Assembly: GCA_051313645.2 (NCBI GenBank) | Contig: JBNRSN020000013.1 | Coordinates: 3,906,001-3,970,000, forward strand | DNA from: Centroscyllium fabricii | Taxonomy: Eukaryota | Reading direction: 5' to 3' | DNA length: 64,000 bases | Part shown: piece by piece, positions 1 to 64,000 of the stretch | Layout: each line of letters starts with the position of its first letter | Position numbering within the stretch: the first letter of the stretch is position 1 | Position numbers and translations under genes: made by a program | The notes under the pieces: model-generated | Told to the model about the DNA's origin: nothing | Seen by the model: only the letters and a program-made list of their open reading frames with translations | Databases searched by the model: none

Positions 1-1
1 G

Positions 2-1264
2 TACCAACATCTAGACCAACTGCTGGTAGCTCTGAACAGCAGAAGAAGGGATCCCACAGGAAGACAGAGAAGACGCAAGCGCTGGTGGGTTCGACCATGG
101 ATGACACCTGCTAGAAGGCTAGAACATGGGCACTACAACAGACTGCTGCAGGAGCTGAGGCTGGAGGATGAGAACTCCTTCACCAACTATGTAAGAATGC
201 CACCCCAGATGTTTGATGAGCTCCTCCAAAGGATCACCCCTGTCATCCAGAGGCAGCACACCCGCCTGAGACCACCCCTAGAAGCTGGACTGAAGCTGGC
301 CCTCACCCTCAGACACCTGGCTACAGGAGACGGGTACCCGACCCTCCACTACGACTTCAGATGTGGCAGGAGCAACGTGGGAGTGATCATCAAGGAGGTA
401 TGCCACGCCATCATTCAAACGCTAAAGGACGAGGTCATGCCACTGCCCCGGACCCAGGAGGACTGGAAAGCCATTGCCCAGCAGTTCCAAGACTGGTGGA
501 ATGTCCCTCATGCCCTGGGGGCCTTGGATGGCAAACACATAGCCCTCAAGAAACCACCCAAGTCCGGCAGTCTGTACTACAATTACAAGGGCTTCTTCTC
601 CGTGGTTCTGCTGGCCATGGTGGATGCTGATTATAAGTTTATCTGGATTGACACTGGTGGAGAAGGTCATCAATCTGATGGACAGATATTTGGGGCCTCA
701 GAACTGAGGGAATGCATCGATGACCACACCATCCACTTCCCTGACGACGACCCTCTGCCTAATGATGACAGAGACACGCCCTACTTTATCCTGGGAGACG
801 ATGCTTTTGGCCTCAGAACTTTCCTCATGAAACCCTACTCCAGGAGGGGTCTCAGTGATGAGATGATGGTGGCCAACTACCGAATCTCAAGGGGCAGACG
901 CGTGGTGGAGAATGGCTTTGGCATCATGGCCAGCAGGTGGAGATGTTTCCATGGAACCCTGGAACAACATCCAGATACGGTGCGCACCATGGTGGAAACA
1001 GCTGTCCTCCTTCGCAACCTCATGAGGATCAGGTTCCCTGCCATTGGAAACGCTGAGGTGGACCACGAGGATGACAACCACAACATCATCCCTGGAGCCT
1101 GGAGGGACGGCATGCAGATGCCCGCGGTTCCCTACCCCTATGCACGCAACAGAGACCATCAGGTGGCCAAGAGCCAGAGGGAGTACCTCACGGCTTACTT
1201 CAACAGTCCTGCAGGATCTGTTCCGTGGCAGGAGAGGTTGGCAGGACTGAACAAGCAAGTGTGA
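2..1264 (+). CDS. Harbinger (HARBI1-like DDE) transposase, 5'-incomplete
   Basis: Frame is open from base 2 (RRRKRWWVRPW precedes the ATG at 101). Motifs GALDGKH, YYNYKGFFS, LGDDAF and VENGFG are present, with no stops or frameshifts. Confidence 0.93.
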   Translation, partial: YQHLDQLLVALNSRRRDPTGRQRRRKRWWVRPWMTPARRLEHGHYNRLLQELRLEDENSFTNYVRMPPQMFDELLQRITPVIQRQHTRLRPPLEAGLKLALTLRHLATGDGYPTLHYDFRCGRSNVGVIIKEVCHAIIQTLKDEVMPLPRTQEDWKAIAQQFQDWWNVPHALGALDGKHIALKKPPKSGSLYYNYKGFFSVVLLAMVDADYKFIWIDTGGEGHQSDGQIFGASELRECIDDHTIHFPDDDPLPNDDRDTPYFILGDDAFGLRTFLMKPYSRRGLSDEMMVANYRISRGRRVVENGFGIMASRWRCFHGTLEQHPDTVRTMVETAVLLRNLMRIRFPAIGNAEVDHEDDNHNIIPGAWRDGMQMPAVPYPYARNRDHQVAKSQREYLTAYFNSPAGSVPWQERLAGLNKQV

Positions 1265-1399
1265 ATTACACAATGACAGTGATTGGACATTGCCTGTGAT
1301 TATGCTTAAATTGTGGTTAAATGGATAAATATGGATATGTATGCTAATTTGCATTAGCGTTCTCAAACATGTATAAGTTCAGATTTCTCCCCTCCCCCA

Positions 1400-1515
1400 T
1401 GTGTGATCTTTGCCGTTCTCTCTGTGTTACCTGACTAAAAGGGGCAAAAGCTCCGAAAGCTTGTAATTTAAAATAAAACCGTTGGACTTTGAAACTGGTG
1501 GTGTGTGACTTTTTT
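1400..1515 (+). mobile_element. Degenerate Penelope-like pseudo-LTR fragment inside the Harbinger
   Basis: CCTGACTAAAAGGGGCAAAAGCTCCGAAAGCTTGT...GTTGGACT...GTGTGACT resembles the pLTR at 7211-7298. Confidence 0.6.
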
Positions 1516-1644
1516 GATAAATTGAGACAGTATTAATTTGAAAGTTATGTTTATTGCGATAAATAAAGTCTTAAGCAAAAAAAGGAAACCAGGAATAAAG
1601 CAACATTTAAACAGCAAACAAGGATTATTTTTTGTAAAAAAATT

Positions 1645-1900
1645 TAAAACTCACATGTAACAACATATTTTTAGAACTAATATTAAAACAACAATTTTAT
1701 AAAACTCACATGTAACAACAAATTTTAAGAACGATTATTAAAACAACAATTTTATAAAACTCACGTAACAACAAATTTTAAGAACGATTATTAAAACAAC
1801 AATTTTATAAAACTCACATGTAACAACAAATTTTAAGAACTATTATTAAAACACCAAATTTTTAAAACTCAGAACAACAACTTTTTGGAACTAACATTTA
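1645..1900. repeat. AT-rich tandem repeat, about 55-bp unit, 4-5 copies
   Basis: Repeated AAACTCACATGTAACAACAAATTTTAAGAACGATTATTAAAACAACAATTTTATA between the two Harbinger genes. Confidence 0.85.
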
Positions 1901-1912
1901 ACAAATTTTAAT

Positions 1913-3403
1913 TCAGACCTCAAAGTCGGTCACATCACTGCTAAAATCAGAGAGGCTGACAACTACATCCTCCACTAGTGCAACCGTGTCTGGCTGTTGG
2001 CTTTCTGCTGCTGGACTGACGTTCCTGACCGTGGCGGCTTCACTGTGCCTGGAGGTTCCTGGCTGCTGATACATCCACGGCGTTTCCACTGGCTGCCAAG
2101 CAGGATGAACCACAGGCCTTGGCTGCCACTGCGACTGCTGCAACGGCCACTGGCCTTGCTGCTGGTAGGGTTGATTCCATGGAGGAGGAGGAGGAGGAGG
2201 AGGATACATGGGCAGGGTGGATGAGCTGAATGGTCTCTGTCAATAGCCAGCTGGTTCTGGTGCAGGTGCTCCTAGCGATGCTGCCTGGTGGGAATGCTGC
2301 ATTTCATCCATCTCCTTATCTGTGCTCGAGATGATCTGCCACATTTTGTCCCTCACCTCAATGTACCTAGCGGTGGACAATCGCTGAAATGCATGCCCCA
2401 TATATTCGGCGTACTTGAGGCGCTCCGGAAAGGGAACAGCATGAAGAGGGTGTGATTTAAGGATATCCAGCAGCTCCATCTGCCTCTCCCTTGACTTGCG
2501 AATATCCCCTGCAATGTCCTCCTCTTCCTCCGTTGCTGCCACTCTCCCCTTTCCTCCTCTGCAGCTGCAGCAGCTGGCGGTGGTGATGCAGGAGGTTGGG
2601 GTGATGGGGAACGGTGGCGTGGTGACATTAGCCTCCTGCAGGTCCACCTCATGATCCCTGTTCTCTGGATCTCCAGGAGCCGGCTGTGTGGTAGGAGACT
2701 TGAGGCACTGCACGTTCCGCCTGGTGACCTTGCTGATGTGCGGTACCAGGAACTGGAAGCGTTTCCAGATCCACTCCTGCCTTTCTGTCAGCTCCATCGT
2801 TCCCTGGCCACTCTTTGTAATCCTCATCTTCCCCACCTGCGTCCGCATGCTCTCAAAAAAAGTGGTCAGTGCCTTGACCTGCTTGCCCATCCTGTTGGCC
2901 AGGTCCTCCCACGCCTTGTTTTTACGGTCAGCGAAGCAGTGGTCCTCACGCCTCTTGTTAAAAATGAAGTCATGGGCTTCCAGAAAGAGGGCCACCTAGA
3001 ATAAAAGTAATATAGTTGTATACAAAATCAAATTGACGATAGTGATTATTAATAAAGGATTATCAGTTATAAATATATCAGTTACCTCCTCCTGTTCTTC
3101 TGAACTCAGGTTAGACTGGAGCCTCGCCTTCTTTGGCTTTGACCCCAGGGACACAGGGGATGGAGGAGCTTCCACCTCGGCAGCATGGTCGGCCTCGTTC
3201 TCGACCACGCCCGGCTGGTCTTCAAACTCCAGCGGGCGCTCCTCCTCTGTCGAGGGGAGATCTGGTTCAGCCACATGTGGTGGAGTGATGTGTGGAGGTA
3301 CAGCTGCTTCCCTCGGGCTGTCCTCAATCAGCTCTGGGGCGAGCTTGGTGGCTTTGCCGCATCCCTTGGCCTTGCCAGATTGTCCTGCTCTCCTCCTGTT
3401 CAT
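1913..3403 (-). CDS. Harbinger accessory MADF/Myb-SANT-like DNA-binding protein; 2 exons (3403-3086, 2995-1913) with one in-frame premature TGA at 2242-2240
   Basis: A phase-0 GT..AG intron (3085-2996) joins SSEEQEE to VALFLEAHDFIFNKRREDH...KNKAWEDLA...WIW (MADF-like). The frame continues past the TGA into the 2209-1913 ORF. Confidence 0.75.
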
Positions 3404-4016
3404 TTTTCTAAAGTGAAATGCATCCCTCAGTGACCTCTGACCTGGTCAATTTGCCACGGAAACGCTCGAATGCAGAAGAAGCGAGTGCGATGCAGCTACG
3501 AAGGATTAGAATGGTTCCCGAGGTTGGAACTTCGGTGGAAAGTTTTTGACAAGCAAAAACTTTCCTGCAGGTTAGAGGAACTCACGCGAAATGTACGAAT
3601 ATTTAGGAATCAACTAAGATTCATTTAAGAACTGCAAGAAACCGGGCAATTTTCGCAATCGGGACCATTCTGGATATTCCTGGCGCCAGTGAAAGCGGGG
3701 CATAATACTGCCTGCTGTCGAAGATCGTATGTGAATAATCTCACTCATCATCTAATCGTGCAATATTATTACAGTGTATAACATTGTAGCCTGGAACCTA
3801 TGGTGTGTGATGTGAGATGAACATGTTATGTGCATGTATGCTAATATATTTGAATATAATTTGTACACACATATAAGAAGCATTGACCTGGATTCTAAAA
3901 AAATCGAATTGCTTTCCCAAGTTAAGAGCTGTGCTCCTGCCCCACCCATATTGGTGGATCTTGGAGGCAGATTTTTTTAAATTCAGTCGGACTCAGTCGC
4001 AAGGAATTTGGAAAAA

Positions 4017-4415
4017 GAAAGGACAGACTTGCATTTAAATAGTGTCTTTCACAACCCCGGGGCATCCCAAAGCACTTCACAGCGAATTCAGTACCTTTTT
4101 TTGAAGTGTTGTCATTGTTGTAATGTCGGAAATGTGGCAGCCAATATGCACACAGCAAGCTCCCACAAACAGTAATGAAATACAAGACCAGATTTTTGTT
4201 TATTGGTGTTGGTTGAATATTGGCCAGGACTTTGGGGAGAATTCCCCTGCTCTTGTTTGATTAGCGCTCTGGGAAAGACGGCACCTCCAACAGTGCAGCA
4301 CTCCCTCAGTACCGTACTGATGTGTCAGCCTAGATTTTGTGCTCAAGTCTCTGAAGTGGGACTTGAACCCACGACCTTTTGACTCTAAGAGTGCTAGCAC
4401 TGAACCACGGCTGAT
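4017..4415 (-). mobile_element. tRNA-derived SINE (DeuSINE/SacSINE1-like)
   Basis: tRNA-like head with B box (GGTTCAAGTCC on -), central GCTGCACTGTTGGAGGTGCCGTCTTTC block and L2-like tail. Family recognised from memory. Confidence 0.7.
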
Positions 4416-4769
4416 ACCTAAATCCTGCAAAGAAATCATTTGACAGATAGTTCACTTCAGATTGCACAATTTGTTTACCAAGATGAGATTCAATTACAGA
4501 TGATTCATTGATCGCTCCAGAATGAGCCGAGAAGTAAAACAAACTACATTTCCAGATATGTCAGAATGTAATTATGCCTGAAAGAAATACTTCTGAACGT
4601 ATGATGAAAAATTACTTTTAACTCCTATGCACAGAGTGATGTGACCGAGCCAGACAAGCCGGTTTCTGCATCAACAGTTCCCAGTGTCTGATTGTCAACA
4701 CTGTATTTTACGAAAGCCATGAATTTGAAATATTGATCCCAAAACAATCCTGAACCAGATGAAACAATC

Positions 4770-5700
4770 GGGGAAAAATTGGGTTGTGTTCCGTTTGGGG
4801 CACTAACCTAGTAGCGCCCTGAAAAAATTAGCGCCGGTCCGCCGGAAATTGTGTTTTAGCGCCCCAAGTAGGAGGTGGGGCGCTACTCCAAGCGCCCCAC
4901 CTCGTTCTTTGGGCATTACCACTCAAGTTCGGGCGACTGCTTTCCGCAGCGCCACACTCTGCAGAGGGCCGCGCTGTGGTAACCGTTGTATGTACTATAA
5001 TTACCACCATAATATTGTATCCAATATTATCTGTATGTATAGCGGTCGGGTGCATGATGCAACTGTCCTGTGTTGCGACACTGTCGTGGGGCCAGGTCAG
5101 CCACACCTCTAACTCCTCCCCTCAGGTGAGTGCCTTATCGGTGGGGACTGACCGGCCCCCATTCATTCTGTACCTGATGTTCGATCGGAGCGTAGCTCCA
5201 TTGTAAGCTAATAAAAGCCTTGAGTTAAGGTAACTACTCGTCTTTAGTTTTATTAGATTATTGACGATACGTCACGCGCCACGGTAGTGCAGGCTTCACT
5301 CACCTGATTAAAGGAGAGTGGCCTAGCGCGGCGCGGCCCGGAGCCCCGTTGGACCGCCAGGGATCTGAATGCCACCAAAGGAGCCTGGCACTCGAGGGAA
5401 GTGCCGGGCTGATGGAGCACAGCCAGCACTCCGCGGTGGGGGGGGTGCATCGGGGAAGTGCCGGGCTGATGGAGCACAGCCAGCACTCCGCGGGGGGGGG
5501 GGGGGCATCGGGGAGGCCGGGAATTGGAGAGGGTGCAGGTGATGGCAGTCGGCCAACAAGAAAAATGGCCGCCCGGCAACCCCCCCTGTCGGTGACAGCG
5601 TCCGGCGGTATGGCAGCAGGCATGACTGAAGTTCGCGGCCGGGGCGCTGCGCATGGCGATGAAGTCATCGGCGGCGACGTCCATGATTCTAGAAATTCAA
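4770..5700. mobile_element. GC-rich non-autonomous DNA-transposon-like fragment hosting a solo LTR; contains a tandem duplication of about 55 bp (5395-5510)
   Basis: Abrupt GC-rich block in AT-rich flanks with a duplicated GGGAAGTGCCGGGCTGATGGAGCACAGCCAGCACTCCGCGG. Ends not resolved. Confidence 0.4.
4975..5274 (+). mobile_element. Solo LTR, family of Gypsy element A
   Basis: TGTGGTAACC...GATACGTCA, 300 bp, 5-bp TSD CGCGC, highly similar to 23530-23828. Confidence 0.95.
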
Positions 5701-5806
5701 GGATTTGTTGAACATCTAATTCACATTTCATTGGTTTTTTTCTATTCGGCTCTCTGATTTTCTCCTCTTTACTTTCGCTCTCTAGCAGCTTGCTACAGTT
5801 GCTGAG

Positions 5807-6095
5807 TGACGTATCATCAATAATATAAAGACGCGTAGTTACCTTAACTAAAGGCTTTTATTAGCTTTACAAAGGAGCTACGCTCCGGTCGAACAGGTAC
5901 AGAATGGATGGGGACAGGTCAGACCCCACCTATAAGGCACTCACCTGAGGGGAGGAGTTAGAGGTGTGGCTGACCTGACCCCGCGACAGTGTCGCAATAC
6001 AAAGCTGTGTATAGTGCACCCAGCCGCTATACATGCTGGTTGATATTGTGCATCAATATTACAGTGGTAATAAACATCATATAACGGTTACCACA
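5807..6095 (-). mobile_element. Solo LTR, variant of the A/C family
   Basis: Reverse-complement LTR of 289 bp with 5-bp TSD CTGAG. Confidence 0.93.
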
Positions 6096-6341
6096 CTGAG
6101 GTATGGTTCTATAGGCGCTGAAGGCCCTTCAGTACCTCAGTGAGTTTTGGCAAGCTATTTGACTTTAGAGACATCGCAGCGCAGACCAGTTAAGTTTTTA
6201 GTTGACTTGCCTGTGTGATGAAAATGAAGTATTGTTGTCTACTTTTAGTTTGGTTGCTATTCCTTTAAAGCCAGTCACAAAACATAATCTGGTTTAAAAA
6301 AACATTGTTGAAGTTCAGATCCCTGTACCAAACTTATTTTG

Positions 6342-7334
6342 CAAGAAGTCACACAACACCAGGTTATAGTCCAACAGTTTTATTTTAAATCACAAGCTTT
6401 CGGGGCTTCTGCCCCTTCATCAGGTGAAAGAGAAGCTGACTTAAAGAACGCACATATGGAAGGGAGAGAGAAATCTGATCTCACACATCTCACCTTAGCA
6501 GAGATAGACAGAGCACACAAAGGTGTATTAACATATTTTAACATATCAGTCTGAGATCAATGAGGCACAGTCACAAGGGGTCAAATGCTGCAAAACACAG
6601 AATGATTTAAAAAAAAAAAGGAATTTCCTCACAAGACAAAGATGTCTCCAGTCTGGATGACTACATCAGGCATGGTCACATGTAGCGTGACATGAAGCCA
6701 ATATTATGGTTGAGACCGTCCTCATGGGTGCGGAATTTGGCTATCAGCCTCTGCTCGACGATTTTGCGTTGTCGTGTGTCTCGAAGGCCGCCTTGGAGAA
6801 TGCTTACCCGCGATCGGAGGCTGAATGTCCTTCACTGCTGAAATGTTCCCCGACTGGGAGGGAACACTCCTGCCTGGCAATTGTTGTGCGGTGTCCGTTC
6901 ATCCGTTGTCGAAGTGTCTGCATGGTCTCGCCGATGTACCATGCTCCAAGGCATCCTTTCCTGCAACGTATGAGGTAGACAACATTGGTCGAGTTACTCC
7001 CTCACAGTCGGGGAACATTTCAGCAGTGAAGGACATTCAGCCTCCGATCTTTGGGTAAGCATTCTCCAAGGCGGCCTTCGAGTCACACGACAACGCAAAA
7101 TCGTCGAGCAGAGGCTGATAGCCAAATTCCGCACCCATGAGAAGGTGAGATGTTGGAGATCAGATTTCTCTCTTCCTCCCATATGTGCGTTCTTTAAGTC
7201 AGCTTCTCTTTCACCTGACGAAGGGGCAGAAGCTCCAAAAGCTTGTGATTTAAAATAAAACTGTTGGACTATAACCTGGTGTTGTGTGACTTCTTGCATT
7301 TGTCCACCCCAGTCCAACACCGGCACCTCCACAT
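6342..7334. mobile_element. Penelope-like element, inverted (palindromic) insertion with a GIY-YIG remnant
   Basis: 13-bp TSD CAAACTTATTTTG (6329-6341 and 7335-7347). The minus strand near 6990-6850 encodes NVVYLIRCRKGCLGAWYIGET. 6995-7140 is an inverted copy of about 6720-6870, and the pLTRs at both ends are inverted. Confidence 0.88.
6390..6427 (-). ncRNA. Minimal type I hammerhead ribozyme of a Penelope pLTR
   Basis: TCAC-CTGATGA-A-GGGGC-AGAA-GCCCC-GAAA-GCTT-GTGA: core CUGANGA/GAAA, 5-bp stem II, TCAC/GTGA stem I and a palindromic loop-less stem III. The copy at 7211-7248 has GAAA changed to AAAA. Confidence 0.7.
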
Positions 7335-8340
7335 CAAACTTATTTTGAAACAGGGTTGCAAGTTTTATCAGTTATAAGCTGGAAAGAAGATTAATTCAAA
7401 CTTAAAAATGCTCTGTAATGGATTCACTTTATATTCCTTTTTCAATTTGATTGGTTATTCAAAATCTAGGAAGTTCCAATAACTCTTCCAGGATAGAAGC
7501 CAATTTTGTCCAAACGGGGGGAATTTGGAAAATACCATGGGAGGAGACAGTCAGGAATCTTAGAGAAATGAGACCCTACCAGTTGGTTTGATATTCCTGA
7601 AAGAAAGGACGAACACTGCATATATTTGAAAGTTACTTAATTCATTCTTAGAATCGCAATTTTTAAATAGTTAATCCAATTGAGTTAATTCGTGTTTGCT
7701 GTAAATATCTAAGTATTATATCACGGTTCCTTATGTGCTTGTTCATCAATTGTAAAATAAATGTCCTTGATATTTTAAATTTAAAGCAATGTCTGATGTG
7801 ATGCTTTCAAAGACCAGAATCAAGGTATAAGTTCAGTAACTAAAAATATTATCAGGCAGGGTTGCTCATTTTTTCCTGGGAATGTTACTGAAAACCTGTC
7901 TCGATCATGAAGCTAATTAGCTGACATCAGCCAGCTGAGTGTTTGAAGCCAAGCCCTTCCTGCTCTATTTGGCTCAGTCCAGTGCCTCACCGTACATTTA
8001 TCCAATGTGCCATTGAAGCAAATTTAAATTCTTACAGACTCATTGATGCATGAGTCAACTACAGACATTGAACCTACACAAGAGCTTCTACTTGATGTGC
8101 AATGCGAGACAACCATGGGACTAATTGTCCCACTGACTGGCTGTCAAGTGGACCTTGCAGCCTTTAATTCACTGCAATCTCTTCTTTGATACAGTAGCGA
8201 ATATGTGATTTACAGCAGAAGTTAAAGAAAAAATCAGCAGAGCTTTACCTCTGCTGAGAGGTGCCTGTGCTTGGTTGCTTCCCTCAGGAGACTAAGCAAG
8301 TTGAGTGGAGTCCATGAAAGAACAAACTGCACATGGGGGT

Positions 8341-9002
8341 GGGGGGGAATTTTTCCGGAAGGGCGGGAACCTGGCGGGGATTGGTCTGGGCGGCTTCCGG
8401 TCCCGCCCGCCAACCAGCTGGGAAGCCCATGCAATTTTAGGTTAATGAGGTTGTTAAATCCCCGTCGGCGGGAGTAGGAGGTAATTAGGTGAATCGAGTC
8501 GGGCTGCAGCGGCAGCTGTGAGGACATGGTGAGAACTGAGATTGCTCAGTTTCTGTTCTCAGCTGATACTGAAGCCAGAACGGAGTTACTATCTCCTCTA
8601 AGGTGCTGGAGGCATGCCAAGCATTTGGCAGCATGTCCTTCACACCTTAAAGGAGAAAGTAATAAATTCAAGAAGTCACACAACACCAGGTTATAGTCCA
8701 GAAATAATAAACAGCGCTGTGCTCCCACTGGGTTTCACCCAGCGGGGTTTAAGGTGGCGAGGTTAGGGTGGGAAACACAGCAAAATGGCTGAGGGCCCTT
8801 AAAATAGCATTAAAGATGCCAATTAAGGGCCCTTAATGAGGTGACAACCCATCCCCGCCGGCCGGTGGCAGGAAGGTTTTGGGGCGGGGAAAAATGAGAA
8901 AGTGGTGGGGATACGGCGGGGAGGGGTGGGACCCGCCGATTCTGCTATTTTGCTGGCCGAGCCGCCCAAAACCCCGCCTCACGGGGACATGAAAATCCCC
9001 CC
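8341..9002. mobile_element. MITE-like element with G-rich TIRs
   Basis: Ends GGGGGGAATTTT / GAAAATCCCCCC. Shares subterminal sequence (GGGAACCTGGCGGG, CAATTAAGGGCCC) with 38318-40659. Confidence 0.65.
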
Positions 9003-9199
9003 TGTGTGCAGAACAAGGGTTTGAGGGCTGGGAGGGTCTTTCTCATTCTGTACTTTCTCATGGTCCTTTCCTCTTGAGGTATCTTTCAGCTTTCATTCAG
9101 TACGCAACTACAGGAGGATAGCGCACACTTCCTGCCTACACCACTTGACTTCTTGTCACTTTTTTGGTCACAACTTATACCATTATAAATGTTCATGTC

Positions 9200-9760
9200 C
9201 ACACTTATTATGGGATTTGCCGATACAAACTCATTGCTCTGATTGTGCAATTTGGCCCCTGGTTTGTGCAAGTCCAAATCATCTATAAAGACAGAGAACA
9301 AAATTAGACCCAACACTTAGCCCTCGTGCACACCAGTTTCAACCCTTCCCAAACTGAATAACACCTATTTACCCTCACTCTCGTATTCCTGTTAATCAAT
9401 CAACTTCCTATCCATGCTGCTACACTTCCTCCTCTGCAATACACATGAGATTTACTAACTAGCCTCTTGTGAGACACCTTATTGAATGACCTCTGAAAAT
9501 CCAGACAGTCCATTTACTGCATTCCCCTTATCGAATCGGCTACTGCAAAAAAAAACTCTCTTATTTTTGTCAAACACAACTTGCCTTTAACAGGCCTGTG
9601 CTGGCTGTTCCCGATTAACCCATGTATTTCTAAATGCTCACTAATTTTATCTCAAATTGTGGATTCCAAGAGTTTGCCTACAACTGGCATTAGACCAACT
9701 GGTCTATAGTCTTTTGAATTATCCTAAACCTTGCTTCTTGAGCAGAAGCTGCTCTCCAGT
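9200..9760 (-). mobile_element. Old degraded CR1 LINE RT fragment
   Basis: GLILFSVFIDDLD-like RT remnant with many stops. Confidence 0.6.
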
Positions 9761-10226
9761 TCAATGGCACAGCTTGTATTTTTGAAAAGCACTGGGACGG
9801 CTGGCCAGAGCCTCTGCTAACTCCTTTCTGACTTCATTCACCAGCATATGGTCCATGCTGTCGGGACCCAGGACCATGCACATTGAAGTAAGGGAAAATA
9901 AAATGCACTGATTCAGTCCATTTTTCAGCCCTTCCTGCCTTTCAACAAATAATCAATATTTAAAAGAAGTTCCAAATGTCAATATTTAGCACTTAAAGCT
10001 GAATTACCTTTCTGAACTCAACAAATGGGAAAACTGCCTCAGCACCACCACAAATGGCTCAACAAGCCAGGGAAGGGGACACCCAGGGTCTCGCATGCAG
10101 AATTCCAGTTTTGTGCAGGGGATCAACACTGCAAGACTGGCCCCCTACCCACAGGGGCCAGGAGGCCCTCCAGAAAGAACGACGTGAGAGTACTGTGGTA
10201 ACCGTTGTATATACTATTATTACCAC

Positions 10227-13200
10227 TGTAGCGCCGGCAGGCCTAGGAACCACACGTGAGCCAGAGCTAGAGAGAACACAGCTTTAATCAACTAGTACAA
10301 AACAAGAAAAAGAGTGAACCACTCGAGACAGGCATATTTAAACGGTCCCGCGGTTGGTGACGTCATCGCATCGGCCGACGTGGTGACGTCGTCGCGTCAG
10401 CCGGATGAGCGGAGCTTTGCTCCGCGGAGTCCCCGTGGCAGATTCGATGCCCCAGTGGGCGTGTCGCCACATAGCTCCCCCCAGAATCCGTCCGGGAGGA
10501 ATAGTGACAGTATCTATGTATGCCGTTGGGGTGGCCGGATGATGCGGCCGGACCGTGTTGCTTGTAGCCTCTGGTTCTGCGGTGGAGTGTGGGCGGGTTT
10601 TGTTGCGGGAGGGCGACTGCGTTGAGGTGGTTGTGCGGGGACCGTAGTCTCGCCCGCTATCACGTGTGCCGGCTTGAGCCGGTCTATTGTTACAGTGTCA
10701 GTCCTGTTACCCATTTGTATTTCGAAAGCTTTCGCTCCCGCCCGAAGCACTCTGCAGGGGCCATCGTAAGGTGGCTGTAGTGGAGATCGGTGTCCGTCGC
10801 GCCGGACGAACACAAATTTAGCATTTTTAATGTTGTCCGGCACCCGAGCTGCTGGCTCTCCGTGCCGGGCCACTGGTAGTGGCTGGAAAGCTCGTGCCGG
10901 GTTAGCAAAATCTTTTAAATACTGGTCGGCTGACCAGGGAGCGTTGGGCTCAGCTAGGAACTCGCCCGGCACTGCTAAAGTTTGGCCGTAGACGAGCTCC
11001 GCTGCCGAGGCGTTGAGGTCTTCTTTGACTGCCGAGCGCAGCCCGAGGAGGACCCATGGAAGGCGGTCGGTCCACGATGCGTCTTTTAGCGTGGCCCGTA
11101 GTGATGCCTTCATAGAGCGGTGGAACCGTTCGCATAGGCCGTTCGCCTGTGGGTGATATGCGGTGGTTCGGTGTAGCGTTACCCCGAGGTCGCGGGTGAT
11201 GGCCGCCCATAATGCCGACGTAAACTGGGGTCCTCTGTCGGAGGTGATGTCTGTGGGCACGCCGAATCGGGCGACCCAGGTGGCGATGAACGCCCTGGCC
11301 AAATCTGTGGTGCCGGTGGCGGTGAGGGGGACTGCTTCTGGCCAGCGAGTGCTGCGGTCGACCATGGTCATTAGGTGCGTGTGGCCCCGGGATGGCGGTA
11401 GTGGCCCGACGAGATCGATGTGGACATGGTCAAAACGCCTGGCCGGTACTTTAAAATTTTCCAGCGGTGCCCTGATGTGCTTATGCACTTTGGAGCGCTG
11501 GCAGGCTATGCAGGAGCTGGCCCAGGCGCGGACATCCTTGCGCAGGCCGCGCCATACGAATCGGGCCGATATTAACTTAATGGACGCGCGGGCGCCGGGG
11601 TGGGATAGGTCGTGGAGGGTCCTAAAAATATGTTGCCTCCAAGCGTGGGGCACGACGGGCCTGGGTTGCGGTAAGGATACGTCGCAGCAGACGACGGTGG
11701 CAGCGGGGCCGTGCGCGATATTGGCCAAGTGGAGGCCAGGAAGATTGGTTGCTGCGTTGAGTAGGTTAGGGTCGGCCAGCTGGTCCGCGGCCAGCTGGGC
11801 GTAATCGACCGCCATTTGGGCGGCGTTAATGGTGGGGCGTGAGAGGCATTCAGCGACCACGTTGTCGCGGCCGGAAATATGCTGGATGTTGGTTGTAAAT
11901 TCCGACACGGCCGTGAGTTGGCGCTGCTGCCTGGCCGACCAGGGTTCAGCGACCTTAGCCATCGCAAATGTGAGTGGCTTATGGTCGCTGAAGGCTGTAA
12001 AGTGGCGGCCCTCCAAGAGGAAACGAAAATGTCGCATCGCCAGATGGAGAGCAAGCAGCTCCCTATCAAAGGTGCTGTATTTAACCTCTGGGGGCCGGAG
12101 TTGCCGGCTGAAAAAGGCCAAGGGCTGCCACGAGTTGCTGGTCCACTGCTCAAATACGGCCCCGACCGCGTGGTCGGAGGCGTCGGTGGTGAGGGCAACT
12201 CTGGCGTTGGGCCTAGGGTGGGCTAGGAGGGTGGCATTTGCCAGGGCGGTTTTAGTTGCGGTAAAGGCGGTGGCGGCTTCGGCCGTCCACTCGACCGCAG
12301 CCTTATTGGACTGCCCGCGGGTGGCCTGGTATAAGGGGGCCATGAGAGCGGCTGCTCCTGGGATAAAGCGGTTATAAAAATTAACCATCCCCAGAAATTC
12401 CTGCAGCCCTTTAATGGAGTGCGGGCGGGGGAATTCTTGTACCACCTGCACCTTAGAGGGCAGGGGTATGGCCCCTGTTTGGGAAATGCGGTGGCCGAGG
12501 AAGTCAATGGTCTCGAGGCCGAATTTACATTTAGTGGGGCTTAAGATAAGGCCGTGTTCAGTAAGGCGTTGGAACAGGGTCCTGAGGTGCAGGTGGTGTT
12601 CCTGGGGGGAGGTGCTGGCCACGAGGATGTCGTCTAAGTAGACGAAGATGAACTTCAAGTCCCGTAGGACCGAGTCCATGAGGCACTGGAAGGCCTGGGC
12701 CGCGTTTTTAAGGCCGAAGGGCATCCTAAGAAACTCGAAGAGTCCGAAGGGGGTAATTACGGCCGTTTTAGGAATGTCCGCCGGGTGTACCGGAACCTGG
12801 TGGTAGCCACGCACCAGGTCGATATTAGAAAAGATCGTACAACCCGCTAGTCTGGCGGAAAAATCCTGGATGTGGGGTACGGGGTACCTATCCGGGGTGG
12901 TGGCATTGTTAAGGTGGCGGTAGTCGCCGCAGGGGCGCCAGCCTCCGTCGGGCTTGGGGGCTATGTGGAGCGGAGAGGACCAGGGGCTGCTGGAGCGGCG
13001 GATTATACCGAGTTGCTCCATAGTGCGGAACTCGGTGTGCGCGATCTCCTGCTTGGCCGGGTCGAGCCTGCGGGCGTGGGCATGGACAGGAGGGCCTGTG
13101 GTAGTAATGAAATGTTCCACCCCGTGTTTGGCCTTGCGGGCGGTGAACGTGGGGTTGGTTAGGGCGGGGAACTCTGCCAGGAGCGTGCCGTAGGCATCGG

Positions 13201-14068
13201 AGTCCCTGGAGCGGCAATGGGCTGCCGTGTGGGCCAGGAGTGCGGGCCCTGTGGAGCATGGGATAGTCGTCATGGTGTTTATATTCACCAAGCGGCGCCG
13301 AGTTACATCGACCAGTAGGCCGTAGGTGCAGAGGAAGTCTGCCCCGAGGAGGGGAGAAGTGACCTGGGCCGTTACAAAATCCCAGGTGTACGCGTGGCTT
13401 GCAAGGGTTATGGTTAGCTTGCGGGTGCCGTACGTATTTATATTAGAGCCGTTGGCTGCCGCTAGTGGCGGGCCCCGGGTACCTCGTTTGGTTTCTGCCT
13501 GCGCTGGGCACGCGCTGTATTTTTGACCACATCCGATCAATCGTCGTCTGTGGTAGGGCTGTGAACACCAAGTCATAGTGGTCGTCCCCGTGGATGCCAT
13601 GTGTGCGGCAGCTGGCCTCGATGCAGACGAACCAGGCCGCTGGCCGTTGCTCCCAGAACTTGGGTAGAGTCAATCCACGTCCGGCGTTCTGTCCAGCTCC
13701 CTGCGTTCGTGGAGCTTGGTTTCTTGTGTTTACCATGTTCTCTGATAAAAGTCTTTGGCTGGTGGTCCCAGATCCCGCGGCAGCTTTTCTTCTCTGGAAG
13801 TCGTTCCAGTTCGGGGTCACCACTGTAGCGCCGGCAGGCCTAGGAACCACACGTGAGCCAGAGCTAGAGAGAACACAGCTTTAATCAACTAGTACAAAAC
13901 AAGAAAAAGAGTGAACCACTCGAGACAGGCATATTTAAACGGTCCCGCGGTTGGTGACGTCATCGCGTCGGCCGACGTGGTGACGTCGTCGCGTCACCCG
14001 GATGAGCGGAGCTTTGCTCCGCGGAGTCCCCGTGGCCGATTCGATGCCCCAGTGGGCGTGTCGCCACA
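10227..14068 (-). mobile_element. Gypsy element B (CsRn1-like) inserted in the 5' LTR of A; LTRs 13824-14068 and 10227-10471
   Basis: 4-bp TSD CCAC; 245-bp LTRs with 3 differences; PBS TGGTGACCCCGA complementary to the tRNA-Trp 3' end; PPT GGGGGGAG. Gag is mostly deleted. Confidence 0.93.
10514..13540 (-). CDS. pol: Pol of element B (truncated protease, RT, RNase H, integrase)
   Basis: Open frame with [29 protein letters not shown] and D-D-E integrase (IDLVGP, TSDRG, LCERFH). The protease DTG motif is lost at the gag deletion junction. Confidence 0.92.
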
Positions 14069-14363
14069 CCACCCTAATATTGTCACCAATATTATATGTA
14101 TGTATAGCGGTCGGGTGCATGATGCAACTGTCCTGTATTGCGACACTGTCGCGGGGCCAGGTCAGCCACACCTCTAACTCCTCCCCTCAGGTGAGTGCCT
14201 TATAGTTGGGGACTGACCGGCCCCCATTCATTCTGTACCTGATGTTCGATCGGAGCGTAGCTCCATTGTAAGCTAATAAAAGCCTTTAGTTAAGGTAACT
14301 ACGCGTCTTAGTTTTATTAGACTATTGACGATACGTCAATTTTATTAGCTTAGAAATTTTGAA

Positions 14364-15824
14364 ATGGAGAGCGGCGCTGTGAAACACAAAAAGCTGGACA
14401 TTAGTCCACAGGACCCAGCTGCCGCCAACACCTTCGAACACTGGTTCGGTCTCCTGGAGGCCTACATGGACGCCGCCAAGGCTACAACCGAGGGGAACAA
14501 ACTACAGGTTCTCCGATCCAGGATCTCCAGCCGGGTATTCTCCTTCATCCGTGACGCCAAAACGTACCCCGATGCGGTGGCTAAACTGAAGAAATGCTAC
14601 GAGCGCCCGGTCCACTCAGTCTACGCCAGACATGTGCTCGCGACCAGACCACAACTACCGAGTGAGTCAAACGAACAGTTCGAGCAGGCGCTCCAAGCCC
14701 TGGTCCGGGTCTGTGGCTGCCAACCACGGACGGCAGAAGAGGAGGCGAACCTCCTCGTCCGGGACGCCTATGTAACGGGACTCAGGTCCGCAGAGGCCCG
14801 TCAGCGGCTGCTGGAAAAAGACACTCTAACTCAGGAGGACGCGATCTCTATCGCCAACGCCGTGGAGGGCGCACGCCGCAAGCTGCAGGCGTACGGCGGC
14901 CCAAACCCACAGGCCTACGACGCGTGGGCAGTCCCACAACGGGTCGAGACCCCTACTATGGCAGCGGCAGCTGCGAAGATGCCGGTGGAGAAGAAATGCT
15001 ATTTCTGCGGCCAGGGACTACAGCCACGGGCGAGATGCCCAGCGAAGACTGCGACCTGCGAAAGGTGCTCAAAGAAAGGACACTACGCCAAGGCCTGCAG
15101 ATCAGCCCCGGCGTCCAGCTCCAGGTACAACAGCGCGGCCTGCGAAAGTTCCAACACCGGCCCTTGGCCTCAGGTATGCTGCAACTGCAGTGCGACCCAG
15201 CGACGGTCCGGGGTTAGAGTACAAGCGCCCCCGTCTCCCACCCTGAGGCGGCAGAGGCCGGTTGCACCCACGGCACGCCAAACTCAGCCATGGCCGGCCA
15301 TGCGCGATCCCCCAACTCCGGCATCCCGCCCAGCGCGGCTCGCTGCGTGCGAATCACGGGCACCGCCAACCCAGCCACCGCGGTCCGCTGCATGTGAACC
15401 ACGGGCACCGCCATCGCGTCTACAGTGGCCCACCGCGTGCGAACCACGGGCACCACCATCTTGTCTGCAGCGGCCCGCCATGTGCGGCCCCCCGGCGCCG
15501 CCATCTTGTCTTCAGCGACCAGCCATGTGCGACTCTCCGGCGCCGCCATTTTGTCCCCAGAGGCCGGCCATGTGTGAACCACGGGCGCCGCCATCTTGTG
15601 TACGGCCCCGACCAGTGGAGGGCTCCCACACACACACACACACTTCGGCCTCAGCCATCCCGAAAGTCGATCAGCCTAGGCCGCACACTCTATCAAATTC
15701 CATGATGGGGATTAAAGTCAACGGCCATGCCACGAACTGCCTGTTCGACACCGGAAACACAGAAAGCTTCATTCACCCCGATACAGCGCAGCGCTACGGA
15801 CTGCAGATCCTGCCCACGCGCTAA
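14364..15824 (+). CDS. gag: Gag and start of protease of element A; premature TAA where C has TAC
   Basis: Zinc knuckle CERCSKKGHYAKAC (first knuckle degenerate), Pro-rich repeats and LFDTG protease motif. Confidence 0.88.
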   Translation: MESGAVKHKKLDISPQDPAAANTFEHWFGLLEAYMDAAKATTEGNKLQVLRSRISSRVFSFIRDAKTYPDAVAKLKKCYERPVHSVYARHVLATRPQLPSESNEQFEQALQALVRVCGCQPRTAEEEANLLVRDAYVTGLRSAEARQRLLEKDTLTQEDAISIANAVEGARRKLQAYGGPNPQAYDAWAVPQRVETPTMAAAAAKMPVEKKCYFCGQGLQPRARCPAKTATCERCSKKGHYAKACRSAPASSSRYNSAACESSNTGPWPQVCCNCSATQRRSGVRVQAPPSPTLRRQRPVAPTARQTQPWPAMRDPPTPASRPARLAACESRAPPTQPPRSAACEPRAPPSRLQWPTACEPRAPPSCLQRPAMCGPPAPPSCLQRPAMCDSPAPPFCPQRPAMCEPRAPPSCVRPRPVEGSHTHTHTSASAIPKVDQPRPHTLSNSMMGIKVNGHATNCLFDTGNTESFIHPDTAQRYGLQILPTR

Positions 15825-16828
15825 CAGGTCTCCCTTGCTTCACAGTCCCACACCGCGGACGTCACCGGCTACTGCTCCGTCACGCTCACAGTTAAGGGCT
15901 GCGTGTACCGTAATTTTAAATTGTACATTCTGAAACAGTTGTGCCCCCCAGTCTTACTGGGACTGGATTTCCAGTGCCACCTTAAGAGCTTGACAATGGA
16001 GTTCGGCGGGACCCTGCCCCCCTTCACCGTCAGTAGCAGGGACAATCTCTTCCCAAAGCTGAGCCCGGCCTGCGGCCTCTCCACCCTGAAAGTCGACCCA
16101 CCCTCACTGTTCGCCAACCTCGACCCCAACTGCAAGCACATTGCTACTAAGAGTCGGCGGTACAGTGCAGGGGATCGGACGCTTATCAGGTCGGTGGTTG
16201 GGCGTATGCTAAAGGAGGGGATAATTGAAGCCAGCACCAGCCCCTGGCGGGCCCAAGTTGTAGAGGTTAAGACTGGCGAGAAACATCGGATGGTTATCGA
16301 TTACAGCCAGACCATTAACCGCTACACCGGGCTCGATGCCTACCCCCTCCCCCGCATCTCGGAAATGGTTAACCAGATCGCCCAATACAAGGTGTTCTCC
16401 ACAATCGACCTTAAGTTGGCGTATCACCAACTCCCGATCCGGAAAGCCGACCGCCCGTACACCGCCTTCGAGGCGAACGGTCGGCTCTACCACTTCCTCC
16501 GGGTCCCCTTCGGCGTGACCAACGGAGTGTCGGTGTTCCAAAGGGAGATGGACCACATGGTTGATCAGAACGGGTTGCAGGCCACCTTCCCCTACCTGGA
16601 CAACGTGACCATCTGCGGCCATGACCAGCAGGACCACGATGCCAATCTGGCCAAATTCCTCGACACAGCGAAACGGCTAGATCTCACATACAACAAAGAC
16701 AAGTGTGTCTTTAGTACAGATCGGCTCGCCATCCTCGGATACGTGGTGGAAAACGGGGATTTCGGCCCCGACCCACAGCGTATGCGCCACTTACAGGAAC
16801 TGCCCCTTCCTCACAACCCCTATGCCCT
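15825..16828 (+). pseudogene. pol: Element A pol, RT part (interrupted by element C)
   Basis: MVIDYS, VPFGVTNG and YLDN motifs; the frame resumes at 21680. Confidence 0.9.
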
Positions 16829-19800
16829 TGTGGTAACCATAATTGTCTATAGTTTACCACTACAATATTGGTGCCAATATTGCCATGTATAATAGTTAAA
16901 CATGTTGCGACACTGTCGTGGAGCCAGGTCAGCCACACCTCTAACTCCTCCCCCAGGTGAGGCCCTTTATAGGTGAGGACTGACCGGGCTCACTCATTCT
17001 GTTCCTGTTTGTTCGTTCGGAGTGTAGCTCCAAAGTAAGTCAATAAAAGCCTGTAGTTAAGGTCACTACTCGTCTTTGACTTTATTGAGTAAATTGACGA
17101 TACGTCAATTTTATTGACTTAAAAAATTTGAAATGGAGAGCGGTGCGGTAAAACCGGAGAAGCTGGACATCAGTCCACAGGACCCAGCCACCGACACTAC
17201 CTACGAACACTGGTTCGGTCTCCTGGAGGCCTACATGGATGCCCCCAAGTATACAACCGACGGGAACAAGCTACAGGTTCTCCGGTCTAGGATCTCCAGC
17301 CGAGTATTCTCCCTCATTCGGGACGCCAAAACCTACCCAGTGGCAGTGGAGAAACTGCGAAAATGTTACGAGCGCCCCGTCCACTCGGTCTACGCCAGAC
17401 ATGTGCTAGCGACCAGACCACAACTACCGGGTGAGTCGAATGAGCAATTTGAGCAGGCACTCCAGGCCCTGGTACGGGTCTGTGGCTGCCAACCACGGAC
17501 AGCAGAGGAGGAGGCGAATCTCCTCGTCCGTGATGCCTACGTAACAGGCCTAAGGTGCGTTGAGGTCCGCCAGCGGCTGCTAGAGAAAGACTCTTTAACC
17601 CTAGAGGAGGCGATCGCCATCTCGAACTCGGTGGAAGGGGCACGCAACAAGCTGCAGGCATACAGCGGCACAAACCCGCAGGTCTACGACGCGTGGGCCG
17701 CGCCACAACGGGCCCAGGCCTGGGCAGCACCACAACGGGCCGAGACCCCCACGATGGCCGCAACAGCCGCAAAGACGCAGGCGGACAGACGGTGCTACTT
17801 CTGCGGCCAGGGACTGCATCCACGGGCGAGATGCCCAGTGAAGACCGCGACCTGCGAGAGGTGCTCCAAGAAGGGACACTATGCAAAGGCCTGCAGATCA
17901 GCCCCGGCGCCCAACTCCAGGTACAACAGTGCAGCCTGCGAAAGCTCCGCCAGGACTCAGGTAAGCTGCAATTGCAGCGCGATCCAGCGACGGTCCGGCG
18001 GTAGAAGAAAAACGCCCCCATCTCCCACCCTGATGCGGCAAAGGCCGGCTGCACCCACGGCACGCCAAGCTCAGCCACGGCCGGCCAAGCGCGGCCCCCC
18101 AACGCCAGCAGCACACCCAGCGCGGCCCGCTGCGTGCGAAGCACGGGCACCGCCAACCCAACCACCGCGGCTCGCTGCGTGCGAACCACGGGCACCGCCA
18201 ACCCAGCCACCACGGCTCGCCGCGTGCGAACCACGGGCGCCGCCAGCACGCTCACAGCGGTCAGCCGCGTGCGAACCACGGGCGTCGCCATCTTGTCTCC
18301 AGCGGCCCGCCATGTGCGACCCCCCAGCGCCGCCATCTTGTCTCCAGCGGCCCGCCATGTGCGAACCACGGGCGCCGCCATCTTGTGTACAGCCCCAACC
18401 AGCAGGGGGCCCCCACACACAAACGCACACTTCGGCCTCAGCCATACCAAAAGTCGACCAGGCTAGGCTGCACACCCTATCGAACTCGATCATGCCGATC
18501 AAAATTAACGGCCATACTACTAATTGCCTGTTCGACACTGGAAGCACAGAGAGCTTCATCCACCCCGATACAGCGCAGCGCTACGGACTGCAGATCCTGC
18601 CCACGCGCTACCAAGTCTCCCTTGCTTCACAGTCCCACACCGCGGACATCACCGGCTACTGCTCCGTCACGCTTACAGTCAAGGGTTGCATGTACCATAA
18701 CTTTAAGTTGTACACCCTCAAGCAGTTGTGCGCCCCAGCCTTACTAGGTCTAGATTTCCAGTGCCACCTCAAGAGCGTGACAATGGAGTTCGGCGGGACC
18801 CTGCCCCCCCTCACCGTCAGTAGCCGGGACAGTCCCTTCCCAAAGCGGAGCCCGGCCTGCGGCCTCTCCACCCTGAAAATCGACCCCCCTCACTGTTCGC
18901 CAATCTCGACCCCAACTGCAAGCCTATTGCTACTAAGAGTCGGCGGTATAGTGTGGGTGATCGGACATTTATCAGGTCGGAGGTCGGGCGTATGCTGAAG
19001 GAGGGGATAATTGAAGCCAGCACCAGCCCCTGGCGGGCCCAGGTTGTAGTGGTGAAGACTGGCGAGAAACAGCGGCTGGTTATCGATTACAGCCAGACTA
19101 TTAACCGCTACACCGGGCTCGACGCCTCCCCCCTCCCCCGCATCTCGGACATGGTCAACCAGATCGCCCAATATAAGGTGTTCTCCACGATCGACCTTAA
19201 GTCGGCGTATCACCAACTCCCGATCCGGAAAGCCGACAGCCCATACACCGCCTTCGAGGCGAACGGTCGGCTCTACCACTTGCTCCGGGTCCCCTTTGGC
19301 GTGACCAATGGAGTGTCAGTGTTCCAACGGGAGATGGACCGCATGGTTGACCAGAATGGGTTGCGGGCCACCTTCCCTTACCTGGACAACGTGACCATCT
19401 GCGGCCACGACCAGCAGGACCACGATGCCAATCTGGCCAAATTCCTTGACACGGCGGAACGGCTGGACCTTGCGTATAACGAGGACAAATGTGTCTTTAA
19501 TACAGATCGGCTCGCCATCCTCGGATACGTGGTGGAGAATGGGGTCCTCAGTCCCGACCCACAGCGTATGCGCCCCTTACAGGAACTGCCCCTTCCTCGA
19601 ACTGCCCCTTCCTCACAACCCCAAAGCCTTGAGGAGATGCCTAGGATTTTTCTCCTACTACGCACAATGGGTCTCACAGTTCGCGGACAAGGCTAGATCA
19701 CTTCTCAAGGCTGCCGTCTTCCCCCTCTCGGTAGAAGCCCAAACGGCATTCGCCCGGATAAAGGAAGACATCATCAAGGCGACCATGCACGCCGTTGATG

Positions 19801-21674
19801 AATCCATCCCTTTCCAGGTGGAGAGTGACGCTTCAGACTTTGCCCTCGCCGCCACCCTGAACCAGGCAGGCAGGCCCATAGCGTTTTTCTCCCGCACCTT
19901 ACAGGGACCCGAAATTCGCCACTCTGCAGTGGAAAAGGAGGCCCAGGCCATCGTGGAGGCCGTGCGCTACTGGCGTCATTACCTGGCCGGTAAGCGTTTT
20001 ACCCTACTCACCAACCAGCGGTCGGTGGCGTTTATGTTTAACAATGAACAAAAGGGTAAGATCAAGAATGATAAGATCCTGCGGTGGCGGATCGAGCTCT
20101 CGACTTACGAGTACGACATTCTTTACCGACCAGGTAAACTCAATGAACCCCCGGACGCACTGTCCAGGGGAACGTGCGCCAGTGCCCAGCTAGACCGGCT
20201 GAAGGATCTCCACGATCGCCTCTGCCACCCGGGTGTCACCAGACTTGCCCACTTCATCAAATCCCGTAGCCTCCCCTACTCCATCACGGAGATCAAGGCT
20301 ATGACCCGAGAGTGCCCTGTTTTCGCCGAGTGCAAACCCCAATTTTTCCGGCCATACACGGCGCACCTCATTAAGGCCACCTGCCCCTTTGAACGTCTCA
20401 GCGTGGACTTCAAAGGCCCCCCCCCTCCACCGACCGCAACTCGTACTTCCTCACGGTCGTAGATGAGTTCTCCCGCTTCCCCTTCGCCTTCCCCTGCCCA
20501 GATATGACGAGCGCAACGGTGATCAAACACTTCACCACACTGTTCGTCATTTTCGGTCTCCCCAGCTACATTCATAGTGACCGGGGGTCATCGTTTATGA
20601 GCGATGAACTGCGTCAGTTTCTGCTCCAGAAAGGGGTTGCCTCGAGCAGAACGACCAGCTACAACCCCCGGGGGAACGGCCAGGTAGAAAGGGAGAATGG
20701 GATTATTTGGATGGCGGTCACCCTGGCTCTGAAGTCCAGAGGCCTTCCAGTGTCCCATTGACAGGCAGTCCTCCCAGACGCGCTGCACTCGATACGTTCT
20801 CTGTTATGTACGGCCACCAACGCCACCCCTCATGATTTAATGTTTTCCTTTCCCAGGAAGTCGACTTCGGGGACAGCTCTTCCTCCATGGCTCACGACAC
20901 CGGGGCCGGTCTTCCTTAGAAAACACGTCCGCGGCCACAAGAGTGACCCCCTGGTGGACAAGGTGCAGCTCCTGCACGCCAACCCACAGTACGCGTACGT
21001 GCAGTTCCCGGACAGGCGCGAGGACACCATCTCCATCAGGGACCTAGCGCCCGCCGGGAGCACCACAGCAGAGCCACTGGCCGGGCAGCAGCCCGCCCAG
21101 TCACGATGTTTCGAACACTCCCTGCACCTAGAGTGGCCACCAAGGTACCCAGAGCCCCAGCCGTGGCCAGCACAAGACCACCATTCGGATGGCTCGGATC
21201 AACCGATACCACCAGCATCTGAAGTTTCGGCACCAGCGCCGCTGTCACCCCCACCGGACCCGAGCGGGACGGACCATACAGAACTTCTGCCAGAGCCCCG
21301 GCGGTCCTCCAGACAGACGCGACCGCCGGACAAATTGATATTGAACTGCTCTGTCCATTCACCCCGCCGGACTTAAATTTTCAAGAAGGGGTGAATATGG
21401 TAACCATAATTGTCTATAGTTTACCACTACAATATTGGTGCCAATATTGCCATGTATAATAGTTAAACATGTTGCGACACTGTCGTGGAGCCAGGTCAGC
21501 CACACCTCTAACTCCTCCCCCAGGTGAGGCCCTTTATAGGTGAGGACTGACCGGGCTCACTCATTCTGTTCCTGTTTGTTCGTTCAGAGTGTAGCTCCAA
21601 AGTAAGTCAATAAAAGCCTGTAGTTATGGTCACTACTCGTCTTTGACTTTATTGAGTAAATTGACGATACGTCA
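16829..21674 (+). mobile_element. Gypsy element C (sister family of A) inserted in A pol; LTRs 16829-17107 and 21396-21674
   Basis: 5-bp TSD GCCCT; 279-bp LTRs with about 3 differences; same PPT as A. Confidence 0.95.
17133..21376 (+). pseudogene. gag-pol: Disrupted gag-pol of element C
   Basis: Two CCHC knuckles, LFDTGS, YLDN RT, SDASD RNase H and integrase. Frameshifts near 18890, 19600 (16-bp duplication GAACTGCCCCTTCCTC) and 20420; stop at 20759. Confidence 0.9.
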
Positions 21675-21679
21675 GCCCT

Positions 21680-23510
21680 GAAGAGATGTCTGGGATTTTT
21701 CTCTTATTACGCGCAATGGGTTCGCCAGTTCGCGGATAAGGCCGGACCGCTCCTCAAGGCTGCCGTCTTCCCCCTCTCGGTAGAAGCCCACACGGCGTTC
21801 GCCCGGATCAAGGAAGATATTATCAAGGCGACCATGCACGCCGTTGATGAATCCATCCCTTTCCAAGTGGAGAGTGACGCTTCGGACTTTGCCCTTGCCG
21901 CCACCCTGAATCAGGCAGGCAGGCCCGTAGCGTTTTTCTCCCGCACCTTACAGGGACCCGAAATTCGCCACTCTGCAGTGGAAAAGGAGGCCCAGGCCAT
22001 CGTGGAGGCCGTGCGCTACTGGCGTCATTACCTGGCCGGTAAGCGTTTTACCTTGCTCACCGACCAACGGTCGGTCGCGTTTATGTTTAACAATAAACAA
22101 AAGGGTAAAATCAAGAATGATAAGATCCTGCGGTGGCGGATCGAGCTCTCGACTTACGAGTACGACATTCTTTACTGACCATGCAAACTCAATGAACCCC
22201 CGGACGCACTGTCCAGGGGAACGTGCGCCAGTGCCCAGCTTGACCGGCTGAAGGAACTCCACGATCGCCTCTGCCACCCGGGTGTCACCAGACTTGCCCA
22301 CTTCGTAAAATCCCGTAGCCTCCCCTACTCCATCACGGAGATCAAGGCTATGACCCGAGAGTGCCCTGTTTGCGCCGAGTGCAAACCCCAATTTTTCAGG
22401 CCAGACACGGCGCATCTAATTAAGGCCACCCGCCCCTTTGAACGTCTAAGCGTGGACTTCAAAGGCCCCCTCCCCACCACCGACTGCAACTCGTACTTCC
22501 TCACGGTCGTAGACGAGTTCTCCCGCTTCCCCTTCGCCTTCCCCTGCCCAGATATGACGAGCGCAACGGTGATCAAACACTTCACCACGCTGTTCGCCAT
22601 TTTCGGTCTCCCCAGCTACATCCATAGCGACCGGGGGGCGTCGTTCATGAGTGACGAACTGCGCCAGTTTCTGCTCCAGAAAGGGGTTGCCTCGAGCAGA
22701 ACGACCAGTTACAACCCCCGGGGGATCGGCCAGGTAGAAAGGGAGAATGTGATCATCTGGAAGGCGGTCACCCTGGCCCTGAAGTCCAGAGGCCTTCCAG
22801 TGTCCTGTTGGCAGGCAGTCCTCCCTGATGCGCTGCACTCGATACGCTCTCTGTTGTGTACGGCCACCAACGCCACACCTCACGATTTAATTTTTTCATT
22901 CCCCAGGAAGTCGACTTCGGGGACAGCCCTTCCACTGTGGCTCACGATGCCGGGGCTGGTCTTGCTTAGGAAGCACGTCCGCGGCCATAAGACCGACCCC
23001 CTGGTAGACAAGGTGCAGCTGCTGCACGCCAATCCGCAGTACGCGTACGTACAGTTCCCGGACGGGCACGAGGACACCGTCTCCATCAAGGACCTAGCGC
23101 CCGCCGGGAGCACCACAGCAGAGCCCCTGGTCGGGCAGCAGCCCGCCCAGCCACTATATTTTGGCCACCTCCAGCCACTACATATCGACCACTGGCCGAT
23201 ACACGACCCACAACCCACCGGAGGCTGGCCGCCACTACCGCATGGTTCGGAGCCCCCGCCATGGCCAGCTGAGGACCAAGACTCGGATGACCAGCTGCAG
23301 GCACAGCAGCAACCGCAGGGCTCAGACCCACCGCCACCACCAGCACCTACAGTACCGGCACCAGCGCCGCCGTCACCACCACCGGCTCCAGCGCCGCCGA
23401 TGCTGCAGGAACCGGAACATTCGACAGAGACCCGGCGGTCCTCCAGACAGACGCGACCGCCGGATAAGCTAATCATGAACTGCTCTGTCCATTCACACCG
23501 CCGGACTTGA
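21680..23510 (+). pseudogene. pol: Element A pol, RNase H and integrase part; internal stop at 22176
   Basis: VESDASD, EKEAQA, CPVCAECK, SVDFKGP and HSDRG motifs; CGA-to-TGA relative to C. Confidence 0.9.
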
Positions 23511-24974
23511 TTTTCAAAGAAGGGGTGAATATGGTAACCGTTGTATATACTATTATTACCACCCTAATATTGTCACCAATATTATATGTATGTATAGCGG
23601 TCGGGTGCATGATGCAACTGTCCTGTATTGCGACACTGTCGTGGGGCCAGGTCAGCCACACCTCTAACTCCTCCCCTCAGGTGAGTGCCTTATAGGTGGG
23701 GACTGACCGGCCCCCATTCATTCTGTACCTGATGTTCGATCGGAGCGTAGCTCCATTGTAAGCTAATAAAAGCCTTTAGTTAAGGTAACTACGCGTCTTA
23801 GTTTTATTAGACTATTGACGATACGTCAAGTACATCACTGAGGCCGTGCTAATAGTGTTAGACCACTGGTCAAATTATTGTTTGCTGGTATTACCTTCAG
23901 TAACCTATAGTTTAGTTTATGGCTTATATCAGTATTATGCAGGTTTATGAATTCAGACAGTTCTGCAGGGCTAGGGATGAGAGTCATGTGTCAGTGTATT
24001 GGCTTTGATGGTATTGTCATTATTTTACATTCTACCGGTCAATCTCACAGGATGTGAAGATCAAGTGTAGTCTTCAGGTGAAGTGCGGTCAGAGGGCGAA
24101 CGATAATTTGACCTGGGTATGCAGATGTAATTCGAGTCCCCCATTTTATATTCATACTTATTTTGATTTTATATTATTGCTCATACCCCTGTAGTGAAAT
24201 AGCAAAAGCTAGGGCAATACAGGCTGAGGAGCTGAACAGAGGTGCTACTGCACCACCACTGGTGGGAGGATGTAATTACACCGTAACACATTAAGCAGTT
24301 TTCATTCTAAATGAGGACATAGGAACTTATAATGGGAATGTTGGCAGAAATGTGGCAACAGGTAGTAAGTTAGACTCTCTGTGAGCCTTCAAGAGAGCAC
24401 TGGACCAGTTACTGATTGGGGAAAAATGATCACATCTTATAAAAGGTAGGTTTTGTAGATCAAAAGTGGACATTGTTATAAGATTTTTAATACATTGTAG
24501 GTATATTTATTCATACTTGTGGTTTAATTGCACGGATATTTGATATATGGTAATCTTTATTTATGTTTGTTATGTTCTGTATTCTACAGCAGAGAGTTCC
24601 AACCCATGATCCACATTCCAAATGATGCCCCTCAGCCTTGCCACTTCAGCCTTTCCTATCCAGGTAACTTAGTCCATTTGTGTTTATATCTCTTTCTGGC
24701 AGGTTTGAATTTCTCATGGCTGGAGGTTTGGAAGGTCTATTTTTAGCACCGTTACATAATTGGAGGATAAATTCTGAATCAGAACACCGAGATCTGTCAG
24801 TATCAGCAACCTGTGATATCTGCAAATCAACGGGAACACACATTTGAACTTTGTGGGTGGTAATCTGGTGTGGCAGATCGCCATCCTATATAGAACCTGT
24901 CTTTTATTCCTTTATAGATCCCGCCTGATTTTTATTCCATAATAGGCCTAGGCGGTGAAGAGGAAAATCTATGA

Positions 24975-26951
24975 CAAAGTGCCACATAATAGGCTCGCCA
25001 GCAAAACTGAAGCCCATGGAATAAGAGGGACAGTGGCAGCATGGATATGAAATTGGCTAAGTGACAGGAAACAGAGAGTAGTGGTGAACGATTGTTTTTT
25101 GGACTGGAGGAAGGTACACAGTGGTGTTCCCCAGGGGTCGGTTCTAGGACCACTGCTTTTCTTGATATATATTAATGACTTGGACGTGGGTGTACAGGGC
25201 ACAATTTCAAAATTTGCAGATGACACAAAACTTGGAAGTATAGTGAACAGTGAGGAGGATAGTGATAGACTTCAGGAAGACAGAGACAGGCTGGTGAAAT
25301 GGGCAGACATGTGGCAGATGAAATTTAACGCAGAAAAGTGTGAAGTAATGAATTTTGATAGAAAGAAAGAGGAGAGGACATATAAACTAAATGGTACAAT
25401 CCTGAAGTGGGTGCACAAACAGAGAGACCTGGGGGTTATATGTGCACAAATCATTGAAGGTGGCAGGGCAGGTTGAGAAAGCAGTTAAAAAGGCTTCTGG
25501 GATCCTGGGCTTCATAAACAGAGGTATAGGGCTGGATTTTCATTGAGGAGACGGGTAGGAGGCGGGACTACAACTTTCGGGGTTGTGGTCCCGCCTCCAT
25601 CGCGTTCTAGCCAAGCCACACGATTTTGACTTGATTGACCTGGTTGAGTCCGCCCAGCAGGCTCAGAAGGCCAATTAAGGGCCACCCAGCAACAAGTGAC
25701 ATCACAGATTGATATTTCATCTGTCAAGACCTTTTAACAGATGAAATATCAGTGCTTGACAGCTGTTTGAAGCTGTCAAACACTGACAATCTGTACTCCA
25801 GGTGAATTCCTTCCTCTCAGGATGATTTGGAGAACTCCCTGGAACAGAAAGCTGAATGCTGGAACTTTTGACAGTTCGCGGCCATTTTGCTTTCTGTGCC
25901 GGTGAGATGAGGGACTCCCGAGACCTGAGGAAGGAAGCCTGTAAAGGTAAGTAAAGGTTAGTAGAACTTCTTTAAACACTTTACACAGACCAAACACACT
26001 TACCTCTGCACTCATGCACCCATCACTCACCTGAACACCGGACATCTAGACTCCTCCAAACCCTTCATCCCGACGGCCCGTCTCGCGAACTTGGCGTGGT
26101 TTGGAGCCGTCGGGAATCCCACATTTCACCAATGAAAGTAGGGATTAGGCTAAAAACTGCCTGTTAACTAACTGTTAACAGGCAGTTAATTGGCACTATT
26201 CCGCTTCCTGCCTCGGGGAGGCGGGTCCCAGTGCGGGGCGGGTACCCACCTCCTTTGAAACTGGCATGGAGGTGGGTTGGGGGCGGGATGGGTTCATGCC
26301 CCCCGATTTCAGGATTTTAACCCCCCGCACGCCTCCAATCCCGCCTCCATGGCCCAATGAAAATCCTGCCCTACAAAAATGTGGAAATTATGATGAACCT
26401 GAATAAAACAGTGGTTCACCCCAACTGGAGAACTGTGTCCAATTCTGGGCATTGGACTTTCGGAAGGATGTGAAGGCCTTAGAGAGGGTGCAGATAAGAT
26501 TTACGAGAATGATTCCAGGAATGAGGGATTTAGTTATGTTGATAGACTGGAGAAGCTGGGGTTGTTCTCCTTGGAGCAGAGAAGATTGAGAGGAGATTTG
26601 ATAGAGGTATTCAAAATCATGAGGGGTCTGGACAGAGTAGAGAGAGAGAAACTGTTCCCATTGGCAGGAGGGTCGAGAACCAGAGGACACAGATTTAAGG
26701 TGATTGGTAAAAGAACCAAAGGCGACATAAGAAAAAACTTTTTTACGTAGCGAGTGGTTAAGATCTGGAAGGCACTGCCTGAAAGGGTGGTGGAGGCAGA
26801 CTCGGTCTTATCTTTCAAAAGGGAGTTGGATAAGTATCTGAAGGAAAAGAATTGCAGGGCTTTGGGGCAGGGGAGTGGGACTAGCTGAGAGTCAGCATGA
26901 GCTCGACGGGCCCAGCGGCCTTCTTCCATGCAGTAACCATTCTACGATTCT
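24975..26951 (+). mobile_element. 5'-truncated CR1 LINE split by a MITE
   Basis: GVPQGSVLGPLLF, KFADDTK and RRLRGDLIE motifs; 3' tail ATTCTACGATTCTA. Confidence 0.92.
25529..26371. mobile_element. MITE, 843 bp, with 17-bp TIR and TA target duplication
   Basis: GGGCTGGATTTTCATTG versus CAATGAAAATCCTGCCC (1 mismatch); TA on both sides; cleanly interrupts the CR1. Confidence 0.85.
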
Positions 26952-27392
26952 ACCTCTATATGTGGTTGTGAGTCCCTCTACAGGAGGGTGGTGATTACTC
27001 TTTGTACTATTCTTGGTGACGTGGTTACCACATTGTGTGTGACCGAAATAACGACCTCGTGGACGAGTAGTTAGGAAGAGAAACAATGCGGCTTTTATTA
27101 ACTAAATGGTGGGACATGCACCAGCTAGTCGACTGTCCCCAGGTATGGCCGGGGGATGGGAGACGGCCACTTATGTACCCTCTCCAGGGAGGGAGGAGTC
27201 ATGGGCGGAGCCAACCTGGGTATGTCCCGGTAATCGTATAACAGGTTTATGTACAACATGGTATTAGGTACGATTACATCGATACAGGCAGAGTAAGTAT
27301 ATAAAACAAGAACAGTGAGAAACAGTGGTTTATCACATTCACCCCTTCTTTAAAACAAAAGTCCGGCGGGGTGAAAGGAACAGTTCTTTTAT

Positions 27393-30300
27393 TTATAAAT
27401 TAAGTCGCTCCGGCGGTCTGGTGACCCTTGTCGAGCGTCGTACCGCTGGTGGTGTCTGCGGTCGCGGAGTGGCCGGCCGAGTCGGTTGTAGCGATGGTGC
27501 TGATGCCGGTTGGCGAGCGGTGATCGTCGGTTGGTTTCTGGGTGGTGGTGCCCTTATTCTGACAGTAGGAGGCGCGCTCTCTCCCTCGTCGTCTGACTCT
27601 AGAGGGCGTGCGCTGTGGAGCCATGCTGGGGGCCATGCCGTGCTGCTCGCAGGTGCCGGGTGGGCGTACTGGGGTACTGGGTCCACGTGCCGGGGAGCGT
27701 ACCTTGGCGCCGGTGGCTGGGATGGCGTGACTGGGCGTCTTGGGTGCGCTGGCTGCTGGGCGGGGCTTCTTGGGTGCGCGGGCTGCTGGGCGGGGCTTCT
27801 TGGGTGCGCGGGCTGCTGGGCGGGGCTGGGTTTGGGGACTCCCGCTGGTGCCAGGTCCTTGATGGACACTGTGTCCTCCCTCCCGTTGGGGTACGCCACG
27901 TAGGCGTACTGGGGATTGGCGTGCAGGTGGACCCGTTCGACCAGTGGATCTGCCTTGTGGCCCCTCACATGCTTCCGTAGTAGGACCGGTCCCGGGGATA
28001 GCAGCCATGATGGTAGCGAAGTCCCGGAAGCCGACTTCCTGGGGAAGGCAAAAAGTCGTTCGTGAGGGGTGGCATTAGTGGCAGTACACAGGAGGGACCG
28101 GATAGAGTGGAACGCTTCAGGGAGGACGTCCTGCCATCGGGAGACTGGGAGGTTTTTAGACCGTAGGGCTAACAGGATGGCCTTCCAGACAGTGGCGTTC
28201 TCCCTCTCTACCTGCCCGTTCCCCCGCGGTTGTAGCTGGTAGTTCTGATAGTCGCGATGCCTTTGGCTAGCAGAAACTGATGCAGCTCGTCACTCATAAA
28301 GGATGCTCCCCGGTCACTATGAATATAGTTGGGATAGCCGAACAGGGAGAAGATGCTGTGGAGGGCTTTGATGACCGTGGCGGAGGTCATGTCCGGGCAG
28401 GGGATGGCAAAGGGGAAGCGGGAGTACTCATCGATCACATTAAGGAAGTACACATTCCTGTTGGAGGAGGGAAGGGGCCCTTTGAAATCGACGCTGAGTC
28501 GTTCAAAGGGGCGAGTGGCTTTAATCAAGTGCGCCCGGTCTGGCCAGTAGAAGTGCGGCTTGCACTCCGCGCAGACCTGGCAGTTGCTGGTCAGGGTCTT
28601 GACCTCTTCGATAGAGTAGAGGAGGTTGCGGGACTTCACGAAGTGAACCAACCTGGTGACCCCCGGGTGGCAGAGGTCATTGTGAAGGGTTTGGAGGTGG
28701 TCTGTCTGTGCGCTGGCACAGGTACCGCGGGATAGGGCGTCTGGGGGTTCGTTAAATTTCCCGGGCCGGTACAAGATATCATAATTAAACGCGGAGAGTT
28801 CAATTCTCCACCTCAATATCTTGTCGTTCTTGATTTTACCCCGCTCTTTGTTGTTGAACATAAAGGCGACTGAGCGTTTGTCAGTCAACAGGGTAAAACG
28901 CTTGCCGGCCAGGTAGTGCTTCCAGTGACGCACTGCTTCAACGATGGCCTGGGCCTCCTTCTCGACTGAGGAGTGACGGGTCTCGGGGCCCTGGAGGGTA
29001 CGTGAGAAGAAGGCCACTGGTCTGCCCGCCTGGTTAAGGGTGGCGGCCAGGGCAAAGTCCGATGCATCGCTCTCTACTTGAAATGGGACGGACTCGTCTA
29101 CAGCGTGCATCGTGGCTTTTGCGATGTCATTCTTAATGCCGCAGAACGCCGAGCTGGCTTCTGCGGACAGGGGAAAAGAGGTAGATTTAAGCAGTGGGCG
29201 AGCTTTGTCCGCGTAATTGGGGACCCACTGGGCGTAATATGCAAAGAACCCCAAGCACCGTTTAAGGGCCTTGGGGGAGTGGGGGAGGGGGAGCTCCATG
29301 AGGGTGCGCATGCGGTCCGGGTCGGGACCGATGACCCCATTCTCCACAACACTGCCGAGGATGGCCAGGCGGGTGGTACTGAACACGCACTTTTCGGTGT
29401 TATAGGTCAAATTAAGTGTTTTGGCGGTGTGGAGAAATTTCTGGAGGTTGGCGTCGTGGTCCTGCTGATCGTGGCCGCAGATGGTCACGTTATCGAGGTA
29501 CGGGAAAGTGGCTCGCAGCCCGTACCGATCGACCATTCGGTCCATCTCCCTTTGGAAGACCGAGACCCCATTCGTGACGCCAAACGGGACCCTAAGGAAG
29601 TGGTAGAGGCGACCGTCAGCCTCGAAGGCTGTATAGAGACGGTCCTCTGGGCGGATGGGGAGCTGGTGATAAGCGGACTTGAGATCGATGGTGGAGAACA
29701 CCCTGAACTGTGCGATCTGGTTCACCATGCACGCTATCCGGGGAAGGGGGTAGGCATTTAACTGGGTGAACCAATTTATGGTCTGACTGTAGTCAACGAC
29801 CATCCGGTTCTTCGCTCCGGTTTTGACCACCACTACCTGCGCCCTCCAGGGGCTATTACTGGCCTCGATAACCCCCTCCTTCAGGAAGCGCTGCACCTCG
29901 GACTTAATAAGGTCGCGCCTACTCTTGGTGGCGACGGGCTTGCAGTCTGGGGTGAGGTTGGCAAAGAGCGAGGGAGGGGCGACCTTAAGGGTCGAGAGGC
30001 CACAGGTAGCGCGCCGGGGGTGCTGCGCTGAGCGCCGGTTGCTGACCGTGAGCGAGGGAAGGGGCCCACCGTACGCCATGGTAACACTCTGGAGGTGGCA
30101 CTGGAAGTCCAGGCCCAATAGTAATGGAGCGCAGAGCTGCGGCAGCACAAAAAAACTAAAATTATCAAAGTGCGCGCCCTGTACAGTTAGGGCCACTGCG
30201 CAACGCCCGGAGACGTCCGCAGATTCCGATTTAGAAGCCATCGAAATTCTTTGGCTCGCAGGTATAACCTTAAGGGAGAGGCGCTCTACTGTTTCGGGAT

Positions 30301-31390
30301 GAATAAAACTCACCGTGCTCCCACTGTCGAAGAGACACACCACTTCTTGTCCGTTCACTTCCACAGGCATCGTCGATTTCCCCAGTGATTGGGTCTTGTT
30401 CTGGTCAAGAGTTACTGATGCTAAGATTGGGTCAGCCGATTCCTCTTGATCCGCAGAGTAGTCCTCCGGGGCCGGTCCCCAAGATGGCTGCCGCCATGTG
30501 GTGTACTGCGGAGGGGGTGGCTGGGTCCAATATGGCGACTGCTGCCATGCGGGGAACTGAGTGGGGGATGGTTGAGTCCAATATGGCTGCTCCCATGTTC
30601 CACATGCGGCGCTGCCCGGTTTCGGTTTTGGGGTTGATGTGGACGCCTTACAGACTTTGGCGTAATATCCTTTTTTTCCACATTTCGAGCAGGCCGCTTC
30701 TCTTGCTGGGCAGTTACGTCTCGAATGCTGAGACTGCCCGCAGAAGCAGCATTTAGCCGTCTTCGCGTGAGCGGCTGCGATCATCTCTTCCGCCGGCCGT
30801 TGCGCCGGCGTTGTCCAAGATGGCGGGGCTAGGCCCGTATAGTTGCCGGAATACGATGAGAGATTTAGCGAGGCCACGTCCAGCGCGTGTCCCAGATCCG
30901 CAGTTGCCTGCAGCTCAAGGCCGTTCTGCTCTAACAGCCTCTGTCTTATATAGTCCGACCTGAGGCCTGTCACATATGCGTCTCTAATGAGACTGTCCGC
31001 ATGGATCGGGGCCGTTAGCGCTCTGCAGTCACAGGCCCGTGAAAGCACTCTCAGCGCTCTTAAAAATTCCACGCTGGACTCACCGGGTTGCTGCTTCCTG
31101 GTGGCTAGGAGATGTCTGGCGTGGACGATATTGGGTGCCCGGTTGTACTCCGCCTTGAGAATCCTGATAGCATCCAAGTATGATGATGCTTCCACTATCA
31201 TGGAGGACACCTGAGGGCCCACCCGGGCATTGAGGAGCCGTCGTTTGTCCTCTTCGGTCACGACGACCGCTGCGTTCGCTCTCAGGTACGTATCGAAAAC
31301 ACTGTACCAGTGTGTAAAAGTGTTTGATGCGCCTGGTGTCCGGGGGTCCAGTTCAAACGTCGCTGGCTTGAGCATGGTATCCATCTTCAA
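27393..31390 (-). CDS. gag-pol: Gag-Pol polyprotein of element D (1060-aa open frame; frameshift in integrase near 28225)
   Basis: CCFCGQSQHSRRNC, LFDSGS, YLDN, SDASD, HHCC, SVDFKGP and HSDRG motifs; the integrase C-terminus continues to 27393. Confidence 0.92.
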
Positions 31391-31452
31391 AATTTAGTTA
31401 ATAAAATTGTGACCGAAATAACGACCTCGTGGACGAGTAGTTAGGAAGAGAA

Positions 31453-31959
31453 ACATAAGAACATAAGAAATAGGAGCAGGAGTAGGCCAATCGGCCCCTC
31501 GAGCCTGCTCCGCCATTCAACAAGATCATGGCTGATCTGATCCTAACCTCAATTTTATTTTAACTCTCCACCCCACCCAAACCCATGTGATCACCTGGGA
31601 GAGGCGAAAAACCAGATAAAAAAAACCAGTAGCCAATTTTGGAGAAAAAATCTGGGAAATTCCTCTCCGACCCATCTAGGCGATCGAAAACTGGTCCAGG
31701 AGATCACATGGCCGATCTGAACCTATCCTCACGTCCACTTACCTGCCCGCTCACCATAACCCCTAATTCCCTTTACTTCCAGGAAACTGTCTATCTCTGT
31801 TTTAAAAATTTTCAAAGTAGTAGCTTCCACAGCTCTCTGGGGCAGCAAATTCCACAGCCCCACCACCCTCTGGGTGAAGAAATTCCTCCTCATCTCTGTC
31901 CTAAATGAGTCACCCCTTATCCTTAGACTATGGCCCCTGGTTCTGGACTCTCCTACCAT
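31453..31959 (-). mobile_element. CR1 3' end inserted in the 5' LTR of D
   Basis: SRTRGHSLRIRG...FFTQRVVGLWN, (TTCTTATG)n tail and long structured 3'UTR; no TSD. Confidence 0.9.
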
Positions 31960-33194
31960 CGGCTTTTATTAACTAAATGGTGGGACATACACCAGCTAGT
32001 CGACTGTCCCCAGGTGTGGCCGGGGGATGGGAGACGGCCACTTATGTACCCTCTCCAGGGAGGGAGGAGTCGTGGGCAGAGCCAACCTGGGTATGTCCCG
32101 GTAATCGTATAACAGGTTTATGGACAACATGGTATTAGGTACGATTACATCGATACAGGCAGAGTAGGTATATACAACAAGAACAGTGAGAAACAGTGGT
32201 TTATCACATTGTGTGAAACTGTTGTATGTGCTATTTTAATAAAGTCATTAATTTGTGTGAAGCAAGTTGTTAAAAGCAGGCTCAGAGTAATTTCTACTCC
32301 CAGTCCCAGGTATTCTAATCCAATTCCATATGGATTCCAAGTTATAAGTGCTCCCCCCTCAGCTCAAATGCTTTTAAGTAAAAGTCTTTGCCTGTTGTGC
32401 ACTGTTAACTGTGGAACTATAGATGTCTGTTAGTGCTTTAAATAATATTATTACATCACATTTGATGCTAAGAGTAACAGTTTTCTGAGACTTATACTGA
32501 GTTCACCTTGAGGAACTGTATGTGCTGGTCTCTTCATTTGGTCATGGGGATTTTCATTCCTCTTTGGGTTCTCATTCGTAATTCTGATTTGATTTTTATT
32601 AAGAAAATTCCCTATCAGTGACTAATTTAAATCTTTTCAGGTGTCTGTTATTTGCTTCGGAGATTATGAGAGTCCTGTCTGTGGTGAATTGATCATTTTA
32701 GTAATATATGTGGGTCTGTGTCAGCTGTTCAAATACATTATTCTTCAAGAGTACTTGTGTTAGTAGATAATTTTATTTATGATTAGATGTCCTGTCTATT
32801 CCTCAAATCATTAAGGTTCTTGAACATTGAGGTGAAGTGTCGTAGGTTTATTAAGCATGTCGTACATGCAATAGTACTTAAACATACGCTTAAAAGATCG
32901 TATTTACAACTGCATCTGGTTTCATTGGGGATTCAAACACGTTCTGAGCTCAGTATCTTCAGCCTTTACAAATCCAAGTACTCACTACAAAGTGCCACTT
33001 TTTATACATTTCTCTCACCCCCTAAATGTGACAATCCACCGTTTCTACATTACATGATTATATAAAAGTTAAAATACAACTCCATATAAGGAGACTTTAA
33101 TTGAATTTGTCCTTTATCAATAACTTCAGTCAATAAACTAATTTTCTTGCTTAACAATTTCCTTTTCTGTTGAGTTAACAACATCTGTTGTTGG

Positions 33195-33290
33195 GGTAAA
33201 AGTGGAAGGGAGGGGAGAGGAGAGGATAGGGAAAAAGAGATGGGGAGGAGAGGGGAGAGAGAGAGGATGGGGTAAAAGAGACGCAGGGGT
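33195..33290. repeat. Purine-rich GA repeat, same unit as 37680-38250
   Basis: GAGAGGATGGGGTAAAAGAG motif. Confidence 0.7.
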
Positions 33291-33430
33291 CAGGGTATAA
33301 CTCCCTTACTTTTGTTGTCTTTATAGTTTCACTCTTATTACATACAATTGGTATTCCAGCAAACAAAACCTTTAATTATAAGTCTGTCTTTGTTTCTGTG
33401 TCATTTGTACCAATGAAAAAGGATGATGTG

Positions 33431-33867
33431 TGATGTAATAATGGAGTCTGATACATCAATAACTTAATCCACTACATTATCACTATGTACAAAGACCGGT
33501 TTTACCATGCTTCCAGGTGAAGCGTTCGCCCATACTGAGCAGTTCCAGTATTTATACTAATAGAAAACAGGAAGTGACATGTACAGAGTTCACCCCTTAG
33601 CCTTCCCCCGGAGGTCTGTTCAATATTACCACATTCTTCCCTCCTGAAAAATTAAAAGGCGGGAATCTTCTTTTTATTCCGTAGTAGCCGAACAAGGAGG
33701 AGACGCACCCGTTTGAGTTCTCGTTGATGGTCCATCCCTATGGACAATGTCTGGGTCTCTGGACCGTTTACTTGCTGTTGGCCATGGGTCAGAACCTGCG
33801 TGGCCTGGATTACCCTGTGAAGTTCACCCCTTAGCCTTCCCCCGGAGGTCTGTTCAATATTACCAGA
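33431..33867 (-). mobile_element. Heavily deleted LTR element, 437 bp: 47 bp of 5' LTR, 3' internal remnant, PPT and 203-bp 3' LTR
   Basis: TSD ATGTG; 45-bp direct repeat (33587-33631 and 33821-33865); PPT AGGAGGGAAGAA; TG..CA LTR at 33633-33431. Confidence 0.8.
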
Positions 33868-34350
33868 ATGTGTACCCAGATCTTTGCAGGGCTATCTCTC
33901 TTTCCACACTCATTATCAAATGATTAAAGTTGTTTGAAACTCCTGACTCAGTGTGCATGTCTGTAAATAAGTTTACTGCAGTGATTGAACCGACCATTGC
34001 TGTAAGGTCAGCCTGGGTTCAATAACTCAGTGGTCACTACTTTAAATTTACTTGTACTTCTCTGCTTAACAAACAAAGATTAAAGGATAACATGACTACA
34101 ATATAAACAAAAATTAATAGTAGTATTACATTAGTAGACTTCAGGGCAGTCTGATTAACCCTTTCCTAACACTTGCATCTTATCGTGGCTGATTGCCCTC
34201 CACGTTAAGCTAATTTTGCTTCTTTTGTTTTCATTATTGCAGGACTGCACCCCAATATTCAGTGGGGTTAAGTGTCGGGGGGGAGGGCATCCTGATCATC
34301 CTCCCTCACTTCCATAGACGGTCCACAGAGGAAAGGCATAAGCATCGTTT

Positions 34351-36826
34351 TGTGGCGGTACACCCACGGGGACATCGAATCCGCCACGGGGACTCGGCGG
34401 AGCAAGGCCCCGCTCATCCGGGTGACGCGACTACGTCATCACGTCGGCCGACGCGATGACGTCACCAACCGCGGGACCGTTTAAATATGCCTGTCTCGAG
34501 TGGTTCTGTCTCTTTCTTGTTCAGTAGTTGTTGATTAAAGCTGTGTTTTCTCTAAGCTCTGGCTCACGTGTGGTCACTAGGCCTGCCGGCGCTACAGTGG
34601 TGACCCCGAACTGGAACGAATTCCAGGGAAGAAAAAGCTGCCACAGGATCTGGGACCACCAGCCAAAGACTTTTTAAAAGAAACATGGTCAACCCAAGAA
34701 ATCAAGCTCCACGAACGCAAGGAGCTGGACAGAACGCCGGGCATGGACTTACTTTACCCGAGTTCTGGGAGCAACGGCCAGCGGCCTGGTTTGTCTGCAT
34801 AGAGGCCAGCTGCCGCACACATGGCATACAAGGGGACGACCGCTACGACTTGGTGTTCACAGCCCTAACCACCGACGCCTCCGACCACACGGTCGGGGCC
34901 GTATTCGAACAGTGGACCGGCGACTCGTGGCAGCCCCTGGCCTTTTTCAGCCGACAACTCCGGCCCCCAGAGGTTAAATACAGCACTTTTGATAGGAAGC
35001 TACTCGCTCTCCATCTGGCGGTGCGACATTTTCGTTTCCTCTTGGAGGGCCGCCACTTTACAGCCTTCAGCGACCACAAGCCACTCACGTTTGCGATGGC
35101 TAAGGTCGCTGAACCCTGGTCGGCCAGGCAGCAGCGCCAACTCGCGGCCGTGTCGGAATTTACAACCGACATTCAGCACATTTCCGGCCGCGACAACGTG
35201 GTCGCTGACTGCCTCTCACGCCCCACCATTAATGCCGCCCAAATGGCGGTCGATTACGCCCAGCTGGCCGCTGACCAGCTGGCCGACCCTGACCTACTTA
35301 ACGCAGCAACTAATCTACCCGGCCTACACTTGGCCAATATCGCGCACGGCCCCGCTGCCACCGTCGTCTGCTGCGACGTTTCGTTACCGCAACCCAGGCC
35401 CGTCGTGCCCCACGCTTGGAGGCAACATATCTTTAGGACCCTCCACGACATGTCCCACCCCGGCGCCCGCGCGTCCATTAAGCTAATATCGGCCCGTTTC
35501 GTATGGCGCGGCATGCGCAAAGACGTCCGCGCCTGGGCCAGCTCCTGCATAGCCTGCCAGCGCTCCAAAGTGCATAAGCACATCAGGGCACTGCTGGAAA
35601 ATTTTAAGGTACCGGCCAGGCGTTTTGACCATGTCCATATTGACCTCGTCGGGCCAATACCGCCATCTTGCGGCCACACACACCTATTGACCATGGTCGA
35701 CCGCAACACTCGCTGGCCTGAAGCAGCCCCCCTCACCGCCACCACGGACTTGGCCAGGGCATTTATCGCCACCTGGGTCGCCCGATTCGGCGTGCCCACA
35801 GACATCACCTCCGACAGAGGACCCCAGTTTACGTTGGCTTTATGGGCGGCCATCGCCCGCGACCTCGGGGTGACACTACACAGAACCACCGCATACCACC
35901 CACAGGCGAACGGCCTATGCGAACGGTTCCACCGCTCGATGAAGGCATCACTACGGGCCACACTGAAAGATGCATCATGGACCGACCGCCTTCCATGGGT
36001 CCTCCTCGGGCTGCGCTCGGCAGTCAAAGAAGACCTTAATGCCTCAGCAGCGGAGCTCGTCTACGGCCAAGCTTTAATGGTGCCGGGCGAGTTCCTGGCT
36101 GAGCCCAACGCTCCCTGGTCAGCCGACCAGTATTTAAAGGACTTTGCAAACCCGGCACGAGCTTTCCAGCCACTACCAGTGGCCCGGCACGGAGAGCCGG
36201 CAGCTCGGGTGCCGGAGGACATTAAAAATGCTAAATTTGTGTTCGTCCGGCGCGACGGACACCGACCTCCACTACAGCCACCTTATGATGGCCCCTACAG
36301 AGTGCTTCAGCCGGGAGCTAAAACTTTTGATTTACAATTGGGTAACAGGGCTGAAACTGTAACAATAGACCAGCTCAAGCCGGCACATGTGATAGCGGGC
36401 GAGACCACGGTCCCCGCTCAACCACCTCAACGCGGTCGCCCTCCCGCAACAAAACCCACCCACACTCAACCGCAGAACCAGAGACTACTAGCAACACGGT
36501 CCGGCCGCATCATCCGGCCACCCCAACGGCACACATAGACACTGTCACTATTCCTCCCGGACGGATTCTGGGGGGAGCTGTGTGGCGGTACACTCACGGG
36601 GACATCGAATCCGCCACGGGGACTCCGCGGAGCAAGGCCCCGCTCATCCGGGTGATGCGACTACGTCATCACGTCGGCCGACGCGATGACGTCACCAACC
36701 GCGGGACCGTTTAAATATGCCTGTCTCGAGTGGTTCTGTCTCTTTCTTGTTCAGTAGTTGTTGATTAAAGCTGTGTTTTCTCTAAGCTCTGGCTCACGTG
36801 TGGTCACTAGGCCTGCCGGCGCTACA
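34351..36826 (+). mobile_element. Gypsy element B2, internally deleted relative of B; LTRs 34351-34596 and 36581-36826
   Basis: 4-bp TSD GTTT; 246-bp LTRs with 3 differences; tRNA-Trp PBS TGGTGACCCCGA; PPT. Confidence 0.95.
34685..36538 (+). CDS. In-frame fusion of Gag N-terminus, RNase H and integrase (no PR or RT), 617 aa
   Basis: [13 protein letters not shown]...LVFTAL joined directly to TTDASD; the remainder is nearly identical to the C-terminal half of B pol. Confidence 0.9.
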   Translation: MVNPRNQAPRTQGAGQNAGHGLTLPEFWEQRPAAWFVCIEASCRTHGIQGDDRYDLVFTALTTDASDHTVGAVFEQWTGDSWQPLAFFSRQLRPPEVKYSTFDRKLLALHLAVRHFRFLLEGRHFTAFSDHKPLTFAMAKVAEPWSARQQRQLAAVSEFTTDIQHISGRDNVVADCLSRPTINAAQMAVDYAQLAADQLADPDLLNAATNLPGLHLANIAHGPAATVVCCDVSLPQPRPVVPHAWRQHIFRTLHDMSHPGARASIKLISARFVWRGMRKDVRAWASSCIACQRSKVHKHIRALLENFKVPARRFDHVHIDLVGPIPPSCGHTHLLTMVDRNTRWPEAAPLTATTDLARAFIATWVARFGVPTDITSDRGPQFTLALWAAIARDLGVTLHRTTAYHPQANGLCERFHRSMKASLRATLKDASWTDRLPWVLLGLRSAVKEDLNASAAELVYGQALMVPGEFLAEPNAPWSADQYLKDFANPARAFQPLPVARHGEPAARVPEDIKNAKFVFVRRDGHRPPLQPPYDGPYRVLQPGAKTFDLQLGNRAETVTIDQLKPAHVIAGETTVPAQPPQRGRPPATKPTHTQPQNQRLLATRSGRIIRPPQRHT

Positions 36827-37679
36827 GTTTACTCCATTTCTCTAGGGCTTCTGCGGATCTTCCACCGCAGGTGCTGGCTGGCGATCAGGAGAACTCAGTG
36901 CCTTTATGCATGCAGAAATGTGTCAGTTTGACAGATTATATAAGCAACTGTCAGTTTAATTGCAGTATATTTTAACGCAGGGGTCAGGGTTATGTATTAC
37001 ATGAGGGTTTCATGCGAGGTAAAAATGTTGACTGTTGAGCTGTACCTGAGCAGTACTTGTGTTGTTCTGGCTGATGTCAGCACATCCCTGTCACCATCTT
37101 GTGATGTGATTAACGTCTATGTCATGTTCCTCTGGGGCTTCCGTGAACCATCTGCCAAAGTGAGGGTGGACGATCAAAATGCCTCCCCACCCACCCCCCC
37201 TCTTCCCCACTGGGCACTTAACCCCACTGAGTATTAAGGTGGAGAGATACCACTTCCTCTAACTAACCATGAGCATCTGGACTCCGAGAGGCAATATTGA
37301 CTACGTGGTGTTATGCTTCATGTCACCTGAGACTGCCATCTCATCAAGAGATGCAAAAGCCATCTTGGATGTGAAGCACCGTACTGAGCTGTCATAGTGA
37401 TTATGTGAGAGATATTCATTGGACAATAAAGGAATTATATTTTACTGGGAGATAATCTCAAACTGTTCTGAATGTCAGGATTCAAACAATAAAAATAAAT
37501 AAGAACAAAGGGTGTTACTATTCCAGCATTGCCCACTGTTTCAATGGAATGCACTTCAATGTGACAACATCAGGAAGCAAGGATTTTAACATGTGACTAA
37601 TGGCCACATGGGGAGTCAACACCAAGTGCAGTTTTTAGGTCTAGCAATGTTTTGCAGGTTGGAGGCATAATTGGACTTA

Positions 37680-38250
37680 GGCAGGGGAGGGGCTGGTGTT
37701 AAGGTCGAAGTGGATGGAGAGGCAGAGGAGGGGAGGAGAAGAAGCGGGGAATGGGAGAGGAGGGAGGAGAGGAGAGAAGGGGAGGAGGAATCCGAGGGAA
37801 GATGGGGAATGGAGGGCTGGGGAGAGGGCGGGAGGCAGAAGAGATGGGGAGGGGATGGAGAGTGAATGGGAGGTAAAAGAGGAAGGGAGGAGAGAGGGAG
37901 AGGATGGGGTAAAAGTACTGGGGAGGGGAGAGGGAGAGGATGGGGTAAAAGCGCTGTGGAGGGGAGAGGGAGAGGATGGGGTAAAAGAGGAAGGGTGGGG
38001 AGAGGAGAGGAGAGGATAGGGTAAAAGAGATGGGGAGGGGAGGGAAGAGGGAGAGGATGGGGTAAAAGAGATGAGGAGGGGCGAGGATGGGGACGATGGG
38101 AGAGGAAGCAAATGATATAGGGATAAGAGGAGGAGAATGGAGGAGGTAGGAAAGGCGAAGTTGGAGGAGAAGAAGAAGGGTACGCAGAGGTGGAGGGAGA
38201 AAGAGAGAGGGAACAGAAGGGGAAATAGGATAGGGAACAAGGGTGTGGAA
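37680..38250. repeat. Polypurine low-complexity tandem repeat, about 30-bp unit
   Basis: Repeated GGAGGGGAGAGGGAGAGGATGGGGTAAAAG. Confidence 0.9.
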
Positions 38251-38317
38251 ATGACTTCAGTGGTTGGGGGAGCCATAAAATGATCTCAGTCCTCTTCCCC
38301 ACCTAGTTTGAAATTCT

Positions 38318-40659
38318 GGGGGGGATTTTCGCAAAGGTATGGGAACCTGGCGGGTTTTGGGCAGATCGGGTTTCTGTCCCGAATGTCTAAGGGCCTGGGA
38401 GCCCTACGCAATTTTGGCTCAATTGGCCAATTAATTATCTGCGTGTGGGGTGCCCCTGCCAATTGAAGGATTCCAGTCAGAAAGCAACGGGTTGCAGATG
38501 AGAGCCGGAGGTTTGATTGACACTTCTAAGGACTGTGTGTTGTTAGTTTCTATTGAAACAGTGCATTGTGACATCACAATGGAGTGCCACCAATCTCAAA
38601 GCCCAAGTGGGTTGAGTGACAGGTCTAAGGACTCGCTGGAAAGCAATCACAGTTAGAGGCCGTCTCTCTATGAAGCATTTGAGTGTTTTCTTCACAGCTG
38701 CTCCTCTGACAATGGAGTCACTTACACCTCCAGGGTGTTGAAGGCATTCTGCTACAGGTCCTTCAATGCCTTGAAGGTGAAAGTGACCAAGGCCACTGAG
38801 ATCCCGCTAGGTTTCACCGGTGGGGTTTCAGGATGGCGGGGTATGGGTGGGAAGGGCTCAAAAATCGCGAGGGGCCCTTAAAATGGGATTACCCATGGCA
38901 ATTAAGGGCCCCTAACGAGCTCAACAATCAACCCCGCCGGTGGCGGGCGGGAAAGATTTGGGCCGGCTGGACACGCTGTAAGGAGCGTGCGCCGTATATT
39001 TTACTGTACGACTTGGGGTCCGTTACTGCCTTGCGCTAGCAGTCCGCTAGGCCTCGCGCAATAACCTCCTCCCCCGCGAGCGGTTCGAATCGCTCACCCT
39101 TTACGGTTCTAGACGCTGGACTTAGGTGCAGGAAGAGAGAGAGAGACGAGATGGATGCCGATTGGACTCAGACTATTGACTCGAATAAAAGTTTGCAAAG
39201 TTGGAAGATTTTATTACATCAAGAGATATATTTACAGCAGTTAGATGGTATTTTCTCGGGTCAACACAGTATGGAACACCAACAATTGTTCCCAAATAGT
39301 AATATATACATATGCACATACACAAACAACTCATAGGATGGGGAACGCACGACACATCGTAAATCGGGGCAATGACTCTAAAATTACACCCCAAACGAAC
39401 CACCCTTCCCTCTATTGCCTAGCTATGTCCAGGTGTGTAGGATCGATGCACATGCTCACCACTCGGTAATACTCGGGGTCTGCTACGAAGTCCCTCGTCT
39501 CCTCGGCTGCAGCGTCGGTCGTCACGTGGCTGTGGGAGATTCGGGAGTCCACTTGTTGTTTTCTCCCTTTGGGCGGCGGTCGCTCCTGCTCGGGCTGGTC
39601 CCAACTACCTCACCAGCAATGGTTCTACGATGCGATACTGCCCTGCCCCAACTCTGCTGTCCTGCCAGAGCCTGCACCCTGCTTGCCCTGCACCCAGAAA
39701 GCTGAACTGGAGTCTTCGAAACAGAGCCCACCCAAAGTCACTGCTAGACCTCACCGCTTCAAGAGGTCGCCTCCACGAGTCGATTCCAAGAGCCTTCTCC
39801 AAGAGCTCTTTCCTTCAGCTATTTTCCCAAGAGATTCTGCAGAGCTAAGAGTTCCAAGAGAGAGACCTCACCGCTTCAAGAGGTCGCCTCCACGAGTCCT
39901 AAGTCATAAGAGAGCTGAGCTAAGAGAAGAGTTTCCACCCGCTTTCCAAGAGCTTCTATTACAAGAGAGAGAATTCTAGAAATGTGCTGCCAGTTATACC
40001 CCAAAATTGAATGCCTAATGTCTTTCCCATTAGAGCCTGTATTGTGTGTGGAAAGCGGTTATAGCACCCCTTTTGTCCAGCCAAGCCTGCCGGTAATAGT
40101 TTGATGGTGGCTCTAACTTCTCCATTAGAGCTCTCCTTTGTTTTTAAGGGTGCTAATCGCTTTCTGCTGGAAGGGTATACAATTTCTGTAGCTGGCTGAA
40201 CGGACCAGCTGCTTCGTTTCTGCAGTTGTTTTGGGTGATTATTTAAACTGGGTGCATTTCTTTGTCGGGCTAATCGGCCTCTAAAAGGCAGGCTATTTAT
40301 TTCCAGGTTTAACAGCGCCTTTATGTCTGGTTTCTTCGCGGGCTTTTCGAGTTGGGTTTTTGGTTTCGGTTTGTACTGTGCCATGTGGTCCGGCGGCCAT
40401 CTTGGAGGCCCCTTTTCTCTGATCAGGCCGCAGCCTGTCTTGTCTGTCATTGTCCAAATAAAATAAAATGTGTATACTCCATCCTTCGTTTCTGGTCTTT
40501 GTGGATCCGATTTAACAGGGAATATTGCGACCTTACAACGCTGGCCGAAAACCGCAAAGCGGCGGGGATCCGGCGGGAGTGGTCAAGACCCCCCAGTTTT
40601 GGGATCTTAGGCCCCGCCACACCAGAAACCCGCCCTCACGGCCCTCCAAAAATCCCCCC
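38318..40659. mobile_element. MITE of the same family as 8341-9002, interrupted by a long solo LTR
   Basis: Ends GGGGGGGATTTT / AAAATCCCCCC and shared subterminal motifs. Confidence 0.65.
38977..40537 (-). mobile_element. Long (1561 bp) solo-LTR-like element
   Basis: TGTAAGG...CCTTACA termini, 4-bp TSD ACGC and a 36-bp internal direct repeat (about 39746 and 39863). Orientation inferred from TATAA and AATAAA on the minus strand. Confidence 0.75.
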
Positions 40660-40849
40660 TTAATCTCAGCCGGGGGACTGTACTGAGATGGCCTCCCCTA
40701 ACGCAAGCCCAGCTTCTCCCTTTGGTGGGAGGGGGGAAATTGCTCTTGCAATCTGCAAGATTACTCAGTTAGGAGCCGCACCATCTGAAGGCTGATTTTG
40801 CTGCACTATGTGGTTGGGAGGACCGACACGGGTCAGCTTGGTTAGTCAG

Positions 40850-40950
40850 TGGGGAGGTTCTCTGTCAAAGAGGTTGCTGTATGCAAATTAGCTGCCGCGT
40901 TTCCTACATTACAACAGTGACTACACTTCAAAAAGTATTTCACTGGCTGT
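40850..40950 (+). mobile_element. Deu-type SINE 3' fragment
   Basis: Reverse-complement similarity to 4080-4170. Confidence 0.55.
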
Positions 40951-41014
40951 ATTTGTGCCGGACGACTGAAGTTGCCGGCTTTTTAGTTGCCCGATTAATG
41001 ATGCTCAACCTGTA

Positions 41015-42306
41015 GTAAGATTGGGCAGAGTCACCTTGGATTTATGAAAGGGAAATCGTGGGTAACAAACCTATTGGAGTTCTTTGAGGATGTAACTAGT
41101 GGAGCAAACAAAGGGGAACCGGTAGATGTGCTGCATTTGGATTTTCAGAAGGCCTTCGATAAGGTCCCACACAAGAGGTTGGTGAACAAAATTTGGGCAC
41201 ATGGAATTGGGGGTAATATACTAGCCTGGATTGAGAATTAGTTAACAGACAGAAAACAAAGAGTAGGGATAAACTGGTCTTTTTCAGGATGGCAGGCTGT
41301 GACTAGTGGGGTACCGCAAGGATCGGTGTTTGGGCCCCAGCTGTTCACAATCTATATCAATGATTTGGATGAGGGGACTAAATGTAAAATTTCCAAATTT
41401 GCTGATGATACAAAGCTAAGTGTCAGTTGTAAAGAGGATGTGAAGAGGTTTCAAGGGGATCTCGACTGGCTCACTGAGTGGGCGAGAACATGGCAGATGG
41501 AATATAATGTGGATAAATGTGAAGTTATCCACTTTGGTAGAAAAACAGAAAGGCAGAGTATTTCCTAAATGGTGAAAGATTGGGGAATGCAGATGCTCAG
41601 TGACCTTGGTGTCCTTGTACATGAGTCACTGAAAGTGAATGTGTAGGTGCAGAAAGCGATTAGGAAGGAAAATGATATGCTGGCCCTCATTACAAGAGGA
41701 TTTGAGTATAGGAGTAAAGAAGTCTTACTCCAATTATATAAGGCCTTGGTGAGACCACACCTGGAGTACGGTGTACAATTTTAGTCTCCTTACCTAAGGA
41801 AGGATATACTTGCCATAAAGGGAATGCAATGAAGGTTCACGAGATTGATTTCTGGGATGGCAGGACTATGAGAAGAGATTGAGTAAACTAGGCCTGTATT
41901 CTCTTGAATTCAGAAGAATGAGAGGGATCTCATTGAAGCAGACAAAATTATTACAGGGCATGATAGGGTGGATACTGGGAGAATGTTTCCCTTGGCTGGG
42001 GAGTCTAGAACCAGAGGCCACAGCCTCAGGATAAAGGTAGGCCATTCACGACTGAGATGAGAAGAAATTTCTTCACACAGAGGGTGGTGAATCTTTGGAA
42101 TTCTCTACCCTAGAGGGCTGTGGAGGTTCAGTCATTGGGTATATTCAAAACAGACGTCGATAGATTTCTGACTAGTAAGGGCATCAAGGGATATGGCAAA
42201 AGGGCCAGTGAATGGAGTTGAGGCAGAAGATCAGCCATGATCTCATTGAATGGTGGAGCAGGCTCGAAGGGCTGAGTGGCCTACTCCTGCTCCTATTCCT
42301 TATGTC
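41015..42306 (+). mobile_element. 5'-truncated CR1 LINE
   Basis: LDFQKAFDKVPH, GVPQGSV and KFADDTK motifs; 3' tail CCTACTCCTGCTCCTATT. Confidence 0.93.
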
Positions 42307-42309
42307 GTT

Positions 42310-42480
42310 CTTTAAGACATTCCTTAAAACCGACCTCTTTGACCAAGCTTTTGGTCACCTGCCCTAATTTATCCTTATGTGGGTCGGTGTCTAATTTTTT
42401 GTCTTAAAATAATCCTGTGCAGCGCCTTGGGACATTTTACTACGTGAAGGCGCTATATATATATATACACAAGTTGTTGT
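42310..42480 (+). mobile_element. L2-like LINE 3' tail
   Basis: CTTAAAACCGACCTCTTTGACCAAGCTTTT...GCGCCTTGGGACATTTTACTACG..GGCGCTATAT. Confidence 0.6.
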
Positions 42481-43015
42481 TTTAGGGGCATTGAACATAA
42501 TGTTCGTTTGTGCAAGACACTAGTTAGGCCACCACTCCCATTGTTGGAAGGATAGCTTGAACCATTGAAAGGCTACAGCAAAGTTACATTAGGATAAAGG
42601 CAGGAGAGATTGGGGGACGGGAGGGATGGTGGTGCAGGGCAAAAGGAGATGGTAATGGGAAAACCTAAGAAATAAAATTTGACTGGTCCCATTGCCATCT
42701 CCTTTTGCCTTGCAGTATCATTGATTTTGTCTTTTAATCCCTTCTGGCTTCCATCCTATCACACACAGGCCTTCCCTTTTGTTCTTTCCTTCACCCACTC
42801 CCCTTTCCCGCCCACTCCCCTTTCCCACCCCCAGGCCCTTAGAGAATTAATTGTTTGAAGAGGAGAAGTATTAAAAGCTGTAGTGAGGAGGGTGGGCCAA
42901 TTGCCTCATATGGAGGAACTCAGACTTAATGGCCTGTTTAATTTCTGCAACCAAACAACTTTAGCAGTGAGAATTAACACTGTGCAGTTCAAAAGGCAGA
43001 AGTGCAATTATTTAT

Positions 43016-43220
43016 ATGATGTGGAGGTGCCGGTGTTGGATTGGGGTGGACAAATGCAGGACACCGGGTTGTGGTCCAACAGTTTTGTTTGGAGTCGCGG
43101 GCTTTCGGAGCGCTGCTCCTTCCTGAACTTCTCTTTCGCCTGGGGGGGGAGCGGCGCTCCGATCCGAAAGCTTGTGATTTGAAGTGGAAATGTTGGACTA
43201 TGGTCTGGTGTGTGACTTCT
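43016..43220. mobile_element. Miniature Penelope inverted-pLTR insertion, A-to-G hypermutated
   Basis: 13-bp TSD TGCAATTATTTAT (43003-43015 and 43221-43233); both arms align to the pLTR at 7201-7334. Confidence 0.85.
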
Positions 43221-43239
43221 TGCAATTATTTATGTGAAG

Positions 43240-43720
43240 ACTTCAGGAACTGTCTATTGTCTGCTGAGGGACAGGAAGCCGCCTGTTCGCAGTGTGTTGT
43301 GGGAGTTGTAGTTCAACTTCTGTCCAATCGGCTCCGAGCTCCTGGGGGGTGCGCCTGTCAACTACAACTCCCAGAACACACTGCGCGCACTCCTTACCCG
43401 TCATTGGAAACCGAGCATTACCTGTCGAGGGAGGCGGGCTACTCGTCACTTTACAAAACAAACAGCACAGCACAGCCTGGCCGAGCCGCCAATCAGTGCG
43501 AGCTGTGGGAAGCGGCCGCGCTTTTTCAATTCCCGCGCTGCCAACCGCCGTGAGCGAGGCCCCAGGGGCGGGCTGCCCGGGCCAACGCCTGTCGGGCCGT
43601 GTGTGAAATAGCTGGCCCGTTCGGTGCCGGGCTCGGGAGAGCAGTGCGGCCCAGGCCCAGGGGTGAGAGGGTTAACGCTCCGCCTTCTCACCCCTCCCCT
43701 CCCCTCTCATGACCAAATTA
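43240..43720. promoter_or_regulatory. CpG-rich promoter with two inverted ZNF143/THAP11-type motifs, CCAAT boxes and GC boxes
   Basis: AACTACAACTCCCA(G/C)AACACACTGCG at 43360-43385 (+) and 43288-43313 (-); CCAAT near 43324 and 43489; GGGGCGGG near 43565; candidate donor GG|GTGAGA at 43663. Confidence 0.75.
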
Positions 43721-44344
43721 ACACTGGGGGAATGAAATTTAAATTTTGCAAAGGAGAACGAGTCCTCCTCTTCTAGCCAGACCCGACAAAAGTTTTATAC
43801 GATGCCAAGGTAGCGGCGCGACTCCGGTTTACAGCGATTGCCCCAAACACACACAGCACAGGCGAGATACCGGGGCTGGGGGGTCACCCCCCTCATCCCA
43901 GCTACACCGTCAAATAAAGCGGATTGTGTCCCCTGGCCTAGTCGGCACTGGTTGTTAGTCGCTATTTCTCTTTCGCATCTGCCTCCCTTTTTGCAGATAA
44001 TTGAACTGAATCAGCTTTATTGCCGAGTGCATTAAATGTGCAAGGAGCTTAACCTGGTGACAATTCTGTCCACTTACAGAATACATCAAATCCACAAAAA
44101 AAGAAAAACAAAATACACCAAATACAAATTTTACAAAATTACCAGATATAATGTCAGGAATAGAGGGGTGGGGGGGAATTGCAAATATACAAGTTTACAA
44201 AATCTAGAGTAATTAGCATATCTACAATACTACTGAATAAATGGAGTAGTTAAAGAAGGTATCAGATGTAAAATCTGGTTAGAGGGGGGCAATCCACAAT
44301 TTCCTGAGGTCAGGGGTCCGGTAAGGAGGGAAAGGGATGGGAAG

Positions 44345-44513
44345 GTTTATCTGGTTTTTCGCCTCTCCCGGGTGATCACATGGGTCTGGGCGGGGTGGAG
44401 AGTTAAAATAAAATTGAGGTTGGGATCAGATCAGCCATGATCTTGTTGAATGGCGGAGCGGGCTCGAGGGGCCGATTGGCCTACTCCTGCTCCTATTTCT
44501 TATGTTCTTATGT
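44345..44513 (+). mobile_element. CR1 3'UTR fragment, same subfamily as 31453-31959
   Basis: Near-identical to the reverse complement of about 31453-31620. Confidence 0.85.
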
Positions 44514-44734
44514 TAAGGCTGCTACGGACCAGATGGATAGTTTGTAAGGACCAAGGCATGGCGGAAGAAACTGTTCAGATGATGGGTGGCAACCGAACGA
44601 TATTCCAAATGTTAGTGGCTGCAGTAAAGGCGCCCCTCGGATTAACAAGTCAATTTTCCGCTGTTTCCCCCCGTCCCACTGCAACCAAGTCAATTCATTA
44701 AATATTTCAGTCAATTAAATATATTCAAGAAGGA

Positions 44735-44841
44735 ATAACAACAGAAAATGCTGGAAATACTCAGCAGGCCAGGCAGCATCCGTGGAGAGAGAAACTGAAT
44801 CAACGTTTCGGGTTCTGGACCCCCGCAGTATTTTGCTATTG
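44735..44841. mobile_element. Short Penelope-type pLTR insertion (second family) in a CR1 fragment
   Basis: 13-bp TSD TATTCAAGAAGGA; GAAACGTT hammerhead remnant on the minus strand. Confidence 0.7.
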
Positions 44842-44919
44842 TATTCAAGAAGGAGTTGGATATATTTCTTAAGGCTAAAGGGATATGGGGAGAAGACAGG
44901 GACAGGGTACTTTTTTAAA

Positions 44920-45200
44920 ATTCATGATGGGATGTGGGCGTCGCTGGCTGGCTAGGCCTGCATTTAGTGCCCATCCCTAATTGCCCTTGAGAAGATGGTG
45001 GTGAGCCGCCTTCTTGAACCGCAGCAGTCCATATGGTGTAGGTACACCCACAATGTTGTTAGACATAGACATAGACATAGAAGATAGGAGCAGGAGTGGG
45101 CCATTCGGCCCTTCAAGCCTGCTGGAAGGGAGTTCCAGGATTTTGGCCCAGCGACAGTGAAGGAGCGGCGATACAGGTCCAAGTCAGGATGGTGTGTGGA
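44920..45200 (-). mobile_element. LINE 3' end (CR1/L2 group)
   Basis: RRSFTVAGPKSWNSLP ORF2 C-terminal remnant. Confidence 0.6.
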
Positions 45201-45207
45201 TTTGGAT

Positions 45208-45593
45208 TGACAGCAGAGGGTGCTGGGGGGGCTCGGCGGGCCGGGCAGCACCTGTGGAGAGAGAAACACTCAACCTTTCAGCTGTCCAGGCTCAATATCG
45301 AGTTCCAACAATTTCAGATAATAATCCCTGCCCCCATTTTTCATGCTGTATGATTTTGCCATTCCTGTCTGCTACATTTTCACAGCTTGTTCTTTCAATC
45401 CTTCCTCCCCTCCAAACCACACCCCCCTGTCACATCTCCAGCCTTTTTCAATTCCGATGAAGGCTCCCCGACCTGAAACGTTGAATCTGTTTCTCTCTCC
45501 GCGGGTGCTGCCTGGCCTGCTGAGTGTTTCCAGCATTTTCTGCTGTTACTTCAGATTTCTAGCATCAGCAGTATTTTGCTATTACAATACTGA
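45208..45593. mobile_element. Penelope-type inverted-pLTR insertion (second family), A-to-G hypermutated
   Basis: Inverted arms at about 45208-45268 and 45489-45550; hammerhead-like CCGATGAAGG...CCTGAAACGTT near 45454-45482; possible TSD ATTTGGAT. Confidence 0.7.
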
Positions 45594-45921
45594 ATTTGGA
45601 TGATCAGCCGCGATCTCATTGAATGGCGGAGCGGGCTCGAGGGGCTGAATGGCCTACTCCTATCTTTTATGTTTCTGTGCCACCGATCACCATCCCCAAG
45701 AAACAAAGATCCTTGTTTGTCCTCCCTCCACCGTCGTGTCACACAATGCATAACATCCGCACACGTGTTTGATAATTTTGCTAAATTTGATTCATGTGCT
45801 GGCTCGTTTTCGGATTGATTCCCCACCCCACCTATCCCATTGACCAGGAACAAAAATGGAAATTGCTGGAAATACACGGCAAAGTCAGTCAGCATCTGTA
45901 GAGACAATTAACAAGTTAGAT

Positions 45922-46620
45922 CAGCCCAGAATTTGCTGGAGAAGGGCATCTCATGGCGTGCCCAGTTAGGCTGGTTCCTGCAGCTCAATTTAGCAAAGTT
46001 TTGCCCACAAAGTTGCTGGAAGTGTGAGCTGATCCCAGCACAGTGATGGAAATAAGGCTTTTTTGACCCTAGTCAGCAGGGTATATATTCTTAACCAATG
46101 AGATTAAAGGATTGAAAAATAAACAGGACGGACTGGGAAGGAGGGTGAATTAGAGTGAGTGCATTCAATGTTAAATCAGGTACAGAAAGAGAAATAAAGA
46201 TCGGATTAAGAGATGAAAAAAGAGAGACAAAGGAAAAGTAAGACTTTTTAAATGACATTTTAAAAATCTAAAACAATCCACAACCTGGATCATTCACTTT
46301 CTGGGCAAGAGAGGTAGATTGGCAGTCATTAACAATGATCACATCATTAAAAGGGTACTTGCGATTAATTACTAGTTAACATTCTGTGGTGTGTTTAATG
46401 GGCAAATGCAGCAACTTCAGGAAAATCACGGTGAGGTTAAGGGAGAGATGCTGTTGTCGCGAAGCTAGGCGGTGCGGCACAAATCGTCCAGGAACTTGTG
46501 GCGATAGCGATTTGCAATTCACGGGGTAGCTTCCTTGCCACAGGTTGCTGGCTGATTTGCATATTAATAACGGCATGCGTCGTTCATACACCATTATATT
46601 TTTCAGCAAATTTGGGGCTG
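45922..46620. mobile_element. MITE with TIRs of about 17 bp inside another pLTR remnant
   Basis: CAGCCCAGAATTTGCTG versus CAGCAAATTTGGGGCTG. Confidence 0.7.
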
Positions 46621-46879
46621 TAAATATTTTGGGTGAGACCCTTCTTCAAAAACAGTCTTTTCAGCATTTTCTGTTTTTATTTCCAGTATCTGCAGTAATT
46701 TACTGTTTACCCAAATTGTCTAGTATTGTACCATGATTCTGCTTTAGAAGGCGATATGGGACAGTTGATTTTAAGGATATCCTGTTGTAGTAATGTGTAG
46801 ATTGCTGGTTTACATTCTAAAACGGCATCTAGTAGGCTGAGGGCGAGCTACAAAATATATCCGTCTAGAATATTCCATC

Positions 46880-47165
46880 TGTTGACTAGAATTATACCAG
46901 AAATGAGAGGTTATACCTATCAGGAAAGATTGAACAGGCTGGGTCTCTTTTCTCTCAAAGAGATGACTGAGGGGTGATTTGATTGAGGGCTTTAAGATTA
47001 TGAAAGGGTTTGATAGGTTATATGTAGAGAAGATGTTTTCACTTGTGGGCGAGACCAGAACTAGAGGCCATAAATATAAGATAATCACTAATAAATCCAA
47101 TCAGGAATTCAGGAGAAATGCCTTCACCCAGTGAGTGGTGAGAATGTGGAACTTGCTACCACACG
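46880..47165 (+). mobile_element. CR1 3' fragment
   Basis: Degenerate LRGDLIE and TRTRGHKYK motifs. Confidence 0.8.
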
Positions 47166-47485
47166 AGTAGATGAGGTCCAGGAAGCCCGGACAGCCATAG
47201 TTAAACCTGTAAAACAGGCTTAATCACAGGCTGCCCGCCTCATTCAAATATTTCAATTGCCAACCTGCCTCCTGGGAGCGATGCGCCGCCCACCCCCTGT
47301 CCCACCGCCGTTAAACTCAGAAGCGGGCAGGTTGGAGATGGGACGACATTTTTAAATCTTCACCTCTGACCTGACCCCAACCCGTCCGTTTTGGGTGTTA
47401 AAATCCAGCCCTTACTGTCTGGGCTCAGACACAGAGGATATTTGATCAGTAATTTCCAGTCTCTTTTCCCTTCTCTTTTTTACAG

Positions 47486-48195
47486 TGAATTTAGTGGCGA
47501 TTGTGATCCTGTCCCAAGGAAAGTGTGGGCTCGCCACCTGCACCACTTGCTACCTGGTGGGCAAGGCAGTGGCGGATCTCCTGGTCATTGTCACTGAGGT
47601 CATACTGAGGAAGATCAATTATCATCATTTCCCAGTGAGTTTACTGGACTTCACTGTGTGTAACATAGAAACATAGAAGATAGGAGCAGGAGTAGGCCAT
47701 TCGGCCCCTCGAGTCTGCTCTGTCATTCAATGAGATCATGGCTGATCATCCAAACTCAGTACCCTGTCCCTGCCTTGTCCCCATATCCCTCTCGAGCCTG
47801 CACCGACACATATCCCACCCTATCCCCGCAACCCCACATATTCAATCCCCCTAACACTAAGGGTCAATTTATCCTGGCCAATTAACCTAACCCGCACATC
47901 TTTGGACTGTGGGAGGAAACCGGAGCACCCGGAGGAAACCCACGCAGACACAGGGAGAATGTGCAAACTCCACACAGATAGTACCCGAGGCTGGATTTGA
48001 ACCCAGGTCTCCAGTGCTGTGAGGCAACAGTGCTAACCACTATGCCACCGTGCCGCCCCAGTGTAGCGTTCTCACTGTCCTAGTCAGTGCTGCCACAGAC
48101 TGTTCTGTCTGGTTCACCGTCACTTTCACCTTTAATCGATTTGTGGCCATTTGTTGCCAAAAGCTGAAATACCAAGAAAACTGCGGCTGTGGTTC
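47486..48195 (+). pseudogene. GPR139/GPR142-like class A GPCR exon fragment (TM1-TM3), split by a SINE and truncated beside an ERV LTR
   Basis: Polypyrimidine/AG acceptor, then NLVAIVILSQGKCGL...YLVGKAVADLLVIV and, after the SINE, CSVLTVLVSAATDCSVWFTVTFTFNRFVAICCQKLK. Confidence 0.75.
47662..48060 (-). mobile_element. Full-length HE1-like V-SINE
   Basis: tRNA-like A/B boxes, V-domain GCGTGGGTTTCCTCCGGGTGCTCCGGTTTCCTCCCAC, CR1-derived tail and (TTCTATGT)n end. Confidence 0.9.
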
Positions 48196-48210
48196 GGAGA
48201 GGGGGAGGGG

Positions 48211-48923
48211 TGTCGAAGTCTCGACCGTTCAAAAAGTAAGACTCTGAAACAAACTTATCGTCAAAGGTAAAATTTTATTAACAGTTAGTTTGCTAGCAAA
48301 CGGGAGCTCACGCAGTCAAAGTCTACGTTAAACTGCTCCGACTACATGGTCAAGAATCAGTATTTTTATACACAAAGATCAAAGCTTTCTACCATGTGAC
48401 ACGGTATTGAGACACAATTATTAACAAAATAAAACAAAAGACAGATGTGTAAGGGATGTCTTTAAGGTTATACAATGATGACTAAAAGGTCAGCAGGGCA
48501 TTATTATTATCCTAAGATAGCCTTGGTCTACAGATGACCAAAAAATCATGAGGCTGAAATACCTTAAGATAGGGTTAACTAATCTTATAAAGTGGAGACA
48601 GTTTGTCTCATCTTGGTTCTGGGCAATTATGAGAATTATGAGAATGTTTATGTTGACTCGTTTCTACAGTTTATCAGTCTTTGCTCTAATCTTCTTGAGG
48701 GTACTGTTTGGCCTTCAGGCCAAGCGAGTCATCTCCTTCCTCTTGCCATTCCCTAATATGGGCCTGCCTGTATTTCTTTGTCTTGTTTTAGCAAAGGTCA
48801 TTTTAACTGCTGAAATGCCAGACTCCATTTTAGTTTAGAAAATGAAATATGTGCTTATTTAATACTACTGTTAAATGTGGATATATATATATATAAAACT
48901 CTGTATGCAACTACACTTCTACA
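48211..48923 (-). mobile_element. ERV 3' LTR, 713 bp
   Basis: TGTAGAAGT...ACTTCGACA termini, preceded by PPT AAAATGGGGGAA; AATAAA near the end. Confidence 0.8.
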
Positions 48924-49222
48924 TTCCCCCATTTTTGTCCTTCCTGGGACAACCCAATCCTCAAAATTTGATCCTGCTTAGTCGGTCCACTTCCTCGAAA
49001 AAGGGCTTGTCCTGATCTTAAAGGGATTCCTCCTGTAGTATGAATAGGTATATGGGCGCGGACCCAACAACTAGATCTACCAGTGGCCCTAGCATGCTCG
49101 TAAGACATGTACAGGAAGGTGTTAACATGCAGTTCTCGTTTCTTTCGGAGATTGTTACTATCTCTCTGACCGTGTATGTGCATCATTTCACGAAGTACAC
49201 AAAGCAGAAACAGTAGCCTCAT
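48924..49222 (-). pseudogene. env: Truncated retroviral env N-terminus
   Basis: Hydrophobic signal-like start, RKKR, NTFL and CWV(R) (degenerate CWxC); located between integrase and PPT. Confidence 0.6.
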
Positions 49223-49224
49223 TA

Positions 49225-50650
49225 TTTAAAATGTCCTTGTCTGGTGACTTCTTGCAATGGCACGCCTGGATCCAAGTCGGTCTTTCCTTGATTTTAACAG
49301 CTGTGTTGGTCGTCAGGAGTACTTGATATGGTCCTTCAAAGCGGGGCTGTAGTCCGTTCTTTTTTTTTAAAGGCCTTTACATATACGTTGTCTCCTGGTT
49401 CCAAGCTGTGGCACTTTCCTTCTGCTGGTTCCGTTTGTGCTTCCTTTACCTGTTGGTGAAAACTGGAAATACATTTGGTTAATGCAATGCAATAATTCAA
49501 CATGTTTTCATCCATCTTATGGATGTCCATTTGCTTAATCGTAAGGGGCGCGGAAAATGGCAGTCTTAATGGTCGTCCCATAACAATCTCATGTGGCGAT
49601 AGTCCAGTTGTCCTGCTGGTTGCTGCTCACATTATCATCAATGCTAGGGGTAATAACTCGACCCATTTAAGTCCAGTCTCATGACAAAGTTTAGAAAGTT
49701 TATTCTTTAGTACCCCGTTGTATCTTTCTACCAATCCTGCCGACTGTGGGTGGTAGCTGCAGTGAAAATGTTGGTTGACCTGTAAAGCTTTGCATAGTTC
49801 TTTTATAATAGTTCCAGTAAAGTGTGATCCGTTATCACATGAAAGTTGTGTCGGTATTCCGAACCTTGGTATGACTTCTTTCAATAAACATTTCGCAACT
49901 GTTACAGCATCATTTTTCTTACATGGAAAAGCTTCTACCCATCTTGAAAACATGTCTACAATTACTAATACATATTTAAATCCGAGACAGGCAGGCAATT
50001 CAATAAAATCCATTTGCAAGTTTACAAAAGGGCCTGTTGAATTTGGGTGGGAGGCAGCCTGTACTTTCTCTGTTTTGCCTGGATTCATTTCTTGGCAAGT
50101 GGTGCACCTTTCGCTAATTTGTTTTACAATAGTCGTAATCCCTGGTGCATACTATGTCTGATTAATATAGTCTGCCATCCCCCCTTTGCCCGCATGCGTG
50201 AACATGTGAACGCATCAGGCAATCCACGGTAGCAAAGATTTAGGAGCCACTATGCGGCCATCATGGTGAACCCATACCCCGTCGGGTGTTTTTAAACAGC
50301 AATCCTTTGCCCAACCTAACACTTCGTCCTAATCAGCCTGTGACTGAAAGGCTAAAACATCATTAAAAGAAGGTGGGTCATTATCTGATTTCTGCTGACA
50401 CAGCGCCAAGACTGATACTTCTGGTCCTGTCGTCGACAGTGCTGCTGCCTTAGCAGCTTTGTCTGCCCGACCGTTACCCAGTGATATCTCATCCTGACTA
50501 CCTGTATGAGCCTGACACTTTATAACTGAAATTTTAGCGGGGCACATCAGAGCTCTCAGAAGATTGTCAATTTGTTCGGCATTTTTAATGGTTGATCCTT
50601 AAGAAGTAAGGAAGCCCCTTAACTTCCAAATCTGTCCATAATCATGGGTG
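49225..50650 (-). pseudogene. pol: Class I (gamma/epsilon-like) ERV pol: RNase H and integrase
   Basis: KCQAHT..GNGRAD, LQMDFIEL, VDMFSRWVEAFP, CDNGSHF and YHPQSAGLVER motifs; several stops. Confidence 0.9.
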
Positions 50651-51030
50651 AGGGGGGCAGGGGTCGGTGGAAGGGGTTGGACGATGAGTAGAGCTTGGTG
50701 GGGGGGCCGGGTGAAAGCATTCCGGAGGCCCAGGAACCCCGGCCAGTCGTAGTTAAACCTGTAAAACAGGTTAAATCAGACAACGACAAGGATGTTGCTG
50801 GTGGGGGATTCGACAATGCCCATACAATTGAATGTCAAGGGGAAGTGATTGGACTCTCTCTTCTTGGAGATAGTTATTGCTTGGGACTTGCGTGGCATGA
50901 ATGTTATTTGCAATTTATCAGTACAAGCCTAACAACCAACTAATTCATTGTTATCCTCATCAGAGGAGAAATAAGTGGGGTCTATTTGGGGTTAAAGTTC
51001 CTGCAAAATATGTCATGCCTTTTGATGGAA

Positions 51031-51990
51031 CTCTTTTATTTAAAACCAATTACAAAAACTCCATTACTTAAAACATTCACAAAAGAAAAGAAAACCCCCA
51101 CATTACCGCTCTTGAGCCGCGGCAAACTCCCAAGACCCAATGCCCACAAGGTAGGGGTCAAAGTTTCAAGTCCTTATGCCCACAAGGCAGGAGTAAAAGT
51201 CACAAGCCCTCATGCCCACAAGGCAGGGGTTACGACCACAAGTCCTCATGGCCGCAGGCAGGGGTCCAAACTCGCCAAGCTTCCTGGTCGTCGTCGCCCA
51301 CCCATCCGGACAGCGGGTCTCCGGGAAAACACACAGACGAGGGTCGGCGCTCCCAGCGGATGGCTGGTGCAGATCCGGCAGTCTCCGGTTGACATTCTAC
51401 TCCATCCGCAGGGCCCTCCGCATCGCCGAGCGGATCCTCCCAATCTCCTGGACAAGCGGACTGAAAGGAAACTCAAAAACACTTGATTAACATTATCACA
51501 TTAAACCAAGATCACCCCGGCCGGGGTGACGATGCACTCCAGTCCCCGCGGCGCCCACCGGTCCCGAAAGACTTCGAGCGTGCCGGCGGACGCCGCGTGC
51601 TCCATCTCCAGGGCCACCCGGGCGCGAACATAGCCGCGGAAGAGAGGCAGGCAATGGGGCCGAACCACCCCCTCGACTGCCCTCTGCCTGGACCTGTTAA
51701 TGGCCACCTTAGGCAGGCTCAGAAGCAGTCCCACGAGGAGGTCCCCCGACCTGACCTCTCCCCTCCGCACCAGGTGGCCGTAGATCAGGAGCGTGGGGCT
51801 GAAGTGCAGCCAAAAGTTGAGGAGCAGCCCATTCAAATAATGGAACAGGGGGTGCAACCTTTCACACTCACTGTAGATGTGGAACACGGACTGCTCCAGG
51901 CCGCAAAAACAGCACTCAGCCTGGGAACCCGTGAACCTGCTGAATAACTTATTGCACGGGACTGTTCCGTGCAACACCCTCCATGCCAAT
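51031..51990 (-). mobile_element. Tx1/L1-clade non-LTR retrotransposon 3' end
   Basis: WRVLHG...CCFCG..SVFHIYSEC zinc-binding ORF2 C-terminus; 3'UTR with about 35-bp tandem repeats and AATAAA. Confidence 0.85.
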
Positions 51991-52029
51991 TTCAGAAGCA
52001 AGTGAACTCTCTGGCAGACTTAGTAACCC

Positions 52030-52260
52030 AACACTAAAAAATAATTTCAAAAGCTAATGGAATGTTGGCCCTTACCTCAAAGGGGCTGGAATACAAAGGG
52101 GTGGGAGTTACATTCCAGCTGTGCAGAGCTCTGGCCAGACCACATCTGTAGAACTGCACCCAATTCTGGGCACCACATCTCAGGAGCGATATATTGGCCT
52201 TGGAGGGGGTGCAGCACAGAGTCACCAGAATGATACAGCGCTAAAAGGGTTAAAATATTA
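52030..52260 (+). mobile_element. CR1 3' fragment
   Basis: LARPHL*NCTQFWAP..LALEGVQHR remnant. Confidence 0.75.
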
Positions 52261-52269
52261 GAACTGGTT

Positions 52270-55235
52270 GCACAAAGGCATGGCATGGCACCTCAGTCCC
52301 ATTGAATGCTCATCCTGCGCCACATGGGAAGTCCAGGATGCTTCTCGTGTTGTGGACAACTGCAGGTGCAGGAAGTGCCGTCAGCTGGAGGAGCTCGAGC
52401 CCCGGGTTTCGGAGCTTGAGCAGCAGCTGGCGTCACTACGGTGCATCCACGAGGCTGAGAGCTACGTGGAGAGCACGATTGAGGAGGTGGTCACCCCGCA
52501 GCTTAAGAGCTTGCAGGCAGAGAGGGAATAGGTGAGCGCCAGATAGACAAGGAAGACCAGACAAGTAGTGGAGGAGTCCCCTGAGTGCCCTCTAAATGAT
52601 ATTCAGTTCTGAATATTGTGAGGGCGATTATTCCTCTGGGAAGTACAGCCAGAGCCAAGGCCATGGCACTATGGGTGGTTCAGCTGTACATGGGGCAAGG
52701 AGGAAGGTCAGAAAAGCATTAGTTACAGGGGGTTCAATATTTAGTGGAACCGACAGGCGTTTCTGCGGCTGCAGACGTGACTGCGGGATGGTACGTTGCC
52801 TTCCTGGTGCCAGGGCCCGGGATGTCACTAAGCGGCTGCAGGATATGCTGAGAGGGGTGGGTGAACAGCCAGAGGTCGTGGTCCATATCGGTACCAATGA
52901 CAAAGAGGGATGAATTCCTGCAGGCAGATTTTAGGGAGCTAGGAAAGAGATTAATAAGCAGGACCTCAAAGATAGTAATCTGCGGATTCCCAGTGCCACG
53001 TGCTAGTGAGCACAGGAACAGGAGGATAAAGCAGATGAATGTGTGGCTGGAGAGGTGGAGCAGGAGGGAGGGCTTTAGATTCCTGAGGCATTGGGATCGG
53101 GTCTTGGGGAGGGAGGACGTGCACAAGCCAGATGGGTTGCACCTCAACAGGGCTCGGATGAATATCCTTGTGGTGTGGGGGCGGGGGGCTTTAATTGTGC
53201 TGTTGGCGAGGGTTTAAACTGGCTTGGTGGGGGATGGGAACCTGAGAGTAGATTCAGAAGGGAGAGAAGTGAAGCTGGAAATGGAAGGCAGAAAATTAGT
53301 ATGGAAGGCAGAGATAACAAAGGCTAGAAAATAGACAACAAGGGTTTTGGCAGTGCTTAATGGTATATTCTTCAATGCAAGGAGTCTAGTGAATAAGGCA
53401 GATGAGCTGAGGGCACAGATAGACACGTGGAAGTCTGATATTATAGCTATTACTGAAACATGGCTGAAAGAAGGGCAGGAATGGCAGCTCAACATTCCTG
53501 GTTACAGGGTTTTCAGACGAGATAGAGAGGGGGATAAAAAAGGAGGGGTGGCTGCAATATTGGTTAAAGAAACAATTACAGTTTTGAGGAGGGTTGATAG
53601 AAGGATCATCAAAGTAGCTCATATGGGTTGAACTGAAGAACAACAAAGGGACAATCGCACTGCTGGGAGTGAACTATAGAGCCCACAATAGTCAGAGGGA
53701 GATAGAAGAGCAAATAGGTAGGCAAATTTCTGAGAAGTGCAAAAACAATAGGGCAGCAATAGTTGGGGATTTCAACTACCCTACTATTAACTGGGATAGA
53801 ATCAGTGTAAAAGAGGGTGCAGAATTCTTAAAATGCATTCAGGAGAACTTTTTTAGCCAGTATGTAGCAAGCCCAACAAGAGAGGCAACAGTTCTGGACT
53901 TGGTTTGAAGGAATGAAGCTGGGCAGGTGGGAGGTGTATCAGTGGGAGACCATTTTGGTGGCAGTGATCATAATTCAGTTAAATTTAGCGTAGTTATTTA
54001 AAAGAACAAAGATGGACCAGGAGTAAAATTTCTCAATTTGGGGAAAGGCCAATTTTACTAAACTGAGATGTGATTTAGCAAAAGTGGACTGGAAACAGCT
54101 ATTTGAAGGTGCATCAGCGTCAGAACAGTGGGGGGGTATTCAAGGAGGAGATAGTGAGGGCTCAGAGCAAAAATGTCCCCACAAAGAAAAAGGGTAGGAC
54201 TCTCAAATCTAGAGCCCCCTAGATGTTAAGGGGTATACAGGGTAGGATAAAGCAAAAAAGGAAAGCTTATGTCAGATACCAAGCGCTAAATACAGGTTGA
54301 ACACCATTAATCCGGCAGGGTCAGGACCAGCACCCTGCCAAATTGTTGAAAACGCCGAATGATTGAAGCTTCGGCGGCGCATGCGCAGATCATTCAAAAT
54401 GGCAGCCGCAAAATTTTGAATGGTCTGCGCATGCGTTTGCCGTTCAGCGGCACATGCGCAGATCATTCGCCGAAGCATCAATCGTCAAGGGCTAACAAGG
54501 CAAGGGAATACACAATAAATGGAGAAGTACAGAGGGACCTTGAAGTGCATGTCCACAGATCCCTGAAGGTAGCAGGACAGGTAGATAAGGTGGTTAAGGA
54601 GGCATATGGGATACTTTCCTTTATTAGTCGAAGCTTTGAATATAAGAGCAGGGAGGTTATGCTTGAACTGTATAAAATGCTAGTTAGACCACAGCTAGAG
54701 TACTGTGCACAGTTCTGGTCACCACACTACAGGAAGGATGTGATTGTAGTAGAAAGGGTACGGAAGAGATTTATAAGGACGTTAATAGGACTGTTGAATT
54801 TTAGCTATGAGGAAAGATTGGATAGTCAGGTGTTGCTTTCTTTGGAACAGAGGAGGCTGAGGGGCGACTTAACTGAGGTGTATAACATTCTGAGGGGCCA
54901 AGATAGGGTGGATAAGAAACATCTATTTCCCTTAGCAGAGATCTCAATAACCAGGGGCATAGATTTAAAGTAATTGGTAGAAGGATCAGAGGGGTGTTGA
55001 GGACTGTTTTCACCCAGAATGTGGTGGGGGTCTGAAACTCACTGCCTGAAAGGGTGGTCATGGCAGAAACCCTCATCACATTTAAAAAGTACTTGGAGAT
55101 GTACTTGAAGTGCCGTAACCTGCAGGACTACGGACCAAGAGCTGGAAAGTGGGATTAGGCTGTGTAGCTCTTTTTCGTCCGGCACAGATATGATGGGGCG
55201 AATGGCCTCCTGTGCCATAAGTTTCTATGATTCTC
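52270..55235 (+). mobile_element. Long degraded CR1 LINE: ORF1 (zinc finger and SGNH esterase), APE endonuclease, internal deletion, 3' end
   Basis: CLPGA, VVHIGTND and DGLHLN (esterase); NARSL, ITETW and GDFN (APE); LVRPQLEYC and RRLRGDL. Confidence 0.9.
54293..54490. mobile_element. Possible Tigger/pogo-like MITE end at the CR1 deletion junction
   Basis: Starts TA|CAGGTTGA and contains repeated GCGCATGCG motifs; no second TIR seen. Confidence 0.35.
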
Positions 55236-55952
55236 TGGGACTAGGCTTGCATTCCATTGAGATTAGAAGATTAAGGGTTGATCTATGCTGGCGTGGATTT
55301 GTACTCTAAAGGTGAAGCAATTATGGGCCGGGAGGGTGGACCATCTATGGGGGAGTCAGATTCATTTGTCAGAACCTCTCCATTAGGAACAGACTCGAGC
55401 ATTTGACGAGTATGTCTGGTGCACAGAGCTGGATTTGAGCTCAGGCTCATGTATCCAGGGCTCGGTTGCCTTCCAGGACTGGGCTGTGGGAGGAACAACC
55501 TCAAATTCTGCACATCCACCTTCCAATGGAATATGGTGCGTGTCCACGCAGCGGGCAATGATGGAGGCAGGGATTTTATATCAGTTAAAATGCTCATCAT
55601 GCTGCCTGGGGGGAGAGCCTGGGATCTGCTGACCCTCTAATGTATGCTACATGAGTATAAGAGGGAGGACAACGTGAACCAACCTGTTCTCCCAGTTGCA
55701 CATCTCCCACTGCCTCTGATATCTGCTTGCCCAGAATTGTGAGGGCTTCTTTTTTTTCAGAAGCACTTAGAGAAATTCCTCTGCCTTTCATTAAAAGTGA
55801 CTTTCTGGTACAAGAAAGTAAACTAGTATGATATGTAGCTGGCTGCCATGACATTTTCTCACACATAGCTGGCAGTAAGCAAGCTGCTAATGGGCTGAGA
55901 TTAATGGTACAAATCATGAGAGGTTTGCAGTGCATTCAGTCATGGAAGGTTA

Positions 55953-56190
55953 CATAGAAACATTGAAACATAGAAGATAGGAGCAGGAGTAGGCCATTCG
56001 GCCCTTCGAGCCTGCTCCGCCATTCAATGAGATCATGGCTGATCATCCAAACCCAGCACCCCGCCCCTGCCCTCCCCCCATATCCCTATCGAGCCTGCAC
56101 CGACACGTATCCCACCCTATCCCCGTAACCCCACATATTCAACCCCCCTAACACTAAGGGTCAATTTATCATGGCCAATCAACCTAACCC
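55953..56190 (-). mobile_element. 5'-truncated HE1-like SINE
   Basis: Near-identical to 47662-47893. Confidence 0.88.
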
Positions 56191-56623
56191 GTTACGAGGG
56201 AAGGTGATGTTGGAAGTGAAGGAAAGGGGTGCGAATGGTCATGCAGCACCTCCTGTGCATTGCTGGTTAACTCACCGATAATTAATTACCTGTGATGAAG
56301 CTTATTCCCATCCACTGGATCTACAAGGACACTTTTTCAATTTGGGGATGACCCTTTTATGTTGCTGCAGCTCTTTAAATGCTGCAGCAGATTACAATTT
56401 CTTGCTTCCCCTCCTTCAACACCTCTTAATGGGAGCCCGACCACAATAAACAAATGAGAATGAATGCAATGGTAGCTGATGCAGGAGGTCCTGCCCAGTC
56501 ACACATCTAGTATTGAATCCGTCCATTGGGAACTCCATTGGTCAGAACAGGATTGCTATTTATTTCATAATAAATGAGGAAAAATTAAGAATAAACATAC
56601 TTACAAATTAAGAATAAACATAT

Positions 56624-59600
56624 TTACGACAAGAATCTCTCAGCACAATCTGAAACACGTGGAGAAGGATCGGTGAGTCTGTCGAGTTGAGTTGGATCGT
56701 CACGCTGGATCCTTAAACAGCAGAGTTTCTCTATCCATGTCCTCCTCCGGGCAGGAATCTGAGAAAGGACGACTGATAAGAAGACCGCATCCCCTCGGAG
56801 ACGAGGCCCCATGTGTAGGAAGGACGTGCAGCACTTTTTATACGAGTTGATGCTCCTGGGGAAATCTTTGATGAGCTGTAACGAAAGGACGTTCAAAAAT
56901 GTCTCATACTTCAGGCTGCCTTCCCGTGAATAATCCTGAATTATTCCACAAACCCTCGTTGAGCCGATATATGGGGCGACCGAGCACAATGTTAAAAGAC
57001 AGGCCCTCTGGACCTCCTCACTTTCTTCGTCCAGGTGTAGCAACAAACTGACCAGGTTCAGGTGGATCTCTTCCATAAAGGAAGCCCTTGAATGTTCATG
57101 TCCACATTTGGCCAAAGTGCCAAACACAGTAAATGCGGCAGCACGAACCTGAGTGGATTTGAACTCAAAGCAACATCGAATTCCTTTTGCGATATCAATA
57201 CAAAAGGGTCTGATAGCATTGATACTCAGCTGGTCCAAGTGCTTTGCGAGAGTTGATGTCACTTCAATCATGAATTCCTCCTCGTGGTACTCCTTGTTCT
57301 GCAGTATGTTACTCATTGCAGCCAACAGGTCTGAGGCATGTCTCTCCATCACTCCAGGAACTCCAATTGGAATATTCCCCAGGCCTCGAACACAGAGCAA
57401 CCTGACAGCCAGAGTCAAATCAAGTAGACCTGTGAGCAAACTATTCACCAGGATGTTAGTGAGCTGTGCATGGGAGGTCAATGAACATTTTAAAAGTTCA
57501 GCAAAGAAGGCAGCCACAGTGACTTTCTGGCCCTCCTGTGCAGTTGACAGGACAGATGCAAGATCCACCACAATCCCAGTCAGCTGGTGCTCATTGAATA
57601 AGCTCATCGCTCTAGCGAGCAGAGCCATCCCCTTGTGGTAGGTGTGCGGGTCCAACATCAAATCCCAGCCTCCCTTCTCCTGGACAAAATCTACAACCAC
57701 TTCATTGTGCGCTCTATTCAGCATGGCCCTGAGTGTCTTCACTGAGCACAGGCAAAGCTCTCGGCTTTTGCACACTGGTGTTGCTGATCGATTTTCTGAC
57801 CGCTCCAATTCACAGCAAGGAATAAAGTCAAAAGGCAAATTCATGTAGATACAAGAACTGAGATGATTTAATAAAGCAGCGAATAGCTCTGAATACAAGG
57901 TGTTAACAGCCTCTGCAGACTCTGGCTCTGAGACCATCTCGTACAGAGCGCTTATAACAGCCAGAGGATCAGGGCTCTCATCCTCTGTCACTGAATGGCT
58001 CCTTTCATTCAATGGCACTGATCTGTTCATGTATTGCATCAGTTGTTTCAATAATGAAAAAGCCAGTTGGGTCTTCTTTGCTACTGAGTGCCAGATGGCA
58101 ATGGTGCGCTCGTCCACGGGGAACCTGAGGAGACAACGCACAACAGCTGGCAGGTGCTGGGAAGTGAGGAGAGTGAAGGTTTCTAGCACAGTCAGTGTCA
58201 CTTCCTTTTGCGTGATTGCCGGCATTTGAAGGTGCAGCCCCTCGAGGGTCTCTGCGAGCTGATCCTCCAGCTCAGAGCCACGTCTCATAACGACAGCTTT
58301 CATTATAATAGCAGCTGTATTGGAACAGCTGGGGTGGTGGTCAACCAGTCCTTTGAAGAGCATAAAGAGCAGGTTGGCCAGCTGGTCCTGGGGCACGTGC
58401 TTGGAAATGAGATCTGCGAGCTCGGAGCACCCTTGAAAGAGGACTGTGGTGTCTGTGCTCGCCAATCGTTGGCCAATTCCTTTCAGAACCTGTTCCTGCT
58501 CCGTTTGCTCATCCAGATTCAAACCTTCATAACATGCCTGGATCTTCAGTAGGATGTGCAAACTGTCCATTGCCCTCTGCCGTATGGGGAGCAAGGGGTC
58601 AACACATCGTGGCAGCAGCTGACCAACTACAGCCCCCAAGTCAATCGGTTCCATTATAGTTTCTACATTAAGCTCCTGCCAATAGAATGTCAGCAGCTTA
58701 GAGGTCACATCTACTGCTCGCTCTCTTTCATAACCCCGTGGTGATATCATCCACTTCTCCAAATATTTGCGTATTGTCTGGAGACCCTCAGGGGAAAAGT
58801 TCTGGAGCAAAACTTGTTTGAGGAGACTGTATAGAGCAGCCATACTTTCTGTGTAAAGAGTCTCTCCTCCTCCTGGGTTAACAAGTGTCCCATCCTGAGC
58901 CTGGTTGGGGTCCACAGGAACCAAACTGAAAATACTCCTCAAGCAGCTTTGAATTAACTGGCAGTTATCAGCTTCATTTAACCGTGGGTTGAGTTGGACA
59001 AGATGAAGGCAGGCATTCATTGCCAACTGCCGAATAGGAGTCTGCAGCAGCTCTGTTTGCTCAGCCTCGATAAGTTGTTGCATGTACTTCAGTAGCTCAC
59101 TTTTTCTGCTGAAATTCAAGGGGAATGTCCGACTGCTGGACTGCACTGCTCTGGCTATCAGAGTCACGGTCTTCATCAGGCTCAAGGTCAGAGTCAAGTC
59201 CATGGATTCTTCCTTCACCCCCTGTCCAAGCTGGCTGAGTTGGTCACTTAACACTGGCAGAATGTGGTTCTCTATTCGGGATAAACAAAGGTCCGGTGGA
59301 GCATTGATTGCCAGATACCCATAGCTAAGAACCAATGTGCTCTTAACATCATCCACCTCAAGATCAGACTCATCCTTACGAACACGGAGGAAAGTTCTGG
59401 ACTTCTTCAGGAGGTTTAAGTTATTATAATCCACGAGGCTGCTAAAGGTGGTTTCAAAGTTAATGATAGAACAGAAACCAATTCCAACAGCCACACCCTC
59501 TCTCTCAACAGTCTCCCTGTGCTGAGCACTCTGGAGCATTTGTTCAATCTCCTTCTTTATGTCTGCGCTCTCTGAGTGATGTAGCACCATCCCAAGGCAT

Positions 59601-61558
59601 TTATACAGAAACCCCTTTTGTTGTGGATAACTGTGGGAGATTTTGATCTGTTGGTTTATCTCATCAATCAACTGGCATGTCCACTGCTCGTCCTCAATTG
59701 TTTTCAGAGTTTCGGACAAAAGCAGGATCAGTTTCTCCTCCCATTCTTGCTGGGGCAGGGTCTTCTCGGAACTCTCCACCAACTTATTAACTAACAATGG
59801 AATCTCCTCCTCCCACAGCTTCACTATTGCTGCTTGAATATTCAGGCTCACAGCCTGTAGTAGCCTCAGTGCAGCAGCACCGCGGCCTTCTCCCTCATAG
59901 GGACAACAAGCTGCAATCAGAAGCCGTGTCAGCAGTGCCTGAGGTGTCGGGAGATTTGCAATTTCTTTATAAAGGAGGAAATACTTCTCATCTCCCGCTT
60001 GCAGCTTCTTCTTTGCAAGTCGTGTTAAACACTGAGAGAGCATTGTTAGCCCTTTGCTGTAGTGAGTCAAGGGAATGAAGTGTAGTAGGAATGGCCAGAG
60101 TACATCCTCCATACTCTCCAGAGCTGTCAGAGTCAACATCATGACTTCACATATTGGACTCAAGTCTTCATGGGTAATCTGATTTCCATCATTATCCAGT
60201 GGGATTTGGTTCCCTGAGTCTGTGGAAAGAACATACTGTTTCAGGATAAACTCCACCATTATTCTTCCTCCCTCAAGATCTAGGTAACCTTCGTGGGCCA
60301 TGGCACCAATTGTCTCGACAATCAGCTTCTTGACATTGTTGTTGTTGTCTAGAAGCGTTAGTTTCAAACCAGCCACAATTTCAGCCTTCCTCCTTTCCAG
60401 CTGTGAAGGGACAACACTGATAAGGTGCTTGAGGACACTTAGTGTTCCCAGTCTAGTTTGTGGATTGTTGGATTCCAGCTGGGGGAGAAGGAATTCCAGG
60501 AGTGAGTCGGCTTGATCTTGGGCCAGAACAGTGTAACAGCCAAGGATCTGATTGCGATTCTCTGCAGCGAGCCGGTTATCGCAATCCACTGGAATACAAA
60601 ACGATTCGTGCAAGTTGCTAAGCAGATCCTCCATCTGTGTTCTCAGACTTTTGCTTCCCATATTGACAGCAGTAGCTACAATCTGACACAGACTATGGGT
60701 GATAGCAAAGTGTTGGGATTGAAATTTGTACAGAGCCAGGATTTCAGGAATTAATCTTGGCAGTTCTACCTCTAGGTTGTCTTTGGGCATCAAGGTGGTG
60801 GAGTAGCCCAAAGCTTCCACTATTGTGATATTTAATGGAGACTCCTCCTTCTCAAGCCACTTATTGAAAAGCAAATCATAAGCAATGTTCATCTCATTGG
60901 CGAAGGATTCTTTATTCACTGTTGTCTCTGGGCACTTCTCTACATCATCCACGTAGAGTAGGATATTCTTGCTAAAAGCGCCCAGTGCTGCGGCAAACAC
61001 TGATTTATGGTAGTCTAGCTTGACCTTCATCAGTACTGGAATCATAATTTCCAGGATGGACTTTATTAAAGGTACCATCTCATGGACATAGGCTGATGAC
61101 AGCCTTATCAGTGTTTTGACCATGTAAACATGGGATGGATACCCTTTCTTCATATCTTCCAGTGTAACTGCCAGCACTTTTTGTAAAAATCCTAAGCCGA
61201 TGGAAACCAGGAGGTTACATGCAGCTTCCTGGCTTAGTTTATGTGCCTCAATCAACGTGGTCGCTCTGAGGGAAGCCATAACGATAAGAGAGTCAGCCAC
61301 ATGGTGTCGAATGAATCTGACTTTATCTTCGACGATCATCTCCATGGTGTTCAGAATGATTGTGCTCTCTTCATCTGGGAGCCAGACACGTCGCCAGAGG
61401 TAGTGACGGCAAGTGAGGAGGACATATTCTGGCCACTGCTGGCCCAGTATATATATAGTCTGGGATATTTCTCGTCGAGTGTTGTCATCATCATCGACCA
61501 GTCTTTTTAACAGAGCCTTCAACAAAGTGTACATTTTTCGACCTGGTTCTTGCACCAT
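56624..61558 (-). CDS. MROH1: Maestro HEAT-like repeat protein (MROH1-like), about 1644 aa, single coding exon
   Basis: Uninterrupted 4.9-kb frame. The ATG at 61558 is in strong Kozak context (AGAATGG). N-terminus, motifs (LWPFLL, LLPRCVDP, LCVRGLGN, LLLHL, DPSPRV) and length match my recollection of vertebrate MROH1; orthology is untested. Confidence 0.85.
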   Translation of the reverse strand: MVQEPGRKMYTLLKALLKRLVDDDDNTRREISQTIYILGQQWPEYVLLTCRHYLWRRVWLPDEESTIILNTMEMIVEDKVRFIRHHVADSLIVMASLRATTLIEAHKLSQEAACNLLVSIGLGFLQKVLAVTLEDMKKGYPSHVYMVKTLIRLSSAYVHEMVPLIKSILEIMIPVLMKVKLDYHKSVFAAALGAFSKNILLYVDDVEKCPETTVNKESFANEMNIAYDLLFNKWLEKEESPLNITIVEALGYSTTLMPKDNLEVELPRLIPEILALYKFQSQHFAITHSLCQIVATAVNMGSKSLRTQMEDLLSNLHESFCIPVDCDNRLAAENRNQILGCYTVLAQDQADSLLEFLLPQLESNNPQTRLGTLSVLKHLISVVPSQLERRKAEIVAGLKLTLLDNNNNVKKLIVETIGAMAHEGYLDLEGGRIMVEFILKQYVLSTDSGNQIPLDNDGNQITHEDLSPICEVMMLTLTALESMEDVLWPFLLHFIPLTHYSKGLTMLSQCLTRLAKKKLQAGDEKYFLLYKEIANLPTPQALLTRLLIAACCPYEGEGRGAAALRLLQAVSLNIQAAIVKLWEEEIPLLVNKLVESSEKTLPQQEWEEKLILLLSETLKTIEDEQWTCQLIDEINQQIKISHSYPQQKGFLYKCLGMVLHHSESADIKKEIEQMLQSAQHRETVEREGVAVGIGFCSIINFETTFSSLVDYNNLNLLKKSRTFLRVRKDESDLEVDDVKSTLVLSYGYLAINAPPDLCLSRIENHILPVLSDQLSQLGQGVKEESMDLTLTLSLMKTVTLIARAVQSSSRTFPLNFSRKSELLKYMQQLIEAEQTELLQTPIRQLAMNACLHLVQLNPRLNEADNCQLIQSCLRSIFSLVPVDPNQAQDGTLVNPGGGETLYTESMAALYSLLKQVLLQNFSPEGLQTIRKYLEKWMISPRGYERERAVDVTSKLLTFYWQELNVETIMEPIDLGAVVGQLLPRCVDPLLPIRQRAMDSLHILLKIQACYEGLNLDEQTEQEQVLKGIGQRLASTDTTVLFQGCSELADLISKHVPQDQLANLLFMLFKGLVDHHPSCSNTAAIIMKAVVMRRGSELEDQLAETLEGLHLQMPAITQKEVTLTVLETFTLLTSQHLPAVVRCLLRFPVDERTIAIWHSVAKKTQLAFSLLKQLMQYMNRSVPLNERSHSVTEDESPDPLAVISALYEMVSEPESAEAVNTLYSELFAALLNHLSSCIYMNLPFDFIPCCELERSENRSATPVCKSRELCLCSVKTLRAMLNRAHNEVVVDFVQEKGGWDLMLDPHTYHKGMALLARAMSLFNEHQLTGIVVDLASVLSTAQEGQKVTVAAFFAELLKCSLTSHAQLTNILVNSLLTGLLDLTLAVRLLCVRGLGNIPIGVPGVMERHASDLLAAMSNILQNKEYHEEEFMIEVTSTLAKHLDQLSINAIRPFCIDIAKGIRCCFEFKSTQVRAAAFTVFGTLAKCGHEHSRASFMEEIHLNLVSLLLHLDEESEEVQRACLLTLCSVAPYIGSTRVCGIIQDYSREGSLKYETFLNVLSLQLIKDFPRSINSYKKCCTSFLHMGPRLRGDAVFLSVVLSQIPARRRTWIEKLCCLRIQRDDPTQLDRLTDPSPRVSDCAERFLS

Positions 61559-61599
61559 TCTTGGGTTCTCGGTAGATTTGTCTGCAATTTGTAATCTCA

Positions 61600-61870
61600 C
61601 TAGAGCAGGGGTATAAGGACAGAAGAAAAGACCATTTGATGCATTGACTTTAGCTCCAGAAAACCAGCTCCCCCAGCCTAGCAACTGTATGGTGAACTCC
61701 TCCAATATCCTGAATTCATCCCCTTACCTCTGGATCATTCCAAATGGTGATCACTGAGTTAGAAATGCACTTTTCATTCATTTTAATGAGGTCTCTTTTT
61801 CTTCACGTGGCATGACAGGACTCAGTGTAATATGTAGGGTTCACCTTCTCTGTGCCAATGATTGGCTTTC
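61600..61870 (-). promoter_or_regulatory. Predicted 5'UTR intron (61727-61600) and upstream promoter motifs of the MROH1-like gene
   Basis: Donor GAG|GTAAGG; acceptor CTTTTCTTCTGTCCTTATACCCCTGCTCTAG|; E-box CACGTG near 61804; palindromic GCCAATGATTGGC near 61854-61866. Confidence 0.55.
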
Positions 61871-62074
61871 TTTTCTATCAATGTTTTGCATCAGTTACAA
61901 AGTCTGGTGTGTGATGGACGTGTACTAGACCCAAGGTGTCTTTCTGTGTAGTGGTGGACATCTCATGAGATGACATGTTGGGTGAGGTGGGGTAATGGTG
62001 GAGGTGGTGTGACTGAAGGTGTTGATGTCGTACAGCAAGTAGTTTCTGAATGAAGTGAGAGATTGAATTTGTGT

Positions 62075-62550
62075 AGGTGTGAGATTGAAGATGGTCAGTG
62101 ATGGGGAATGTGGTGTGTCTGAGAGTACGGGAGCGGTGTGTGAGATTGGAGATGGTCAGTGATGGGGAATGTGGTTTGTCTGAGAGTATGGGTGTGGTAA
62201 CCCATATTGTATATACGATTACCACTGTAATATTGTCGCCAACATTGGCTTTGTATGATACACCGCTTTGCAAAACTGTCGTGGAGCCAGGTCAGCCACA
62301 CCTCTAACTCCTCCTCCAGGTGAGGCCTTTATAGGTGAGGACTGACCGGGGCTCCCTCATTCTGTTCTGATGTTCGTTCGGAGGGTAGCTCCAAAGTAAG
62401 TTAATAAAAGCCTATAGTTAAGGTCACTACTCGTGTAGTCTTTTATTAAGACAATTGACGATACGTCAATGGGAGTGGTGTGTGAGATTGGAGATGGTGA
62501 GTGATGGGGAATGTGGTTTGTCTGAGAGTACGGGAGTGGTGTGCGATTGC
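62075..62550. repeat. Tandem repeat of about 60 bp, interrupted by a solo LTR
   Basis: Repeated GTGTGAGATTGGAGATGGTCAGTGATGGGGAATGTGGT.TGTCTGAGAGTA.GGGAG. Confidence 0.85.
62193..62468 (+). mobile_element. Solo LTR, C-like family
   Basis: TGTGGTAACC...GATACGTCA, 276 bp, TSD ATGGG. Confidence 0.95.
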
Positions 62551-63045
62551 AGATTCTCCAATATGAGTGGTATTTAGGCCCCAGCCCACCAGTTTTTCTG
62601 GTTCTCCATTGATGTACCCAGTGGAAATTGAGGTAAGGTGGCCTGGTCTGTCACCTACAGCCAATATAGTGGACGACACACACCCTGTTAGAATTGTGCA
62701 CATGCTTCCTGCCCAACATTTTGGGGACTTAGGGGGCTATGTAGTGCCTGAAAAACATGGGCCATGCATCCCAATTTCAAGAACAAAATCACCTAGTATA
62801 AATAGTTAAGAACTTTGATCTCCTAGATCCCCTGTGATCCTGAATTTAAACACCCCTATCCCTGTGCTCCAGGACCCCCATTTCTCCTGAAATTAGACAG
62901 CCCTGCTCGCGCTGCTGGAAGCTAGGACCTTCTCTCACTGCTCCCAACCCTTAGAGTTTTCAGACCCTCCCCAGCCTCTCCAGACCCTCCCCAGTGCCTC
63001 CAGCCCCTCCTCAATGCCTCCAGCCCCTCCCCAGCCCCTCCCCAA

Positions 63046-63690
63046 TAGAAACATAGAAACATAGAAAATAGGTGCAGGAGTAGACCATTCGGTCCTTCGA
63101 GCCTGCACCGCCATTTAATGCGTTCATGGCTGAACATGTTACCTCAGTACCCCATTCCTGCTTTCTCGCCATACCCCTTGATCCCCCTGGTTGTGAGTAT
63201 TATATCTAACTCCCTTTTGAATATATTTAGCGAACTGGCCTCAACAACCTTCTGTGGCAGAGAATTCCACAGATTCACCACTCTCTGGGTGAAGAAGTTC
63301 CTCCTCATCTCAGTCTTAAATGGCCTCCCCTTTATCCTTAGACTGTGACCCCTGGTTCTAGTCTTCCCTAACATTGGAAACATTCTGCCCGCATCTAACT
63401 TGTCTAAACCAGTCAGGATTTTAAACGTCTCTATAAGATCCCCCCTCATTCTTCTGAACTCCAGAGGATACAAGTTCAGTTGATCCAGTCTTTCTTGATA
63501 TGTCAGTCCGGCCATCCCAGGAATCAATCTAGTGAACCTTCGCTGCACTCCCTCAATAGCAAGAATGTCCTTCCTCAGGTTAGGAGACCAAAACTGCACA
63601 CAATACTGCAGGTGTGGCCTCACCAAGGCCCTGTACAACTGTAGCATCACCTCCCTACTCCTGTACTCAAATCCCCTTGCTATAAAAGGG
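63046..63690 (-). mobile_element. Young 5'-truncated CR1 3' end
   Basis: Open frame LVRPHLQYCVQFWSP...RRMRGDLIETFK...FFTQRVVNLWNSLP; (TTCTATGT)n tail. Confidence 0.93.
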
Positions 63691-64000
63691 ACTGTGCACA
63701 AAAAAATATTCGAGGGAACATTGCTGCACAAATAAAATGAATTGTGTTCACCACAGCTGCCATTAAAATTCATTCTAGCATTTATTGTATAAAGAACCCT
63801 CCATGTCGTTTCTACACTTAATATAAATAACAACAACACTTATTAACAGGCTAACCAACATGATGCAGGTTCAGGAGTCACTTTGAAAAGTGCTCTGTTT
63901 ATTCCAAATGGTCTCAATTCATTTTTGTAGTGGAAAATGAGAGATCGACTCTGCTTCCACTGGCAATTATAACCATGTTATAAGGCACAATCAAGGATCA

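Follow-up and report, generated by a model that had tools for sequence, protein, structure and literature searches.

Elements of the window and their primer-binding sites

How do Gypsy retrotransposons begin minus-strand DNA when no tRNA-type primer-binding site (PBS) follows their 5' LTR? The question was raised by three elements, A, C, and D, in the window, that is, the whole 64,000-nucleotide stretch of Centroscyllium fabricii DNA that was analysed. All three are env-less Ty3/Gypsy elements with TG..CA LTR ends and 5-bp target duplications, and element C is nested within element A. The earlier note had proposed that each of them is primed by the poly(A)-signal segment of its own LTR, to which the PBS is complementary. 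The features are listed below in window coordinates.

10194..14338 (+): 5' LTR of element A, interrupted by element B (10227-14068; 4-bp duplication CCAC)
13805..13822 (-): PBS of element B, starting TGG; a contrast case from outside the clade
14200..14205 (+): TATA-like box of element A, with the conserved A of the duplex 71 nt downstream; putative function
14228..14233 (+): initiator-like motif of element A; start predicted near 14230 from the spacing
14269..14281 (+): putative self-primer segment of element A, in the 5' LTR, including AATAAA
14282..14296 (+): predicted short hairpin of element A, immediately 3' of the putative cut, with an RCC...GGY pattern; its helix length does not exceed background in the control
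14340..14352 (+): PBS position of element A, reverse complement of 14269-14281
14364..23510 (+): gag-pol region of element A, stop-broken, with element C inside at 16829-21674
16829..17107 (+): 5' LTR of element C; TATA-like 16966-16973, initiator-like 16994-16999
17036..17048 (+): putative self-primer segment of element C
17109..17121 (+): PBS position of element C
21396..21674 (+): 3' LTR of element C; GCCCT target duplication
23519..23828 (+): polypurine tract and 3' LTR (23530-23828) of element A; AGTAC target duplication
27038..27337 (-): 3' LTR of element D; CACAA target duplication
28208..31384 (-): open gag-pol frame of element D, with protease, RT, RNase H, and integrase core
31392..31406 (-): PBS position of element D
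31408..32208 (-): 5' LTR of element D, with an insertion at ~31454-31959; TATA-like 32041-32048
31964..31978 (-): putative self-primer segment of element D

The segments and PBS positions of A, C, and D are perfect reverse complements over 13, 13, and 15 nt, respectively. Each PBS begins one base (A) past the terminal CA of the LTR, and none begins with TGG. The paired swaps among the three elements (CT/AG, TC/GA, and TT/AA) are real, and the pairing has the right polarity for priming minus-strand DNA. The LTR ends were set without use of the pairing, by the 3' LTRs and the duplications AGTAC, GCCCT, and CACAA. With shuffled LTRs, 10 or more of the 11 positions paired in 0.2% of trials, and the best self-pairing of element B, whose PBS we take to be of the tRNA-Trp type, was only 9 of 11. 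A chance origin of the pairing in A, C, and D is excluded.

In the 5' LTR of element D, an insertion of about 500 nt, missing in most of the 30 D-family loci, separates the segment from the PBS, so that the pairing of D is undisturbed only in other copies. The open frame of D follows the Gypsy domain order (protease, RT, RNase H, integrase), and the frame gave no chromodomain hit. A 1335-aa frame in one open copy ends about 55 nt before the 3' LTR, which leaves no room for env. The 5-bp duplication was seen in 36 of the 41 family A copies for which a 3' LTR was found, among 61 examined.

Distribution of the pairing

The self-complementarity is kept in other copies. In the host genome (7.2 Gb), 9,733 junctions between 5' LTR and PBS belong to family A and carry the standard segment, and in a sister family (2,059 matches) a TT in the segment is matched by AA in the PBS in all 30 loci read. 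Among 150 host loci, which come from five Gag searches and are not independent, 136 paired at 10 or more of 11 positions (11/11 in 106 and 10-10.5 in 30). Most of the 14 loci with lower scores have an LTR interrupted by an insertion or deletion, as judged partly by eye.

Relatives were also recovered from metagenomes. From 80 such loci, 47 without a Gag start and two with the Gag start off the contig were set aside, and 26 of the 31 testable ones scored at least 10/11. One of these 26, L062, does so in another register. Of the others, L097 pairs at 14 of 16 positions, L070 carries the signature at the far end of its contig, and in L072 the signature appears divided between the contig ends; no signature was found in two of the 31 (L080 and L104). 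No relative was found in the viral contigs searched.

In a curated set of 26 elements, 24 scored at least 10/11, a level reached by 0.2% of shuffles and by 18% of pairings between families. For 16 rows of this set the LTR ends were read from an LTR pair, and for the other 10 they were placed by homology or motif, which is partly circular. The PBS starts with TTT or a one-base variant in 26 of 26 rows, never with TGG. G.U pairs are present in two loci, L115 and L130. A candidate G.U sub-lineage (9 of 10 copies) was dropped, as the search pattern itself picks one subtype.

Covariation and the 11-nt frame

The covariation test used one row per family (19 of 26 rows; 5000 permutations) and ignored the relatedness of the families, which lie far apart in RT. 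Counted from the putative 3' end of the primer, positions 4-9 and 12 pair in 17-19 of the 19 families versus 8-12 expected, a result matched by 0 of 5000 permutations. Seven duplex positions exchange letters on both sides across the 19 families, and position 12 covaries in three pair types. Farther out, position 13 gave a P of 0.018 and positions 14-16 a P of 0.05-0.07, with nothing at 17-18; in several families the pairing extends to 14-17 nt.

Positions 1-3 (AAA) and 10-11 (AG) are almost invariant. The AG that starts the 11-nt frame was found in 25 of 26 curated rows and 17 of 20 non-host families, and RCC directly after AAA in the LTR in 22 of 26 and 16 of 20, respectively; 12 of these 20 non-host families overlap the curated set. 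The kept unit is thus an 11-nt frame consisting of AG, a variable middle, and AAA, followed by RCC. Two further candidates were rejected. For a hairpin after the cut, the RCC...GGY letters recur, but a helix of at least 4 bp, present in 16 of 26 rows at that offset, is not enriched there against 11-19 of 26 elsewhere. An upstream TTACCT motif varies in distance and is missing in several families.

The clade-wide conservation and the two-sided change of letters support the idea of the earlier note well, and Tf1-like self-priming, whatever its geometry, is very probable on these sequence patterns.

Transcription start and proposed mechanism

The geometry depends on where the RNA begins. Of 14 host rows searched with a permissive pattern, 11 have a TATA-like box at 70-74 nt and two more at 82 and 90 nt upstream of the conserved A, while one has none; in 8 of the 14, an initiator-like hexamer is found at 40-45 nt upstream. 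Non-host families showed no promoter at a fixed distance. From the TATA/initiator spacing, the RNA is predicted to start about 40-45 nt before the duplex. The upstream start suggested earlier thus has promoter motifs behind it in this host, its position being a prediction from those motifs. Contigs from four runs of unrecorded type displayed neither transcript starts nor ends, which counts neither way. The pairing also favours an internal segment: it continues beyond AG into positions 12-13 and has faded by position 17, rather than stopping abruptly as at an RNA 5' end. The primer would then be internal, and this version of self-priming, with an internal 5' primer, is on balance the one we lean towards.

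The strongest alternative is the plain Tf1 geometry, in which transcription starts at the conserved (T)AG, the first 11-13 nt are the primer, and the 5' poly(A) signal is silent beside the cap. The near-fixed AG exactly 11 nt before the putative cut (in the proportions given above) fits a Tf1-like start at that A and gives a primer equal in length to that of Tf1, whereas most host families carry the TATA-like and initiator-like motifs at canonical spacing 40-45 nt upstream and have no TATA 30 nt before AG. In several families AG lies within an initiator-like hexamer, and the LTR of L089 has only about 40 nt upstream of AG; however, the covariation at position 12 and the 14-17-nt pairing need RNA upstream of AG unless they arose in DNA. 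We consider this geometry unlikely as a replacement for the internal primer, though both may be present in the clade.

With an internal primer, the sequence of events would be as follows. The complementarity between the PBS and a 13-15-nt stretch of the element's own 5' LTR would allow the RNA to fold back on itself. Transcription would begin 40-45 nt before the duplex, some 30 nt past the TATA-like box, and the duplex would form in cis once the PBS is transcribed. By analogy with Tf1, the element's own RNase H would cut at AAA^RCC, which in this host would give a primer some 52-55 nt long: the leader, with the poly(A) signal at its end. RT would extend the new 3' end through U5 to the cut, starting at the LTR boundary, and the ~20 nt from the cut to the poly(A) site would serve for strand transfer. 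Families in which the paired stretch is the poly(A) signal would gain a side benefit: since a PBS follows the 5' LTR and not the 3' LTR, the duplex would mask the signal in the 5' copy alone.

In its complete form, our reading is that a widespread animal Gypsy clade evolved self-priming apart from Tf1; that the primer is a capped leader, about 55 nt long and with the poly(A) signal at its end, made by an internal cut; that one duplex both primes RT and silences the 5' poly(A) site; and that the RT-RNase H reads the fixed AG...AAA^RCC frame. We hold this combination tentatively, with a probability of roughly 0.35.

The segment is present in both LTRs, and its 3' copy might instead be the primer if the RNA circularised, the tail after AAA were removed, and the 3' end of the genome primed, leaving the upstream 40 nt to strand transfer. 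The upstream start would then give a longer strand-transfer overlap than the 5' cut leaves. The 5' copy, however, lies 20-70 nt from the PBS and is predicted by folding to take it with a probability near 1, and a precedent for the 3' route was not found in the literature excerpts examined. We regard it as quite unlikely.

Overlap with the poly(A) signal and variant copies

The earlier note equated the primer with the poly(A) signal itself. The overlap behind this equation holds in the host, where AATAAA or ATTAAA lies inside the duplex in 14 of 14 rows, and fails as a rule, as only 10 of 20 non-host families have such a hexamer there; of the other 10, only two carry one farther down U5. The overlap is common yet dispensable and is not an invariant of the clade, and the AG...AAA-RCC frame is better kept. 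The hosts of the hexamer-less families may accept variant poly(A) signals.

The claim that the duplex hides the 5' poly(A) signal was carried by folding predictions, which make it feasible. When the RNA was folded from 45 nt upstream, 24 of 26 folds gave the duplex a probability of 0.88 or more. The predicted unpaired fraction of the seven bases at the 3' end of the primer was 1-29% with the PBS and 9-94% without it (26 folds), and in three of the 26 the hexamer region was also hidden without the PBS. Pairing hides AAUAAA at the RNA 5' end of HIV-1, a tRNA-primed virus; there it is a local hairpin, whereas here the hiding would come from the primer duplex. An internal primer with a hidden poly(A) signal is plausible in this host.

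Variant copies bear on whether the primer is copied into the PBS. Where a single LTR letter varied, the old PBS letter was kept in 69 of 70 cases examined (30/30 and 39/40). A 3' LTR was present in 41 of the 61 copies inspected, with the family letter in 36 of them; the single LTR variants are therefore post-insertion changes. Five double changes were found, three of them complementary, against about 1.4 and 0.45 expected (P ~0.01, a rough value). Of the complementary ones, one is in both LTRs, one is in the 5' LTR only, and one was unreadable, and another copy with a change in both LTRs is uncompensated in the PBS. L367 has a paired change in its 5' LTR and PBS that is absent from its 3' LTR, so some complementarity may arise in DNA after insertion.

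L367 fits a further explanation, in which the duplex is not a primer: it would serve only to hide the 5' poly(A) signal, or would be an inverted repeat that repair maintains in the DNA, and priming would be left to a host tRNA fragment or a different route. The hexamer within the duplex of all 14 host rows agrees with this, but half of the non-host families keep the duplex without a canonical hexamer. Host tRNAs matched the PBS over 4 nt or fewer in a comparison of only 11 sequences of two kinds (Cys and Lys, from 30 of 63 listed loci), which leaves room for a host primer; against it, no PBS starts with TGG, and the many different PBSs would each require a different host RNA. Moreover, the partner always lies one base past the LTR end, where priming must occur. 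This explanation seems slightly less probable even than the 3' LTR route.

Finally, that the fixed AG is a splice acceptor and the primer was shaped by splicing is highly improbable, for although U-rich tracts precede AG in many families, the unspliced sequence pairs straight across AG to positions 12-17 with no splice needed, and, as a weak point, no LTR joint ending at AG is listed in four contig sets of unrecorded type.

Clade and comparison with known systems

A quick 50-row RT-RNase H tree, which contains no named Mag or Cigr-1 reference, grouped all included self-pairing elements into a single clade of 35 rows on a long stem (SH-aLRT 100); element B and the chromodomain-bearing P0080, P0082, and P0083 fall outside it. 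Elements A, C, and D thus appear to belong to a large clade outside the chromoviruses. The hosts of named relatives are rays, a shark, corals, an anemone, Trichuris, Trichinella, a damselfly, and shrimps. Homologues have two CCHC knuckles, and Mag elements likewise have two.

The RT active-site motif reads YxDN, not YxDD, in 25 of the 35 clade rows (7 YLDD, 3 unread); in the window, the RT of element D is encoded in the frame 28208-31384 (-). Families with YxDN nonetheless have thousands of young copies, and a whole-word literature search found no paper on this motif.

The earlier note named Tf1 as the known case of self-priming. Tf1 does prime itself: bases 1-11 of its RNA anneal to the PBS, and the cut by RNase H falls after the eleventh (PMC7175516, in the excerpt consulted). 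The precedent is wider than Tf1 alone (PMC6317226, in part), as the available excerpts describe self-priming for Tf1, Tf2, Tj1, the Tf1/sushi group, and fungal chromoviruses and predict it for plant Tcn1 and TAR. According to excerpts of PMC7175516, PMC4600332, and PMC5341516, Tf1 and Tf2 of Schizosaccharomyces pombe, Tj1 of S. japonicus, and the Tf1/sushi chromoviruses resemble the present clade in being Ty3/Gypsy elements without a tRNA site, with a PBS complementary to an LTR stretch, the right polarity, and a core of about 11 nt. In contrast to the Tf1/sushi group, the clade described here has no chromodomain, forms a separate RT clade, and shows the poly(A) hexamer overlap (in this host), the fixed AG...AAA^RCC frame, and a mostly YxDN RT. 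Unlike in Tf1, the primer is probably internal rather than the first 11 nt.

The plant self-primers of Tcn1 (Gypsy) and TAR (Copia) were predicted by the same test, a PBS complementary to the 5' LTR; they belong to other lineages and hosts, and the excerpt of PMC6317226 mentions neither a poly(A) overlap nor an internal primer. The Mag lineage consists of compact 4.7-4.8 kb elements with short LTRs and a single gag-pol frame of 1330-1365 aa (PMC11117352, in part). The present clade matches Mag elements such as Cigr-1 and pufferfish Mag1/Mag2 in compact build, short LTRs, and frame length (1335 aa here), and likewise in its wide range of animal hosts, a likeness drawn from published descriptions. 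No PBS is given for Mag or Cigr-1 in the literature excerpts examined. In Dictyostelium Skipper, a pyrimidine-rich stretch replaces the PBS and unconventional priming was proposed; unlike the clade here, Skipper is a chromovirus whose LTR has no complementary region (PMC5006619, in part). Identity with Troyka was ruled out, as Troyka has CG..CG ends and a 3-bp target duplication according to the part of PMC12440569 seen, against TG..CA and 5 bp here.

Implications

The clade-wide signature of self-priming is real, and it points, as far as sequence can tell, to a known mechanism in an unexpected lineage. To our knowledge, bench proof of self-priming comes only from fission-yeast elements, with predictions for their kin and two plant lineages. 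The literature search found neither self-priming in a non-chromovirus animal Gypsy clade nor a primer overlapping the poly(A) signal; Repbase Reports, which lay outside the search, may already note such a case. If the reading is true, a second and very successful animal clade would make the abandonment of the tRNA primer a recurrent solution, and its elements would escape silencing by PBS-directed tRNA fragments. If the primer is internal, sequence or structure, rather than the distance to the cap, would determine the cut site. A dual-use duplex would also explain in a simple way how transcription from a short LTR gets past the first poly(A) signal. An annotation tool that demands a tRNA match will miss or mislabel the clade.

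Additional observations

A second, shorter complement of the AATAAA segment lies in the U5 of A, C, and a solo LTR (~14312-14320, 17080-17089, and 62444-62453), with family-specific letters; it could compete with the PBS or serve as a U-rich downstream element. In locus L142, a complement of the AATAAA segment directly follows that segment and replaces what is normally there, as if the template had been switched on the inverted repeat. The LTR of L089 is only about 80 nt long, and two PBS copies lie at one end of its contig. Near-identical family E copies (L146 and L157-L166) are spaced 40-90 kb apart on one contig, which suggests a large segmental tandem array.

Within the window, the 3' LTRs of A (23530-23531) and C (21396-21397) start with TA, whereas their 5' LTRs and the other copies start with TG; these are probably two post-insertion changes or the result of local conversion. 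Tandem repeats of 45 nt (15 codons) occupy the nucleocapsid-protease interval of A (15277-15651) and C (18064-18438). The A/C group is also represented by three solo LTRs, at 4975-5274, 5813-6095 (-), and 62193-62469, all of them with 5-bp target duplications. At 56624-61723 (-), a single uninterrupted, intronless frame of 1699 aa has Maestro/MROH2B-like HEAT repeats; genes of this kind are usually multi-exon, and the frame is perhaps a retrocopy.

What the first reader, a model, noticed from the sequence alone, without database searches (positions are those of the whole stretch)
43016..43220. Genomic fossil of an A-to-I hyperedited hairpin
Seen: against the pLTR at 6342/7334, this inverted-repeat insertion has about 10 A-to-G changes in each arm, all on the + strand although the arms are oppositely oriented, and no T-to-C (for example AAATCACAAG to GAGTCGCGGG, and AAATAAAA to AAGTGGAA). 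Over the 49-nt stem, 15 of 17 arm-versus-arm mismatches are G-U wobbles in a + strand RNA and none is A-C. The unpaired 5' extension keeps its As. Known: ADAR converts A to I in long dsRNA and reverse transcription fixes I as G. Inference: an edited hairpin transcript was reverse-transcribed into the genome (13-bp TSD), destroying its hammerhead core. Alternatives are GC-biased conversion near the CpG island (should be strand-symmetric), selection for an RNA-only hairpin, or RNA reads used in assembly polishing.
Basis: partly seen in the sequence, partly recalled or inferred. Interest (0 to 1): 0.8.

Follow-up and report, generated by a model that had tools for sequence, protein, structure and literature searches.

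The report
ADAR-edited hairpin inside giant retrocopy
A small DNA hairpin carries 20 A-to-G changes and no other substitution relative to its closest unedited sister copy, likely because the RNA-editing enzyme ADAR rewrote a 27-kb transcript that a LINE retrotransposon likely copied back into the genome, and many other loci in this genome show the same scar.

Summary
The locus is a Penelope-like inverted (hairpin) insertion. All 23 paralogous loci examined carry the insertion's left arm at the same site unedited, so the 13-bp TSD is older than the edits. Against the closest paralog, 20 of 20 substitutions in the stem are + strand A>G (10 per arm), and the tail has none. Two neighbouring hairpins are edited on the same strand. 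All lie in a 27.2-kb segment (40951 to 4.2 kb past the window) that starts abruptly, ends in a LINE 3' tail and splits a SINE: likely a giant LINE-primed 5' transduction of an unspliced RNA that carried a CpG island and an open 1699-codon MROH frame. It is not a one-off. Two patterns gave 134 and 78 double-A>G copies against 10 controls. Edits keep to paired stems, avoid 5' G and follow the strand of downstream LINE pieces (51 of 61). In one 15-copy staggered retro-family all 13 stem-bearing copies are edited, in 12 distinct patterns. No read-level proof for this locus. New variant of known ADAR proviral hypermutation and 5' transduction.

The parts
40951..64000 (+). 27.2-kb insert, likely a LINE-primed 5' transduction; runs past the window to G000:C335:3,974,160 (window-equivalent 68160), where it ends in a ~750-bp 5'-truncated LINE 3' end with a tandem 8-nt tail
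   Evidence: abrupt left edge shared against two paralogs that continue upstream; right edge at the LINE tail; flanks are two halves of one SINE (5 of 5 other SINE copies contiguous, 1-nt overlap)
40871..40950 (+). left half of the SINE split by the insert (target site)
42600..42750 (+). second hairpin; 10 A>G at 42612-42694, all at As paired in the paralog
   Evidence: 10 of 43 paired As, 0 of 12 unpaired
43003..43015 (+). left copy of the 13-bp TSD of the old Penelope-like insertion (shared with unedited paralogs)
43017..43058 (-). Penelope-like 'tail' extension outside the long stem; unedited (0 of 8 As)
43059..43124 (-). left arm (element antisense on +): A>G at 43059, 43066, 43071, 43073, 43087, 43092, 43094, 43097, 43099, 43100; 10-nt deletion at 43061; 62-nt deletion of inner stem and loop at 43124
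43125..43224 (+). right arm (element sense): A>G at 43138, 43143, 43146, 43147, 43153, 43184, 43186, 43187, 43202, 43203; 5-nt duplication at 43158; 3-nt deletion at 43209
43136..43178 (+). minimal hammerhead-like motif; two core As (43143, 43146) changed to G (core recognised by eye from the recalled consensus; no Rfam match)
   Evidence: Rfam 0 hits; motif type as in PMC4209133 passages
43221..43233 (+). right copy of the 13-bp TSD (overlaps the last 4 nt of the element)
43300..43700 (.). GC-rich, CpG-rich promoter-like region carried inside the insert
   Evidence: promoter role inferred
45200..45640 (+). third edited region: inverted repeat pairs with 13 A>G at 45209-45243 and 5 more at 45483-45639
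56624..61723 (-). intron-free open frame of 1699 codons, MROH/Maestro HEAT-repeat family, carried antisense; open at the same length in both paralogs

Best explanation
The hairpin is an old Penelope-like inverted insertion whose 20 A-to-G changes were likely made by ADAR on a long, unspliced + strand transcript of a paralogous locus, and a CR1/L2-type LINE reverse transcriptase likely primed on a LINE tail at the end of that RNA and copied about 27 kb of it into a SINE at this site. Shown: the unedited ancestral state in paralogs, the one-strand A>G spectrum confined to paired stems, three co-edited hairpins, and the insert's two ends. Inferred: the enzyme (ADAR), the transcript, a single continuous reverse transcription through the middle 22 kb, and the LINE clade. 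The hairpin has no function of its own here; it is a passenger that recorded its passage through double-stranded RNA. Editing came before the 62-nt inner deletion, because 43138 was paired only in the longer ancestral stem.
For: 20 of 20 substitutions in the stem are A>G on +; 23 paralogs, 42 arms, hold only 6 A>G and 1 T>C in all. Changes private to this copy against two agreeing paralogs: 55 A>G to 5 T>C in 40.9-45.9 kb, 10 to 15 in 45.9-67 kb (Fisher p 1e-6); the unedited part has no close, near-perfect inverted repeat. Insert ends: abrupt 5' edge, LINE 3' end with tandem tail, SINE split with a 1-nt overlap. Genome-wide: 134 sense and 78 antisense double-A>G matches against 10 for a double-transversion control and 134,694 unedited. 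In 45 hairpins edited in both arms: 426 of 1162 and 380 of 860 paired As edited, against 16 of 150 and 6 of 198 in tails and 1 of 38 and 5 of 97 in loop-side overhangs. Edit rate by 5' neighbour over 127 arms: T 0.70, A 0.64, C 0.44, G 0.31 (p 3e-22). A LINE piece within 500 nt downstream lies on the edited strand in 51 of 61 edited loci, against 9 of 23 unedited. Family F1: 15 loci with staggered 5' ends, 13 ending in a LINE tail; 13 of 13 stem-bearing copies edited on one strand in 12 patterns, including 6 of 6 not found through edits.
Against: No raw read confirms the edited letters at this locus. The middle 22 kb carries no editing signal, so its RNA origin rests on collinearity with two RNA-marked ends; a 77%-identical inverted LINE pair at 63.0/67.5 kb shows no A>G excess. 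27 kb is very long for target-primed reverse transcription (own knowledge), and no transcript was observed. The 3' G preference is weak (G 0.57, A 0.57, T 0.51, C 0.46). 11 of 56 edited hairpins are edited in one arm only, and 10 of 61 loci have the downstream LINE piece on the opposite strand; this model does not directly explain those. The exact source locus is not fixed: C335:38.65 Mb has the terminal LINE, while C767 lacks it at the collinear place. No unedited source of family F1 was among its 15 loci.
Confidence: 0.8

Rival explanations
1. The segment arrived wholly or partly as DNA (duplication, or a switch from the LINE RNA to genomic DNA), and the edits were written in by RNA-templated repair or cDNA gene conversion over about 42.6-45.6 kb.
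For: All edits sit in the 5'-most 4.7 kb. Edits keep to the present-day pairing and both hairpin polarities occur, 18 to 22, which in-place conversion would also give. One-arm-edited hairpins exist (11 of 56).
Against: The edited tract lies at the truncated 5' edge of an insert whose other end is a LINE tail in a split SINE. The rest has no good hairpin to edit. Family F1 and the LINE-strand bias show the plain retrotransposition route works in this genome. 23 paralogs that stayed in place are unedited.
Confidence: 0.12
2. The edited hairpin alone was retrotransposed by the Penelope-like enzyme and made the 13-bp TSD.
For: The TSD directly flanks the hairpin; the junction and 5-nt duplication are unique in the genome.
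Against: The same site and flanks with unedited arms occur in 23 of 23 paralogs examined; the unique junction is a 62-nt deletion from the paralog form; two other hairpins 0.4 and 2 kb away are co-edited.
Confidence: 0.02
3. Assembly or polishing artefact, DNA-level deamination (for example ADAR on the DNA strand of an RNA:DNA hybrid), or GC-biased conversion.
For: No read-level confirmation for this locus. ADAR can edit DNA in hybrids in model substrates (PMC12925331 passage).
Against: One-strand A>G with 0 of 20 other changes excludes symmetric GC bias. Hybrid deamination predicts edits in tails and overhangs, which are largely spared. Duplicated loci share identical edit patterns (L262/L263, L123/L124). 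An independent public run holds a contig exact over the edited 43061-43090 with a different flank, so edited copies exist outside this assembly. The insert has coherent biological ends.
Confidence: 0.04

Closest known systems
ADAR A-to-G hypermutation recorded in retroviral DNA (Rous-associated virus U3; avian leukosis virus inverted repeat; Felder 1994, Hajjar and Linial 1995, seen only as cited in PMC12925331)
   Same: Nearly half of the As in an inverted repeat changed to G and fixed by reverse transcription; here 20 of 42 paired As.
   Different: Those are retroviruses. Here the record sits in a host genome assembly, in non-viral passenger hairpins moved by a LINE, at many loci.
APOBEC 'DNA editing' of retrotransposons fixed in vertebrate genomes (PMC4866542, PMC2873906; passages)
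   Same: Clustered, one-strand hypermutation of a retroelement copy fixed in the genome.
   Different: G>A on cDNA of LTR elements, with no pairing rule. The screen in PMC4866542 selected G-to-A over A-to-G and the word ADAR does not occur in its main text. Here the change is A>G, bound to RNA stems, in non-LTR cargo.
Hyper-edited RNA clusters in repeats (PMC4365171, PMC5625713; passages)
   Same: Dense A>G in dsRNA of inverted repeats with 5' G depletion; also reported in elephant shark brain RNA.
   Different: Those are RNA-versus-genome differences; here the edits are in the genome. The 3' G enrichment is weak here.
5' transduction by SVA and L1 elements (recalled; my searches did not retrieve a paper)
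   Same: An upstream read-through RNA ending in a retroelement 3' end is copied to a new site with 5' truncation.
   Different: About 27 kb, no splice removal seen, a truncated LINE 3' end used in trans, a CpG island and a whole antisense ORF carried, and RNA origin marked by editing scars.
Penelope/Poseidon-like elements with inverted 5'-truncated copies and a 30-40 nt tail (PMC11167929 first half of text, PMC8557442 passages)
   Same: Inverted arms, tail on one end, TSD, GIY-YIG in family copies, hammerhead-like motif.
   Different: This explains the hairpin's origin only; editing is not part of it in the text I read.

Membership tests
ADAR hyperediting signature | A>G only, on one strand | tested here: met
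   20 of 20; 55 to 5 over 40.9-45.9 kb
ADAR hyperediting signature | confined to paired RNA | tested here: met
   20 of 42 paired vs 0 of 8 tail As; 37-44% paired vs 3-11% unpaired in 45 hairpins
ADAR hyperediting signature | depletion of 5' G | tested here: met
   114 of 369 after G vs 230 of 327 after T, 127 arms; this hairpin alone 3 of 11 vs 5 of 6
ADAR hyperediting signature | enrichment of 3' G | tested here: inconclusive
   G 0.57, A 0.57, T 0.51, C 0.46 pooled; 7 of 11 in this hairpin
ADAR hyperediting signature | edited RNA observed; dependence on ADAR | not testable with these tools
   needs RNA reads of the source paralog and enzyme loss
LINE-mediated 5' transduction | 3' end at a LINE tail | tested here: met
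   LINE ORF C-terminus 67408-68049 (window-equivalent), then a tandem tail ending at 68160; a 90%-identical relative has an RT domain
LINE-mediated 5' transduction | 5' truncation within source sequence | tested here: met
   two paralogs continue with the same sequence upstream of 40951; the window does not
LINE-mediated 5' transduction | clean insertion into a target, with short or no TSD | tested here: met
   SINE halves contiguous with 1-nt overlap in 5 of 5 other copies
LINE-mediated 5' transduction | RNA origin of the whole cargo (intron loss or edits throughout) | tested here: inconclusive
   edits only in the 5' 4.7 kb; the large gaps against paralogs are not GT-AG introns
LINE-mediated 5' transduction | LINE clade (CR1 or L2) | not tested
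   label recalled from tail and ORF appearance; no tree built
Penelope-like element | GIY-YIG endonuclease in family copies | tested here: met
   PF01541 at 6810-6986, 23.0 bits vs cut-off 22.6; longer open frame in L019
Penelope-like element | inverted truncated copy with tail on one end and TSD | tested here: met
Penelope-like element | minimal hammerhead in the terminal repeat | tested here: inconclusive
   core seen by eye; Rfam gave no match
Penelope-like element | PLE-clade reverse transcriptase | not tested
   no full-length copy examined

The most novel reading that the evidence does not exclude
In this 7.2-Gb genome, LINE reverse transcriptase routinely writes ADAR-hyperedited RNA into the germline at hundreds of loci and can copy unspliced transcripts of 27 kb with promoter region and whole gene. 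Editing scars would then be a general label of passage through RNA, showing that some apparent segmental duplications and gene-family expansions are giant retrocopies, and a fossil record of germline ADAR activity.
Probability: 0.6. Interest if true: 0.85.

Novelty: new variant of a known kind. Interest (0 to 1): 0.74.

Why it matters
Whether A-to-I edits ever become heritable DNA changes is an open, argued question (PMC10209271 passages). Here the unedited ancestor, the edited copy and the likely vehicle lie in one genome, and one family repeats the experiment 12 times independently. The scars also give a sequence-only test for RNA origin of intron-free duplicated DNA: without them this 27-kb block, 99% identical to its paralogs, would be filed as a segmental duplication. 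They report ADAR activity and neighbour preference in germline or early-embryo RNA, and they weaken DNA palindromes (predicted DNA hairpin energy -125 to -40 kcal/mol, partly through the deletions).

Tried and rejected
Public runs: 12 listed, none holding half of the sampled words; no RNA holder listed. Six runs laid in two calls: contigs cover both junctions of the hairpin insertion, but the flank is multi-copy and their alleles (such as a 7-nt insertion) fit paralogs, so they say nothing on this locus; no listed contig spans the edited interior, and a hole proves nothing. My first reading of these as an unedited ortholog was dropped. Search for a parent hairpin with the same junction or 5-nt duplication: 1 match each, the locus itself. 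A second shared-flank set (222 matches, 30 examined) proved to be independent insertions at a LINE hotspot, 1 of 30 hyperedited. Twin priming on edited sense RNA was rejected because it predicts T>C in the left arm. A template jump across a longer duplex was rejected as the general rule because overhangs are spared. Rfam: no hit. Intron loss: not seen. Literature searches for genome-fixed ADAR editing through LINEs or Penelope-like elements returned no such report in listings; the library lacks most subscription journals, the term with a prime sign could not be searched as written, Hajjar and Linial 1995 is not held, and no supplements were read.

Full report
Observation. The window is G000:C335:3,906,001-3,970,000 of a 7.2-Gb assembly; its repeats recall a shark, which is an untested impression. 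At 43017-43224 lies an inverted repeat flanked by a 13-bp direct repeat. It is made of two 3' ends of a Penelope-like element: the family carries a GIY-YIG fragment, one arm has the roughly 40-nt tail and the other lacks it, the layout described for these elements (PMC8557442 passages; PMC11167929 parts 1-2 of 4). Such hairpins are common: of 30 loci returned by a search with this one, most were unedited hairpins, each with its own junction, and 5 including the query were A>G-rich.

The true ancestor. The left flank has 28 matches in the genome, the locus included. I examined 23 of the 27 others. All 23 carry the left arm at the same site; their 42 arms hold 6 A>G and 1 T>C in all. Against the closest one (C767:69.098 Mb), 43059-43226 differs by 20 substitutions, all A>G on +, 10 per arm, plus deletions of 10, 62 and 3 nt and a 5-nt duplication; the tail is unchanged. 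On the paralog's fold, 20 of 42 paired As became G and 0 of 8 tail As. The TSD therefore predates the edits, which refutes the idea that the edited hairpin inserted by itself. Position 43138 was paired only in the longer ancestral stem, so editing came before the 62-nt deletion (inference).

The unit that moved. Two more + strand A>G clusters lie at 42612-42694 and 45209-45243, both in hairpins. Counting only changes private to this copy against two agreeing paralogs (23,904 positions), A>G to T>C is 55 to 5 in 40.9-45.9 kb and 10 to 15 beyond, where no close near-perfect inverted repeat exists. Homology to both paralogs starts abruptly at 40951, while they continue with the same sequence upstream. 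It runs, about 99% identical over its longest blocks, to window-equivalent 68160, where it ends in a 5'-truncated LINE end with a tandem 8-nt tail. The sequences left of 40951 and right of 68160 are two halves of one SINE, contiguous with a 1-nt overlap in 5 of 5 other copies found. These are the marks of LINE target-primed reverse transcription with 5' transduction (established knowledge; the CR1/L2 label is recalled). The edited strand is the LINE's sense strand. The cargo includes a CpG-rich region at 43.3-43.7 kb and an intron-free 1699-codon MROH/Maestro frame on the opposite strand, open in both paralogs too. No gap against the paralogs looks like a spliced intron, so RNA origin of the middle 22 kb is inferred, not shown.

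Generality. A 27-letter family motif occurs 134,694 times unedited. Forcing two A>G gave 134 sense-strand and 78 antisense-strand matches; forcing two transversions at the same sense sites gave 10. Some of the 134 have only the two forced changes and may be chance. I fetched a subset of these matches; after dropping 17 redundant edited loci, 126 remained (122 from the two patterns, 4). With the forced columns left out, 56 compact hairpins had at least 5 edits in one arm: 45 in both arms, 11 in one. Edits numbered 981 on the majority strand and 42 on the other. Paired As were edited at 37% (426 of 1162) and 44% (380 of 860), tails at 16 of 150 and 6 of 198, loop-side overhangs at 1 of 38 and 5 of 97; tail-first and tail-last polarities were 18 and 22. 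Over 127 arms the edit rate by 5' neighbour was T 0.70, A 0.64, C 0.44, G 0.31, matching the 5' G depletion of ADAR (PMC4365171 passages); the 3' G preference was weak. Of 90 edited loci, 61 had a LINE piece within 500 nt downstream, on the edited strand in 51; of 65 unedited loci 23 had one, 9 on the element's sense strand. Of 20 loci refetched at 9.9 kb because no edited partner had been seen or the structure was unclear, two showed a distant partner edited on the same strand and most showed none, as expected of 5'-truncated copies.

A natural replicate. Family F1 has 15 loci with staggered 5' ends; 13 end in a LINE tail. Its longest member reaches an HTH_psq coding piece. All 13 copies that keep stem sequence are edited on the carrier's sense strand, in 12 distinct patterns; 7 were first found through their edits, and the 6 that were not are all edited. 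Two truncated members keep an edited arm without its partner. One A>G shared by 10 of 11 left arms may belong to the source. Upstream carrier sequence shows no excess (7 of 1004 As, 9 rows), downstream sequence does (97 of 1246, 12 rows). A contrasting set of independent insertions at one LINE hotspot is edited in 1 of 30.

Mechanism. Likely order: Penelope-like hairpin insertion; duplication of the region at DNA level into more than 20 paralogs; + strand read-through transcription of one paralog to a LINE 3' end; ADAR editing of its three hairpins; reverse transcription in trans from the LINE tail into a SINE, stopping 27.2 kb upstream. The loss of two hammerhead-core As is real but likely incidental, since the motif sits inside a long duplex in a truncated copy. 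Rivals are in-place RNA-templated conversion (0.12), artefact or DNA-level deamination (0.04) and autonomous hairpin insertion (0.02). Public runs did not settle this locus; one contig matches the edited 43061-43090 exactly with another flank, which shows that edited copies exist outside this assembly.

Comparison. ADAR hypermutation fixed by reverse transcription is known for avian retroviruses (review passage), and APOBEC G>A editing is known in genomic LTR elements. Eight searches of the held library showed no report of genome-fixed ADAR scars carried by LINEs; coverage is limited and 5' transduction papers are recalled only. Two unchecked notes of this scan describe A>G-rich L1 and proviral copies in other genomes; they are leads, not support. 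Verdict: a real feature, a new variant of known kinds, interest 0.74.

Noticed in passing
window 56624-61723 (-): Intron-free 1699-codon MROH/Maestro HEAT-repeat frame, open at the same length in two paralogs; the region's left flank has 28 matches, mostly on three large contigs, which suggests an expanded intron-free gene family.
   Followed up: partly
L253-L267 (family F1): A non-autonomous composite of an HTH_psq (LCOR-like, label recalled) coding piece, a Penelope-like hairpin, a SINE-like part and a LINE tail, copied to 15 loci; source locus not found.
   Followed up: partly
L268-L297: 222 matches to one junction between the Penelope-like tail and one site in a LINE ORF end; the 30 examined differ in arm length and junction, so this looks like a sequence-specific insertion hotspot.
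   Followed up: partly
L349-L373: 27 LINE 3' UTR copies match a hyperedited pattern; 11 of 25 examined have an inverted partner within the locus, 10 of them with G-U far above A-C. No control pattern was run.
   Followed up: partly
L127:1442-1861, L146:1164-1562, L054:1462-1905, L139:1469-1765: Hairpins with one arm heavily edited and the adjacent arm unedited; unexplained (later conversion or a template switch are possible).
   Followed up: no
L139, L141, L142, L149, L150, L219: One edited copy amplified with its flanks; its 27-letter match recurs at about 17 loci.
   Followed up: no
L156:379-967: An arm with 85 of 140 scored As changed over about 590 nt and no partner for most of it within 4 kb.
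   Followed up: partly
window 43296-43375: Two inverted copies of a motif that recalls the ZNF143/Staf site, plus CCAAT boxes, at the edge of the CpG-rich region (recalled motifs, untested).
   Followed up: no
window 49627-50151 (-): Integrase (rve) fragment of an LTR-type element inside the insert.
   Followed up: no
window 10222-14068 and 34351-36828: Two elements with about 250-nt direct terminal repeats in opposite orientation, 90-94% alike; further LTR-like repeats with 45-nt arrays at 15.2-23.8 kb.
   Followed up: no
window 44342-44514: A 173-nt repeat present in this copy and absent from the C767 paralog, likely a later insertion.
   Followed up: no
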